A DNA stretch of 64,000 nt from Schizochytrium sp. TIO01. Its lineage: Eukaryota; Protista; Bigyra: Labyrinthulomycetes. The first letter of the stretch is position 1. Each line of letters begins with the position of its first letter. Shown here one piece after another: positions 1 through 64,000 of this stretch. The stretch lies in the NCBI GenBank assembly GCA_004764695.1, contig SMSO01000031.1, positions 2,704,436 to 2,768,435 of the forward strand, written 5' to 3'. Position numbers and translations under genes: made by a program. Under the pieces are notes generated by a model. The model made no database searches. It was not told where the DNA came from and saw only the letters and a list, made by a program, of their open reading frames with translations.

Positions 1-23
1 ACGGTTTAGAGAATACTGAAAGC

Positions 24-344
24 ATGGAGCGCCCAGACATTGAACTTCTTCGGCGTCAGAGCACAGTGTCCGAAGATGAGCTGGAGGCTCTCCTTCGTGA
101 CCAAAATATGGGTGAACCTGAGGAAAGCGAAAGCGAAAGTGATGACGATGATGTGGATTCAGGAGTAGAGTCTTTTCAGCCTAGGCATGGATTCCCTCTT
201 AAACTAATGCTACTCCTACGCGTCCTGGTCTGGCATCCAGCAATTTTTGATCGCTCCAACCAGAAGGCTACAACTATGGATAAGCGACACATTGAACTAC
301 TTGCGAGACGCGGTTCCGTGCGTATTAGTCTTATCATGAATTAA
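24..344 (+). CDS. Short acidic hypothetical protein, probably spliced or incomplete at the window edge
   Basis: ATG at 24; protein-like acidic stretch (ESESESDDDD); two similar IELL-RRxS motifs; a possible GTGCGT donor near 318 suggests the 3' end is spliced. Confidence 0.4.
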   Translation: MERPDIELLRRQSTVSEDELEALLRDQNMGEPEESESESDDDDVDSGVESFQPRHGFPLKLMLLLRVLVWHPAIFDRSNQKATTMDKRHIELLARRGSVRISLIMN

Positions 345-704
345 AACAGTTTTTCAACTGAAAATAGAGGTTACCTCCGAAAGAAAATCTGCCACGTGCT
401 ACTTGTTTACTTTGTTATGATTGATAATATTACTGCTGATGCTTAAAAGTCACTTCAAAAATGAAACACGCATTCATAATGGAAAATAGGTTAACAGGAG
501 CTAGCTCATAGGGAAAAACTAGCAACGAGCTTAATGGCATATCTATACTTGTAATATATACATATTTTTAAAAGTTGCTGAAGACAGCTATCTTTGACAG
601 GTTCAGTGATGTTGTTGCAGGGGTGGAATCATTTTTTATCACAATGTAGAGAAACCTAAGGAGGAAATAGTAAGTGAATTATACAAGACTTTTCCACGAC
701 TTTG

Positions 705-1163
705 CTAAAGTAGGAGGATCTCTGTTACGAAGCTCTCGATGTGGACATGCCCCTGAGCATTGCGTACAAGCTTTCCTTTTTTTATGGTCTCCATCATATC
801 TTGAATATCTTGGCATTCGCCAGTGTTACCAAACTTTTGCAGTGCACTGCGGAGGGCATCGGGAGCAATATAATCACTATCAATACCGCGCAATAAATTT
901 AATTCACGAAGCGTAGATACCACAGTGGCTCGCGCATCACCAACAATAGTCCTGGCTTGCTTTAATACCATTATGAAATCATCTACCGACATGTTTGCGT
1001 TGCAAAAGGATGGACCATTTTGCTTGAGCACACTAGCAGATTCATCCTCAGTGAGAGGCAAGCCACATTCGCGAAGCATTCTAGTGGCTGATTTCGCAGG
1101 AACTTGCGATCCTCCCTTGGCATGGCTCGTGAATACTCTACGCGCAATCATTTCATCGTCCAT
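705..1163 (-). CDS. Degenerate calmodulin/myosin-light-chain-like EF-hand protein (~152 aa)
   Basis: From ATG 1163 (MDDEMIARRVF): four-EF-hand spacing with CaM-like motifs (RMLRECGLPLTEDE, MSVDDFI, YIAPDALRSALQKFG, GHVHIESFV). The Ca-liganding loops are largely lost. Confidence 0.7.
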   Translation of the reverse strand: MDDEMIARRVFTSHAKGGSQVPAKSATRMLRECGLPLTEDESASVLKQNGPSFCNANMSVDDFIMVLKQARTIVGDARATVVSTLRELNLLRGIDSDYIAPDALRSALQKFGNTGECQDIQDMMETIKKGKLVRNAQGHVHIESFVTEILLL

Positions 1164-1461
1164 CTTACTTACCAGAAGAAACTTCAATTGCCCCTGAGAA
1201 CCTTCTGCGCAACTTCAACCTAAATATGCTTGGTAAGATCTCAAATTATGCTCACAATGAAGATTCATTGAGGGTTTGAAATACAGGCGTCCTTCTCCTT
1301 GTTGTTGTTATTGTGAATTCCCCTTTACTCCCCATTCTCTTTTTAAAAAAACATAAAACATAAAACAAAGACCCTATAATTCAGGTTTGAACGGATCTGA
1401 GGTGTTCTATTATTTGTTCTGTTGTGTTCCAAAGTAAGATACGAAATAAAGTACTATAGGC

Positions 1462-2160
1462 TTAAGAGTCACTCATGGAGACATCTCCGTTGATAGTTCC
1501 ATTTGCAATGGGCTCTTGGCTATTCATAGCTGCACTGGGCAATGGCTCTTTAAGGAAATTTAGAGTCTGGGCAAGATGGGTACGAGCAAAGTCAAGTTTT
1601 TCTTGAGCAATCGCAGCATCCTTCTTTTTGCCGTATGAACTCCTCTCAAAGGGAACATATTTAACCAGGTTTGGAATTTCACGGCTCAAACGATCATGCA
1701 ATTCGTCCAGAGTGGTAAGAAGGTTATCTCCAGTTTTCCCAAGAAGCGCAGTGTTCACACGCTGACCAAGGCTTCGACTCTCAATATGTTCTACAGCAGA
1801 TTCTGTGTGTTCAATTACTGTGTATAACAACGCTTCGGCAGCTTCAAGGTTTTTTAATGTAGCCTCTACCTCTTCAGCAGACTCTCGAGCGCCTGGTGCA
1901 GAGGCTCGCAGGCCGCTGCTCCCATTCGCCACAAGCTTAGAGGCTGAGTTTGGAGACACCGCTCCACTTGTAGACGGGCTTGAGGTATTGGCATTTGCTG
2001 TAATGGGTCCTCCATTCGCAGCACCACCGGGCCCATTCTGCACACCAGGAGCTCCAGAAGGAGATAAAGCAGGGTTCGGGGTAGAGTTTCCATTGCTCAT
2101 GTTCATGTTATTGCTTGCATTAGGCATACTAGCAGGGTCTCGGGTTGGTGGCATCGACAT
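1462..2160 (-). CDS. MED11: Mediator complex subunit 11-like with a low-complexity N-terminal extension
   Basis: C-terminal helical region LTTLDELHDRLSREIPNLVKYVPFERSSYGKKKDAAIAQEKLDF resembles plant MED11 (IQVTLREEIKSACEYRPFEKCDY...KLEY, recalled from memory). Confidence 0.75.
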   Translation of the reverse strand: MSMPPTRDPASMPNASNNMNMSNGNSTPNPALSPSGAPGVQNGPGGAANGGPITANANTSSPSTSGAVSPNSASKLVANGSSGLRASAPGARESAEEVEATLKNLEAAEALLYTVIEHTESAVEHIESRSLGQRVNTALLGKTGDNLLTTLDELHDRLSREIPNLVKYVPFERSSYGKKKDAAIAQEKLDFARTHLAQTLNFLKEPLPSAAMNSQEPIANGTINGDVSMSDS

Positions 2161-4262
2161 GATTTTTTGCGCTGCTAGCTCACCAGACTAAAGTGAAGCA
2201 GTTGAATGGAAACCTTGATCAAGTTTAATACTTATTTAATTGCAGAGGTCTTGTGTTGACCCCGCGCAAAGGCTCCCTGGCGAGCTAAGTTCGCGTTCAC
2301 CAAGCCTTCAAACGCAACAACTGTATCCTGCCGAGTGGATGGATTGCTGGGCTTCGTCACAGAAACTATGAACCCAGAAGCTTCTAGTGACAGGGGTATC
2401 TTTCACCCTCAGTCAAGAAACCTTGCAGGAGCGCCTCTACGCGCGACAAAGGTGGCGCTGCACTGCTATTGAGAGCAGAAAAGATGAGATTGATAGTTGT
2501 TGTCTTCTTTCTTTTCTCTCGTTCTAGGCTCTGTCACGGCCGCATCGCTACAGGTTGTTCTTTCGTTCTTTGACTGTTCTAACATCACCTGTCTTTTCTA
2601 ATAACCACATAGAAGCCTACTTTTAATCTGCTATTTGGCTGGCTTAGATTTCTCTTGAAGCAACCAACATTGTAAACCAGGTCTCATGCTTCAGAATTTT
2701 ACGATAGAGATGATAATGATTATGGTGTCACCAGTTTTTTATTTAATCTGGCGACACTGGTTCTGATAGCTTGAGCTCTGACAAACATAGAAAGCAAGAC
2801 CCATATCTTGTGATATGAATATTGGAGTTTCTCAAAGCCGTTCTGCAGCATAAACTTTGCCTGGAAATGGAAGACCTTTCGCAGCTCTTTGGTAGTCTAA
2901 AGTGATCATACATGTGACTGACGCGAGGAGACACTACATTATATGCATGGAGCCGTAGGAGAAAAGCAGCCCAGAGGTAGGTAGGTCAGGTCCCTATTGT
3001 AGCTGCAATCATTGGCAACTTATGGAAGACCAACTGAAGATCTGCAGTTAAAAGCAATTGATTTGATTATTTCAATAATGGAAATGATAAAAAGGCTGAA
3101 TGAGTCAAGCCAAGCAGTTCTGATTTTACATAAGCGAGCCAGCCATTTTCTGAGATCCAAGAAATCCTACCTATTACGTGCTGTAACAATAAATTGGTCA
3201 TTAACTAATTCTAAAAATTATCAATCCAAACAAACCAAGTTTGGGTATTTGTAAGCAACAAAATTTCTTCACAAGCAATCGTGCCGATCGAGTGGTCACT
3301 CGCTCGCTCATCAAACTCTTTTGACTGTTGCTTTACGTCTCATTATTTAATCAGCTAGCTACTATCTACAGCTACTGTTATTACTGGCACACGCCACGGA
3401 AATATCATATTAAACTCGTATCAGTCGTTCTCTACAGCTAACTTCTCCTTTATTTTCCTTCTTTACACAGGCCCGCACGTGAGATAAACAGACAGCCGGA
3501 CCAACGAGTCATCCAAATATTGAACACCACGGTATTCACTAATAGCGACCCTGCGTATTACCTTCAGACGCTGCAATGGAGTTATATTAGCTCCTACCTG
3601 GTTCACAGACGTAGCTCCAGCGTAATGAGTGATTGTTTTTATCTTTTATTTTAAAATCTAATTTTAATTACTCTCCAGCCCTAGTAAACATTATGCTACA
3701 TATTCATCTCGACATCTTTCATTTTGGTGCTTAGAAAGTACCTAACTACTATACTCTAGCTTGCGTTTAAAGTTTTCGCCTTTATCCACCTCTTCTGTTA
3801 CTACAAGTATCATTATCACTATTATATGACCACGACTATTACGTACAGGAATAGTACTTACCTACCCGCTAGATTCAGATACTTCGTTGGCTACTTAAAG
3901 CAACCGACTACTATGGTTAAGCTTGAGAGGCACATAGGCGCTTCGATAACCAGCTAGGTAGTTAGTTACACGGCGTCCATAGCCATAGCTAGTATAAACA
4001 TTAGGAGGTAATTTGTGAAGTGCGCATGGGATGCTTCCCGCTGCGAGTAGTATAGTACCTCGCTAGCCTCGACTACTTGCTGCTGCCTCTTTCTCCGACG
4101 CGGTTAATGATCTAGCATCGATTTATGTCAAGCTACTGACATTGACTTATTGTGCTGGTTGAGTGATGGGTGGGTGGATCTTTGTTTCGTTTCCTCCCTC
4201 CGTTTCGTGTCACGAGAGGTGTGGTTTAGTCTATACTACGATATCATCGATTTTGTCTTTAG

Positions 4263-4287
4263 ACAAACAAACAAACAAACAAACAAA
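4263..4287. repeat. (ACAA)n microsatellite
   Basis: About six ACAA units; related tracts at ~6946-6967, ~18544-18560 and ~19214-19237. Confidence 0.9.
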
Positions 4288-5531
4288 TCAATGAAATAAA
4301 TAATATTAATAAAATTAATAAAAAATAACACTCAGTCTGAGTATAAGTACCGTCATCAACGTGTCATCGACATGTCTACAAGTTGAGTCTGCAACGGACT
4401 TTGGTGCTTGTGAATAAAGAAAGAAGCAAAGGCGCAGCGCGGCGTTTCGATACTCGCAATAAAGACTTTCTCTAGTCCAGAGGAGGTATAGCAAGTTGAG
4501 AAAAGCTCGAAAGTAGGCGATTTATGATAGTAACTATAGAGATCGCAGAGAAAGAAACTAAGAAACCAAGAAACTATTGAAGAAGCCATTCAGCAGTGCT
4601 ACTACTAAGTGTAATGAATGATACCCTCTTAGAGCCGACTACTCGTACAACTCTGAAACGAGATCGTCATCCTCGAAGCAGTTGAGGCCATCCGGATACG
4701 CTCGCTCGCTAAATGGATATTGCGTAGGTTAGGACGTAGCTTGCGTTTTTACCCAGACTGTTGAACGCTTCCGCTTCAAGTTCTCTGATTGGTTCTTCCT
4801 TCGTTTGTTCGTGACCAGAGCAGCCTTTTCTTTCTTTTTTCTTATCTGTTTCCTCTTTCTCTCTCTTTGTTTCTGCTGTTTCCAGTCAATCCCATAATAT
4901 CCTCGCTTCATCTCAATCTAAGAAAAACACCAAATAAAAATTTACTATAATTGAGACTAGGTCTTACTACCTGGGACCTTAAAGTAGCTACTTAGCTATC
5001 TGACTTAACCTTAGCCTAGCAGAAACAGCAGACTCTCGCTTCGCTCGCTCATTCATTCATTGACCCGTAAATAGGGCTTAACAATGAATAATTACCTATT
5101 AGGCCTCCAAACAATCCGAATCAAACTATTGTAATTAAGTTAACTGAGAAGCACGGCGTGCATATAAACATAAACTAAGAAAGGTATGTTTGTCTATGAG
5201 TGAACCTGCTCCGTGAACAAGTAGGATCATAAGACGCCGCCAACCTACCGCTACCCACCCTTAGGAGGGAGATAAGCAACATCAATCGATCAGTCGTCAG
5301 TAATTATTTGGTGTTTATGTAGTAAACCCTTTTTTTTTTTTCTTTTGCCTTAGCATTTACTAGACGTCTTTCTTTCTTTCGTTTATATTCTTTTTAGTTT
5401 CTCTCTCGTCATTCACATATTGCAAAGAGTCCTGGCTCCAGCCGCCGTGCGCTGCCGCGGCAGAGCCCACTTGTTGAACAGCACCCAAAGAAGCACCAGC
5501 GGCACTTGCAGCAGCAGCTTGTCCCGCCTCC

Positions 5532-6830
5532 ATGGATTCCAAGGCCGAACCCCGCGGCCTTCACGGCGAAGACGCCGTCAATGCGCTGCACGATGACGCG
5601 GAAGGCGGTCAAGACGGCCTCGAAAGCGGTGCATTTGACGCGAAGAGTGCCAAACCTAGCGCCGAGAGCGACAAACTTCGCGTAGATTTCCACACGCACA
5701 TCCTGCCGAAATCTTGGCCGGATCCCTCTCGGCGCTACGGCTACTGCGGATTTTTCAACATTGACCACGACCAGCAGGAAGTCGAGGTTCCGGGAAATGC
5801 GCGGCTTTTACGAGATTCCGAGCCTTATTTAGAGCTCGGGCCAAACTGCTGGGATGTGGACGCTCGTCTCGTGGACATGAACGCTGCTGGCATCGATGTT
5901 CAAGTCTTGAGCACAATTCCAGAAATGTTTTCTTACTGGGCGAAGGCGGATGACGCCGCTGATCTTGCTCGAATTCTCAACAATGACATGGCGGAGCAGG
6001 TCCGCAAGCACCCGCAAAGGTTTGTGGGACTCGGCACGGTTCCGCTTCAGGCACCAGAGCTTGCTATCGCAGAGCTTTCACGGTGTATGGAGGATCTTAA
6101 GTTTGCCGGTGTTATCGTTGGCACACATGTGAACGACTGGAACCTTGATGCACAAGAGCTTATCCCATTTTGGGAGGCCGCAGAAGAGCTCGGCGCTGTG
6201 ATCTTTATTCATCCAAACAACATGGAGACCAAGAGGGCCAAGGACGATCTTTTGGTGCCTCGTATTGTCGGCATGCCTGCAGAAATGTGCCATTCTGTAA
6301 CATGCTTCCTCACTGGCGGTCTGTTGGAGCAGTTTCCCAATCTTAAAGTATGCTTTGCAAATGGCGCTGGAACCTTTCCTTACGTGCGGGGCCAAATCGA
6401 ACAGGAGCTCTCTTGCTCTAGCAGTGACGTTCTTCTCGATGCAGCCGCGCGCATGGCATGTATGCTCGAACCAAGCCGCTTTGCCGTGGACTCCATCGTA
6501 CACAGCCGAGATGCTACTGAGTTCCTGTTTAAGACAATGTCCTCAGAATCCGTTGTCTTTGGCTCAGATTATCCGTCGCCTTTAGGTGGCTTGACGAGTC
6601 GCCGCTCCAACGACAAATACCCTATTGACCCGCTCACTGCCTACGATTACCTGGAACAGGCTATGCTTGTGGCTATGCTTTGCGACAACCCTGCAAATAT
6701 TCTTCAAGGTGCTCTCCCCACACAAGTCACGTCTGAATCGGATGACACTGCCGATTTCTCGTCTACCACTGACGCTTTGGAAGCACCGTCTGCACCGGGA
6801 CCCGTCGATACTGTAACTACTGAGCCATGA
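5532..6830 (+). CDS. Amidohydrolase_2 family, ACMSD-like protein with an altered active site
   Basis: VDFHTHILP, DVQVLSTIPEMFSYW, RFVGLGTVPLQAPELAIAEL, IFIHP, VGMPAE, LKVCFA and FGSDYP match the 2-amino-3-carboxymuconate-6-semialdehyde decarboxylase family. Confidence 0.9.
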   Translation: MDSKAEPRGLHGEDAVNALHDDAEGGQDGLESGAFDAKSAKPSAESDKLRVDFHTHILPKSWPDPSRRYGYCGFFNIDHDQQEVEVPGNARLLRDSEPYLELGPNCWDVDARLVDMNAAGIDVQVLSTIPEMFSYWAKADDAADLARILNNDMAEQVRKHPQRFVGLGTVPLQAPELAIAELSRCMEDLKFAGVIVGTHVNDWNLDAQELIPFWEAAEELGAVIFIHPNNMETKRAKDDLLVPRIVGMPAEMCHSVTCFLTGGLLEQFPNLKVCFANGAGTFPYVRGQIEQELSCSSSDVLLDAAARMACMLEPSRFAVDSIVHSRDATEFLFKTMSSESVVFGSDYPSPLGGLTSRRSNDKYPIDPLTAYDYLEQAMLVAMLCDNPANILQGALPTQVTSESDDTADFSSTTDALEAPSAPGPVDTVTTEP

Positions 6831-7591
6831 TTTTCGATTGATTTTGTCTATTGCAGCAAATACAACTACATATACAAAAACAGCAATGTCAACACAATCA
6901 CCAGGTAAAACAATCCAATCTCGTTCGAAGCAATGAGGAGAAAGCAAACAAACAAACAAACAAACAAAAAACGTACTTGATCATTGTTTACCAGGCAAGT
7001 CCAGTGCTAGGAGCCTAGATGGCAGCAGAAAACACCCCAAAAGCTCTTGCTGCGGGGTGATACGTCATCGTCTCCTTCTCCTTCTGTATTTTCCTACTTC
7101 CTCTTGTTCTGCAAAATGCAACACTAGTTCCGGCCAAAGTTTTATCGTCAAGAAGAAGGAAAACCAACAACCTTTTGAGCTTGCGCTTTCCAGGAGGAAA
7201 TTAGGCGAAATTGTATGTCAAAGGAGAGCCTGTTTCTGGAGAAGGAGCTAGCACTCCTACAACCTATATCACTGGATCGCTTCGCTTGGGACGAATGAAT
7301 AATCATCTATATTTTTTTCTTTTCCTAATATGCATGAAGTCATCTTGTTGTCAAATGGCAACAAACTAGAATGTGTTGAAGGCTGTGACACTGACAGAGC
7401 TCACGAGTGAGAGGTCAATGCTCTCAGGAAATGAAAACAGGCACATCCGGTGCTTCATGATCGAGGAATGTATAGGGAGAGAGCCCAACCTCAAATATAT
7501 GACAACTTCAACTGTATTACAAAATCCTTTTCATTAAAAGCTTGGCCTAGACAGGCATTTTGTCTCTAGCTAGACGCTCTAAAGAAAAAGT

Positions 7592-8176
7592 TTAGATAGA
7601 TAAAACGGAGGGTACGTGCGATGACCGGCTTAAAACAGCTAAACCAGGGATAAGGTCGAGCAATGCGCGGTCAAAAGGATTATTTTGCCAACTCTTAATT
7701 CCAATACAATTATTCGGGTTAAGCAAAGCACCGGTTTCACTGTCATCAATTATAACAATGCGGCTGAGGTCGTTTGTAATCACACGAAGATCTTTCAAAT
7801 GATACCCTCCGATCGTCTGACAATGCCGTCGGTAATATCGCTCAGCCAAGATTCCGCGTCCCCCATCGAGGTAATCAATAATAGGATCTGCGTAGCTACG
7901 ATCTCCGGCAGTGAACACTGCAAGGTCAAACCATTGCGAAGTTATGCGCAGAAACTCGCGCACGAAAGGACGAAGTGCAACGTTAATCTTAACGAATTGG
8001 TTTGAAAGAATTACAGTGAGTGGCACTACCTCCACGCCTCCCAGACGAACCAGTAGTGATGGCGGACCCACAAACGTATGCACCAATGTTTCATCAAGAT
8101 CTAAAACTAGTTTTACCCGTTCATGCCGAGGCACTATGCCCAGCAAGCTCCAGTTTGGCATGGGCGACATCTTCAT
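7592..8176 (-). CDS. FCP1/SCP (NIF) family HAD phosphatase, CTDSP/Dullard-like; true 5' end uncertain
   Basis: LVLDLDETLVH catalytic DxDxT motif, RPFVREFL, VFTAGDRSYADPIIDYL, YYRRHC, KDLRVITNDLSRIVIIDDS, DRALLDLIP. Confidence 0.9.
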   Translation of the reverse strand: MKMSPMPNWSLLGIVPRHERVKLVLDLDETLVHTFVGPPSLLVRLGGVEVVPLTVILSNQFVKINVALRPFVREFLRITSQWFDLAVFTAGDRSYADPIIDYLDGGRGILAERYYRRHCQTIGGYHLKDLRVITNDLSRIVIIDDSETGALLNPNNCIGIKSWQNNPFDRALLDLIPGLAVLSRSSHVPSVLSI

Positions 8177-8397
8177 TTAAACAATTATAGCCATCGTTAG
8201 TCTAATCTGCACTCCAGAATTATCCATTTCATCTCAGAAACCGTATATCAATTGGCACGAATGTAAAGAGTCCAAATAAACTACCTCTGTTGGGAGGTGG
8301 TGATAATTACGCAGTGGTTAATTCGGAGTGATAGTCCATTTATTAGGAATAGATGGAATTCACAGTTCTGCGTGCTTGATCTATAGCATTCCCCAAT

Positions 8398-8832
8398 CTA
8401 ACTCATCCTCATTATTCTACTTACTAGGTAGCTCGTTACCCCTCTAAAGATATCCTCCACAATGGTTTCATTTCGAATGTATATTGACATTTCTGATGCA
8501 GCATTCTTAAACATGGCCAGCCTGCCATGAGCGCTAGGATGTTCTTGCGCCATTCTCTGTGCTCGGCAAGCTTCCCACGATTGTCGCACACGCGTTAAAG
8601 CGGCCACCGCGTCACGAGCATCGCTGGATTGGCCTTCATCTTCGCCATCTCCAAGGAGTAGCCGCGGCCTGGTTCCAGAGATATCTGCTGAGCGTAAGTT
8701 TTCGCACAGTCTTGAGGACCTCGAGCTCGAGGACCTCGAGGTCGCTGCTAAGGCCGCTGCTGTAGCCGCCAATGCTGCCAGTGCCACAGCTGCGCTACTG
8801 GCCGCCACGTATGCGGCCATTGACAGCGACAT
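8398..8832 (-). CDS. Hypothetical ORF or exon with a hydrophobic Ala-rich N-terminus; possibly a 5' exon of the adjacent phosphatase
   Basis: GC-rich coding-like ORF starting MSLSMAAYVAASSAAVALAALAATAAALAA on the same strand, ~220 bp upstream of the phosphatase domain. The splice junction was not resolved. Confidence 0.4.
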   Translation of the reverse strand: MSLSMAAYVAASSAAVALAALAATAAALAATSRSSSSRSSRLCENLRSADISGTRPRLLLGDGEDEGQSSDARDAVAALTRVRQSWEACRAQRMAQEHPSAHGRLAMFKNAASEMSIYIRNETIVEDIFRGVTSYLVSRIMRMS

Positions 8833-11800
8833 CGAGGTTTCCACCCAGCTTGAGCAATTGAATTGATCTTCAATCTTGACAGAGTGAACGATCAATCATT
8901 CAATTGCAATTGAATTCAATTGATTCTGAGCGATCGATGAATTGATTGTGTGAATTACGTATACGTCTTAGGTACCAAGGGGTAGTGTTATTGTAGGAGT
9001 ACCTACTAGCACCTCTAAGGTTGCTGGGAAGAATGCGCGCGACGAATCACGAAATCAATTCATGCATCGCTACAGACTTTTCGTAAAAACCTAAAGTAGT
9101 ACTTAGCATGAAATAGAGATGCGTACTCTATAGGATACATTTGGCATCTTGCGTGTTTGATGACATCTGTTTTCTTCCCCCGCTAATGACTCAAGGCCGG
9201 AAGTGATTGTCTTTAATTAGATAAGTAGAGTCAAGAAAACTGTGTAAGCACACTAAAAAAAGAGAAAGCGGCCCGAGACCCAGCGCATGGACCAAGCCAA
9301 GCCACGGCTGAGTTCATTTGTTGAATCGCCTCTGTAAATGAACTATCGAGTTCGCTAAAGTGGGCAATATGCAAGCGAGCAAGGATAAATATATCCACAA
9401 GACAGAAAGAAAAGCATTTCTTTGAAAGCTGCTGCTTTCTGAGGTGGGGCCGTATGGTCATTGTGTACCGACACACCCTTGGGTTGCTATTGTCTACTTG
9501 TATAATGCTGGGCATCCATTTATAAAATTGATATAAAGGTTATGGCTAATGGAGCAGCTCGCAGACTCTCGAAAGGCATGCTTGCGAAACCACATGCCTT
9601 GATGCTTATCGGTGCAAACTAGCACACATATGTGGCGGCAAGAGCGATTTCTTATGAGAGAAACCTTGGGGACACTTATCTGCAAGGGAGAGTGTGTACC
9701 AAAGCCCTCCCTGTTCATTGAATGCTGGAGCATATTGTGTTCATGCAGGATATCCTAGACAACGGCGTCCAAAGTGAATATGCAGCCTCGTAATGCACCA
9801 TTCGCCCAACGCTCTCATTGCTGAGCTGGTGACTGAATTAGATACGTATAGAAGTCCGAATTGAAGTGTAGAACAGTAGATACAGCACTTGTATTATCAC
9901 ATTCACTTTTTCATATTACATGGTAGTGAGAGAGGACAAGAAAGAACCCTGGTAAATTTACCATGCATGTACCAACAAAACCTTTATTTAGACAAACAAA
10001 TTAGTCATTTGACAAAGATTGCCTACCAAGAGTTTTGTATAAATCCAGGACGATGGCTACTCAAGGTGCTCGGAGCAAGCGCTCATCAAAAGGTTTGTGT
10101 AATCTAGTACAATGACCCACTCCTTGAAGTGCACAAAGTAGCGTAGTTTAGAATTTCACGATTAAGCAAATCTACGAATCTATTAGATGACAGCAATGAA
10201 CAATTATTAAAACGGGGCCTAAATAATCTATGACTTGCGCATCGCTCTCTGTTCTAACGAGATCGCCAAGCAATCGGTACAAGCTGGTGCACAATGGAGC
10301 AAATGCTGATGATTTCTAATAGGTTTTTAGAAGCTACAATTCTGTGAAAGCGATCGTAGAAAACAATGAGAACGCAGAGTTGTTGCGTTAACTTCGAAGA
10401 AAGTCAAGCTTGGTCTCTGAGTTCATCATACGGTTACTTAAATGAAAATCAAATGTCTTTTAACAATTTTGAGATGATCAACAATCGGCGAACGCTCCGC
10501 ATCATTTATACAGAACTTTCCAGCAATTCGATTAAAAAAATAAACAAGTTTTACATGAAATATGTGATCACACGCAACAGCACTATGCACCATGTGTGCT
10601 AAGATAGCTTTCCAATAGTAAGAAAGGTTTCGATTGATGAAAGGAACATATTACAATCTTCTCAAAACCTTCTCTAGGAAAGTGTATTCAACTTAGTTGG
10701 CTATGTAAACTTTCACGGAATAAAGACCCTATCGCACCGAGATGCAGCATCGTCTAGGACATCGTGGCGCTTAGCCGTTGTGCTAACAGCAGGTACCTAC
10801 TCCTGCGCTTTTACTCTTCGACGAGACTCCTTTATTTCGCGAGGCTCTGATCCCTGGCCTGCTTGCCACATAAACGGCCATTCTTCGACTGGTACCGAGG
10901 CGGGCCTGGTCTCTCCCTTGCCAACCTTGAAAAGCAAGCCGAACTAAGGAGCGCGCGAGCCACTGGAATAGTTTTACTATGATGTTATGCAAGAGTCATG
11001 ATGCAAGGTGAGTCCGAGACCAAAGGTTTTTCCGTATCAGGTTTTACCTATACTCAAAGCATCTCTAGAGCAGCCTTCTGTAGATCTCGTCTTCTCAGGG
11101 ATCCGCAGAAGAAAGGTCGTACGGACGTGCGAGCCAGTCTCTGATCCTTTCCAAATATTCGCCGGGCAAGCACTCTTATCAGAGGCACTTCGCATATTCA
11201 AGTACCTGCCAGTGCGTGTGAACCTATCAACACGTGCGTGCGGTGGGTTACTGAGTAGGCAGGTAGTGTCATTTTGAGTCGACCTAATCGACTATCTGCT
11301 TTCTCATGTACCCACCTGCCTATGACTTCAAGTAGAACTGAAGACTGTTTAGGGCCAGTCAACGCTTTGGTTACTATGCCTAAGATCATCGTCGAAAATT
11401 AACCGAGTGTGCTGCTGCTCCATTTGTGTTGAAAAGGGGCCATTTCGATCGTGAAACTTCCTCGAACGCGCAGGATTATTTCTCTAGAGTCACAACACAT
11501 GCCTAAACTTTTGGATGCGGCAGTGTTCCGCGAAGGAAGACGCCGCGGTCTTTTGCCTGAGGGTACCGATACCTAGGTACATAGGAAGAAGGAGTTTAAA
11601 GGGATGACATTTGGCACTGCCTACGAGGAAGTTGACAAAAGACCGTGCATGGAACTTACCATCTTACGCGAGGAAGTTCACAAGCGCATGAGCTTTCCAA
11701 AATAATCACGTCCTTATGCTAATGCTGTTACTCAAAGCTGCCGAAAATTACCTAGGTCCCCCTACAAAGGAATGAGGAGCAGGTGACCTTGGCCACAAGA

Positions 11801-12632
11801 TCATAGAACTCTCTCTATCTATCGTTAAAGTCTCTGTACCTACAAATTCGTGGTGAACGACGACGCAGAGACAACTACCAAGATCTCGAACCTCGCTACT
11901 TCTTGAAAGGTCCGAGTACGAAAAAGACACTTGCGAAATGAACTTTATTATAAACAAGACGAACTTGGTACGCCTACAAAAGGTCGTGGCCATGTTCTGA
12001 AAGGACAGAGTGATTTCACGAGTAGAAGCGATACCGCAACAGCACCAACTCATGCATGGTCTTTTTGTCATTTTAATATTTTTTTAAATCATAAAATGAC
12101 GACTTGCCTCGGTTATTTGCCGAGGCTTTCCCCCCCTTTTCTTCTTATTGGAATTTAAGTTATTTTTCTTCGTGTCCTGGTTCTTTCTTCGTTTGACCAG
12201 GCTCGGAGCCGGAGTGCAGCTAACCGAACATGCCATTTGTGCGTTGCTCGTCTCTCCCACCACCGAACAGAAATACCAGACCGGGGATGCAGATAGTAGG
12301 TAGAGATCTTCAAGCTTGCCCAAAGTGCTGGTTCTATTGAAGATCAATCAATCTTATTAGAATAGGAAGCAAGCACTAGTACCTAATAGTACCTACTAGT
12401 ACAGAGACCTTGTTAATCCTTAATAGGGCAAAGTGGCACGCGGTGACCTTGACCTTGCGAAGTGGAGCCTTCATCAGCAAACCTTGAAACTCAAGCTTTC
12501 TGTGTTCGGATAGCTGCCCCCCCCCCCCTTCCCTTACGGTGATTAAGTTGCAAAGATTGCAAGGGCTGGCTTGAGCCATCTACGATTATAGGTCGCACGC
12601 CTCGACGTCAATAGACTCGTTGAGGAAAGGAG

Positions 12633-14045
12633 ATGTCGCGAGCCAAAGAGTTTTTACAACATTCCAAGTCCGTGCTACGTCAGCGAGCCCACGATGTTTC
12701 TTTGCAAGAGGCCTCAGGTTCCCTTGGAGATCTAGGCACATTTTTGCCTCTTCTATTAAGTTTGGCAGCCTTTAAAGCAGTCTCTTTCGCTCCTGCGCTT
12801 TTCTGGGCTGGACTTTACAATATGCTAACTGGGTTTCTGTGGAACTCGCCAATGCCCGTGCAGCCAATGAAGACAATTACAGCAGTGGTAGTGGCGTCAG
12901 GTGACACGAGCATTCCAGGACTATCACCTGAAGAAACCATTGGCGCTGGTATCTCTGTAGCCGTTCTTGTTGTTATTCTTGGCGTTACAGGTCTTATCAA
13001 TGTAGTCAACTTTATCGTACCACTCCCGGTTGTTAGGGGCCTACAGCTGGGCCTCGGCCTCGGAATGATGAAGAGCGGTCTTACAATGATCACGAAGCTC
13101 ACTACAGCCTCTGAAGTGGACTGTGTTCTGCTTGCAGTCTTCTCAGCTCTAGGCGTTCTTGCAATGCATGCTTGGAATCTGGAAAATCGAGCTCCAACTG
13201 CCCTCATCCTCTCCATTATGGGGCTCATCATTGCAGCCGTAGAGGCCCGCCGATCAGACGGCACAGAAGTTGTCTTTCAGCCAGGCTGGCCTCCTTATAT
13301 TGCTGTGGAATCCCTTACATGGAGTGATGTTTGGAATGGATTTTTGAAGGCTGGTCTTGCCCAGCTCCCGCTCACAACTCTGAACAGTATTGTATCTGTA
13401 TGTGACTTGAACAACAAGAAACTTTTCCCTGACGATGCCACAAAATACATCTCTCTACGCTCTGTGGCCTCCAGTGTAGGCTTCATGAACCTCTCAGGCC
13501 TCTGGTTTGGTGCCATGCCCATGTGCCACGGCGCAGGTGGGCTTGCAGCTCAGCACAGTTTTGGAGCCCGTACTGGAGCAGCCATTATTATTCTCGGTAC
13601 AGTGAAAATGATTCTTGCTATTCTTCTTGACAACAGTGCAGAGACGCTTTTGACTTTCTTTCCTAAGTCTATTTTGGGTGTTTTGCTGATGTTTGCTGGC
13701 CTGACACTTAGCTTAGCTGGACTTGATCTGTCTGGCCTTCCAGTTATTGCCAATCAAAGGCCCCATGATCCCAAAATTATTCTACTGGCAACTGCGGTGG
13801 TCACTCTTACGCTGAAGACTGGCTGGGGATTTCTCGCTGGTATTATTGTGTCTGTCTTTCACCATGGATTCGACCATGTTATTGAGTTTGTTAAACAGCG
13901 CTGGGAAGCTCGTAAGCACCGGAACCACGCCCAATCAGTATCGCGAGCTGAATCTTCCTCGAATGATGTAACAACTACTTTACCTGTTGAAAGAGAAAAC
14001 CAAACAGCAGCTGTTCAAAGTGAAGATTCACTTTCTCGAGTCTAA
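12633..14045 (+). CDS. MOT1: Molybdate transporter, MOT1 family
   Basis: Family signatures GSLGDLGTFLPL, PMPVQPMK, QLPLTTLNS and GAMPMCHGAGGLAAQHSFGARTG; many TM segments. Confidence 0.92.
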   Translation: MSRAKEFLQHSKSVLRQRAHDVSLQEASGSLGDLGTFLPLLLSLAAFKAVSFAPALFWAGLYNMLTGFLWNSPMPVQPMKTITAVVVASGDTSIPGLSPEETIGAGISVAVLVVILGVTGLINVVNFIVPLPVVRGLQLGLGLGMMKSGLTMITKLTTASEVDCVLLAVFSALGVLAMHAWNLENRAPTALILSIMGLIIAAVEARRSDGTEVVFQPGWPPYIAVESLTWSDVWNGFLKAGLAQLPLTTLNSIVSVCDLNNKKLFPDDATKYISLRSVASSVGFMNLSGLWFGAMPMCHGAGGLAAQHSFGARTGAAIIILGTVKMILAILLDNSAETLLTFFPKSILGVLLMFAGLTLSLAGLDLSGLPVIANQRPHDPKIILLATAVVTLTLKTGWGFLAGIIVSVFHHGFDHVIEFVKQRWEARKHRNHAQSVSRAESSSNDVTTTLPVERENQTAAVQSEDSLSRV

Positions 14046-15311
14046 AGAGCATTGCACGCTTGAGCGTTGCGAACTTTTTAAATATCATGTAAAGCAATGA
14101 CTACTTCCTTGAAAAATTATTTTCAGTTTTTTAATTTTGAAACAGTCTCCAATCCATCTATACATAATGCTTTAAAGCATCTTCAAATCTCAGAATTTTA
14201 ACGTACACTTGCCACTGTTGATGGTACTTTCTGTTGGCTTCTTAGTTTTCAAGAAGAAGCTTAGTCAGCTCATCTTTAAGGTAAATCAGTCATTTGGATA
14301 GTGTGATAAAGCAAACTCTTCATGCTCTAGAGACTGGTTGTGCCTGCATGATTTCGTGGAAAGCAAACGCAATGAAGACTAGGTCAACATTTGATTGAAT
14401 ATTTTCTTTAATGGATGTAGTTTACTTTTGTTGTTGCTGCTGATTTGCTTTAACTATAGTGACTGAAGTCGATGCTTACAGCAGCTTTTTACTAGGTCAT
14501 AAAGTGATTATTTTTAAGTTAAGTTTTATGTATTTGAGACAGAACTTCTCGCACACTTTAAGATTGACCAGCCCTTTGAAATTAAAATATGTTAGTGTCC
14601 AGTCAAGAAACTCCAAGACGCATTCCTGATTGAAATACAAAATCGTTTACCCGCGCTCCCCACACATAAAAATCACAGTCTCTGGTATCAAGATCTTACA
14701 AGAGCTATTCCCTTTAATTTATAGCCTTTAACAAGTGTGTACTAGTCCCCGAAGACCATTGCGGGTCCCCTATGAATGCTGTAGAGTCCAATGTAGACAA
14801 GCGAGTGGACGCCGCGAAGGACGAGCCTGTACTAGTAAGTATCAGCTTCAAGAATTGGGCGTCACCTTCACGGTAACGTAGTACTACTGTTCACTGCAGC
14901 CTTTCGCACAGACTGCTTCACCAAAGCCTGTGCTTAGGTTTCATGTGTTTCTTTAATCACTTTACACCGCTATCCCATACTAGCATCCAATGTATGAATG
15001 CTTTGGCGAGACTTAGCATCATAATTGATTTCATTCTACAGTCCGCGCTAGTTGGTTTGAGATCTACCTAAAACTATAGAACTCATTAAGCTTGCTCGTC
15101 ATCCACTCTCAACCTTTTACATATAACAATACTGTCAATCACATTGAGCGCAATGTCCATAATAGCTTGTTAGTGATGTCTAATCATATTGGCGTTCAAT
15201 ACCCAGTTGAAAGTTTGGTCGATTTCTGGCAGCAGCAGACTCGAAGTACGTGGTGGCTTGCTCACGAGTAGTCGGATTAGGGGCTCTGTTGATTCAAATC
15301 CTCTAGACAAG

Positions 15312-15989
15312 ATGTCTCAGCGTAGAAGTTCTAACACGCCGCAGTCGCCGAGCTTGGTGCCGTCGCCGCGCGCAATTAACGAGATCCGAGGGTGGAATGA
15401 ACTCGATCTGTGCGAGGGCGGCTGCAAACGCAACGTGGACCCGACCGAAGAGGATGCTAACGCTGGGAATCTCCCCGTAGCTCCTCCGGCTTTCTGTCGT
15501 AATTCTAGCATTGATTCTACTGATGCCCCACGTTCTCGGCTCCGTTCGCACTCGAGCTTTACTCTCGAGAGTGTGGATGGTGGCAAAGACGTACGCATCG
15601 TTTCGCCCATGCGTGTGCATCGTGAGTCTGTAGTCCAGTCTGAATCCGAGCGCACAGTGCACATCGCATACAAGCAACTCCAAGTTTCCACGCACGCAGA
15701 AACCGGCCAAGTCTTCAAGACGTTTTTCACAACTTACGTGGTGCTTGATGCTGACACGTTCCAAGCTGATGGACAGCCCATTGAATCTGCTCAACGATCT
15801 GCTGAAGCAGCCCCGCGGCCGACCAGCTACACTTCTTATATGATTAGCCAAGCTGACGCGAGTGCTGAGGACCGGATTGTAACCAAGATGACCCAGTTTT
15901 ATACTGAGGATGACTCTCATACCAAGAAGGACCGCGTCATTGGAATTGGTGCTGAGGAGGAAGAGGAGAAAAAGACTGCGATCGCCTAG
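15312..15989 (+). CDS. Hypothetical protein (~225 aa) with a Ser/Arg-rich N-terminus
   Basis: ATG at 15312 in caagATG context; coding-like codon usage; probable 5'-UTR intron GTACGT...CTCTAG at 15246-15306. No domain recognised. Confidence 0.65.
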   Translation: MSQRRSSNTPQSPSLVPSPRAINEIRGWNELDLCEGGCKRNVDPTEEDANAGNLPVAPPAFCRNSSIDSTDAPRSRLRSHSSFTLESVDGGKDVRIVSPMRVHRESVVQSESERTVHIAYKQLQVSTHAETGQVFKTFFTTYVVLDADTFQADGQPIESAQRSAEAAPRPTSYTSYMISQADASAEDRIVTKMTQFYTEDDSHTKKDRVIGIGAEEEEEKKTAIA

Positions 15990-16670
15990 ATGTTGAATCA
16001 AGGTTATAGCAAACCTTGAGGTTAAAAAACCCTTGTAATGTCGCCTTGCAGCGCGGGGATGCTTGTCGCTCGCTCGCCAAGTTTGTTAATGTTCTTTGCT
16101 AAACTTTGCTTTGCTTAAAGCTGTCTTCTTTCACCCTTGTGCGACTATCTAGTAGACAAGGACTCGTGTGTGCGCTTGTCTACTAAGAAAAATAATAAGC
16201 TGTGGTACAGCCTGCCTTCACTTATGAATTCTTTGTTTGGGGAGACTAGTTAGTACCACAACCACGAGACTCATTCGCATTCGCGAGCGCTCCAATTTGT
16301 GGTAGTAAAATTTTATATAGATAACCTATGTTGTACTTTTATCACATGTGCTTGTGTCGCTTCTGCTATACCTAAATATATTGTTTTGTTTTTTCTAATG
16401 CTTAGTTGCTCATCTGTATGAACATGGCAGAGAGACTTGAGGCTTGCCACACGTATATTTTAAAGTGGCTCGCTTCTGAGTAATAGAGATATTGTTACCG
16501 CTTGAAAGGATGATGCGACGGACAAGTAGAACATGTAATGCCGATGTGTTTTGATATTGAAGTATGTTATTGTGCATAAGGGTTGGTGGTCGTAAAGGCA
16601 GTTGAATTTCTACTTTTGTCAAAACAGGTCAAATGGTGGACCCTGCCTGCATAACCTACAACGTTTCCGT

Positions 16671-17382
16671 TTAGGAGGCATTGAGCACCATGACGACACC
16701 CCATGCAACCTATTTATTCATGCGTTTGTTTGAAATTCCATTAGCAAGTGCCGGTGGATTTCCTCATGCATTAGTTAGTTTACTTATTCAGAAAATCGGC
16801 ACAATCATGAAAAAAAACACTCCAACAATCACCTCCCCCTTCCCTAATTATACAGTCTCCCAACGCAAGCCTTGCTAGATGTGTAGGGTCCTTGTAGAAC
16901 AGAGTCTACAAGCTATATATATATATATACATCCCTGCCTGGCCAGAGCTTCAGTATTCACAAAATATATCTCGGGAACTGTGTTTCGAACTTACCGCCC
17001 AAATCCAGCCAACGAAAGGAATGACGAGCTGGAGAATACCGATGATGATGTCGGGTACAGAGTTGGAGAGGAATCCTGCGATGATGACACCTACGCCGAA
17101 GAGAAAGCAGTTGAGAATGCCGAGCACGATCTGCAGGAGCTTTCCATTGACATGTGGCACATCCACATTCTTGGTCCGCGCCAGAACGTCACCTAGGACA
17201 CCCATGCTTGCGTCTTCGAACTGTTTGTTGAGTTCTTTCCGAAGCTTTTCAACTGTCCGCCGTGTCTCCGGGTCGAGCACAAAGCCAAACTGCTCCAAGC
17301 TGAGCTGCTGCTCCTGATGATGATGTCTCCGTCGCCTGTCGCGCCGCGACCAGAATCCGGGTTTGCTGGACTGCTGCCCCAC
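16671..17382 (-). CDS. Stum/SPEC3-like small membrane protein; exons 17382-16996 and 16709-16671
   Basis: LGILNCFLFGVGVIIAG...IIIGILQLVIPFVGWIWA joins VAWGVVMVLNAS* through a phase-0 intron GTAAGT...ATAG (16995-16710), completing the family GWIWxxxWG motif. Start codon uncertain (GTG 17382 or ATG near 17205). Confidence 0.75.
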
Positions 17383-18252
17383 CTTGGCGACGCTTTGAGA
17401 ATCCCTCTAAGTCCTATTCCTTTCCAGAGAATCAAAAGATAGTTAAGAAGAAGAAAAAATATCCTCGACAGTAAAACAGACGCAAATCAGAGGAACTTTT
17501 CCACTCACAGACACAGAGTAAGACAAACAGAGACGGTCAGTGAGACACAGATAACTAACCAACTAACTAGCTAACTGACTGACTGACTAGACAGTTAGAG
17601 GGAGCGTGACTGAGTGGAGTGAGCCAAACAAACAGATAGACGCTCTCAGAGAGGGAAAGCTTGCGCGAAAAAGAGAGAGAGATAGAGAGAGAGCCTGAGT
17701 ACGCGAATGAGTGAGTAGTCAATCGGTTGGTGAGCACGAGGGCGTGCTGCTTTTCACAAGAGACAGAGGACAAGAACTCGCCAGGGGCTGTTTTTATGAT
17801 CATAAAGAATGAAGAATAACGCAGGATCAGGGGGCGTGTTGGATGAATTTTATGAACTCTTTGTTTCAGGGTACTTTACTTCTCTCCTGAGCTTCTCTTT
17901 TCTTTCTCTCTCTTCACTTTCTTCTTTCTTCTTTCTTTCTTTCTTTCTTTCTTCCTTTCTTTCGAGGTGTTTATTTATTTTAAAGCCACGGATCCTTGCT
18001 CTCCTGCTCTAGCTAGAGAAGTACGGAATTCTCTCTCTATCGATAGATCGATCGATCGGCCGGCCGACTGACTGACAGACCAACCTGTTGAACAGACTGG
18101 CTAGCTGAACGGCTGATCTGTATCGAGCGAGCGATTGATCGATTGATCGATTGGCTGACTTCTGGTTTCTTATTTCTTCGATGCCTTCTTACTTTTACTA
18201 GCAGTGAGATAGTTGGCTATAACGAGGAGTTCTCCGCTTCGTTCTTTCTTTT

Positions 18253-18320
18253 AAGTTCTTTCTTAAGTTCTTTCTGAAGTTCTTTCTTAAGTTCTTTCTG
18301 AAGTTCTTTCTGAAGTTCTC
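18253..18320. repeat. 12-bp tandem minisatellite AAGTTCTTTCT(T/G), about 5-6 copies
   Basis: Directly visible tandem units with alternating T/G at the last position. Confidence 0.9.
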
Positions 18321-18879
18321 TGCTGTTAGTATTAGGTGTCACTTAGTTTCTTTCTCGCTGCTCTTTGGGATTCTTTGGGCCTTTCTTCCACCCTCTCCCG
18401 TCTCCTAGAGAGCCTCGCTCCGACTCCCGGTCCCTCGCACCGCCATCAAGCAGCAGCCGAGGCTCTGCCTGAGGCCTCCTTGCCTGCCCGCCTGCCCGCC
18501 TGCCCGCACCTCGAGAGTGGCGAGGGACTGGTTCGCCGATTGCTGTTTGTTTGTTTGTTTGACTGCCCTCTCAGACAGGCAAACTAAACTGCCTGACTGC
18601 CAGATCGAGTGGGGCACACGCAGAAGAACTAGCTCGCTCAAGGAGGGGGCTGCTTTGGGAGGGAGGTATCGACTCCCTAGCACCAGCGCGTGCTACTTCG
18701 CGCTGCTCTGCTTGGGCAAACTAGTAGCAGCAGCAGCATCCACTCGTTCACCCGCGCACTCACGCGCTCCTTCACTCGTTCGTTCATGCGCTGCAGACGT
18801 TCCCTTCGCTCGCACAAGGAGGCAGTTTAGCCTAGAAGGCCCCTAGGAGGCGCTACGGGGTGCACACCTTTGTGCACAA

Positions 18880-18902
18880 GATCGATCGATCGATCGATCG
18901 AT
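18880..18902. repeat. (GATC)n self-complementary microsatellite
   Basis: gatcgatcgatcgatcgatcgat; further GATC clusters at ~18040-18150. Confidence 0.9.
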
Positions 18903-21641
18903 ATATATAGAAGGAGACAGAGTACTTTAGTTCAATGGGTTCGAAGAAAGGAGGTATCGAACCCATTGAACTGAGAACTTGCGATGCTCAAAGCTTGGAT
19001 GAAGAAGACCTGATGAGCTGATGGCAGAGAGATCGATCTCTGTGCCTGCCTTCAGAGGGCTGGGCCGCTTGTTGGGGAAACGAGATGCGATGCGATGCAG
19101 TGACTTGCGTGGCTGGGTTTGGGAATTTGGAGGGGCGTGATGGGCGGGCTTCTTGAGACTCAAGTTGGGAGAAGAATCTCTTTGTATTTATCTATCTATT
19201 ATTCACGTCTACGTTTTGTTTGTTTGTTTGTTTGTTTATTGTTTATTGTTTGTTTATGGTGTTTAGGTATCTATCTCCAGGTATTGTGTTAGAGCTTTCA
19301 CCATTGTCTTCAACTTCATTCAACTTCATTCAACTTCAATCACCTAAAGTTTTTCTTTCTCTGTGCCGGGGGAAAGGCACTGAGTGTCTTCCTTGCTTTG
19401 AAGGTCCCTTCTTTCTACAGAACTCGATTTAGAGCTCGAAGATAAGAAAGAAGAAACAACCTTGAATCGCGGGAGTGAGCAGGCCCAACTTACTTGTGGC
19501 CAATTCACAGAGATCCAAGCTTCCACTGCCAAGCCCCAGGAGCCAGGAGCCAGGCACTGGGATAAGAAGAACAGGCAGGCTCCAATTGATTCATGCCTGT
19601 GTACCTATGTATGCGAGTGTGTGTGTGTGTGCATGTATGTATTACCTAGCTTTGAAAGCTCGCTTGCCCAAACAAACGATCGTGCGTGTAGGTAGTAGGA
19701 ACTACTTACCTATTAGCTAGTGCCTGACTTTTCTCTTTTGGAGGTGGACAGGTTGTTCATAAAAAAGAGGTTCACGGCGCCAAATGGAATAGTTTCCGTG
19801 CCACTGATACGCTGAGCTGCTGAGGAGAAGGAGCAGACGGACTGCAAGCACCACTCGATCAGGTTTACAGGCCTTGGGTTCCCGGACGTGGAGGCTCACC
19901 TGACAATCTTGAATTTTACCGGAAAGTAGCCATCAACAAGCTTCATGCAATGGAGGTGCTCTTGTTGCGGCATCGTTTCAGGATTACTTACTCAGTGATT
20001 ATGTAGCAACTAGGTACCCACCATCTCGAAGCGTGTGCAAAAACCAGCATGCGCGTCTTCGGCACTTGGACTCAAGAGGGGTTCATCATCTCGCCATGCT
20101 TCGTAGCGGCAGGTTTCGCAGCCGCGTTAGTCACTCGCTCCTGGTGATAGGTAGGTAGCTAGCCCAACCGATCAGCCCATGCAGCGGCTCGAGTTAACCA
20201 CACCACACTCACAACACGAGGTTCGTTTCGGCCTCGAAAGGGAGGCGCAACTGGTTTGCATACCTCACGACTGCAGTGAATCCTCATTTGCCTATCTATG
20301 AATTGATCATCATCGTTCCTCCTCGTTGAGTTGACATCCTCAAGATGGCTGATAAACTCGAGCTAGCTACCAAGGCAGCAAGTTCGCAAATTGCTTGAAT
20401 ACAGTGTACAGGAACTTGTGACTCAGGCAGTCTTGATCATGTAGCAAATTTGAGAGTCGCTGCTGCCATTGTACATAAAACGCCAGAAAAGCGGAAAATC
20501 GCCCCAATCTGCATGATTTTCACGGTCCGCTCCGGGGTTGGACAAGTCTGGCCCCAGCGTTCTCGGGGCCACTGGAAATTATACCTTCTGCTCCCAAGTC
20601 GCGCATAATGAATACTGCATATCCTCAAGTTGGGAAGGTCTTCAACAACAGATAATCTTTTTTTATTTTTTCGACTGGGTGCTTCTTAGCTTTTTAGTTT
20701 TTTTAGTTTTCTGTAGTAGAAAAGTGTCACGGGTACTACACTTAAAGCAACATTAGTTTCTGTTTTGTTTTAATTTTTTACTCTAGGTTCAAGGTCTTGC
20801 TGTTACTACGACTATAATGTGGATTGGTGACATCTTCCTAATCTGAAGCTCGCAGTTTCTTTGTCTCAAGATAGATAGTTATTTGAGCAACCATCCGAAA
20901 GAAATTTTTTGTTTTTAAATTAATATATATGATAGATATACTTTTTAATTAAAATATAGTGCTTGTGAGGCTATCTCTTTTTGTCCCAAACTTGAATACT
21001 GGTAGTACAGTACTACGCAAAATGCTACCTAAGATGCGCCATGACCTAGCCAAAAAGGAAAGGGACCTGCTCTGTAAGATTGACAAGAGGATTTACAGCT
21101 AATGTCTGTAGGCGGCGACTCAGGTTCCGAGATATCGTCAACTACTTCAAGTTCTGCAGAATTAATGCCAGGTGGCTCTGATTCGACATTTTCCCGGAAG
21201 AAGCCAAAACAGCTAAGTGATTCATTGGGTCTCATAGCTGTCGCGTGATCATGCTGTGCAGTGGTGTTAGGGCACCAAGCAAACATGATTTTGCGGATGA
21301 ACTCTTTTCTTAAACTTTTTTTTTTTTCTTTTTTAAAAATTAAAAATATTTTTTAAATAAAAATAACAATAGTGATAAAAGAAGTCCCACTGAAGCTGGC
21401 GAACGATGGTAGGAAATCAAAAATGATCATTTTATAGGTAATTACAGGATCAAATATTTCGTTGACAGTAGAAAAGGGTGGATAAATATACCATTGGTTC
21501 ATGTAAAAAATCGAAACGATTATCATACCGGCTGGTCATTGAAGCTGAGAAGAAATATAAGTGTTGAACACTGATTGTTGTGAATGACATGGTTCTCAAT
21601 TTTAACCGAGTTTTCTACAGTTCCAAATACGCCTAGAGATC

Positions 21642-24600
21642 TTAGACAATCTGCATTTCAATATCTTCTTGGTTGTTTTGCATTCGAGAATGCTCTTGGT
21701 TCGTCTTTTCTACAGAAACGGCACCTCCTATCGAGGTTGTCTCACTTCTCTTTGCGGCTCGTCGAGATATGACTGAAGTTGGTCGATACGGCGGACCCCT
21801 AGTTTTGTCACCTCTTGTACTACTCTTCGACAAAACTTTAGATGGTCCAGACTCATATTCGACGCGGTTGTCATTCTGCACATTGATAACTGAGGATGAT
21901 GTTTCCTCAATGGACTTGACGGAATCAGCCACAGATGTATCCGCGTGGGAACCCGAGGACAACTTGGGTGGAGTAAGTTCCGCATGATACCGTGAAAGTA
22001 CTGAAGAACTTCGTCGAACCCGGAGAGATGAAAGCTTCTCATTTATCGGCGTGGTTATGTGTCCAATTGGTTTGGGGGGCTCTGCCGCCTGAAGTAGAGT
22101 CATGCCTGGATTATCTAATTCAACTTTCTCCGTCGTTTGATTTACATAAACATCCACACCATGACGAAAGTGCATGTGGTCTTTCAAAGCTTTACACCAC
22201 CGCACCTGCTCCTCAGGTGATGTTGCAAAGGTCAAGGACTGCAGCTTTTCTGTGTGCTTGCGATCCCAAAACTTAATCGTTACTAACTTGGAGGCAGACC
22301 CCTGGACTTCGGCAACACGAGACAGTTTTATAGAGCGAAGTTTTCCAGCATAATGATGAGCGCCATCTTTGGCTTTCACCATTGTCTCAAAAATAGCCAG
22401 CTCGTCTCTTTCCGGAAATAACGTGCCATAAACACTGCTTTTGTCGACCTCAAGACGGACCCAGCCTTCGCAAGCTACACGATAACCTACTGCGCCGGAT
22501 AAAGTACCAACAATAAGGCCTTGGACTCCCGATACAGAGGTTACCGAGGTACCAGAGGAAGAGCATGTCGATACACTTGGTTCTTCGTCAATAACCATGC
22601 CTGGGAGGCTACTTGCAATGCTGTCCGTGGACACCCCACTCTGAGGGCTCTTTACAGATTGAGGAGAAGACATTAATTTGTACAGAAGACCTGTAGATTT
22701 TGACGCATTTGGTGAAGCGATGGATGCCAGCTCAATGACAACGCGTTCATCCTTGTTAGGCTTCGTGTTATTCTGTACAGAACGTCCACATTGTAAACGT
22801 GCGCCGGTACTCTCCGCAATAGCTTCAGCCCACTCCATAGCGGCATGCTGCGTGTCGCACATGAACTCGACACGTTGAAGACCCATGGAGCGGTCACGAG
22901 GCTGGTTTCGAGCATAGCGATGACGCACGTGCGGGTAGTCTAGAGCATCAACTGCTTCCTCATCAAGAGAAGAACGCGTGCTCATACCGTCTTCGATATC
23001 AGCATACCCATGTTGAGCTTCCCGCTCTTGCAGGCGATACAGTAAGTCAAATCGCCACCCCCCATGTTTTGCTGATTTCTTCCCTTTAACCAAGACAGCC
23101 TCTACATGGCGTAAGTTAAGTCGGCCAAGCTCTTGTGGCCTTAGCAGGTGAGATTTGGAGTTTCCCTCTGACCATGCTTCAGTATCATTGTTATAGTAAA
23201 ATATATCAAGACCTTGTTTTGAAGCGTACCAGTGTTGCCAAATTTGTTGACCATTATAACCATTCTCAGAACGCTTCCATAACCAACCGAAGGGGAATCC
23301 TTTCTTTGCATTCTGCATGGAAGATAATTTAAGTGGGTTCAAACTTGGACCAAAACGAGCACTGTTGTTCATAAGCAATTGAAGATTTGTTTCGTCACGT
23401 ATTTGCCTATACTTGTGACGAGCATAGCCAACCAAGGCGCTCGTTAAACAACATGTGAAAAGAAGACCAAATATGAAGCCTGGCCAAAATACACTCTTCT
23501 TCACGATCTGAGTGATGGTATTAGTGGCGCCACTCGTGTCGTCGTCTGAAGAATCTGCCATGTTTGATATTGGGATCCACTGTGTAGGTATGCAAGTCCC
23601 TTGAGATGTCATACGTGCGTCCCCACTACACTCTGTACATGCCTCTCCGGAGTACCCAGCTTGGCAAACACAGCGCCCTAGCCCTGTGTGACATACCCCG
23701 TGCCCTGAACAATTCAAAGGACACCACAAAACAGCTTCGGGTAAAACGCAGTCTGATGGGCAACAACCTTTATCTGTGCAGCGTTCTCCAACTTCGCAGA
23801 CGTCGTTGCCACAATAACCGACAGCCAAAGTCGTGGCACTAGACACGTTGAGAACAGACTTAAGAACAGTTGTCCAGGTGCTCTGATTCGAGATTCGAAG
23901 CCAAGGCATCATACTCGATGGAGCAAGCTCAACTTTTGCGTTGACAGTCAGGATATCGCCAGATAATGATCCTTCATTGCTGAGAATCCGTCTCTCCTTA
24001 GTAGTTGTGGTACTCACTTCAGCTGAGATGAGCGACCACGACACATTTCGTGGCATATTTGTTGTTAATTCCTCGATAAGAGATACTTCAACATCCAAAC
24101 GTTGCTGGTCTTCGCGAAGCGACGCCTCGAGAGTACTTGAATACAAGCCAATAATGCTAACAGAAGCAGAACAGGAGCTGCCAGTTCCGTCGCATATACC
24201 ACAACGATCTAGCAGTCCGCTCAAGCAGCACAAACCTTCAGCATCGAGCAAAGTTTCGCAGCATTTGCCCTGAGCATCAATTGTAATCCCAGCGCCATTG
24301 CAAGTTCCACATGCATCGATACTGCCACTTGCGCAGCAGCTTCCTTCAAAATCAAGTACGCCAGTCGAACAGCATGTACCTTGAGCAGTTAATGTGGCAC
24401 TTGACAAATCACAGCAACCACCGTTGATGTCCAGTACTTGTTCATCCCCTATACATATAGTTTCGTTAGTAGTTTCAGAGCAATCTTCGCCGGACCAGCC
24501 TTTATCACAAACACAAGTTGAAGCAGCCGCATTGTCACATCTCCCATGAGGACCACAGTTGGTTTGACATGTTTCCACACAGCTCGAAGAACAAGTTTGT

Positions 24601-27600
24601 ACAGCGTACGGCTTTGTCAAATTTGCGCAAGCAAGGTCAGCGGTAACTTCTCCATAGCGATTTACGCACAGAACATCTCGTTCTTGCTGCATTAAGGAGC
24701 AAGAACCAACAATATCAACAGTTGTTGCTGTGCAATTCCTCCATGCACCGATACTCCAATAATACCAGACACCAATTGATCTGTAAGGCAATTGGCTAGT
24801 GGAAGATATCACCGTTCCAGGAACACATGCTTGCGTTAAATTTGGGCGACTTGTGGAGCTACAAGTAGAAGATGATTCACCTGTTGAATATGTAATACAT
24901 TCTGCGCTTCGCTGTGCTATATTTGTCGTGCGGTCGCAAACCCAGTCACTGACTGACCAAACATCTGTACACAAAGAAGTAGACAGAATATCTGATGAGA
25001 GTGTTGATACGCTATCGCATTTTGGTGTTCCTAGTAGATAGCCTGAAGCTCTCTCAAAGCACATATTGGGCGCGCTACGATACCATACAGGAGAGCATGA
25101 ATTTGACGATGCTCCCGTCACGACGCTCATGAAACGCATTGTGGCGTCTAAGCATCCGGTGCTACAAATTTGTGTTGTTTCAGGAGTTGCACTGCTACAG
25201 CGAGATGTACTAACTATAGAGCTACCTGCATCAATACAGTTTACAGTTCTAGTTCGTTCAGTACCACAAATTTGAGAAGCACAGAAAGCAGCTTGATCAA
25301 GATCTTCACCTAAGCTCCATGAACTTACATTCCAGTGAGTGGAAAGGCTACTGCACTCTTCTACCTGTTCAGAGGTACAAGGAATTTTCGATACAGGAAG
25401 GGGTGAAAATTTAAGGCACTTAGAAATATCATGCTCAATTTCCATCCAAGCATAGCTTTCGCTCCCATAGGATGCAAAGGCAGCTCCAATCCCGTAACCA
25501 ACGCAACGAACATTTCTATTTTGCTGAGGTTCTGATGAGCAATCACAGTCATTTGAACTGATGGATTCAAAATGATACGGTAAGACAACCTCAATTTGGT
25601 CTGACTGTGTTGTAGTCTGAGTGTCTGCCCCTATGACTACCTGTAGATTCCCAAGACCTGGTTCAGTTCGTTCATCTACTGCCCACTGGTATAAAACTTG
25701 TTTCTCATCTGAGCTCGAGCTAGAACCTTGCAATTTTTCCAGTGTAGTTGAGATTACTGTGGTAGATGTTTCGTTTAAGCTGTTTGCCACATTTTCAAAA
25801 GAGAGGCGGACTGGTGTTGAGCCACCTCCCGGAAGGTAGCCCTTGACAGTGATGATTACAAGGTGCTCATAGTAGCCTCCTTTAATGAAAGGAGCCAAAA
25901 CTGGAGCTACTGGACTAATAAATGTCACATCTAGAACATTGAGATATGTACGTATTGTTGTTGTTGCGCCGTCATTGTCAGTTACAGCAAGAACAAAGGC
26001 ATACAGACCAACAACAGGCTCAGTTACGCGAACGATTGAGGTGTTGCTACCAACCAGAGCAACACTCTCTGCAGCCTCTACTGAGCCATCAACAGAAGCA
26101 AGCGACCAACGATAGCTTACAATCGATCCACCTGAGTCAATATCATAAGATGCTCTGCCATCGAGTTGTGCTGGGTAGCTTTCAAGACTCACCGTTGCAT
26201 TTGGAGCCACGGCTACTGGGGCAGTATTGACAACAACTGTCACCTCATCAGAATTTGTACACCCATAAGCTCCTGTGACTGTAAGTCGAAAAATATATTC
26301 CCCGGCGACAGTCATTCCAAGCACCCCAGTTGTTCCATTAGTCGGCGAGGTGAGTTGCACACGGCCTGATTCAAGTGTAGGATGAGACACAACTTCCCAC
26401 GAATACTTGATTGCATTCTTTGAAGCAGATGCATACAATTGCGTATATGTCCTTGGTAGAGTCACAGAGTGTCGAGGTGAGGACCCTGCGGCATCTGCTG
26501 CCGCAGTTGGGCCTTCATTGACATCTAGCCTAGCAGCTGAAGATCTGTATGCACCAGCTACATTGGTGGCAATGAAGGCATAGTAGCCTTCATTCGAATT
26601 ATCCGGATCAGCAATTTTGAATATAGGATCTGTGGTTTGCCACGCTGCAGTTGAAGTGAATATTGAACTAGCCTCAGAGTATGTTGAACTAAAGTACCAA
26701 GCATAATGGATTGGAGATGTCCCAGAAATATTCACCTCTTGTTCAAATACATTTCCTGGGCATGCAGTCCGCAAAGTGTCAGGCCAGGTACTCGCATCTT
26801 CTAAAGTCGGAACCTTTGTCACATTAACGTCAATTGCCACTGAACTGGTCATGCCCAGACTATTGCTGACTACACAATAATAGGAACCTGCGGCTGAATT
26901 ATGAATATCATTAAGAAGCAATATACATGGTACATTTGCTTCCGTACAATTCGAAGGAGTTTGACGATACGCGTCACCATCAATAATCACAGCTTGTGTT
27001 ATATCGGATGACTCTTCATACTTGTACCATTGAAATGTCAAAGGCTCTAGTCCAGAAGCTACAACGCTAAGTGAAAGATCGTCACCTGGATTTGTCTCAA
27101 CGCTAGTGTTTGTGGCTTTAGGTTCTTGCTCTGTGATTCGTGGTGAATCGAAGACTCCGAGACTAGCCCATCTTGACTGTGCGCAGTCTGCTTCGTTGCA
27201 GGCATTGCATGAATATAAACCCTCGTCCACATTACTAGAGTTTATGATAGTCATCACAATGTCACTAAGCCCAGCGTTGGTTTGATAAGTTCCAATAGCA
27301 TCACTAAACATAGACGAGTTCCTCATTTCAATTGCTTCAATATCTGCGCCGAGGGACTCGGTGTAGTACCAAGTTACTGTGAAAGGTGGTGTTCCAGAAG
27401 TAAGCTCACATTGGAAGGAGCTATTATACGTAGGTAAGCGTGTCATGTCCTCAGGTGTACTAGCATTGATGATCGGAGGAAGAACAACAGTAACTTCAAG
27501 AGCTTCCGAAATAGCACCTTGAGGTTTCGCCGAATTTTTAACTCTACAGGTATAAGAACCAGTATGAGTAGTACTCACAGCATCCGTAATCAATAGCTGT

Positions 27601-30600
27601 GACGTGTAATCATCCTCGGAGCTAAGAGCGTAACTAGATGTCCCCGAAACGTTGTCTGTAGCTGCGTCTTCCAATACATCTAGTGCAGATCCGTCTTTAA
27701 GCCACGTGAATGTTAAAGGTGTTGAACCAGAACCTTTGCAAATCAATTGAGCCGTGCCACCCGTCAAAATACGACCATCAGTTGGCACCATCGTTACCGA
27801 GTCTATCTGTGCAGGTGCATTCACAGCAATTGTAATAGGAATAGACGTATCACTTCCAAGTCGATTGGAGACGCGTACGAAAATAGATCCTTCCTCACTG
27901 GGTGCGAATTTGAAACTTGGGGAATTCCCAGTCTGGCTTACAGCACCATTCAGGTACCATGTGTAATTTAAGGGCGCGATACCTGAAGCTAGAACTGTTA
28001 GATTTACCTGTTGCAACGGATCGACAGTCAATGAACCACCTTCAGCAATGGGTGACATACTTAAAATTGTAGGTGGATCGCGAACTGACAACTTTCCAAC
28101 AGTTTTAGAAGCTGAGCCAGCCGAATTGGTGGCATAGCATATATAGATTCCTTCATCATTCTGGCTCACATTGGTCAGAGCTAAAGTAAAACCGGTTTGG
28201 CCGGATACAATAGTACTACTTGTTGAAGAGGAGCTGGATTTATGCCTCCAGGTGACGGACTTAACAGCAGGATCCGCAGTTACATTGCACGAAAAGGATA
28301 CGTTTGCGCCAGGGTCTACAGTTTTGGTCACTTCGCTGGAAATAATTACGGGGGGATCATTTACTGTTACGCTTACAAAGTCGCTCGATACATTTCCAAG
28401 ATAATTTTCGACGGAAAGTAAATAAACCCCTTGCTCTGATTCTTTAATGTCTTGAATCTGTAGAATGCTTTCAAAATAGGCCAGTGATGTTACATTTTCT
28501 TGCATCACCACATCTGAGCCACCAACCCCTCGACGATACCACTTGTAAGTCATTGGAGGCGCTCCTGATACTGTGCACGAGAGTGTTGCCGTCTTGGACG
28601 GATCAGCTGTTACATTGATTGGCTGGTTAATGATTTCTGGTGCTCGCGCAATGTGAAGGTTGGCAGCATCACTTAGCACACCTGTCACGGAATTCAGATG
28701 ATTTGTTGCTCGGCAGTCATAACTTCCTTCATCCGCAGTCGTAACATTGAGCAGTACTAGCGTGCTGAGGGTGGCACTAGCACTGTCAATGTCTATCCCA
28801 TCTTTTCGCCACTGATACGACATTGGCGTTGCGCCAGCCACTACTACAGTAAAACTAACATTCGAATTCGGCTCAGCAAAAACGTCCAAAGGACTCAAAA
28901 CAATAGTGGGCGGGTCATTCACGTCAAGACGCATGGCACTTGATATTGCCTCCCCTATGTCACTTAAAACTTGGCAATAGTAGTTTCCCTCATCGCTTGT
29001 TGCTACATTGGAGATTACCAACTGACTGCTGGTATCATCTGAAGTCACCGCTCCTTTCTCAACTTCCGTGAGATTCCCAGAGTCATTGTCACCATCTTGA
29101 AGCCATGTGAAAGAAAGGGGACCAGTTCCATTAGCCTCGCACTTTAGTGTTATCGTGCCACCAGGATCAACTTTCTTAGTTGTGTTGGAGGTAGGGGAAA
29201 CTATTTGAGGAGGATCATTCACGGTTAGCATAACATTCACAGACTGAGTAACATTCAGATAATTGTACACAGTTACCGAATAAAGTCCCTCATTTACTTC
29301 TTCTGCTGCTTCAAATGTAAGGTTGGCCAGTGTATAATTATTTTCACTTATATAATCACCGTCCTTCATCCACAGATATGCCAGAGGCCTTGCTCCAATT
29401 GCCTCTACAGTAAACACTGCTCGCTCTCCCGGATTTACAGTTAGAGATTGAGGCTGGGTTATGATAATCGGAGGTGTGTTGACAACAATCTCGAGACTCT
29501 CACTTTCCGCTGATCCTGCTCCATTAGTGGCAACGCATGTATAATCACCAGCATGCTGCGTTGCAGTAATATTAGTGAAAACGTGAGTTTGCGCTTCAGA
29601 CACAACAACACCATTCAGCTCAATTGCATAAGTAACATTTTCTCCAACCGAGTCGCATGCAAGTGTAAAGTTTTCAGTTGAACTTTCATTTACACCGTTT
29701 TCTAAAACGCTCGCGGGGCTTACAGAGATTGTTACATTCGATGGAATATCCATGATATCTAGATATGTCGCATTAGAGGTGGCATTGTTGACCATATTTC
29801 CTACTATACATCGGTAGTTTCCCTGATCTGCCTCTGTCAAGTTATTAATATTGAGCTTGAAGTATGTTGCATCAATCTCGTTTCCAGAAGTCGCAGCTGC
29901 TCTAGAGTATTGTGTCCATGTAGTTGAGCCTTCGACCTGTCTCTCCCAGTATACTTCCATAGGAAAGGAGCCTGTAGCCGAGCACAAAAGTGACGTATTC
30001 AGGCCTGGTACACCTATTGTTGGCTTTGGATCAGATGCAATAACCACTGGATTATAGACATTAACGAATGCTGTGTTGCTCCTCACCGATGATACCTTAT
30101 TGGAGGCAATACATGTATAGTTTCCTTGATCTGTTTCTGCAACACTTGAGTATCTTAGAACAGCATCAGTTGACGTTAAAGTCGTGTTTCCAAACATCCA
30201 TCTATACGTAATGGGAGTGGATCCAGACGCAGTACAATTCAGCACTATATTTTCTCCAGGAATTAAATCAAGGTTTGTTAGGTTTTGGTCTATCGTAGGG
30301 GCAAATAAAACTTCAATAGACTTTGTTGCACATGCTGCTAGTCCTAAGCTGTCCGTAACTCGAAGACTGTATTCGAAAGTCCCGGGAACACCTAGGCTAC
30401 TGATCTTTGTAGTTGCGGAGTTTGGAGAAGAAATTTGACCTGCACTTGACGAAGCTCCACTAGGACTATCTACCAGAGTCCACAAGTATGAAGATATTGT
30501 TGAGCCATATAGTGCCTTTGAAGCAGATCCTGTCAGCTCAACTTGACTAGCTGGGTATGCCACACTCGTGGTGGAGTTTCCAACATCAATTTGAGGTAGA

Positions 30601-32318
30601 CCAGCGTCTACATACACGAGCTGAGTTCCAATGACGACGGACGTGTCAGTGGAAGCACTAGCCTCAAACACGTAGCGACCTCTCTGGCTCAATGTTAACG
30701 GAAGAAGATATCCACCATCTACTGATTCCGAACTGGGGAGATCTGACGGAATTCGAGCTACTTCTGTCCAGCTTACAGTCTGGCTCCGCCAAGACTCCCC
30801 AAGATCTAATAGAAAGATATGTTCTACAGTCAAAGTAGCATTTGTTCCAGTTAGTAGCTCACTTGTCGAAGGACCCGCAGTAAGACTAAAGTTACACATG
30901 GGAGTAACATATAGCTCTTCACTACTTAAATCGAAATTGTCTGGGCAATTACCATCGAGCCCGACAATCCACTCATATTCGTTTCCTGAGCTGGATGCCG
31001 AAAGTGTGACTGATGCATCACTCAAATCCAACGATGCCAAAGAATCTGCCAGAGCTTTTGCTGAAGCTGTGACGGGGACTATAGTGGACGAATTTGAGTT
31101 TTCTAGCATTATTTGGAAGCTGCCATCGAGCAAAGAAAGACCAACTGTTGTGGTGACGGTTTTAAGTGTTAGCCCAGGTGTCGCTGAGCTAGATAGCCAC
31201 GGTGTGAGCAAGGGCATGTCTCCAGCTTCGCCGAATGTCACTTTCCATGTCCAACCGCTGGAAGACTTTGTTACCACAAGCTGAAGGCCAATATCGGTTA
31301 GACTACGCAAAGCAGCTTGCACTTGATTAGCTGATGAACTTAGATTAAGCGAAGTGGAATTTTCGTCCTCAAAGCCAAGAGAAAAAGAGCCTGTAAAACT
31401 TGAACGGTTGTTTGCTGTTGCATATGTAGATCCAATACTCGCACCAAGTACGATAGTTTCTGCCGAAGCTCCAATATCAGAGCCACCAAGGTTTGTTGAA
31501 TTCACACGTGCCTGCGCACCAACCACCCCTTCAGCTAGAACAACTCTGTATACATAGCCCGCGGGTTCGCTGGTGACTGTACGAACCACACTTTCTACTG
31601 AGTCTTCGCCAAGAGCATTTTCAAAAGCTGTTCTTAAAGCATTTGCATTTGCATTGTAATTTAGTGTAGTTTTTGGAAGAGACCAAGAACAACCCCAAAC
31701 TGTTCCGGTTGGGCCGTTTATTGTTGGGCCTGTATAATCCTGGTCCAGCTGAATGACTGAAGAATAGCAACCATCACATTCACTAAATGAAACGCGATAT
31801 GTCTGCCGATCTTGCCCAGAAACAGATGAATTTTTCGATACACGAACAGGGTATCCTTCATATACGCCAGCTTCCTGCCATACTTGAGTTGTGTCTTCAT
31901 TATTAGACACAAATACACTGATTTGATTCGCGCTATTTGGTACTGGAGCATAATATACTGTGCCTGGCAATTGTACATCGAATTGGCAAAATTCAAGGTC
32001 CCATGTGCCACGAGATGCATTGATAGATATATCGATTACCTGGTGACTCCAAAGACGTACTTCTTGAATTTCTTTCACATTTTCAGTAGCACTACCCTCG
32101 GCTTTTATACGATATGTATTTGTTGGTCTCTGAATAATACGTTGCGCAAATAAACTCCCATTATAAGTTTCGTCAGAACAGTATTCGGCTGAGTATGAGC
32201 TCGCAAATGTTCGATCAATGCAAGAACTCATAAGGACGATGGTGAATAAACTCAAAATGATGAATAACGATGAGTTATGCTGGCCCAGAATTACTCTTCT
32301 CATATTTGATTTCTTCAT
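21642..32318 (-). CDS. Giant type-I transmembrane receptor/adhesin: signal peptide, 3 N-terminal repeats, PKD-like, 13 Ig-like, 2 PKD-like, TSP1-like, EGF, DxxGxCC repeats, EGF, TM, 2 PH-like domains (3558 aa)
   Basis: Uninterrupted 10.7-kb ORF. Hydrophobic leader LFIILSLFTIVLMSSC; 13 repeats of PP-I...C/V-x-A-x-G-x-x-P...W...D/E-x-G-x-Y-x-C (~30300-26520); EGF motifs CGPHGRC...CVCDKGWSGEDC and CSGHGVC...CVCQAGYSGEAC; TM VFWPGFIFGLLFTCCLTSALVGYA followed by RHKYR. Confidence 0.92.
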   Translation of the reverse strand: MKKSNMRRVILGQHNSSLFIILSLFTIVLMSSCIDRTFASSYSAEYCSDETYNGSLFAQRIIQRPTNTYRIKAEGSATENVKEIQEVRLWSHQVIDISINASRGTWDLEFCQFDVQLPGTVYYAPVPNSANQISVFVSNNEDTTQVWQEAGVYEGYPVRVSKNSSVSGQDRQTYRVSFSECDGCYSSVIQLDQDYTGPTINGPTGTVWGCSWSLPKTTLNYNANANALRTAFENALGEDSVESVVRTVTSEPAGYVYRVVLAEGVVGAQARVNSTNLGGSDIGASAETIVLGASIGSTYATANNRSSFTGSFSLGFEDENSTSLNLSSSANQVQAALRSLTDIGLQLVVTKSSSGWTWKVTFGEAGDMPLLTPWLSSSATPGLTLKTVTTTVGLSLLDGSFQIMLENSNSSTIVPVTASAKALADSLASLDLSDASVTLSASSSGNEYEWIVGLDGNCPDNFDLSSEELYVTPMCNFSLTAGPSTSELLTGTNATLTVEHIFLLDLGESWRSQTVSWTEVARIPSDLPSSESVDGGYLLPLTLSQRGRYVFEASASTDTSVVIGTQLVYVDAGLPQIDVGNSTTSVAYPASQVELTGSASKALYGSTISSYLWTLVDSPSGASSSAGQISSPNSATTKISSLGVPGTFEYSLRVTDSLGLAACATKSIEVLFAPTIDQNLTNLDLIPGENIVLNCTASGSTPITYRWMFGNTTLTSTDAVLRYSSVAETDQGNYTCIASNKVSSVRSNTAFVNVYNPVVIASDPKPTIGVPGLNTSLLCSATGSFPMEVYWERQVEGSTTWTQYSRAAATSGNEIDATYFKLNINNLTEADQGNYRCIVGNMVNNATSNATYLDIMDIPSNVTISVSPASVLENGVNESSTENFTLACDSVGENVTYAIELNGVVVSEAQTHVFTNITATQHAGDYTCVATNGAGSAESESLEIVVNTPPIIITQPQSLTVNPGERAVFTVEAIGARPLAYLWMKDGDYISENNYTLANLTFEAAEEVNEGLYSVTVYNYLNVTQSVNVMLTVNDPPQIVSPTSNTTKKVDPGGTITLKCEANGTGPLSFTWLQDGDNDSGNLTEVEKGAVTSDDTSSQLVISNVATSDEGNYYCQVLSDIGEAISSAMRLDVNDPPTIVLSPLDVFAEPNSNVSFTVVVAGATPMSYQWRKDGIDIDSASATLSTLVLLNVTTADEGSYDCRATNHLNSVTGVLSDAANLHIARAPEIINQPINVTADPSKTATLSCTVSGAPPMTYKWYRRGVGGSDVVMQENVTSLAYFESILQIQDIKESEQGVYLLSVENYLGNVSSDFVSVTVNDPPVIISSEVTKTVDPGANVSFSCNVTADPAVKSVTWRHKSSSSSTSSTIVSGQTGFTLALTNVSQNDEGIYICYATNSAGSASKTVGKLSVRDPPTILSMSPIAEGGSLTVDPLQQVNLTVLASGIAPLNYTWYLNGAVSQTGNSPSFKFAPSEEGSIFVRVSNRLGSDTSIPITIAVNAPAQIDSVTMVPTDGRILTGGTAQLICKGSGSTPLTFTWLKDGSALDVLEDAATDNVSGTSSYALSSEDDYTSQLLITDAVSTTHTGSYTCRVKNSAKPQGAISEALEVTVVLPPIINASTPEDMTRLPTYNSSFQCELTSGTPPFTVTWYYTESLGADIEAIEMRNSSMFSDAIGTYQTNAGLSDIVMTIINSSNVDEGLYSCNACNEADCAQSRWASLGVFDSPRITEQEPKATNTSVETNPGDDLSLSVVASGLEPLTFQWYKYEESSDITQAVIIDGDAYRQTPSNCTEANVPCILLLNDIHNSAAGSYYCVVSNSLGMTSSVAIDVNVTKVPTLEDASTWPDTLRTACPGNVFEQEVNISGTSPIHYAWYFSSTYSEASSIFTSTAAWQTTDPIFKIADPDNSNEGYYAFIATNVAGAYRSSAARLDVNEGPTAAADAAGSSPRHSVTLPRTYTQLYASASKNAIKYSWEVVSHPTLESGRVQLTSPTNGTTGVLGMTVAGEYIFRLTVTGAYGCTNSDEVTVVVNTAPVAVAPNATVSLESYPAQLDGRASYDIDSGGSIVSYRWSLASVDGSVEAAESVALVGSNTSIVRVTEPVVGLYAFVLAVTDNDGATTTIRTYLNVLDVTFISPVAPVLAPFIKGGYYEHLVIITVKGYLPGGGSTPVRLSFENVANSLNETSTTVISTTLEKLQGSSSSSDEKQVLYQWAVDERTEPGLGNLQVVIGADTQTTTQSDQIEVVLPYHFESISSNDCDCSSEPQQNRNVRCVGYGIGAAFASYGSESYAWMEIEHDISKCLKFSPLPVSKIPCTSEQVEECSSLSTHWNVSSWSLGEDLDQAAFCASQICGTERTRTVNCIDAGSSIVSTSRCSSATPETTQICSTGCLDATMRFMSVVTGASSNSCSPVWYRSAPNMCFERASGYLLGTPKCDSVSTLSSDILSTSLCTDVWSVSDWVCDRTTNIAQRSAECITYSTGESSSTCSSTSRPNLTQACVPGTVISSTSQLPYRSIGVWYYWSIGAWRNCTATTVDIVGSCSLMQQERDVLCVNRYGEVTADLACANLTKPYAVQTCSSSCVETCQTNCGPHGRCDNAAASTCVCDKGWSGEDCSETTNETICIGDEQVLDINGGCCDLSSATLTAQGTCCSTGVLDFEGSCCASGSIDACGTCNGAGITIDAQGKCCETLLDAEGLCCLSGLLDRCGICDGTGSSCSASVSIIGLYSSTLEASLREDQQRLDVEVSLIEELTTNMPRNVSWSLISAEVSTTTTKERRILSNEGSLSGDILTVNAKVELAPSSMMPWLRISNQSTWTTVLKSVLNVSSATTLAVGYCGNDVCEVGERCTDKGCCPSDCVLPEAVLWCPLNCSGHGVCHTGLGRCVCQAGYSGEACTECSGDARMTSQGTCIPTQWIPISNMADSSDDDTSGATNTITQIVKKSVFWPGFIFGLLFTCCLTSALVGYARHKYRQIRDETNLQLLMNNSARFGPSLNPLKLSSMQNAKKGFPFGWLWKRSENGYNGQQIWQHWYASKQGLDIFYYNNDTEAWSEGNSKSHLLRPQELGRLNLRHVEAVLVKGKKSAKHGGWRFDLLYRLQEREAQHGYADIEDGMSTRSSLDEEAVDALDYPHVRHRYARNQPRDRSMGLQRVEFMCDTQHAAMEWAEAIAESTGARLQCGRSVQNNTKPNKDERVVIELASIASPNASKSTGLLYKLMSSPQSVKSPQSGVSTDSIASSLPGMVIDEEPSVSTCSSSGTSVTSVSGVQGLIVGTLSGAVGYRVACEGWVRLEVDKSSVYGTLFPERDELAIFETMVKAKDGAHHYAGKLRSIKLSRVAEVQGSASKLVTIKFWDRKHTEKLQSLTFATSPEEQVRWCKALKDHMHFRHGVDVYVNQTTEKVELDNPGMTLLQAAEPPKPIGHITTPINEKLSSLRVRRSSSVLSRYHAELTPPKLSSGSHADTSVADSVKSIEETSSSVINVQNDNRVEYESGPSKVLSKSSTRGDKTRGPPYRPTSVISRRAAKRSETTSIGGAVSVEKTNQEHSRMQNNQEDIEMQIV

Positions 32319-33241
32319 TGTGTATTAGCTTTCGCTATGTAGCAGAGCCAAAGTTAAGCGAACTAATCTCACGGTTGTGTTTTAAAGTAAGGTTTGGCTC
32401 CCTGGGCCAGCAAGCCTTAGGAGAGAGCTTCGAGCTCCCTTACGAAGCTGTTTTCCTTTGAGTTTCGAAGGCTCGTTGGGTATCCAAGCAATCGAAATAT
32501 GCATTCACGCTACGTGCAGCGTGGCAGCAGTCAGCCGGCCTAACTCTACCCGCTGAAAGAACTTGTACCTTTTAGATTTGCTGGGCTCTCTCGGGGAGTC
32601 CCATTGACCGCCAAATTAGCATAAATAGCACAATCTAATATAGTTACTCCATCAGCTAGTGAATACTCTACATCCTCTCACTTGTCCAGTAGACCTGCTG
32701 CTGACTTAAAATTTAAAAATAATAAAAATTAAAAACTAATTTGCAACAATGAACATTGCCACTTCAACTTTCTTTCAAGAATTATTTTTTTGATCAGGCT
32801 TCGGAACTTTTCTTCAATAAACTCTGGCTTGTTTGCTTATTATCAAAATTATAGAGTTCTGTGACTGTCAGCGTGGTAGCACAGGGCACAGTTGGAGCGC
32901 TTTCGGGACTCAGAACATATGACGGTTACAAGGTGTGCACTCCGCTCGTAACGATAGGTTGGCCTAGCTATGAGCATTACAAGTGCAAATGAGTCTTTGA
33001 AATGGGAGAATTTGTTACAGAAGTTCACCGGACGAGAGCGTCTCAATGAAGTAGAGCAGGCAGTAGAGAGAAATGAGGAAAATTGGGATTGCAGATCTCT
33101 TCCTGTAAATTGAGTTTCGAGTTTTCGAGACTTTTTAACCTCAAGCTACTGACCGCGTGCAATATAGAGGGGTAATGGATTTAATTAAAAAGAACAAATT
33201 TTAGAGAAAATATAACTGATTGATTTTGACTATTTTTTTAA

Positions 33242-36200
33242 CTACTCTAGCCCAGAAAATGCTTGAGCGTCATGCTCATCAAAGTCTTCCATTGTATTAC
33301 AATTGTTCGCCGCGTATAGAAGTTTCTCATAACAGACCTCCTTACTTGAGTATTCTGGTAGTCCAAGTGTGAAAAAACATGTCTGACTCTGCGGTAGCAT
33401 ACCATCAGAAGATGCCATAGCTTTACCATCTGCTTCCTCATCATTGTCTTGCTTTCGTATCAGAGGGATGATCTTGAAGCTCATGGGAAATTTATCCACA
33501 GATGAAGGAAGGCGGGAACGTGCACAAACAAAATTGACGAACTTGGACCTTTCTTCCTGAGTCATGTCTTCTAAAGCACGCCAAAAGTTAACAACGTGAG
33601 GAGCCTCTGGGTCTACATCCTCGTAGATTGTGGCACGTTTCAGTAATTCAATATCAATCTCTGGTGCACCACAAATAAGCTTTTCCAGCTCCTCTGGAGT
33701 AAATAAAATGAAGTTTCTGGTGGGCAAGATCTCTTCTAAGCCTTGCATAAAAGTTGTAACAGGAGCAGCAGCAGTTAGAACAGATTGTCGAACAATCTCT
33801 TCGACAACAGTGAACCGAGCTTCAAACGGAATCTTACTAGGTTTCCCGTGATGTGTAATCACTGACCCGGCCGGTAAATTATGTTTCGCATCACCTAACC
33901 GATCAAGTAAAAGCTCGCTCCATGCGGCGTCTTCATCATCCCATTGCTCGCGAGAAAGAGACTCAATCTGCCTGAGAGAGCGGGTGGTAAAACTATCAAT
34001 TTCATGGAGTTCGCGCCATCCAATAGGAAGTCCCACTAATGGTCTCCAAATAATATGTGCTAAACAAAGGCCAATATGAATACTATGTCTTGTCGCAACG
34101 CCTAATAGTCTTCCCAGAAATTTGATACATCGTTCACTTCCTGCCGCACCACTTGGCCATTTAGCCTCCCCATCTGACCTGCCTGAACATTTTCTACTTG
34201 TAAAGGTGCCAGAAGAGATTTTATTGCCAGTATTCTGTACTTCTTCATCCTCTTCGTCTTCCAATTGATGGCGGAGAGGTGTAAAAACCATCCTATCTGC
34301 ATTTGCAAGAGCACCATCTGCAGCATTAGGACAGGGTACAAGAATTTGGAGAGGGCCTGCTGCTTCTTCCTCGATTGCAATTTGAAAAACTGCGCGGTAA
34401 GGACCTCCATGGTCATCAACTCCTTCGCTTTCAAATTTAACAAAGAAACAGCGTTGCTGAGTTGCATCTTGAATGTGAGAGTATGCACGACGAAGCTTTC
34501 GAGCAGGCCAGCTTTCCATCCCTGTTTTGACCATGATTTGCCCAAACACGGACGTCTGCAAACGATCATGCTCTTCCAGAGCTGCAAGACGCTGGTCTCC
34601 TGCAATAATTCGATTCACTCGGACTGATGGAAAATCTGGGGGTGCATCGTATTCGTCAGCAGCCGGAATGGTAGGAGTAGTAGTCCGCGCAATGCAAGCA
34701 TTCCAGTATTCGAGTTTCGTCCTGGTAAATATTAGCGAACGGCCGTAGGCTAAGAGGCCTGCAACTTGCATTTTGCGGCACGCTAATCTACTCTGCTCCC
34801 CATCGCCACTCCGGTGATCAGAGGCAAATACTATCTGTCCTGGGTCCGAGACAGTGGTCTCTAAATTTACAAGCTCGAATATTTTTCGGATGCGAATGTT
34901 GATAGTCAACAATATAATAAATCGAGCAATGAGGCGCTGAGGGCCAAGGCCTATCAATCGGCGCATGGTTTGGCTTGCTGTTTCGGCATGCTGCATCTCT
35001 TTCACTAAGCTAATAAGCTGCAAGTGCTCAGGCTCGCAAGCGTATCTATCACACAGAACATTCACAACTAGTACAAGCTCCCGATCTAGGGCATCTGTCC
35101 ATACATCATTACGTCCCTGAAGAGCATTGACCAAGTCGTCAGGTGTAAACGTGGAAGGGAGCATGCTATGAGCTTCTTTCATAGTTTGTAATTCCTTATG
35201 TTGATCATCTTCAAGCCATACCTTTTTGTCTTTGACAAGTGAGCGCAACTCAGCAGGAGGCCAAAATAAAGCTTCGTCTGAGCCGTCAACGCAGTACCAT
35301 AAGGCGCCATTTCTGGCTCCTAATATTGTCACTGGCCCCCGGGGCGAGTTCAAGCGATCGCCTACTTGAACATTCCCAAGACTAGCAACCGAGGCAGCTG
35401 CACAAGCACCTGCGCTAATATGAATGTGCACTGGAATACGACCTAACGACCACACAGTTCGCATTGAGCCAATTGAGTCATTTGTATTCTCCCAAACTGA
35501 AAACAACTCATCTCTCCACGTAAGCGGGATCTCGTCCGCCGAAGGACGAGGTGCGAGAATCTCACGGAACATGTTGACGGTTTGAGAATATTCGAAAACC
35601 ATCGAGGCCTCTGGTTCTTCATTGTACTCAAGAGATCGCGTCTTTTCCATCGTTATTTTATCATGAACCTTTGACATTCCAAAACAGGGATACAATTTGA
35701 TGTCCTCAGATGGGATCCGTTTTCTGCGACCCAATCGACACTTTTGGCGTAGTTGGTCGTAAGCTAGTCCAAGATCAACAATGACCTGCTTATCTCCACT
35801 CTGGTAATCCTGGAAATCCTTGAAAAAGTAAAGGCGTCCGCGGTCCATGTCAAGAAGAACGCCTACAACGTCGTTTACAGCATAGAAAGAACCATACAGT
35901 TGCTCGCCATCAGGGCTGTGGGTAGCACGATAGTTAACAAAACCAAAACCGTCACCCCAGCCTTCGCCGCGTGCTTCATTACCTGGCCGCAGGCGTGGCG
36001 AGTCATCTTGCGACGGGTGTCGATCAGTCACTCCAATAAGGGTGCTACCCCATTGCATACCCATCACCCGGGCCTCCCAGTAGTGCATCCCCCGAGAGTA
36101 GCCCTCTGCTCCCAGCACATGAGACCTTTTCCCAGCATCTGGGCCAACGCCAACGTACTCAGCACTTAGACAGTCCGCAGAGACATGAATTCCTGGGCCT

Positions 36201-39200
36201 GCAGTAGTAGGGTCCAATCTCACAAGTTGGTGTGAGGAGAACGCAAACTTGCCTTGCATGTCAAATAAGTTATCAGCCTGCGATTCTTGTTGTTGATTCT
36301 TTGACTCGTCAGAAGCGTCTTTTAAAGAAAATTTAGTAAAGTTCTCAGGAGGCACTGTTGTGGCTTTAGTTGTTGAAGATGCAATTCCCTTTTCGAAAAA
36401 CTCATACTTAACTTCACTCGCAGAACGAGATGTCACTTTACACCACCCTTCCAAAAGTCCATCAACCCAGTTTCCTTCAAAAACGGTCCCAGAAGCCTCT
36501 TTAAGAATGCCTGGACCAGATCGACGGCCGAGCTTCCAAGAACCGTCAAATCGGACAAGAGAACCTGATTCACTTCGGTTAGTGTACCTCTTCAGTTCAG
36601 AAAAGTGCACTGTGCCTTGTCCGTGTTTCAAGCCAAGGCAAAGGATAGAGACATTCGCGCGAGCTGATATTGCAATTGCGGGAAAAAGAGCATTATCAAA
36701 AAGACACTCGGTACCTCGCCGCAAGGCACTGCGATCGCACAAAGCAACTTCTTTGTCGTTAATGAATATAGACACGCGTCCATGGTCTGAATCTAGTTCC
36801 AGCGATATTTTATCCCCGTCACGGAGAGGGTCTTTCAGCAATGCTTTATTGCGCCCTTTAAACCATGACAACCCACTCGACGAGATGCCCCAAGAATGTT
36901 CCGTTGCGCCGAGATGGTCGCGTAGCGGTGTACCCTTTGCACAAAGTCCAAACGAGACGTCATCCCGCTGCAATGACCCTGCTGACCCTTTCACTTGGAA
37001 TTCCCACATGTAAACACCACTGTTGGGTTCCCAAACTCCTTCAGCATCGAGGGTAAACAATGCAGCCTCGACATCACCGCCCTGACTATTATTTGATTGA
37101 TCAGGGTTTGGAGTGGTGCAGATAGCACAACACGAATGGTCTAGTTGATTTAAGAAAGTACAGGCCGGACATGCCCAGGTAGCAGGCTCCATTGCATGAG
37201 GCATACTATCGTTCTCCAGGGATTGCTCTTCAGCCTCGTCGTTGTTCGAGCTACTTTGCAAAACTGGATACCAACGGCCAGTTTCAAGAATAACTGTACT
37301 CCACGTTGAAACTGTAGGCCGCTGGTCAAGCACAAATGGAGGAAACGTACTTTGCAGATGCAAGATGTCGCATGTTGCTCGGATAAGTTGCCCTTCTTCA
37401 TCAAGACTGAGGTAAGCTGGAGCAGAACGAGCGACCGCCCGCATCGTGGGTGCGTCTTCAGAAAGCACATGCCAGTGCGGGAGCTTTCTTGAAGTTTTCC
37501 AAGTCCCCTCCAACTCGCCATTGGATTCATGGCCCTCAAACATTAAGTTTGAAAGCCAACGACGGCTTTCGTTCTCAGCAAGAACCACTTGAGTGACGTA
37601 AATCTCAAAGTTATGTGAGGAAGCATCTATATGGCCTTCAACCTTACACCAGACATTTTTATCATGTTCAGTACACTCAAAGTGGCCCACAAGTTTGCAA
37701 TCGCCAGTCAAGCGAAGATACAGGTGCATAGGAAGGTGAGCAGTTTGGAAATCCATAGGTACCGCGACTTGCCTCAATAGGGATATTTCCTCGAGATCCC
37801 AAAGGATTACCCCTGAGAACTTTGTTTTAGAAATAAGGTAATGAAGCGATGGTTCTATCCGTTCGTATAGAGCTGTCTGCAACTTTAGGGACCCAGTGTC
37901 TGATTCAGATTGTTTTGAAAGACAACTTTCATGATCTTCTGAAAACGATGTTATCCGAGCACCAGAGCGAAGTATACCTACATGCTTGTGATGCAGTGCC
38001 TCAATGAGCATATGCACAGATGACAATATCTCCTTCGGGGGTTTAACATGGGGAGAATCGTTGCATTCAGTATCTGTATTCAAAACATTATTGCTCAAAG
38101 AATTTGTATCATGGGTGAAGTCCCAGTAAGAATAAAGTTCACTCAGGGCAAGGATGGGCTCCGCCGTTTCACACTCCATACCGGGTCTCTCTGTTTTTAT
38201 GGTTTGCACATTGCTACCAAGAGATAGAAGGTGCCTACTTATCTCCTTCGCCTGCTCCCCACTCATGGCACGTTTCCAAAGGCAAAGTCGACCAATTGAA
38301 CCATCAAATGAAGCTCCGACTGGGCTGCCAACTTCACGAATACCAAGAGCGCTTTGCGATGACTTGGAACAGATGGAGCCCCGAAGGACATCATTTTCAT
38401 AAGCAAGGATGTGAACAATTTCCTGAGTCTGGATGTTTGACCTCAACCCTGGTCTGGGCTTTGAACGAGCAGTGCGCTGATAAAGGCTCTTGGGTGTTGT
38501 GCGCTCTTTACTATGCGATATTTTATGAAATTGAAGATAGGCTTCTACACCCATCGTGTTCATCTGGAACACCCCATCTGACAAATAACTCTCAACATCA
38601 TCTTCGTCATGCGTCCAATTGGATTCTGCCTCTGCGTTGTCATCTCCCACTTCACTTTCGTCTTCAGTGCTATATTCTTCACCCTCAGCGTCCAAAGTGG
38701 AATAACTGTCTTTCTTGTATCCCTTTAGATTTTTCTGGCTTCCACCTTTTTCATCTGTTTTAGGCATGCAACCCATATGATGATGCAAAAACATCTTATT
38801 CATCGCATCGGTTTCTGGATAGTCTGCACATACTAGAGTGAGTTTCGTCCAAGGTTGCACTTCTTCGCCTTCTTTAGGTGCTGGCAATGTGAACCCAAAG
38901 CTGGAAATCTTCCCATCGCTGAAACGAATACCAAGCTTATTGGACGTTAAAATAATCTGCAATGAAGATGAACTAGATGAATCACCAAGAATAATGCGCG
39001 GTTCTGCTCCTAATTCAGAGTGCTGATTATCCTTTCCAGGTGGGTGCCGGATCCAAAAACTAGCTGTCCAGGGAGGTTGGAGTGAATCCAAGGCTTCTCC
39101 ATTCACGTCTCTGAGCTCCATAAATCCAGACTGAGTCAGCTCTAATTGCGAGGATTTCATTGCCGTAGTTTCAGAAGGCAACAATGCCTTATACTGTTCG

Positions 39201-42200
39201 ACTTTAGCGACAAATTGAAGTAGTTCTTTACAAAAGAGCGAAGGCCCGGGGCTTGCCCCATCCCTTCGTCGTAAAAGACGATTAATCAGAGCAAGTAATC
39301 GAGACCATGGGAGAGCCTGTATCATAGTGTATAAACTGTTAATACGAGTGGCACCATTTTCAATGGATGCTGCCGCATCCAGGAAATCGGAGAGCATACT
39401 AAGTGCAGATATTTTAATACGAACAGAGGGCGAACGAAGAGCCAAGAGCCAGGTCGTGAAAAGGGTCAAATGTAACTCACTTCCTAAAGGAGCCACGCTC
39501 AGAAGCTGGCGCGTTGCCCAGTCTACAAACCATAGCATTGACTCACTGCTTTCCACTGCAGAGAATGAATCATCGCGAACCTGCTGAGTATCAGCTGAAA
39601 ACTCTGCTGATGCAGCCCTTCTTAGAGTTTGCTTCACGCATAATAGAAGCTCCGCGACGAAACTTTTACTTCGTGATATACACGTGGACGAGAATTCATA
39701 AATACTTTTAGGAATATTCCAAAGGCAAGCCTTTGCATCGCCTGTAATAGAACGTAGGCAATCATGTGCATAAAGGGGGAATTTTTGGAAGCTTTCTGAA
39801 ACAAGAAGTTGAACTAACTTTGCACGCTGTGTTTCGTTTATGAAAGCGTTAAAGGAGCCTCCTTCGACGATCAGGATACGAAGGATAACTACTCTAGCTT
39901 GCAAAACGCTGAGAACCTCTGCTAAATAACGAAACTCCTCATAAAGGTCTGCTAGAGAATACTTCTCTAGTAAATGACAATAAGATGCACGTGAGTCAGC
40001 ACTTGGGCCCCAGTGTCGCTGAGAGGCGCGCTGTAGCTCTGAGTGCATCCTGTTCTTTTCGTTTCGATACTTGGACCCAGATCGGCGTCCTCCAATATGT
40101 ACCTTTCCTTCCAAGCCTTGCCCACGGTTGTCCCAACCTGTATACGATGAAATTGAGCTAGCAGAGGCGAGTTCGTTCTCGTCAACATTACGATCTAGGT
40201 TATCCATTTCAAGGTAGTCATCTTCTCCTGGACAGACATGAGGTGTTTCTTCCTTGTTTCCAGATGATGCAGAGATAGCAGCAGCAGCAGCAGCAGCAGC
40301 AGTAGGAGCTGGATTCTCAGAACCCCTGCTATCTGTACCGCCAGATTCATTTTGTGCATCGTCTGTAACCCCACTGGTGATTTCACTTCGTGACACCTCC
40401 TCTGGTTCATCATCGATGCTATAACTAGGTTCCTCTGCCTCTTCTTCACTTTGTTCATCTTGACTCCTTGACATTGCTAGTGCAATTCGCTCATCAAGCA
40501 AGTCACCATGTGTGCAAATATATGAAATCGCTGCTGTGACATCGAGACCATTTCGCTGCAATGCAAACTCTGCCCAGCGGCGGGGGAAACCCATGTCCAT
40601 TAATGTTAATACACTTTCTGCAGGAACTGCGACTCGCCTCGACGAATTGCTATTTTCTCCAGCCATACGTCTGCTCCGACGAGGTGCAAGGTCAGCTGCA
40701 GCGCCGGATTGTGCTTGATGGTTAGAAGAAAGCTCTATACTATCAAGTGCGATTTCATCTGCGTTAGATTGAATCCCGAGTTCATCAAGAGATTGAACAC
40801 TTTCTGCGGTCTTACTTCCATCCTGCATTGTTTGGGACCCTTGCATTGAATTCCGGCCTCGAGAGAGTTCGTCGAGTAGAATGGTGAGTCGCTCTGACAA
40901 AACATTCAAATCTGGGATGCGGAAAAGTGGAATTTTCCTAAAAGCAAGATCGAGCATTACTGAGAGGTTTCTCTCTGGAAAATAACTCAATGTTGCAGAC
41001 GCTGAGTCTATACTTTGCAAGGGTCTGTCTTCTAGATTTTTAGTCTTCTGCGATTTTTGAAAGCTCAAATTAGCCAAGGCTTGAATTCCCAACAGCTGAG
41101 CTAAGGCTTTTTGATAACACAAGGAAGTCTTAACTTGACTTTCCAGTTTGGGGCGAAGAACATAGTCATTTTCAGCATCTTGAATCTTAACCCATGCAGC
41201 TTGAGAGAGGGTTGCATCTTGTTTATCTTCAACGTTATTTTCATGAAAGCTTTCTAATTGAATCCATAGACCCACTCTCTGCGAGGCAGTAACCACAAGG
41301 GAAGACTTCTTCTCTTCTGGATCGAAAAGTGGGTTCAAATTTCCAATGACTGCAGCTGCATCGTCAGGAGCATCCCGTACATTGATTGTCTTAGGGGCTG
41401 TCGAAAATAGTTCGAAGTCGCGTCTCCAAGAGCTTGTTAGCCATGATCCATAAGGCAGTGACTCTTGCGAAAAATGCTGTAAAGCCTTCAACAAACCACT
41501 ATCTGTATTTAGACGAACAGCATTTATATCTTGGCGCAGATAGACATGGTCTGCACCGATATGGATAAGCTGTTTATCAAAATTGATGGTCTTAGTTGAG
41601 CGATTCTCAAAGCGTCGCCAAACCTCAAGTTTTTCTAAATCACTGAGATCTTTTGAACCACCGCTCTGTGTCCATGCAAGCTGATAGAATGCTGAAGAAG
41701 TAGTATTCATTTCAATGATGAAGTGCATAGGGTCAAAAGCATGGACTGGGGCACCAGGCATAAGTTTCAATACTGTTCCTGAAATCACTGCCAAAGCAGC
41801 GTTACAAAAAGCAAATGTTTTGGCTTGCCCCCCATCTAGCTCGCGCCCTGAAGCGTGAGAATCTATCGTTGCCGTATCACCTTCATCCAGGCCGCTGCTA
41901 ACCGAGGTGGCGGGAGTTGAAGCTTCGCCCTCTCCTGCAGATGTAAGAATCGCTGAGCCTGCATCAATAGCATGCTCAAGCAGACTATGAATTGTGCTCT
42001 TCCAATGCGAGAACCTTTGAAGTTTTCTCAATGTCCGAATAGCTTCAATGCTTTGTAGAAGTTTTGACTCCTGCAGAGATGAATTACAGCTTGCATAAAA
42101 GCCTCCTGCCGCGATCTCAAGTAAGAACTCGCCTATATTATGAACCTCGTTATCCTCCAGATGGACTTCGCTAGGATTTATCAAAGGTAGCATGCCGCGA

Positions 42201-45200
42201 AAGATGCGGAATATATTCTGCTGAACAGAATCAGGTCCATTCTGCGCAAGGGAGCAAAGAATCGAAAGCCACTCAGGCGAACTGATTCGCCGATGACACG
42301 ATGGAGTTGTACAGGTAGACAAAACCACCGATGTGATTTCCTCCATATGTAAGACCGCATCGTCTTGCATGTCTGGTAAAAATGCCTTCGTTTCAAAACT
42401 ACGGTTTTCTGGGAGAAAGGTCACCTTTTCAGAATCATCAGCAGGCTCTGGTGCGTCACGTGGATTGTTATTTTGCTCCTGTTCTTCTTTCGACTCTGTG
42501 AAAATCTCAGCTGCTGAACAAAGTTCATGCAGGAGCAGATTAAAAACAGACGCATTTAAGGATTGCGGCCCCGAGCGCACATGACTGAGCAGCATTGGAT
42601 GCATGTCTTTGGAAACACTTGAATTTGTCACTGGTCGAGAAGCAGCAACTTGTGAACAAAGTAGATAAAATGTTTTCATAGCTGCACGTCCGACAAGTTG
42701 ATTCGCAACGTTGGTTTGTACATCTTGGTCAGACATCTTCTTTGGGCCATCAATTTGACTATCTTCACCAATCGCTTCTCGGGTTGAGTCCATGATGCGA
42801 TGCAGAGTCTCTAAAAGACTTGTTCTTGCTAAAAGCTCATGATCGACCGGGGCAAGTTTAACTCCTAAAGTATCAAGAATTGCCAAATGAAGACTTGCTG
42901 CATGGTAAGGAGGAAAGACAGAACTCGCTTGAAGTAGCTCAGCTAGTGATCTGCCAAGCGCTGCAAACCCTGCCGCAACCGACATTTGAGATTCAACCCC
43001 ACTAGCACCTAGATCGGTAAGATAATGCCACGGTTTCTGATTCGTAGATGTAGATTCGTCCTGCCAGTTTCTCAAAGCACTTGAGACAGGAAGCAAAGCT
43101 GCCGCGTATAAAGGCAACGTGTGAATAGACAGTGGCATGTTTGACAGTGTCGCCGCAAGTGCACGAAAGCCTCTTTCCCTCATACTTGCACATAAACGAA
43201 GTCTAATGAAGCGGTCATGCAAACGCCCAATAGTAACTTCATTAGGAGAAAGAATATCATGAATGAAACTGACCACTTGTGATACAACATCCTGGAACGT
43301 TGCATACGCCCGAGAGGCCGCACTGCTAAGTAAAGATTGACCTAATGACCATGAAGAACGGATTGACGAAGAACCCAGTGACCTTGATCTTGCAAGAAAG
43401 CGAGAGCGACCCATTTCCTGAAATGAGGGCACAGAAGATGTTGGAGTAAGCGTTGGTGGCGAACCAAGTTTTGACTGAAGATGTGAAGCCGTAGAGGAGA
43501 GATTTGATGTTGATCGGCTTGAGGGAAGCATAGATTGAAAAGACAAAGGTAATCCCAATGACTCCCTAAACGCAGCAAGTGCTGCAGCAGGAGCATTGAT
43601 TTCTTCATCAGAGGGAGAAATTGCAGGCTCAAAGTCAAACAAGAAGCGCACTGCTTGCTTGATACTATGCAAGAACGTTCCTCCTGAGTTCAGGCCTTGC
43701 GTAGAGGTGGATGATTTCATCTGACGAACAATCCAAGCTCTTGTCTCGTGTGCTGAGCGCCAAATAGCAACGAGATCTGGATGAGGACGCACTTGCACTT
43801 CTTTGCTAGATGGATGCTCTGCTAGGTCGTGCGCCATCTGCATGGCTACGTTCAGCCAACCGGTGTGGTGGAGCATTGCAGCAACGATTCCCAGAGTCAC
43901 TCGTGAGATATCGTCATCATAAGCTGCCCCGTCCTTAGGGTATTGGTGCAGGTTTAGGTGGCGTGAAAGCCATTGATGCAAATGGCGAGCAGCACCTCTA
44001 TTGCTGATAATATCCACTACTCCATCTGGCAATGCAGAGTGTTTGGCTGTGTGCTGATCTTCGATCACGGGCAACAAACTCTTATCTCTAACATCATGAT
44101 GCGATGCAAGTGAAGTCTGCCATGCAACGCGACCCTGCAGATCATGTAGCAAGCATCCATCCGACCTAAGACCATGCATGAGTAAATTAGAATTGCACCA
44201 TTTCATTAACTCTGGGGCATCAAGAAGCGATGCATCATTGGTTGAAGAGCTCTTATTGCTTGGTTTATCATTCTCCAAGTCAGTATCTTGAGATTCATTT
44301 GTAAAAGTAGATGTAGGAAGAGAGTCGCCGTGTAGGCCATTCACATTTCCAGGAGTGTATTGAGGCAAGCCAACACTGATGGGCTTGGAAACGATAAGTG
44401 CTGAACATACTTTGCCTAGAGCTGCGCTGGTCAGCATTGTTAGATTGCATACCTTGTCAGTATCTGAACAACCCAGCTGCGCTCTTTGAATGATTTGTAA
44501 ATGTTTACAAACACGCTCCACCCAGTTGAGGTTTGTTAATGGCCAGAGCAAAATCCATGCGATGGGAAACGTGAGAACAGAATCTAGTAGCTTAATTCCT
44601 CGGTGATGTTGATATGCAGAGCTCACATGCACGAGGATCGTCTCCATAACCTCCTCCACGAAAAGGTTTTTCGCTACAGTCTTATTCAATTGCGACCTTA
44701 GTTTACTGTTGTTCAACATCCAATGGCCATGTGATGGCTCACCATCGGTGTATGCTACAAGCTGGGCAGTGTCACCCTCTTCATATGTGCAGATGGCAGG
44801 ATAAATGAGGCCATCGTCGGAGTGCTTGAACACTTCAGGAAGCGGGAAAAGACCAATGATCCGGCCTGAACCTCCATGGGTTCCAGTGCTGTTCGCATCT
44901 GCAATTTCCAGTGTCTGGGCATTCGTGTCAAGCGTCAAAAGTACTGTAGAGCCACTTGAGAATGTGTTTGTAGAACAAACCCCGCGCTGTGTAGCTTTAG
45001 CATTGTGATAAATATCACCTCCTAGAAGAAAACCAAAACTCTTCTTATCATTTCCAATAAAAGAGTCCAAACGCATCCCTTTACCACCAATGCCAACGAA
45101 CATGTGAGAATTTCCATTACATCGGATGATTTTCACTTTCCACGAATGCGTTCCTGATCGATTCGCATAGCCTACATTCGACAGAACAGTTCCCCAATGT

Positions 45201-48200
45201 TTATTTTTGCGGTGAATCACAGTGCGACCATCTCTACGGACTTCAACGAAGCGAGAAGCAAACTTTGTGCTTAGTTCCACACCATGAACATCAACGTGCG
45301 CTGCCGCAAACTGGGATGGTCCTGAGGTTGTCATATCCACAACAATTGGATCGCTCCACCATGCTTCGACCGATATTTGTTCATCTCCATGCTCACTAGA
45401 ATTAGATTGAGGCTGATCAGATGACGAGTTGTCATCAAGGCTTGTCATTGTAATATTCGATGCTGACCGCAGCCTCGTCAGTTGAAATCCTCTCCATAAA
45501 AAATTCTGAATAAGATGCATAGAAGTTGGAGAACTAATATTTTCTGCAGTTTCACCCCAAACCTGACTCTGTATGAAAGAAAGGACAATACGCAAAAGTT
45601 TGAGCCCTGCTTCCTGCTTCAATGAAGAATTGGATAAGACATTTCCTTTTCTTTGCCCCAAATCATTTGTGATACCACGTAACGTGATGTAAACAAGTTG
45701 CACAAGGTCCTTGTGCAGGGAAGCATGTTGTTTTGCATGACGTATATGTTGTTGCGAGTTAGTGGTAGAGTCGAGATGACTTTCTTCAGCAGTTTCTGCC
45801 TTGATCTCATGAGTTGGACGTGTAGTGGTTTCAGTATCTCCAACGAAGTCTTCTTCTGTAGATTCGATGCTAAACTCTCCTGACTGAACACGGGCAGCCA
45901 AATCAGTGTAGAGTTCTACCACTCGCTCGCTAGGTAAAGCTCTTACAAGAATAACCTCATTTTGATTGAGGCCACAGTCTCCAAGCCACTGAGATGGAGC
46001 AACCTGCTGCATGTAGCGAACAACCTTTCTCTTGGTAATTACATTGTCGCTGCCAAGGTTTAAATTTGCAGCAGTCGCAACCGCACTAGTAGACATTGAT
46101 GACTGACTAGGATGAAGGGATACGCGTACAAAATCAACTGACCAGCGCAGGTTTCCAGAGAGGGGTCCAGAAACTTGGCTGAGAGCCTCGCGGCGGCTTA
46201 ATTCAGATGTCCAGTTTGTACGACCGGTGCTGCTCTTGGAAGCACTGGGGACTAATTGCAAGGCTTCGGCTAAACGATTAGGATGCATCACAAGGTTGTC
46301 ACACAAAAGTGAAAGAAGATACTCCCGATCCTTGTCCGCACGAGGTACTAGGGAAGAACCAGTACTATGGGAAGAAGTAGCTGTTTGGCTGAAACTACCA
46401 CGAAGAAATAGTTGAGTCAACACCCCTCGCCGGTCTGTTGGGTGTGCGTAGAAGATACCAAAGCCTTCTCCGAGACACCTCAAAGCACCTTCTCGCAGCT
46501 CTGAAGAAGCAGAACCGCCAAGAATTTTACTTCGGTCAACAATGTCAAGAAGAGAGGACCTCAGCTTAATCACATTGGGGATTCCGGATTCTGATGCCGT
46601 CGTATGAATATGTTGAGGAGGTAGGCCAAGCCCCACAGAAGCTGGGTTTAGTTTTTGTGCTGAAAGAGCTTCGAGATTATCTTTCATCATTTGCAACACT
46701 GAGATTAGCATCCAGGTTACTGTAGTTTCTTCATCACAGTCATCATCGTGATTCATACTCGCAGACCTGGGTTTCCGACCCGTGTTTCTTTCCCTGCATG
46801 TTTCGAGGTCTTGAACAAGCTGTCGAACAAGAGACTGGAGAAGCAAAAACGTATGTACATGAGGCTGGACACTGCTAGTTGGAGCATCCAAAGAAATACC
46901 AGCGTCCAAAAGATCCTTTTGAGACGAGACGAACTCCCGTGTCATCCGAAGAAGGCTTCCAAGGGTGTGTAGAAAAGTGCGAGCAATATTCTGCCTGGCC
47001 TTTTTTAGACGCACGATTATGTTCTGATTACCTTCACGCTGATTCATTGAATGAGTAATTTTCTCTGCATACTCGAGAATGCTCTGTGAAAAGTTGGGGG
47101 TTGATCCTGTGGAGTGGGAGGTTTCCTTTTCATTGCTATGTCGTTCTACAGGAGCCGCCGAGTGAGTATCACGTTGAAGAGATTCTTTGAGCATATATGG
47201 AATGAAAGTAGTGTCCATTCTTGCTTCTCCCATTATTTTAAAGCAATTGTGAAGTTCCAATAATTCATCACCAGAGCGGTGAAGGTATCGCCCCTCTGCC
47301 TCATCTGCACGGAGTCTGAAGAGCAAAATCTTTCGCAAAGATTCATCAAGTTCAAATACTCGTCCACCTCTATTTTGTAGTTCTCGAGCACCAAGACTTC
47401 GTTTCCAACAACGAATTTCCGCGAGGTGGCCCTGAAACTGATTCATCACAAGAGGTTTCATTGACACTTCGGACTCTTCGTGATTGTTGGTTTTGGTTGT
47501 ATCTAGCTCGTTCTCCGGTATTTGCCAGCGCGGTTGAGCACCAATAACCCAAATGCCTCGTCGTGCTTCAAGTTTTGTATTCCAAAAGCTGTCAAGTATA
47601 AAACGCGACTCATTTGTTGGAGTCGCCAAATCACCTTGTGAGGCGTCGCTGTCACTCTGCAGCCTTCGTTTGCGGGTGTCGGTATTCACCATTGACCCGT
47701 CTACGACTATACAAACAGAAGGTCTGCGGTAAGATCTTGCATAGACGGCAACACGGATATGATGCCATTTACCCGGGATGATTACTGCTTTCTGGGACCA
47801 TGTTGATGATTCACTATATTGAAGTTGAGTAAAGAGGTAGCCATCTCCAACAAGACCAACTCTTGTGCACGGGTACGACGACTTACTTAATTCGAGGTCT
47901 GTTCTAGAGAAAAGTGTATAGATTTGCGCTGCACTTTCTGGTGTTCCGTATAATTCAGGCTCCCAGCATATCATAGCTTCAAAAGTAAAGTCTTCGCTAA
48001 GTTTTAAGACAGAGCTATATCCCGGATCATCGACTAGAATTGCACTGGAAACAGCATCGCCACGCGGGATATAAAAACATGCAGGTTCAACAACAGCTGC
48101 GAGTGGATAAAGAGAAGTACCAAATGGAAGGCTTGCATCAGCGGGATTGTGTGTAGAAGGATTATACCATGTTTGAAGAATTGAAGACAGATTCACATTA

Positions 48201-50527
48201 AATGTGATTTCAGGAGATGTTTTCAGCTCGAAGCTGTTGCGGAAGGAGGCTGCAGGTATGACGCTTGCAGGAAGTATTTCCTCCTCCGAGTAAAAAGAGA
48301 ACGCGATTGCGCTAGATCCAAGTGCAAAACCACCTTGCCTGGTTTTGGGGTCCACCCAGCAAAGGATTCTGATGTGTTCACCCTCTGCAAGCTTTGGTGG
48401 TTCCAAAACTCCTAATTCTTGTCCAGCATATTTAACAATACCCGTGTCCAACGAGATCCCCCATGTACCTGAGCTTTCTCCCAGGCCACTAAAGTTTTGC
48501 TGATTAGCAGAATCAAAGTCGCAATCCACTGCAACCCAGCCGATCATACAATTCTGAGTATCCCTAGAGACTACTGTCTCCCATGCAAATCGAGCGTTTA
48601 CATCTGTTTCTGGGATAACAGTAATATTATTGAATGAAACAGCTGCACATGGCAACCCAACAATACTAACCTCTGGAGAATTTCGTGGGGGAAGGAGAAC
48701 TTTATTACCACTTCGATACCCACGATGTAGATAGAACGCATGATCCAGGTTGTGTTCTTGGGCAAGAAAGCAGTCAAGACAAAGGTCAAAGCTCTCGCAC
48801 TCGGCACATTCGAATCGACTGCCTACAAGAGGCCCACCGTGAGCGCACGCGTCACAACGGTAGTCTCGGTGTTCCACGGTAGATCGTGAGTCTGAGTCAA
48901 GAAGGATAGTTCTAGAAAGTGTGATACTGAGCCTCTTCTGGTCCAATAACACAGACCGGCCATAAAGCAATGATAAACTCACTCCGGGAGGTTCAGAGTC
49001 ATAAAAGTCTAACTCTTGCTCTTTACTGTACGTACGTTTGAGGTCTTCTCCGTCGTGCTCCTCGTATTGGCTTTCCCCATAGGCTGCATGAATCAACCTG
49101 GAGGATTTATTTACAGCACTTGCCCTCACCCTCCGTGAGGAGGTAGACTGGGCTTCATTTCGGTTTGGTTTCTGAATATTCATGTTTCTTACATGATTTC
49201 TCGCCGAAACTGAAGATGATGCGTTAGGAGGAAGCGGTTGTGTCGTCACCTTTTCAGTCCCTGGCATTGACAATAATGACACGTCAGCCTTAGAGGATTG
49301 TGTACTTTCTTCAGAATCAGCGTATGACGAGGTCGGTCTGGGGATAAATCCTAATCGCATAAACGCACTATGATCATCGGATAAGTCGTCATCTTCTTCC
49401 AATTCTTCCAATACAAGTTCATCGGATGGAATTATAGCGCCAAGCTTGATAAGTTCTTCAAGAGTCATTTCCCGTCGGAGGTCTGCAAGCGCTTGTGTTG
49501 GGGTTGGGATCGACACTTGCGCCAGTGCTTTCAATTCCTGCTCGAGAACGGGATGGGTTTCTGCAAATACGACACCTTCATCAGACTTCACTTCCCGCAA
49601 GTAGATAAAGAGACCAAGCAGACATTTTGCTGCAATAAGGTAGGCTACAAGCGAGTGTCTTATAGATGCGGTTTCGTAGAGTGCTGCGAGCGTTTCCTGC
49701 AACTCAACCATACCTGCTGGATTCAATTCATGCAGGAAAGAGTTTCTCCTTTTGCTTTTTCTTCTTCTCCTAGCTGACCTTGCTCCTGGTGCGTCGAATA
49801 AAGGATATCTGAGTAGCGCTCGATGTAGTACAATGTCTCCCTCAAGCAACAATTGCGTCAGCACAGACTGCAATACGCACCGCCGCAGGGTGAACTCTCT
49901 GCCCGAGGAGGATTTTTTCCCAATCATTTGGGGCTGGGAAGATCTCTCGCGTTCACCATAATTTATATATACCTCGGCAAGCTTCATTTTCAAGCCATCA
50001 ACCACTTGCTTTGCAAAAGCTGGTCCACCGTATGCTACCCCCAGCTCTTCCGTGGCACGATCCACAGCCTCCTCGCCCAGCAACGCAAAAACGTCTGCGT
50101 CTCTGGGAGGTTCTGCAGTGATGCTGTCTTTCATATTATTCATTTTTGTTGAGGTAGTAGTGTCTTTGGAGTTTTGGACATCGTTGCAACTCTGGTTTTC
50201 GAAATTCCCGTTGCGCCGCTTTAGGTGCGGGTCTTGCTGCGAAGCCCTGGCCAACGCTTGAACTTTGTTCGGACTCAGGGCGCGGGCCACAGGACTGAAC
50301 CTTGCTAGGGCTGCTAGGTCATGTGCCAGGCGTTGTACTTGTGCATCTTCGTCGCTGTCTAGATCGTCACTCGGATCGTTCTGGGCAGCATCTTCGTCTT
50401 CATCGTCTTCTTCGCACTGGGGCCACATTGATCCCGGAGCGGGAGTCAAACCAGCTAGTTCTGCTGCAGAAGAAGGTGGCAGATCTTCTCCGCCACGGAC
50501 CTCGAGGTCCTTGGCGGGCTCCCCCAT
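33242..50527 (-). CDS. Giant HECT-domain E3 ubiquitin ligase (ZZ, SPRY x4, LamG/ConA-like, UBA, RanBP2-type zinc finger, MORN, HECT), 5761 aa
   Basis: 17.3-kb uninterrupted ORF. HECT motifs FVKFESEGVDDHGGPYR, FTPEELEKLICG, FWRALEDMTQEERSKFVNFVC and LPQSQTCFFTLGLPEYSS (catalytic Cys ~33378). ZZ CDAC...CAECESFDLCLDC; UBA LMDMGFPRRWAEFAL; NZF WACPACTFLN...CAIC. Confidence 0.95.
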   Translation of the reverse strand: MGEPAKDLEVRGGEDLPPSSAAELAGLTPAPGSMWPQCEEDDEDEDAAQNDPSDDLDSDEDAQVQRLAHDLAALARFSPVARALSPNKVQALARASQQDPHLKRRNGNFENQSCNDVQNSKDTTTSTKMNNMKDSITAEPPRDADVFALLGEEAVDRATEELGVAYGGPAFAKQVVDGLKMKLAEVYINYGERERSSQPQMIGKKSSSGREFTLRRCVLQSVLTQLLLEGDIVLHRALLRYPLFDAPGARSARRRRKSKRRNSFLHELNPAGMVELQETLAALYETASIRHSLVAYLIAAKCLLGLFIYLREVKSDEGVVFAETHPVLEQELKALAQVSIPTPTQALADLRREMTLEELIKLGAIIPSDELVLEELEEDDDLSDDHSAFMRLGFIPRPTSSYADSEESTQSSKADVSLLSMPGTEKVTTQPLPPNASSSVSARNHVRNMNIQKPNRNEAQSTSSRRVRASAVNKSSRLIHAAYGESQYEEHDGEDLKRTYSKEQELDFYDSEPPGVSLSLLYGRSVLLDQKRLSITLSRTILLDSDSRSTVEHRDYRCDACAHGGPLVGSRFECAECESFDLCLDCFLAQEHNLDHAFYLHRGYRSGNKVLLPPRNSPEVSIVGLPCAAVSFNNITVIPETDVNARFAWETVVSRDTQNCMIGWVAVDCDFDSANQQNFSGLGESSGTWGISLDTGIVKYAGQELGVLEPPKLAEGEHIRILCWVDPKTRQGGFALGSSAIAFSFYSEEEILPASVIPAASFRNSFELKTSPEITFNVNLSSILQTWYNPSTHNPADASLPFGTSLYPLAAVVEPACFYIPRGDAVSSAILVDDPGYSSVLKLSEDFTFEAMICWEPELYGTPESAAQIYTLFSRTDLELSKSSYPCTRVGLVGDGYLFTQLQYSESSTWSQKAVIIPGKWHHIRVAVYARSYRRPSVCIVVDGSMVNTDTRKRRLQSDSDASQGDLATPTNESRFILDSFWNTKLEARRGIWVIGAQPRWQIPENELDTTKTNNHEESEVSMKPLVMNQFQGHLAEIRCWKRSLGARELQNRGGRVFELDESLRKILLFRLRADEAEGRYLHRSGDELLELHNCFKIMGEARMDTTFIPYMLKESLQRDTHSAAPVERHSNEKETSHSTGSTPNFSQSILEYAEKITHSMNQREGNQNIIVRLKKARQNIARTFLHTLGSLLRMTREFVSSQKDLLDAGISLDAPTSSVQPHVHTFLLLQSLVRQLVQDLETCRERNTGRKPRSASMNHDDDCDEETTVTWMLISVLQMMKDNLEALSAQKLNPASVGLGLPPQHIHTTASESGIPNVIKLRSSLLDIVDRSKILGGSASSELREGALRCLGEGFGIFYAHPTDRRGVLTQLFLRGSFSQTATSSHSTGSSLVPRADKDREYLLSLLCDNLVMHPNRLAEALQLVPSASKSSTGRTNWTSELSRREALSQVSGPLSGNLRWSVDFVRVSLHPSQSSMSTSAVATAANLNLGSDNVITKRKVVRYMQQVAPSQWLGDCGLNQNEVILVRALPSERVVELYTDLAARVQSGEFSIESTEEDFVGDTETTTRPTHEIKAETAEESHLDSTTNSQQHIRHAKQHASLHKDLVQLVYITLRGITNDLGQRKGNVLSNSSLKQEAGLKLLRIVLSFIQSQVWGETAENISSPTSMHLIQNFLWRGFQLTRLRSASNITMTSLDDNSSSDQPQSNSSEHGDEQISVEAWWSDPIVVDMTTSGPSQFAAAHVDVHGVELSTKFASRFVEVRRDGRTVIHRKNKHWGTVLSNVGYANRSGTHSWKVKIIRCNGNSHMFVGIGGKGMRLDSFIGNDKKSFGFLLGGDIYHNAKATQRGVCSTNTFSSGSTVLLTLDTNAQTLEIADANSTGTHGGSGRIIGLFPLPEVFKHSDDGLIYPAICTYEEGDTAQLVAYTDGEPSHGHWMLNNSKLRSQLNKTVAKNLFVEEVMETILVHVSSAYQHHRGIKLLDSVLTFPIAWILLWPLTNLNWVERVCKHLQIIQRAQLGCSDTDKVCNLTMLTSAALGKVCSALIVSKPISVGLPQYTPGNVNGLHGDSLPTSTFTNESQDTDLENDKPSNKSSSTNDASLLDAPELMKWCNSNLLMHGLRSDGCLLHDLQGRVAWQTSLASHHDVRDKSLLPVIEDQHTAKHSALPDGVVDIISNRGAARHLHQWLSRHLNLHQYPKDGAAYDDDISRVTLGIVAAMLHHTGWLNVAMQMAHDLAEHPSSKEVQVRPHPDLVAIWRSAHETRAWIVRQMKSSTSTQGLNSGGTFLHSIKQAVRFLFDFEPAISPSDEEINAPAAALAAFRESLGLPLSFQSMLPSSRSTSNLSSTASHLQSKLGSPPTLTPTSSVPSFQEMGRSRFLARSRSLGSSSIRSSWSLGQSLLSSAASRAYATFQDVVSQVVSFIHDILSPNEVTIGRLHDRFIRLRLCASMRERGFRALAATLSNMPLSIHTLPLYAAALLPVSSALRNWQDESTSTNQKPWHYLTDLGASGVESQMSVAAGFAALGRSLAELLQASSVFPPYHAASLHLAILDTLGVKLAPVDHELLARTSLLETLHRIMDSTREAIGEDSQIDGPKKMSDQDVQTNVANQLVGRAAMKTFYLLCSQVAASRPVTNSSVSKDMHPMLLSHVRSGPQSLNASVFNLLLHELCSAAEIFTESKEEQEQNNNPRDAPEPADDSEKVTFLPENRSFETKAFLPDMQDDAVLHMEEITSVVLSTCTTPSCHRRISSPEWLSILCSLAQNGPDSVQQNIFRIFRGMLPLINPSEVHLEDNEVHNIGEFLLEIAAGGFYASCNSSLQESKLLQSIEAIRTLRKLQRFSHWKSTIHSLLEHAIDAGSAILTSAGEGEASTPATSVSSGLDEGDTATIDSHASGRELDGGQAKTFAFCNAALAVISGTVLKLMPGAPVHAFDPMHFIIEMNTTSSAFYQLAWTQSGGSKDLSDLEKLEVWRRFENRSTKTINFDKQLIHIGADHVYLRQDINAVRLNTDSGLLKALQHFSQESLPYGSWLTSSWRRDFELFSTAPKTINVRDAPDDAAAVIGNLNPLFDPEEKKSSLVVTASQRVGLWIQLESFHENNVEDKQDATLSQAAWVKIQDAENDYVLRPKLESQVKTSLCYQKALAQLLGIQALANLSFQKSQKTKNLEDRPLQSIDSASATLSYFPERNLSVMLDLAFRKIPLFRIPDLNVLSERLTILLDELSRGRNSMQGSQTMQDGSKTAESVQSLDELGIQSNADEIALDSIELSSNHQAQSGAAADLAPRRSRRMAGENSNSSRRVAVPAESVLTLMDMGFPRRWAEFALQRNGLDVTAAISYICTHGDLLDERIALAMSRSQDEQSEEEAEEPSYSIDDEPEEVSRSEITSGVTDDAQNESGGTDSRGSENPAPTAAAAAAAAISASSGNKEETPHVCPGEDDYLEMDNLDRNVDENELASASSISSYTGWDNRGQGLEGKVHIGGRRSGSKYRNEKNRMHSELQRASQRHWGPSADSRASYCHLLEKYSLADLYEEFRYLAEVLSVLQARVVILRILIVEGGSFNAFINETQRAKLVQLLVSESFQKFPLYAHDCLRSITGDAKACLWNIPKSIYEFSSTCISRSKSFVAELLLCVKQTLRRAASAEFSADTQQVRDDSFSAVESSESMLWFVDWATRQLLSVAPLGSELHLTLFTTWLLALRSPSVRIKISALSMLSDFLDAAASIENGATRINSLYTMIQALPWSRLLALINRLLRRRDGASPGPSLFCKELLQFVAKVEQYKALLPSETTAMKSSQLELTQSGFMELRDVNGEALDSLQPPWTASFWIRHPPGKDNQHSELGAEPRIILGDSSSSSSLQIILTSNKLGIRFSDGKISSFGFTLPAPKEGEEVQPWTKLTLVCADYPETDAMNKMFLHHHMGCMPKTDEKGGSQKNLKGYKKDSYSTLDAEGEEYSTEDESEVGDDNAEAESNWTHDEDDVESYLSDGVFQMNTMGVEAYLQFHKISHSKERTTPKSLYQRTARSKPRPGLRSNIQTQEIVHILAYENDVLRGSICSKSSQSALGIREVGSPVGASFDGSIGRLCLWKRAMSGEQAKEISRHLLSLGSNVQTIKTERPGMECETAEPILALSELYSYWDFTHDTNSLSNNVLNTDTECNDSPHVKPPKEILSSVHMLIEALHHKHVGILRSGARITSFSEDHESCLSKQSESDTGSLKLQTALYERIEPSLHYLISKTKFSGVILWDLEEISLLRQVAVPMDFQTAHLPMHLYLRLTGDCKLVGHFECTEHDKNVWCKVEGHIDASSHNFEIYVTQVVLAENESRRWLSNLMFEGHESNGELEGTWKTSRKLPHWHVLSEDAPTMRAVARSAPAYLSLDEEGQLIRATCDILHLQSTFPPFVLDQRPTVSTWSTVILETGRWYPVLQSSSNNDEAEEQSLENDSMPHAMEPATWACPACTFLNQLDHSCCAICTTPNPDQSNNSQGGDVEAALFTLDAEGVWEPNSGVYMWEFQVKGSAGSLQRDDVSFGLCAKGTPLRDHLGATEHSWGISSSGLSWFKGRNKALLKDPLRDGDKISLELDSDHGRVSIFINDKEVALCDRSALRRGTECLFDNALFPAIAISARANVSILCLGLKHGQGTVHFSELKRYTNRSESGSLVRFDGSWKLGRRSGPGILKEASGTVFEGNWVDGLLEGWCKVTSRSASEVKYEFFEKGIASSTTKATTVPPENFTKFSLKDASDESKNQQQESQADNLFDMQGKFAFSSHQLVRLDPTTAGPGIHVSADCLSAEYVGVGPDAGKRSHVLGAEGYSRGMHYWEARVMGMQWGSTLIGVTDRHPSQDDSPRLRPGNEARGEGWGDGFGFVNYRATHSPDGEQLYGSFYAVNDVVGVLLDMDRGRLYFFKDFQDYQSGDKQVIVDLGLAYDQLRQKCRLGRRKRIPSEDIKLYPCFGMSKVHDKITMEKTRSLEYNEEPEASMVFEYSQTVNMFREILAPRPSADEIPLTWRDELFSVWENTNDSIGSMRTVWSLGRIPVHIHISAGACAAASVASLGNVQVGDRLNSPRGPVTILGARNGALWYCVDGSDEALFWPPAELRSLVKDKKVWLEDDQHKELQTMKEAHSMLPSTFTPDDLVNALQGRNDVWTDALDRELVLVVNVLCDRYACEPEHLQLISLVKEMQHAETASQTMRRLIGLGPQRLIARFIILLTINIRIRKIFELVNLETTVSDPGQIVFASDHRSGDGEQSRLACRKMQVAGLLAYGRSLIFTRTKLEYWNACIARTTTPTIPAADEYDAPPDFPSVRVNRIIAGDQRLAALEEHDRLQTSVFGQIMVKTGMESWPARKLRRAYSHIQDATQQRCFFVKFESEGVDDHGGPYRAVFQIAIEEEAAGPLQILVPCPNAADGALANADRMVFTPLRHQLEDEEDEEVQNTGNKISSGTFTSRKCSGRSDGEAKWPSGAAGSERCIKFLGRLLGVATRHSIHIGLCLAHIIWRPLVGLPIGWRELHEIDSFTTRSLRQIESLSREQWDDEDAAWSELLLDRLGDAKHNLPAGSVITHHGKPSKIPFEARFTVVEEIVRQSVLTAAAPVTTFMQGLEEILPTRNFILFTPEELEKLICGAPEIDIELLKRATIYEDVDPEAPHVVNFWRALEDMTQEERSKFVNFVCARSRLPSSVDKFPMSFKIIPLIRKQDNDEEADGKAMASSDGMLPQSQTCFFTLGLPEYSSKEVCYEKLLYAANNCNTMEDFDEHDAQAFSGLE
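40277..40302. repeat. Trinucleotide repeat encoding poly-Ala inside the HECT ligase
   Basis: (GCA)n on the + strand encodes TAAAAAAAAIS on the - strand. Confidence 0.85.
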
Positions 50528-51471
50528 ACCGCTCTCGAGGCTCTGCAGGGAGTTTCAAACCTTTCTTTAGCGTTGAACGGGTTTTGGGCTTCGCTCGACT
50601 TTGATTTGGTCTCGTTCCTCCTTGGGGATCTATCTTACTACTATGCTGGTGTTTCTTTGTGTTATCTTTTCATCTCTGTGTAAGTATGCCTATAAGGTAT
50701 CTACTACTCTCTCCTCTTTTTATTGAGTATTGTTGGAGTTGATCAATCAACAAAGACTAAGTTCTCGTTATGCATTGAGGCTATCCCACTGTTTGGCAAG
50801 CCTTTTCAGTCAATCTATAGCCGCAGGCAGCAGGCACCTGCTAATCTCTCCCTATCCATGGCTTTATCTCCGAGCGATCGCAATTTGGGAGGGTGCTCTC
50901 GGAGGTTGATCCGCGTCAGCATACTTATAGTGTGAGGGTGAATTATCTTTTAGGTTCCTCCTCTTCGTTCTACCTATCTCTTCGTAGTTCCTCAAACTCG
51001 CTCCTACTCCTACTAGCTCTAATTAGTTACTACGGTAATTAACCAGAATATCTTTTCCTCACCGCAGGGATTTTTTTTTTAAATTCTAAAAGAATAGAAT
51101 CAGTAGTAGATGATTACGGAAAACCTCTAGCAAAGAAGGCAATTTTGGGAACTGAGAGAAAAAAAATCTTTGTCATATGCGGAATTAGTCACACAAGAAT
51201 ATATTTCGAAACATTGCAAGGTGTTTAAAGTTGGAATTCTGCTATTAGCGTGGCAGTTGGCTTCTCTATGCACTTCTTCAGTTTTCATAGCTATAGATAG
51301 GGTGCGTTCAACCAAAGAACTTGAAGGTAGCATACAAAACTTAAAACGCGCGAAGTCTCTCGCTTTCCATCTGTAGAGAACCTTAGATAACTTTAAGTTC
51401 TTGAGATGCATTTTAGATTTAAATTCGAAAGTGCATGCTCCATTGTGTGGAAAGAAGGCCAGAGTCTTGGT

Positions 51472-51936
51472 TTATGCCTGTTTTTCTTCGAACTGGGGCA
51501 TTTCTTGATTTTTGGCTTGTGTTTTATACTCCCGAAGTAGCCTTGATAAAATCATGAGTGGACTTTGGGATTCGAAGGTCACTGCAGAACGAGGGGAACC
51601 TGATTCTTCACTTCCAGAGTCTGACGATGATTCGTCACTGCTAGATGGTTCGCTGTCAGATTCTTCATCAGAGTCATCCTGAAATACTTCGCTTTTGTTA
51701 TCTCCCTGATCATCAGCATTGTCTTCATGAAATCCACCTTTTAAGTTCTTTTTCCTGCTCTTCTTAAGAAAATCAGCATTTGCAAGCTTGTACTCTGCGA
51801 GTAGTTTGTCCAATGCAAAATGAAGAGCTTCATTGAGCTCGCCTTGCAAGTTTGCATATTGTGGAAGGGCTTCCATTGCTTCTCCAAGTGAGCCTAAGCA
51901 ACGTTTTAAAGTCGGCGCTATTGTAGCAACCAAAAG
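51472..51936 (-). CDS. Terminal exon of a hypothetical protein with an acidic Ser-rich tail; upstream exons unresolved (~52045-52310)
   Basis: The ORF begins right after a TTTGTAG acceptor. A candidate phase-0 donor AAG|GTGCGT near 52044 would add ...LLHSAWLHRSASTRK. D/E/S-rich region DDSDEESDSEPSSSDESSSDS. Confidence 0.5.
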   Translation of the reverse strand, partial: LLVATIAPTLKRCLGSLGEAMEALPQYANLQGELNEALHFALDKLLAEYKLANADFLKKSRKKNLKGGFHEDNADDQGDNKSEVFQDDSDEESDSEPSSSDESSSDSGSEESGSPRSAVTFESQSPLMILSRLLREYKTQAKNQEMPQFEEKQA

Positions 51937-52483
51937 CTACAAAACTTGCGCCCTGAAGGGAAAGTTCTGATTGTCCCCTGACTGCTCCTTTCTCAGCGGC
52001 ACGGGCTGAATCCAAGACCAGGACCTCCCGCGACTTTACGCACCTTGCGTGTTGATGCTGAGCGATGCAACCATGCGCTGTGCAACAAGGCCTGGCGCTT
52101 TCCAATGCTGACAATGACTTCAAGTTCTTGCCCTCATGTTCATCTCAGTAGTACTTTGTTAGTCATTTCCATAGTAGTAGGTATACCTGGCATTAAGATG
52201 CGTCACAGTTCCTCAACGGATAGCCTGAATTGTAAGACCTTGAGTAGGAGACCTCCTACTTCTAGTTCTACGACAGAGATTAACGAGTAGTGACCATATA
52301 GATAGACGGAGCATGTATGGAGAATATTTTTAAGCAAGCAAGCAAGCTAAGGATAACTACTAACACTATAGGTGCTTGCATGTGCAAAGTGCCTATCTGG
52401 TTGGACTGACTATTCTCTGGTTTCTGACTACGAGTTTAGCAAAGAGTGCCACAGTAGAAACCAATGTCGATACAAAATTTAAC

Positions 52484-54739
52484 ATGAGTCAAGAGATTGC
52501 AGAACTGTATCTTGAAACCTTTGAAGGATTGCGAGACATTCTTGGTCTAGAAAACAGAGCTGAGGCAGATTTGGAGGTTTCAAATGGAACTCGCTTGGAC
52601 CTTTATGAGCCAAACCATCATTCGGATTGGGATGAAGCCGCGCATCTCGTGAGCGAAGCTCTCCGCGATGGTGTACGGACATCTTTTGTCCAATCTCTCA
52701 AGAAGGTGTACCGACAACGGAAATCTGATCATTCGGTTAATGATTTTCAACTTAATAGTAGCGGCGCTCCCTCCGGACTTCTGAGCTCTCCAACATCCTC
52801 TGCGACTCTTGTTGGAGTTGGTAGTCTTCAAAGACTTAGCCTTCACCGCGAAGGAAGTGCTCGCATCACTCTTGACACCGTTGGTCTACCAAGTGTTTCA
52901 GAAAAGCATAGCCTTCAAGAAGGCAGCAATGCAAAGGTAGAGGACTCTTTACAAAGTACTATGTCCTTGGATGACTCTCAGAATTTTTTAAATCGTCTAC
53001 GATCCAGTGACCCGCGTCGACTTACACGAGAGTCTTCAAAAAACAGTCTTCTCGGTGCTAACAGCCGAGATACAGTCAGTGAAACGCCAGAAGCTAGGGA
53101 GTCTCGCGTACTTCAACAAAGGCAACTCACGCTGAAAAGGTTTGTCAATGGTGCTAATGTCACTCTCGCCAAGGTTATTGCTATACACGATCGTATTAGT
53201 CACTCTATGAAAGGGGTCGCCACAATTGAGGTCTCCCGATTTACTTCAGCTGTTGCTTTGGAAGTTACAACTGTGAATAGTAGCTCGCGAAGACGCTCAA
53301 CTCTTTTGCAGCAACAACAACAGCTGCAACGGAATGAAGGTTCCATGAAAAATCGAAAGCCACTTCCAAATTTCTCAAGTAGTGGCGACCTCATCGGACA
53401 AAATCGGAGCCGAACTAATCTCTTAGAAACTGCTGGGTCGAGTTCAAATCTTGAGAGGCAACCAAGCAGTTCAATGGTTTCCAACACAGCTCCAACAGGC
53501 GTAAGTCGAGAAGTGATGGATCCTCTTATGTTTGATCTTTTAAACGCATACGAAGAACCATTGCTAGAAGGTGCTGAGTCAAGTCAGGTTGTTCAAACCG
53601 TCAAGCGGCGTTCTGTTATCAAAACTCCTGAAATTGTCTCAAGTTCATTATCTTATCGTCAACGTCGGGTTCTTCCTCTTAGACTTGTGGACTATCGGCA
53701 GTTATTGTTTCAAATGAGCCGCGCATGCTCATGCGGTGTTCGAGATCGCGTGGCTTTGTTTTTCAAGCTCTATGGTGAGAAGGGGGAAATATTAATTGAT
53801 GGCTTGTGTGCCTTACTATACCTTGGGGATCGAATCATTGCAACATCTCTGCGAGACGCTGAGCGATTTATTAGATCTCTTGACCAGGACGGAGATAATT
53901 CTGTTACTTTGGATGAGTTTCAAAATGCAATTGAGAGAAACCCTTTCATTTTGGAAAACATTGTCCGTGCGCATGTTTCCGTTCAGGAATCCTCTGAACT
54001 TCATCAACAAGCGCTTCGAGCATTTGTTCACCGCACTAGCCTCTCTTGGGCTGGGATGTGCGAGTTGTGGACTTCGCTTAATCAATTATTAAAACAAGTT
54101 CATCAACATCAGCAAATGATGCAAAATTTGAGTATACAAGAGGGTTTAGCAGCTCCCTATGAAGGAAACGTACCAACGCTATTGCGTCCATCCTCATCAT
54201 TCTCACGCGCTACATTTGGTACGTTTGAATCAACGACAAGAAAGTCAACCAGTACTAAGATGCAACCACAAAATGAAAACCTGGAGGACGATGACGAGAG
54301 AGTTTTGGTATCAAGAGAGAATTTTGAGACACAGTTGTGCGCGATGCTCCGTCCACCTGAGCCTGACGATGCGCAATTAGTCAGTGATTTAAGTGGGTGC
54401 TTTCTAGGTCGGGTACGACCTGGCTATGTAGACGTAAGAGCGTTTGTTTCAGCGCTCGGAGCTACTCTTGGAGAGCTCAATGTTGGAATTTCAGACTGTC
54501 ATTACAAGGCGAAGTTGTACTTCAGCCTTCATAACCTGGACAATGATGGCGTCCTAACTCGCGAAGAAATATATCGAATGCTTTTTACAAGCAGCACAAA
54601 TTTGGGAAGGAAAATCCTCCAAGCTGCTTCTATTTTACGCGACCTCGACGCAGATGGGGATGGAACTATTTCTCAAGAGGAGTTCCTGCGAGCTGCGCAG
54701 AAAGATCCTCGGTTCCTTGGTTTTTTCCAACAGTTCTAA
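52484..54739 (+). CDS. EF-hand calcium sensor with two calcineurin-B/NCS-like modules and a long Ser-rich N-terminus (~751 aa)
   Basis: Canonical loops DQDGDNSVTLDEF, NLDNDGVLTREEI and DADGDGTISQEEF; first in-frame ATG at 52484. Confidence 0.85.
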   Translation: MSQEIAELYLETFEGLRDILGLENRAEADLEVSNGTRLDLYEPNHHSDWDEAAHLVSEALRDGVRTSFVQSLKKVYRQRKSDHSVNDFQLNSSGAPSGLLSSPTSSATLVGVGSLQRLSLHREGSARITLDTVGLPSVSEKHSLQEGSNAKVEDSLQSTMSLDDSQNFLNRLRSSDPRRLTRESSKNSLLGANSRDTVSETPEARESRVLQQRQLTLKRFVNGANVTLAKVIAIHDRISHSMKGVATIEVSRFTSAVALEVTTVNSSSRRRSTLLQQQQQLQRNEGSMKNRKPLPNFSSSGDLIGQNRSRTNLLETAGSSSNLERQPSSSMVSNTAPTGVSREVMDPLMFDLLNAYEEPLLEGAESSQVVQTVKRRSVIKTPEIVSSSLSYRQRRVLPLRLVDYRQLLFQMSRACSCGVRDRVALFFKLYGEKGEILIDGLCALLYLGDRIIATSLRDAERFIRSLDQDGDNSVTLDEFQNAIERNPFILENIVRAHVSVQESSELHQQALRAFVHRTSLSWAGMCELWTSLNQLLKQVHQHQQMMQNLSIQEGLAAPYEGNVPTLLRPSSSFSRATFGTFESTTRKSTSTKMQPQNENLEDDDERVLVSRENFETQLCAMLRPPEPDDAQLVSDLSGCFLGRVRPGYVDVRAFVSALGATLGELNVGISDCHYKAKLYFSLHNLDNDGVLTREEIYRMLFTSSTNLGRKILQAASILRDLDADGDGTISQEEFLRAAQKDPRFLGFFQQF

Positions 54740-55000
54740 GTATTACAACCATTTTTTCTTTTCATGTAATCAGAAGACATCTAGATTCGTCGCTTTAAGC
54801 TTTCGATTGGAACAAGGCAAGGCGATTTAATATACAAGGGTAACCAAGGAAGAAAGAGAAAGATTAAACAGAGAAAAGAGGTAAAGAAACGAACAGGACT
54901 TCAAAAATGAAAACATGAAAATACGTGACCTGGAAAACATTTTTTTTTTTTTGCTCAGTGCAGCGGTGCTATCAAGGTCGCGAAACCTGTATTCAAACAC

Positions 55001-55461
55001 TTAAGCGGTGGCCTCCTTGAGGTACTCGATGAGGTCCTTGCGCTCCTTCTCCTTCTTGATGCCGGCGAAGACCATCTTGGTACCCGGGATGTACTTCTTG
55101 GGGGCAAGGAGGTAGTCGAAGAGGGTCTCGTCGTTCCTGTAAAATTAAAAGAGTTTTAGACAAAACACCGTTAGTCATGATTGTCGTAGGCATTTGAAAT
55201 GGAAGCAAGCACAAACCACCTGAGGAATTTATATTTTTTTCAAAATTCGACAGATGCCAACAAGGGATATACAAATAACACTTACCAGACGATGCCAGAG
55301 TTCTTGTTGGCGTCAGAGTACTGGAAGCCGTCGGCCTGGCCAGACTGGCGACCGAAGAAGCCGCTGAGGTTGGGGCCCTGCTTGTGGGCGCCACCAGCCT
55401 CCACAGTGTGGCACTGGGAGCACTTGGTCTTGAAGATCTTAGCACCCTTCTCGGCGGACAT
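55001..55461 (-). CDS. CYCS: Cytochrome c (mitochondrial type), 103 aa; exons 55461-55286 and 55136-55001
   Basis: Spliced translation [32 protein letters not shown]...[32 protein letters not shown]...; CxxCH heme motif; 149-nt intron GTAAGT...ACAG. The ORF track shows only wrong-frame translations. Confidence 0.98.
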
Positions 55462-58400
55462 TTTGATTTATATAAGACTGGACTAACAAGTTAAACTGAG
55501 TAGTTGGCACGTTCAAATAGAAACCAGATACAAAGGTATGTATCAACATTATCCGCTACCAAGTTAGTCATCACCCTTTTTTTTTGATTAAACATAATAA
55601 AGCACATCGAGACACAACACGTGTCTCTAAATATCGGTCCATCCACACATTCTGCTGCAATGTCAAAGGAAAAACCTCGTTTCTCTTCTCCCTAACCATA
55701 CTACTACGCGCTGCACTCTCCAACCTGTTTGCAAGACCCTGCAAGTTGCGATGACAAATTGAGTCTACCCCAGCCACTCGTCAAGTTGAGGAAAACAGGA
55801 GAAGAACTCAAAGCAATCGATCGAGTTGCTGCAGTGAAGCCAGACAACAATCAGGCAGGCCCACGCTACTGTGCAGCGGCGACTATACTACAATGGCTTA
55901 AGTCTAGTCGAGAATAACAACCCATCGATATTCTTCTCAAGGCCCTGCGCAAGTGGAGGCTTTCGAAGGGTTGGCAAGCCGAGGCGAAGCTATCTGCCTG
56001 ACACTTCAGGTGAAACCCTAGAGGTCCCTAGCTAGCACCACTGTTTTTCTCTGGAGACGCTCATCCGCGAGTTTGAAACCAAGAGCTTTGCACGCAGCCA
56101 AGATTGCAGGCAGGCAGGCTCACAGGCAGGAGGGGGAGGCAGGCTCACAGGCAGCAACCCCTGCTCAGGGTTGCATCGTGTCGTCGAGCCGGTCGTGTCG
56201 GGTGTAAGCGACGTACCTTGGATGTGACTGGAGTTGCTTGTCTGCTGCAGCGAGTTTGCAGCGCCAGCGCCTCTCAGCACCTTCCTCCCCTCACCTGCTT
56301 TTACGCATGTCACCAACTCGAGGGTCATCTGAGTGTTTGCTGCGGTGCGGTGTAAGGCTAGAGTAAGGCATATGTGACCCCTATATAGGGGTCTCTCTCT
56401 CTCTCTCTTTGGCTGCGCCTTGCTTTTCAAAGAAGAAGGAAATTTTCTTTTCTTTTTCTTTTTCCTTTGTGCAGAGGAGCTCAGAGGAAGACCTCAACAT
56501 TTGTTGCTAATAGCGCCCTCACAAGCTTCCGTTCCAGTGGAGGACAGAATCATTTGAGATTACTGGAGTGTCGTCAGTGTTGTTTTATTTTTGAGAAGGG
56601 TAACTTTGGTATAGAGGGGAGAGAGAGCTGCAGAGCCTCTAATTAGAGCAAACTCGCCGATTGGGAGACTCGCCTCCACTGGCGACTCCTAGTCAGTGAA
56701 CCTCCTCTGTGGCAGGAGCTGGAAGACAGCGCCGCTGAGGGATTAAAGAAAACAGCTACTGGTAAGTAGGTACATCATGAAACAAAGTACTTTAGGAAAA
56801 CAAACAAGCAAGAGGATTATGTTAGAAGTTGAAAAATTGCACAGGCTTAGCCTGTCTCAATACTGAAATCCCTAGCGCTACGAGGGGCTCAGAGAAAATG
56901 CTCAAAACAAGAAGAAGTGAGAAAGAGTTCTTTTCAACAGCGTAATAGCCGTAGGAGAGATAAGATAGCACAGGCGGAAGACTTTTTGATAAAAATCGAA
57001 GTACCTGTTATCATAACAATTCAATTTCACTTTAGCTTAAAAGAAAAAAGAAGTTGATATCAAAGTACATAGAGCACACTAAGCAAAAAACATTCTATTT
57101 TCAAAGGTCCTATTACTCCCAGGGAGGAGGGAGATGACGAGGACGATGATGCCTGCTAATGATTACATACATACTCCCTTCAAGTTCTTCTACTACAACG
57201 ATGTGATGTCGATGATGCGGTGCCTCGGCCCGCTCATTTATTTCTCACCTAATTTGCTTCTGATTTGCGTCATGCGTCATGCTGCCTTTTCCGCCGCTCA
57301 GGCTGCGGCTTTCGGGGTCTTGCGAGCTCATCGTCGCCTGGGCGAAGGCAGGCAGGCGGGCGGGCGCGCATTGACTGCTTGCGCTGTGGCACTTCAAGTT
57401 CGCTCGCGCTTTCTTTCTCTTTGGGCACAGTCTTCAAAATCTCTTTGTCCACATCTTTCCTAGGCTGCTTTATAAGCCTAATAAACAGTAGTAGTTGCTG
57501 GAGCGCAAAGGATTCATCAAATAAACCAAAGGAGCGAGGCAGCTAGAGACGCTCAGAAAGCACACGAAGCAGCAGCTCTGCATTCATTCAGTCTTCAAGT
57601 TGGCTGCCTTAAGGCTGTGTCTTGGCGACCCTGCGGCGCCTGAGTTGACACGGTGCTCGGGGAAAAGGACTTGTGCCTTGTCTTTTACCCTCCTTTACTT
57701 GTAAGTCAGGGATCCGGAATATAGTGGTTGATTGCAGTGCTGACTCTCCGCTACCGTAGGCCTTAGGTAGCCATAGCTCGAGCGTCGCGAGAATCCATCT
57801 TTCGATCAAGAACTAAGGCAGGAAAGGAAATGAATGAAGGCCTCCTGCGATTGTGCGGTCATCCGCGGAGTCTCTTGCCGCGGAGCAAGCAAGCCTCGCA
57901 GGGCTTAAGTGGGGTCCACGGGCGGCGGCAACGAGTCCGAAATACTTTGTGAAGAAAGCAAACGCAGGCTAGATGCTAGATGTGGCGAGAACTCCTTCAG
58001 GACCTTGACGCCGAGGTCTTTCTTTCTGCAACAAAGACTGATGTGATAATTCTCAACCCTGACAAGCGATGCCGCTCTACTTACTTACCTCTGGAGTTAC
58101 TACTTACTGCTTCTGTCGGGACTCCAGAGCATTACATTTCCATCCTTGGAGACTGTAATGTATCCATGTAAATCGTGATCGAAGTTGACAAGCAGGCCAA
58201 ACCAAGCACGAGCCGCAATGCTGCACAACAAACAGATAGATAGATAGATATCTTGCAGCCTGGGGACCGCTTTGGCAAGCTTTTATGGCTTGAACAAGAC
58301 ATGATCCTGCGTTTATCTCAAAGAGCCACGCGCAATCTGCACAGGCTGCTTAACCTCGAATCAATCTTTCGCAACGGGAGAGCTGCTCGGGAGGTTCTTT

Positions 58401-59798
58401 TCGGATGTGTGGCTCACCTTGCTTGGGGGTTCCTGTAATATCTGCTTCTCAATTGATATTTACTACCACATGTTGGAAACACCCTCACATCTATTACCAG
58501 AAAAGGAATTTCCGTCCGCGATAGGTTCACAGACCGCGCAGGTCGTAGCACGCGCAGGAACCACTATTTTAAAGACTGCGCAACTCGGCCCTGCCTGAAA
58601 AGAAATATTTTATACTCATTAGGAAATACGTAGTCAATTAATAGCACTAATTTGTATAGGCCTACCTAACAGTAGTACTATATGAATATTTTTTAAGAAT
58701 TGAGGTAGTCCTGGCAGTAGACCTTGGAGTTGATGGAGTCATCACCATTCTACTTTTGAGATTCGTCTGCTTTTACCTATAGGTAGTTCGGTATTGTCTT
58801 TTCGAAAATGATAATGAGAAAAACACTGTCAGGTTCAACTTAGTTGCTAACTCTTTGCATGACATGTTGTGTTTTGTAATCTATTCTGCGAACTCGAGAC
58901 TTGAACTAGCAGCCGAGATAGTGTGACAAACTTCATTGGGAAGGACGCAAGGTTATCAAATGTATAGCGGGAGGATTGATTTGTGAATTTGTTTACCTGA
59001 TAATCTGATAATCGCTACAAGAGAGGCTGCCTTTTCTTTATTAAAGGTACCACTACTACCACTTGCAAAGGAACTTACTCCGAGGGACGATGAGAGGTGA
59101 TGCGTGGTTGGTAGAGGGATTTTTGCGCCTGGCATTAAAACATTTCGCATCAGGTGGTACCTTGTATTGCTGATATACAATGGAGTGATTATTTTGGCTT
59201 GAGTCTTTACCCAAGTTCAAAGACTGATAGTAGTTCTATCTGAGAGCTGATCTGCCTTGACTCGAATTTCTACCCAACTAGTTAGTGAAAACTCATTTGC
59301 GTTAATGAGTAGTTGCCACGTAGTACAGGAGCATGTAGTATGCAAACTTTCAATTCAAACTAGGGGAAAGTTCCTCGGTGAGAGAGTGATTATTACGAGG
59401 AACCAAAGTTCCACCTGCTTACAACTGCACAAATAAGAAGCACACGGCGTCATACTAGTTTTGCCGAGTTGGTCAAGAGAATTCATTGTAGACTTTCCAA
59501 CGATGTTATTAGACAAAACACTGTTTTCTTCTGCTTCAGCAACAGAGAAATAGGTTTGCTTAACTTCCGTGGGGTCTTCTGTCTTGGATGAATAATCAAA
59601 ATCTACAGCTTATAAAAATTATTTAAATGTACGCAAAATGTGGTCTTATCCACTTTCATTTACGTTCTGTGTACTACGAATAAATAAATTACAGAATTGA
59701 ATTTGGGTATCTACTAGAGTCAACCACAACGACCACAGTCAAGGTTGCAGACTTTAATATATGCACTAAATCGAATCAGCAATACGACATAAAACTGA

Positions 59799-60864
59799 TT
59801 AACGTTCTTCAAAATGTGATACACTTGATGGAGAATCAGGTGTCAAATGTCTGAGGAACTTATCTGAGCGTGCCGTGACATGGACCGACAATTTTAGAAG
59901 AATTGAATAGATTTTGCCCATCACAAAGGGGAGAGCGACATCGCAAGTGAGGAAAACACTTGCTAACAAACCTAACACTATTGGATTAATAAGCCACAAA
60001 CAATACGCTGCATGGAGCACCTCTTCCCATCGAGACTCGCGTTTAAGACGAAGACCTGTGTACCCGTGTACTCGCACCAAACGAACAAGCATTTTGACAG
60101 GCAATTTACTAGGTTTCCATACGATCCTTGTCATTGGAGCTGCGTTTGCATCTCCGGGTGCAGAACCAGCAAAATGTTGATTATGTGTTGACCGTCGCGT
60201 ACTCCGTACAAGTAGTTGCGAGCACGCCTCATCAGCACGGGCACGACGGCTCAGGATGCACCCTTGTATAAAATCCGCGATAATTCCAGCCGCACGTCTC
60301 CTTCGCTGCAAGTAAACGAGGTCCTGATCGGAGACTAATAAAAATTTAAGGGCCTCTTGGGAAGCTGCCGTGGCATTCGGACCCATGCATTGCCACAGGC
60401 ACAGCTCGAACAGCGTTGGGTGAGGGCTTATTGCCCGGAGTACAGCATCAGTTCTTGCTCTGCGTCGCAGGAGTCGCTGGGCCTCAGTTTCTGCCGGCCA
60501 GGATCCTGTTTTACAGAGCAGCTTGTGCCCCCATCGCGCAAGCTTATTGTTGAGTTTCTCCCAGGTTTGAAACGCCACCGTGGTATGCCTCAGGGTACGG
60601 GACAAGAATGTTGGGCTCGTGACTCTAGACTCCATCACCATATTTTCCAAAGTTCTCCGCGCCGCTTTAGCACGACGTTGTCTCTTTAAGAGCTATTGCC
60701 CAAGTAAAGGTTGTAGTGGCCAGTCTCGTAGACCTCCTGCTCCTTGAGGCCGTAAATCAGCGCTTAGCTCCAAGCCCTGAAGAATGTCTGCAAGAGCCAG
60801 ACGACAAGTGTTGAACTTGTGAACAGCTTGAAAATGGTTATCAAGCTCGTACGTCAGCATCCAT
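59799..60864 (-). CDS. Hypothetical basic protein with a C-terminal hydrophobic segment; probable micro-exon 60864-60853 plus exon 60692-59799
   Basis: 283-aa ORF. ATG GAT GCT GAC|GTACGA...CAATAG|CTC TTA gives in-frame MDAD/LLKRQRRAKAARR. Hydrophobic LWLINPIVLGLLASVFLTCDVALPFVM near the C-terminus. Confidence 0.55.
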
Positions 60865-61772
60865 CGTCAGCAAGGGGGCAATGAGCACAACGTTTTGTAT
60901 TGAGTGATTGATGCCATTATGTAGCGTTTCATAAAAATAGCTTGAAAACTTGTAGACTACACCTTCACCCATTGTCATGAACGACCAGTTTTCTTTTTTG
61001 AGTACCTAGTAGCTGTTTTAATAGTAGTATACAATTGCAAATAGTAGTATCCCCAGTTTCTCCAGGATTCCTAGCTATAGACCACGCCAACACTCAAAAC
61101 GAGCTAAATGTAGACGGTAATTTTCATATGCTTACATCAACCTAGTACGTGGTACATATAGGCAATGCTTTTGTTAAGAAAAATACATTGCCATGCCTAG
61201 CTGAAAGCAACCAAATTCTGCACTGCCAACGTAGAAAGTTAGTTAAATTCTTTGTAGCAATGATATAATATCTTTGTCTCAGTGAAAATAAACAGAATGT
61301 TGTAGCTCTACCTTCTGCTATTAATGTTTTCATCCATCTCGCAAATCTTTGTTTGCCCTGACAATGTAATTTATGCACTTTTTTTTTAATGAGGTGGAAT
61401 CTAGAAGATCTACAATTTGTGTTCGCACAAATTAAGGCCTATCCGCCTTCTTAAATTTCAGATTGTTTTACAAGCAAATATCAAACAATATCAGAACTCA
61501 AGTTTGGCAGCTTTTTCAAGATGTCTGGATCACTCTTAGTCCTACGATCTTGGTCATTTGCCTTTGCTCCTTCTATACGCATTTGTTTTTGGTCTCACTA
61601 AACGTTACCAGATAGTACTATGTTTTATTGTTAACTACGTGTCTATAGAATTTAGTTAGCACTTCACATATGACAGACAACCCGAATAGAGACACGGCAT
61701 GCAGGCAAACTTGAACAAAGTAGATTGCTCGGGTGACGGATAAGAAACGCAGCTTTGATTCGAGCAAGTACG

Positions 61773-63683
61773 ATGAAGCTAGGCGACGAAGTTTGCAATG
61801 AGCTGTATGATACTATTGTGATTGGCACTGGCCTCAGTGAAGCTGCAGCAGCCTGTGCTTTGACACTGGACGATCCAGAGAAAAAGATCTTGGTCTTGGA
61901 TCCGGCAAGTTACTACGGTGGCCTCGAAGCAACTGTCCAGGCACGCGACCTTGAAGAACCTGAGGAAGAAACAAGACCCAAAGTTTTCGGATGGGAAATT
62001 TTAAATCGCAACGGTGACCTTGGTTCTGAAGCTCGACGCTTCAACTTTGACCTTCGCCCTCGTCTCGTTTTATGCCGAGGACAAGTTGTAGACGCTCTCG
62101 TACGTTCGGGTGTGTCCAATTATCTACAGTTTCAGAGCCTTGATGATGCGCTTTTTCTCGATGCGGATGGGATTGTCATGAGAGTCCCGTGCTCTAAAGC
62201 TGCTGTTTTCAAGTCAAAGGATCTTGGGATGGGTGAAAAGCGTCAGCTCATGCGCTTTCTTCAATACTGCATGGATGCCACCACGAAGGAGCGCGCGGGA
62301 GGTCAAGCTGACGCACTTAAGTTTCGTAATGAAGAAAGCTTGAATCAAGGGCGGTCCTTGGCGCGCCCGCAGAATAAGAAAGAAGCGGCATTGGACTCTG
62401 TTGATAATGATGCAGACTTCGCAAGTTTTCTTCAAGGTTCATGTGGTTTGTCTCCGCGACTTGCCGCCGCTATTCTATATGCAGTAGCCCTTCTCCCAGA
62501 TAAGCAAACTGTGACTGTAAGTGAAGGTATGCGTCGAGTACAAAAATACCTTGCCGGACTTGGTCGCTTTGGTGTAACTGCTTTTCTTTGTCCCATGTAT
62601 GGAACTGCAGAACTAGCTCAAGCCTTTGGGCGGCTTGGTTCTGTGCATGGAGGTATTTTTGTCTTGCGCCAATCCATCAAAGAACTCGTACCGGGGGAAG
62701 AAACCGAGACCGACGCTGATACCAAATCCGATACACCTAGTAGTCAGAATATTGAAAACAAAAAGACTGTAGTCCAAGTGCACTTGGAGAACGGCGAAGT
62801 TGTACGCGCACGAAATGTCATTGCTGCTCAGTATGCATTACCGACGAATATCACAAATGGACCATCAAGTGGAGACCAAGACATTTTATCAACTAGTTTT
62901 GAGATACGTCGCATCTGTGTATTCAACGCGCCGATTCTCTCCCTCATCGCAAATCTTGATAAAGAACAGCTTACCAAACTTCTTGATGCCAGTGCAGTGT
63001 GCGGTCACCCTCCTGAAAAACGAGCTTTTCCTCCCATGGCACGGTCTCTTATGGTGATTGCTCCTGGTAATCATAATTTTGCCAATGATACTTGCGTGCA
63101 TGCCATTCAATTGGATAGCACTGCCGAGGCGGCTGCTCCGGGCTTCTTTGTGCTTCACTTGACTACGGTTGCACAGAGCATAACAGAAGGACGCGAGATT
63201 CTTGCGAAAGTACTGAGTGAGTTGACAGCAAGAGCCCAGTCTTGCTATGCTGCATTCAAATGTTCGGATTCGGCTTCAGCACAAGTTCAACTACAGTGGG
63301 AAATTGAGCTTGCACGACCTTTGTCCGTAGGAAATTCCTCCACCGCTCAATCTTGCGATGCAGAAAGCACGGCAAAGAACTTACCTCCGGGTGTACTTGT
63401 TATCCCGCCTCAGGGACATGGCGTAGACACCGAAGATTTTCTTGTTGCCGCGGAGACTGTTTTTCGTGAGGTGCGCTCAGCAACTATAGAGCGTCCCTTC
63501 TTACCCGCAGAAGCCGAGCGCGAGGTTCGAAACCCATACGCTGTCGCAAGCGGTGATGATGATGGTGTTGCTGACTTTGTTAAGCGCGTCCGTGTTCCCC
63601 AGCCTGTGGACTTGCGCTGGTTCACTTACTTGGACGGAAAACTCAGCTCCTCTGGTGCTTCTGTCAGCCTCAGCATGCACTGA
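61773..63683 (+). CDS. Rab escort protein (REP/CHM/Mrs6; Rab geranylgeranyltransferase component A), GDI family
   Basis: YDTIVIGTGLSE, LDPASYYGG, RRFNFDLRP, RSGVSNYLQF, RVPCSKAAVFKSKDLGMGEKRQLMRFL (REP-type) and FLCPMYGTAELAQAF. The C-terminus may be spliced differently. Confidence 0.9.
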   Translation: MKLGDEVCNELYDTIVIGTGLSEAAAACALTLDDPEKKILVLDPASYYGGLEATVQARDLEEPEEETRPKVFGWEILNRNGDLGSEARRFNFDLRPRLVLCRGQVVDALVRSGVSNYLQFQSLDDALFLDADGIVMRVPCSKAAVFKSKDLGMGEKRQLMRFLQYCMDATTKERAGGQADALKFRNEESLNQGRSLARPQNKKEAALDSVDNDADFASFLQGSCGLSPRLAAAILYAVALLPDKQTVTVSEGMRRVQKYLAGLGRFGVTAFLCPMYGTAELAQAFGRLGSVHGGIFVLRQSIKELVPGEETETDADTKSDTPSSQNIENKKTVVQVHLENGEVVRARNVIAAQYALPTNITNGPSSGDQDILSTSFEIRRICVFNAPILSLIANLDKEQLTKLLDASAVCGHPPEKRAFPPMARSLMVIAPGNHNFANDTCVHAIQLDSTAEAAAPGFFVLHLTTVAQSITEGREILAKVLSELTARAQSCYAAFKCSDSASAQVQLQWEIELARPLSVGNSSTAQSCDAESTAKNLPPGVLVIPPQGHGVDTEDFLVAAETVFREVRSATIERPFLPAEAEREVRNPYAVASGDDDGVADFVKRVRVPQPVDLRWFTYLDGKLSSSGASVSLSMH

Positions 63684-64000
63684 CATACTATGCTGCTTCC
63701 TTGTCCTACTAGATAGGTCATCGTTCAAGTAAGTTGTCGCAACTCACTAGTAGCTTCACTCTCGCCACTATTTAAGAGCATAATTCCTATTTTTGTGCTG
63801 ACTCAGCAAAAACTTCTGAGCTGATGTTGGTCTACCTTGTGTCGCCCTTAACGCCACCAAATGATCAAATTTGGCGCTTCGATGTCCTCCTCGAAATTTC
63901 TAACACATGTGTCGGCGAGTTGAACTAGTGGGAAGCCTCCGCACGAATGGGCTCTCGTGCAGGCGCGCCGCTTGTTTGCTCGTAACCATAGGCTGCTAGC

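Follow-up and report, generated by a model that had tools for sequence, protein, structure and literature searches.

A giant Ig-PKD-TSP1-EGF membrane protein with a tandem-PH tail in a thraustochytrid: a candidate cell-surface adhesion or recognition receptor

We propose, with a probability of roughly 0.55, that a 64,000-nucleotide stretch of the Schizochytrium sp. TIO01 genome (contig SMSO01000031.1; hereafter the window) carries a gene that is intact, conserved and restricted to thraustochytrids, and that its product is a giant type I plasma-membrane glycoprotein, most likely a cell-surface adhesion or recognition receptor. A long canonical Ig array joined to TSP1 and EGF modules is usually read as a sign of an animal adhesion or guidance protein. 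In this case the Ig/TSP1/EGF kit is encoded by a conserved single-copy gene of a stramenopile, and both the PH-PH tail and the head of its product are nearly absent from the rest of 1.84 billion representative proteins. Only three ORFs of the 64-Mb genome matched Ig_3, the present gene among them, and the gene therefore offers a clean, testable case of such architectures arising outside animals. Thraustochytrids are of ecological and industrial importance and can be genetically manipulated, and the putative receptor is a concrete candidate for their poorly understood attachment and ectoplasmic-net biology.

Results

An intact single-exon gene in a thraustochytrid genome

As a preliminary description of this DNA had claimed, the gene is a single ORF without internal stops. 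The intact frame of ~10.7 kb runs on the minus strand (21642..32318) from an ATG start through 3,558 codons to a stop. Three full-length orthologues align colinearly with it (35-54% identity), and one of them (L012:3226-13863) is a single ORF too. Contigs from transcriptome-sized runs of three studies, whose RNA status was guessed, were short and of low depth and tiled the 5' 5.3 kb without joints. Over 27000-32900, the contigs of the runs guessed to be RNA contained the sequence with no introns, their presence being no proof of transcription and their depth no measure of expression. A zoospore/vegetative proteome paper, with its text supplements, contained no Ig-type or PKD terms.

The host of the Ig-PKD-TSP1 gene is a thraustochytrid, not an animal. 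The gene lies among ordinary genes of the host, on a 9.8-Mb contig in an intron-poor genome, and the nearest named relatives of both this gene and the flanking gene MOT1 were Hondaea fermentalgiana proteins, with 72% identity between the flanking MOT1 and Hondaea MOT1. The earlier reading of an apparent protist genome was supported, the host being a labyrinthulomycete, and the flanks did not place the gene in Metazoa.

From the whole coding sequence and then from the N-terminus to the C-terminus, the features are as follows.

21642..32318, minus strand: complete single-exon coding sequence, 3,558 aa (ORF reading; colinear with three full-length orthologues; no contig joints over 27000-32900)
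32199..32318, minus strand: residues 1-40, basic N-terminus and hydrophobic core 16-35, probable signal peptide (hydropathy heuristic)
30594..32198, minus strand: residues 41-575, family-specific head of 535 residues (AF2 model; orthologue identity)
30309..30593, minus strand: residues 576-670, PKD domain 1 of the KIAA0319L/AAVR type (Pfam K319L-like_PKD, E 4.5e-12)
26526..30308, minus strand: residues 671-1931, 13 tandem Ig units of the I-set/Ig_3 type (Pfam; self-built HMM)
25947..26525, minus strand: residues 1932-2124, PKD domains 2 and 3 (K319L-like_PKD, best stretch 1951-2030; PKD_4, 2031-2124)
25536..25946, minus strand: residues 2125-2261, poorly conserved post-PKD domain (no Pfam match)
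24573..25535, minus strand: residues 2262-2582, Cys-rich region with TSP1-like repeats T0-T3 (Pfam for T3; hhalign)
24465..24572, minus strand: residues 2583-2618, EGF module 1 (Pfam EGF_Teneurin 26.1 bits, EGF_2 22.9 bits)
24153..24464, minus strand: residues 2619-2722, Cys-rich repeat block (sequence and orthologue alignment)
23814..24152, minus strand: residues 2723-2835, Cys-free juxtamembrane domain (orthologue alignment)
23493..23813, minus strand: residues 2836-2942, CGN-x-VCE...CCP-x-DC motif, EGF module 2 (2866-2896; EGF_Teneurin 33.8 bits) and acidic/Thr stalk
23418..23492, minus strand: residues 2943-2967, single transmembrane helix (hydropathy peak 1.9)
22800..23306, minus strand: residues ~3005-3173, PH domain 1 (AF2 pLDDT 85-94 in the core; VIA-align Z 12.6)
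22155..22493, minus strand: residues ~3276-3388, PH-fold domain 2 (AF2 pLDDT 80-93; VIA-align Z 13.8)
21645..22154, minus strand: residues 3389-3558, disordered C-terminus (pLDDT < 50; motifs from alignments)

The preliminary description had listed a signal peptide, 13 tandem Ig-like domains, three PKD/KIAA0319-like domains, about three TSP1-like repeats, two EGF modules, one transmembrane (TM) helix and a ~590-aa tail with two PH-like domains. All of these were recovered except for part of the TSP1 count, in which two repeats (T3 and T1) were well supported and the remaining one or two were degenerate or marginal.

Topology and head of the ectodomain

By heuristic hydropathy, the basic N-terminal stretch and the hydrophobic residues that follow are signal-peptide-like, and P0070 and P0073, two of the orthologues, likewise open with a short hydrophobic leader. 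Residues 2943-2967 form the sole strong hydrophobic stretch besides the leader and were taken as the TM helix. This segment is followed by basic residues, as type I topology predicts, and aligns with hydrophobic segments in every orthologue. Judged from the sequence, the leader and the one TM helix would leave an extracellular part of ~2,900 residues and a cytoplasmic part of 591. The ectodomain contained 63 N-glycosylation sequons, against 36.5 ± 5.3 in composition-preserving shuffles, and the tail showed no enrichment over such shuffles. From head to membrane, the ectodomain is a chain of ~25 small modules, comprising the head, one PKD, 13 Ig, two PKD, TSP1-like, EGF and Cys-rich repeats.

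In the AF2 model of residues 1-670 (mean pLDDT 68), the head consists of a beta-rich domain, three beta-alpha-beta repeats (~206-290, 310-393 and 398-454) and a beta-sandwich at ~469-570. The head had no Pfam match, the PDB sequence search returned nothing at E <= 1, and residues 1-670 gave no match in a word-indexed search that covered proteins 368-1,172 aa long. One subdomain, within residues 80-393, was structurally similar to a tail-tip/capsid domain of mycobacteriophage Bxb1 (Z 13.6), with 98 residues superposed at an rmsd of 1.8 Å and 22% identity. The nearest neighbours of the head in the ESM Atlas feature search were diatom Filamin/GEX2 N-terminal Ig-like clusters at 0.85, which, being below 0.9, is a lead only on a scale where, by the tool's own figures, shuffled sequences get to 0.8 one third of the time. 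Identity to the head of the Hondaea orthologue was 49-55%, and a metagenome scan with a head alignment recovered a sole contig, that of P0073.

A paralogue of the head (50% identity) was found on another contig of the same genome, where the same head-PKD-Ig module is mounted on a polytopic membrane anchor. The reuse of the module on a different anchor argues that the head is the functional (binding) unit. Beta-alpha-beta repeats like those of the head are also present in further giant extracellular ORFs of the genome, which carry IPT/TIG domains.

PKD, Ig and Cys-rich modules

Pfam K319L-like_PKD matched three stretches of the protein, with one PKD before the Ig array and two after it. PKD 1 aligned with AAVR PKD structures at Z 11.5-11.9 and ~29% identity, and PKD 2-3 formed the most conserved block among the orthologues (58/54/39% identity). 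Polycystin-1 and other REJ-module proteins have a REJ domain and a membrane-proximal GPS/GAIN cleavage module. Over the PKD2-3/post-PKD region, only the orthologue P0073 matched Pfam REJ, at 25.5 bits (cut-off 25), and the window protein gave no Pfam REJ or GPS match. For the Ig array, Pfam Ig_3 scored 373 bits (cut-off 30, E 6e-114) and I-set 327 bits (cut-off 23.7, E 1e-99), each in 10 stretches, and a self-built HMM, which is partly circular, detected all 13 units at 50-91 bits. The canonical Cys pair is present in 7 of the 13 units (1, 2, 3, 5, 8, 10 and 11), the second Cys only in two (6 and 12), and neither Cys in four (4, 7, 9 and 13). Nearly all 13 units keep the Ig-core Trp and the D/E-x-G-x-Y motif.

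The TSP1-like repeats span residues 2262-2327 (T0, marginal), 2328-2392 (T1), 2438-2503 (T2, degenerate) and 2518-2582 (T3). T3 was the sole repeat passing Pfam, with TSP1_ADAMTS at 25.2 bits over 2521-2578 (cut-off 23.8), and its counterpart in P0070 reached 29 bits. The hhalign probabilities among the repeats were 95.7% for T1-T3, 73.8% for T1-T2, 48% for T2-T3 and 51% for T0-T1. The Cys-rich block between the EGF modules matches no Pfam family; it is built of G-x-CC...LD-x-x-G-x-CC units and two D-x-CG-x-C-x-G motifs and is 51-54% identical to P0070 and P0073. The juxtamembrane domain had neither a Pfam nor an ESM Atlas match, and within it a dibasic RR near residue 2776 is conserved in poorly conserved surroundings. 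Residues 2836-2942 showed 59% identity to P0070 and 42% to P0073, with the CGN-x-VCE...CCP-x-DC motif conserved.

Two PH folds in the cytoplasmic tail

The 591-aa tail carries two PH-fold domains, with disordered linkers between and after them that bear conserved short motifs. Both AF2 models have seven strands and a helix (pLDDT 80-94), and all top Foldseek matches of the tail were of the PH superfold. PH1 (tail 38-206), which is split by a ~50-residue disordered insert bearing a conserved LD(Y/F)P-x-(V/I)-(K/R) motif, aligned at VIA Z 12.6 with PLEKHA7 and the split PH domain of PLCgamma2. PH2 (tail 312-420) is preceded by an invariant G-x-x-S-G-x-x-G (tail columns G304, S307, G308 and G311) and aligned at Z 13.8 with the ARAP3 PH domain, 13.0 with the TAPP1 PH domain and 12.8-12.9 with FERM F3 lobes. 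Pfam PH (PF00169) did not match the window protein at E <= 1; at the aligned PH1 site it scored 43.9 bits in P0073 and 28.3 in P0074 (cut-off 25.1), and PH2 had no Pfam match in any family member.

PH domains that bind phosphoinositides form a subclass with the basic signature K-Xn-(K/R)-X-R spanning strands beta1 and beta2. Read from the sequence, PH1 keeps the K/R after beta1 (W-K-R-S) and has W-Q-H/Q-W in beta2, PH2 has no basic pair, and the canonical lipid-binding signature is absent from both. In the disordered C-terminus, SSL(R/K)-x-RR-x-S is conserved, and an acidic stretch leads into a terminal hydrophobic-x-Val; of the 7 relatives whose C-terminus is complete, 6 end in Val. Neither Pfam nor the AF2 model revealed an enzymatic domain in the tail. 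The tail search gave matches in only 8 clusters among the 1.84 billion representative proteins, and a metagenome scan with a 4-sequence tail alignment found no relative.

Orthologues and known relatives

The three orthologues are Hondaea GBG27547.1 (UniProt A0A2R5G923), P0070 from a JGI metagenome and P0073 on contig JACKZZ010003250.1. Both P0070 and P0073 keep every module in the order head, PKD, 13-Ig, PKD, TSP1-like, EGF, Cys-rich, EGF, TM and PH-PH. The Hondaea protein was 52% identical to the window protein over residues 43-2293, 33% over the TSP region and 33% over TM-to-PH2; EGF1, EGF2 and the greater part of the Cys-rich repeats are missing from its gene model, a gap that could be either a gene-model artefact or a real loss. 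The recorded contig size is the same for Hondaea MOT1 and GBG27547.1. Public databases carry GBG27547.1 under the automatic name "Neural cell adhesion molecule 1", which we consider a misnomer and a misleading annotation. NCAM has five Ig domains and, after them, two of the fibronectin type III kind, whereas the window protein had no FN3 match in the Pfam search, and its 13 Ig units and flanking modules are unlike those of NCAM.

Hemicentins were the strongest named matches outside the family (E ~1e-200), with 23-25% identity in the Ig array only. They share the overall order of a long I-set Ig array, then TSP1, then EGF. Hemicentin is a secreted protein with an N-terminal VWA, a G2F, calcium-binding EGFs and a fibulin C-terminus, and it has no TM helix or PH domain. 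Unlike hemicentin, the window protein contained no VWA, G2F, calcium-binding EGF or fibulin module by Pfam. The likeness to KIAA0319/KIAA0319L (AAVR) lies in type I topology, in K319L-type PKDs and in the Cys-rich segment and single TM helix that come after them. AAVR differs by its MANSC domain, its five PKDs and its short tail, with no Ig array, TSP1 or PH, whereas the window protein has three K319L-type PKDs, no MANSC match and an inserted 13-Ig array.

Large Ig/PKD arrays of a presumably bacterial kind were abundant among the database matches. In precomputed Pfam lists, the marine bacterial giants P0035-P0046 combine I-set/Ig_3 with PKD and K319L-like PKD domains; examples among them are Bacteroidales 'immunoglobulin domain-containing' proteins and gliding-motility-associated C-terminal domain proteins. 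Ig units 4, 6, 7, 9, 12 and 13 obtained higher scores with presumed-bacterial Ig giants than with hemicentins; the difference was largest for units 4 and 6, at 51-58 bits for the unnamed giants P0052 and P0010, which we take to be bacterial, versus 22-24 bits for hemicentins. The precomputed Pfam lists of P0035-P0046, P0052 and P0010 contain no TSP1, EGF or PH family, and to judge from these lists the giants would also lack the eukaryotic layout of signal peptide, TM helix and cytoplasmic tail. The label "animal-style" from the preliminary description therefore holds only in part, since these six units score nearer to the presumed-bacterial giants.

UNC5, the apicomplexan TRAP/MIC2-type adhesins and the Phytophthora spore adhesives are likewise surface proteins with TSP1 repeats, UNC5 also having Ig domains, and the type I members of the UNC5/TRAP group have tails coupled to intracellular machinery. 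The window protein differs from UNC5 and TRAP/MIC2 in having no ZU5/UPA/death, no VWA/I domain and no penultimate-Trp tail, and carries the PH-PH tandem instead. A PH-PH tandem as tail output is not known to us from any characterised type I receptor, and literature searches found none; nor did these searches link thraustochytrids to Ig-type or PH-tailed receptors. The earlier statement that no characterised receptor is known with such a domain order still stands, as none was found and the three orthologues are all uncharacterised. That of an undescribed system holds for the uncharacterised family but not for its sequences, since one full-length orthologue (GBG27547.1) is already public and two more lie in environmental or unnamed assemblies. 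As cited in PMC3986615, oomycete (Phytophthora) spores secrete TSP1-repeat adhesives, and TSP1 adhesins occur in stramenopiles and alveolates.

Discussion

If the protein is an adhesion or recognition receptor, its distal head-PKD-Ig part would bind an external ligand, which may be the substratum, a polysaccharide or another cell, and the PH pair would link the receptor either to proteins of the cortex or to the inner membrane leaflet. The partner of the PH pair is more likely to be a protein than a high-affinity 3-phosphoinositide, because the beta2 basic residues of the canonical lipid-binding motif are replaced by Gln/His. Among the tail motifs, the conserved RR-x-S and the hydrophobic-x-Val end could serve as signals for regulation and for trafficking or docking. 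The architecture may have been assembled independently, with a role in adhesion, prey contact or the ectoplasmic net. Arrays of Ig, PKD, TSP1 and EGF domains also occur in purely structural matrix proteins, which counts against the receptor reading.

A more specific proposal is put forward only tentatively: thraustochytrids independently assembled a giant IgSF adhesion receptor with a novel tandem-PH output, the Ig/PKD block perhaps owing some of its domains to marine bacteria, and use it when the ectoplasmic net or the settling zoospore makes contact with a substrate or a cell. If true, the tandem-PH IgSF receptor would be a direct molecular handle on labyrinthulomycete attachment.

The protein could instead be a structural surface-coat or matrix anchor and not a signalling receptor, that is, a glycosylated rod that organises or tethers wall scales, mucilage or the ectoplasmic-net surface and is fixed to the cortex by its PH tail. 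The rod-like array with its many sequons, the tail free of enzymatic domains, and the occurrence of the head's beta-alpha-beta repeats in giant extracellular IPT/TIG ORFs of the same genome are all consistent with such an anchor. However, the RR-x-S, LDYP and hydrophobic-x-Val motifs and the two well-conserved PH domains exceed the needs of a passive anchor, and the gene is single-copy and diverges slowly and evenly. We consider this alternative unlikely.

Shedding is less probable again. Cleavage at the juxtamembrane dibasic site would free an adhesive ectodomain of ~2,775 residues and leave a PH-tail stub behind, as the conserved RR beside the membrane, in an otherwise poorly conserved Cys-free domain, and the secreted oomycete spore adhesives (cited in PMC3986615) might suggest. 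The full furin-type motif, however, is not present in all orthologues, which read KERR, QERR, NQRR and, in P0073, KR-M.

Slightly more doubtful still is a role in the recognition of gametes or of other cells, comparable to that of GEX2 and further IgSF proteins of gamete attachment and confined to a sexual or aggregative stage. This idea draws on the diatom Filamin/GEX2 neighbours of the head, whose Atlas value of 0.85 is a lead only and which find no counterpart in a Pfam filamin or GEX2 match, and on the very low contig depth in RNA-like runs, a quantity that cannot gauge expression.

The name given to the Hondaea orthologue and the rank of hemicentins among named non-orthologous matches might point to an animal NCAM/hemicentin homologue that arrived as a contaminant or was recently transferred from Metazoa; this is highly improbable and already contradicted by the low hemicentin identity, which is confined to the Ig array and reflects repeat number, by the absence of FN3, VWA, G2F, calcium-binding EGF and fibulin modules in Pfam searches, by the higher scores of six Ig units against presumed-bacterial giants, by the ordinary host genes on either side in a 9.8-Mb contig of an intron-poor 64-Mb genome, and by a MOT1 neighbour 72% identical to Hondaea MOT1, whose recorded contig has the same size as that of GBG27547.1 (357,178 bp).

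A hypervariable protein was also considered. The protein of a second strain showed 26 differences from the window protein in 3,529 residues; these were few and scattered along the length, and the protein is therefore not hypervariable.

Gene context and predicted topology

The receptor is encoded by one uninterrupted reading frame, in which two strong hydrophobic segments were found:
Window 21642-32318 (-): receptor ORF, 3,558 codons, ATG start, stop-free
Residues 1-40: N-terminal leader, a basic stretch and then a hydrophobic core (16-35)
Residues 2943-2967: predicted TM segment, the sole other strong hydrophobic segment by hydropathy, followed by basic residues

Since the leader is accompanied by a single further hydrophobic segment with trailing basic residues, a type I topology was predicted, which places ~2,900 residues on the outer side and 591 in the cytoplasm. 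The ectodomain was enriched in N-glycosylation sequons (63 versus 36.5 ± 5.3 in shuffled sequences) and the tail was not (5 versus 4.3). Contigs that were short and of low depth, assembled from four transcriptome-sized runs in three studies, tiled positions 27000-32600 of the locus joint-free; the RNA nature of these runs is a guess, and the contigs carry no expression level.

The host genome comprises 64.07 Mb in 37 contigs, and its kinase domains are mostly uninterrupted, indicating an intron-poor eukaryote. The neighbours of the receptor gene are ordinary eukaryotic genes:
Window 33242-50527 (-): HECT/SPRY/ZZ ubiquitin ligase, a single 5,761-aa ORF with matches to ZZ, SPRY (several), UBA-like and MORN, unrelated to the receptor
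Neighbour: MOT1 molybdate transporter
Neighbour: amidohydrolase
Neighbour: EF-hand protein
Neighbour: GDI/REP homologue

Among named relatives, the best match to the receptor was Hondaea fermentalgiana GBG27547.1, with 52% identity over residues 43-2293 and colinearity through the second PH-like domain (PH2), and the flanking MOT1 was 72% identical to that of Hondaea. As Hondaea is the nearest named relative of both proteins, the host is a thraustochytrid, and the metazoan placement of the flanking genes considered in the preliminary description fell away. Hondaea MOT1 and GBG27547.1 are each recorded on a contig of 357,178 bp, which suggests that both lie on one contig and that the linkage is conserved.

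Ectodomain and origin of the Ig array

Pfam searches of the receptor returned Ig_3 (E 6e-114) and I-set (E 1e-99) over 10 stretches each, three K319L-type PKD domains, two EGF modules, and one TSP1_ADAMTS repeat at 25.2 bits (cut-off 23.8). Seed-and-HMM analysis resolved the Ig array into 13 Ig-sized units between residues 671 and 1931; the canonical Cys pair was present in seven, the second Cys alone in two, and neither in the remaining four. In profile-profile comparison of the orthologue alignments, a second TSP1-like repeat was tied to the Pfam-supported one with 95.7% probability, a third was weaker (48-74%), and a fourth was marginal. Thus, the domain inventory read from the sequence of window 21642-32318 was confirmed by Pfam, the Ig HMM and fold comparison, with only one TSP1 repeat significant by itself. 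No assignment was obtained for the post-PKD domain (2125-2261) or the Cys-free juxtamembrane domain (2723-2835).

The juxtamembrane domain, poorly conserved elsewhere, retained a dibasic RR (residues about 2774-2777; window about 23990-24000, -) that reads KERR in the receptor and QERR, NQRR or KR in orthologues. Judged by its sequence, this motif is a candidate processing site.

After the orthologues, the next-best matches were unnamed, apparently bacterial proteins and animal hemicentins. In a small unit-by-unit comparison set picked by the first search, with the "bacterial" group assigned by Pfam combinations rather than taxonomy, Ig units 4, 6, 7, 9, 12 and 13, which lack the canonical Cys pair, scored higher against the presumed bacterial Ig giants than against hemicentins; the margins were widest for units 4 and 6 (51-58 versus 22-24 bits). 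Several Cys-bearing units scored slightly higher against animal proteins. The split in affinity appears to follow the cysteines, a lead rather than a phylogeny, and part of the array (window 26526-30308, -) is possibly of mixed or bacterial origin.

Head and its relatives in the genome

The head (residues 41-575) had zero Pfam matches, zero PDB sequence matches and no confident Atlas neighbour. The AF2 model of residues 1-670 (mean pLDDT 68) predicted a beta-rich domain, three beta-alpha-beta repeats, a beta-sandwich and PKD1, in that order. Modelled PKD1 matched the AAVR PKDs (Z 11.5-11.9, identity about 29%). A modelled subdomain within residues 80-393 (window about 31140-32081) resembled a domain common to the tail-tip and capsid proteins of mycobacteriophage Bxb1 (Z 13.6, rmsd 1.8 Å, 98 residues, 22% identity).

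The tail occurred once in the genome. Ig_3 was matched in only three ORFs genome-wide, a lower bound: the receptor, the head's one paralogue and a single-Ig protein. The head's beta-alpha-beta repeats recurred weakly in giant extracellular ORFs (E 7e-9 to 9e-3), apparently as an unnamed extracellular module of the lineage. These relatives were as follows:
Host contig C3, about 1736156-1739593 (L008:3157-6594) (-): head paralogue, 1,145 aa, head 50% identical
Host contig C36, about 4689544-4691337 (L009:2045-3838) (+): single-Ig ORF, 597 aa, one Ig_3 domain after an internal hydrophobic segment
Host contig C30, 450000-459999 (L011): giant ORF, 6,079 aa, weak head-repeat copies and at least six IPT/TIG domains
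Host contig C32, 891908-919888: giant ORF, 16,277 aa, weak head-repeat copies

The head paralogue consists of a signal peptide, the head, a K319L-type PKD and two Ig units, followed by five or six hydrophobic TM segments in place of the receptor's single TM helix and PH tail, indicating that the tip of the receptor's ectodomain is also mounted on a polytopic anchor.

Cytoplasmic tail and proposed function

Residues 2968-3558 had no Pfam match. When the tail was used to search all 1.84 billion representative proteins with HMMER, just eight clusters matched: the receptor itself as present in a different assembly, its Hondaea counterpart, two more proteins (3,378 and 3,545 residues) and four short fragments. 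The AF2 model built on this alignment contained two confident domains (pLDDT 80-94), each of seven strands and a C-terminal helix, and the remainder was disordered. The top Foldseek matches were PH-superfold without exception. With VIA-align, PH1 (tail residues 38-206), interrupted by a disordered insert some 50 residues long, gave Z 12.6 against PLEKHA7 and the split PH domain of PLCgamma2, and PH2 (312-420) gave 13.8 against ARAP3, 13.0 against TAPP1 and 12.8-12.9 against FERM F3 lobes. Pfam PH also exceeded its cut-off at the aligned PH1 of two relatives (43.9 and 28.3 bits). The two PH-like domains that the preliminary description had placed in a ~590-aa tail were therefore borne out. The basic beta1-beta2 signature, the mark of high-affinity phosphoinositide-binding PH domains, was absent from both PH1 and PH2 by sequence reading.

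Four linear motifs were found in the tail: a conserved LD(Y/F)P-x-(V/I)-(K/R) in the PH1 insert, an invariant G-x-x-S-G-x-x-G ahead of PH2, a conserved SSL(R/K)-x-RR-x-S downstream of PH2, and an acidic C-terminus that, in six of the seven relatives complete at this end, closes with hydrophobic-x-Val:
Window 21645-21659 (-): C-terminal acidic run and hydrophobic-x-Val, also in the Hondaea protein (P0002), P0070, P0071, P0072 and P0074; QIV, QVV, FIV, EVV, SVV, DSV

From its sequence, this terminus could be a PDZ-type docking or ER-export signal.

With the architecture, topology, conservation and PH folds of the receptor established, we infer that it functions in adhesion or recognition, the most economical reading. 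The distal head would be the binding part and the Ig/PKD region a long glycosylated stalk; the tail would dock onto the inner leaflet or cortex via its two PH-fold domains, and the conserved linear motifs may regulate it. Alternatively, the protein could be a passive coat anchor, the precursor of a shed adhesive, or a stage-specific cell-cell recognition protein. A homologue of animal NCAM or hemicentin is excluded, because the protein lacks the modules that define them and its gene lies in a thraustochytrid context.

Conservation among orthologues

The receptor family is already in public databases, uncharacterised and with one member misnamed. The two other full-length orthologues, P0070 and P0073, retained all modules in identical order, and the P0073 gene is likewise one ORF (10.6-kb) on its contig. 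Conservation was highest in PKD2-3, the head's N-terminal beta domain, the Cys-rich repeats, EGF2 and PH2, and lowest in the post-PKD and juxtamembrane domains. The Hondaea gene model lacked EGF1, most Cys-rich repeats and EGF2 (receptor residues 2583-2905), which were kept in the other three orthologues; this probably reflects wrongly predicted introns in the annotation, with real loss as the alternative.
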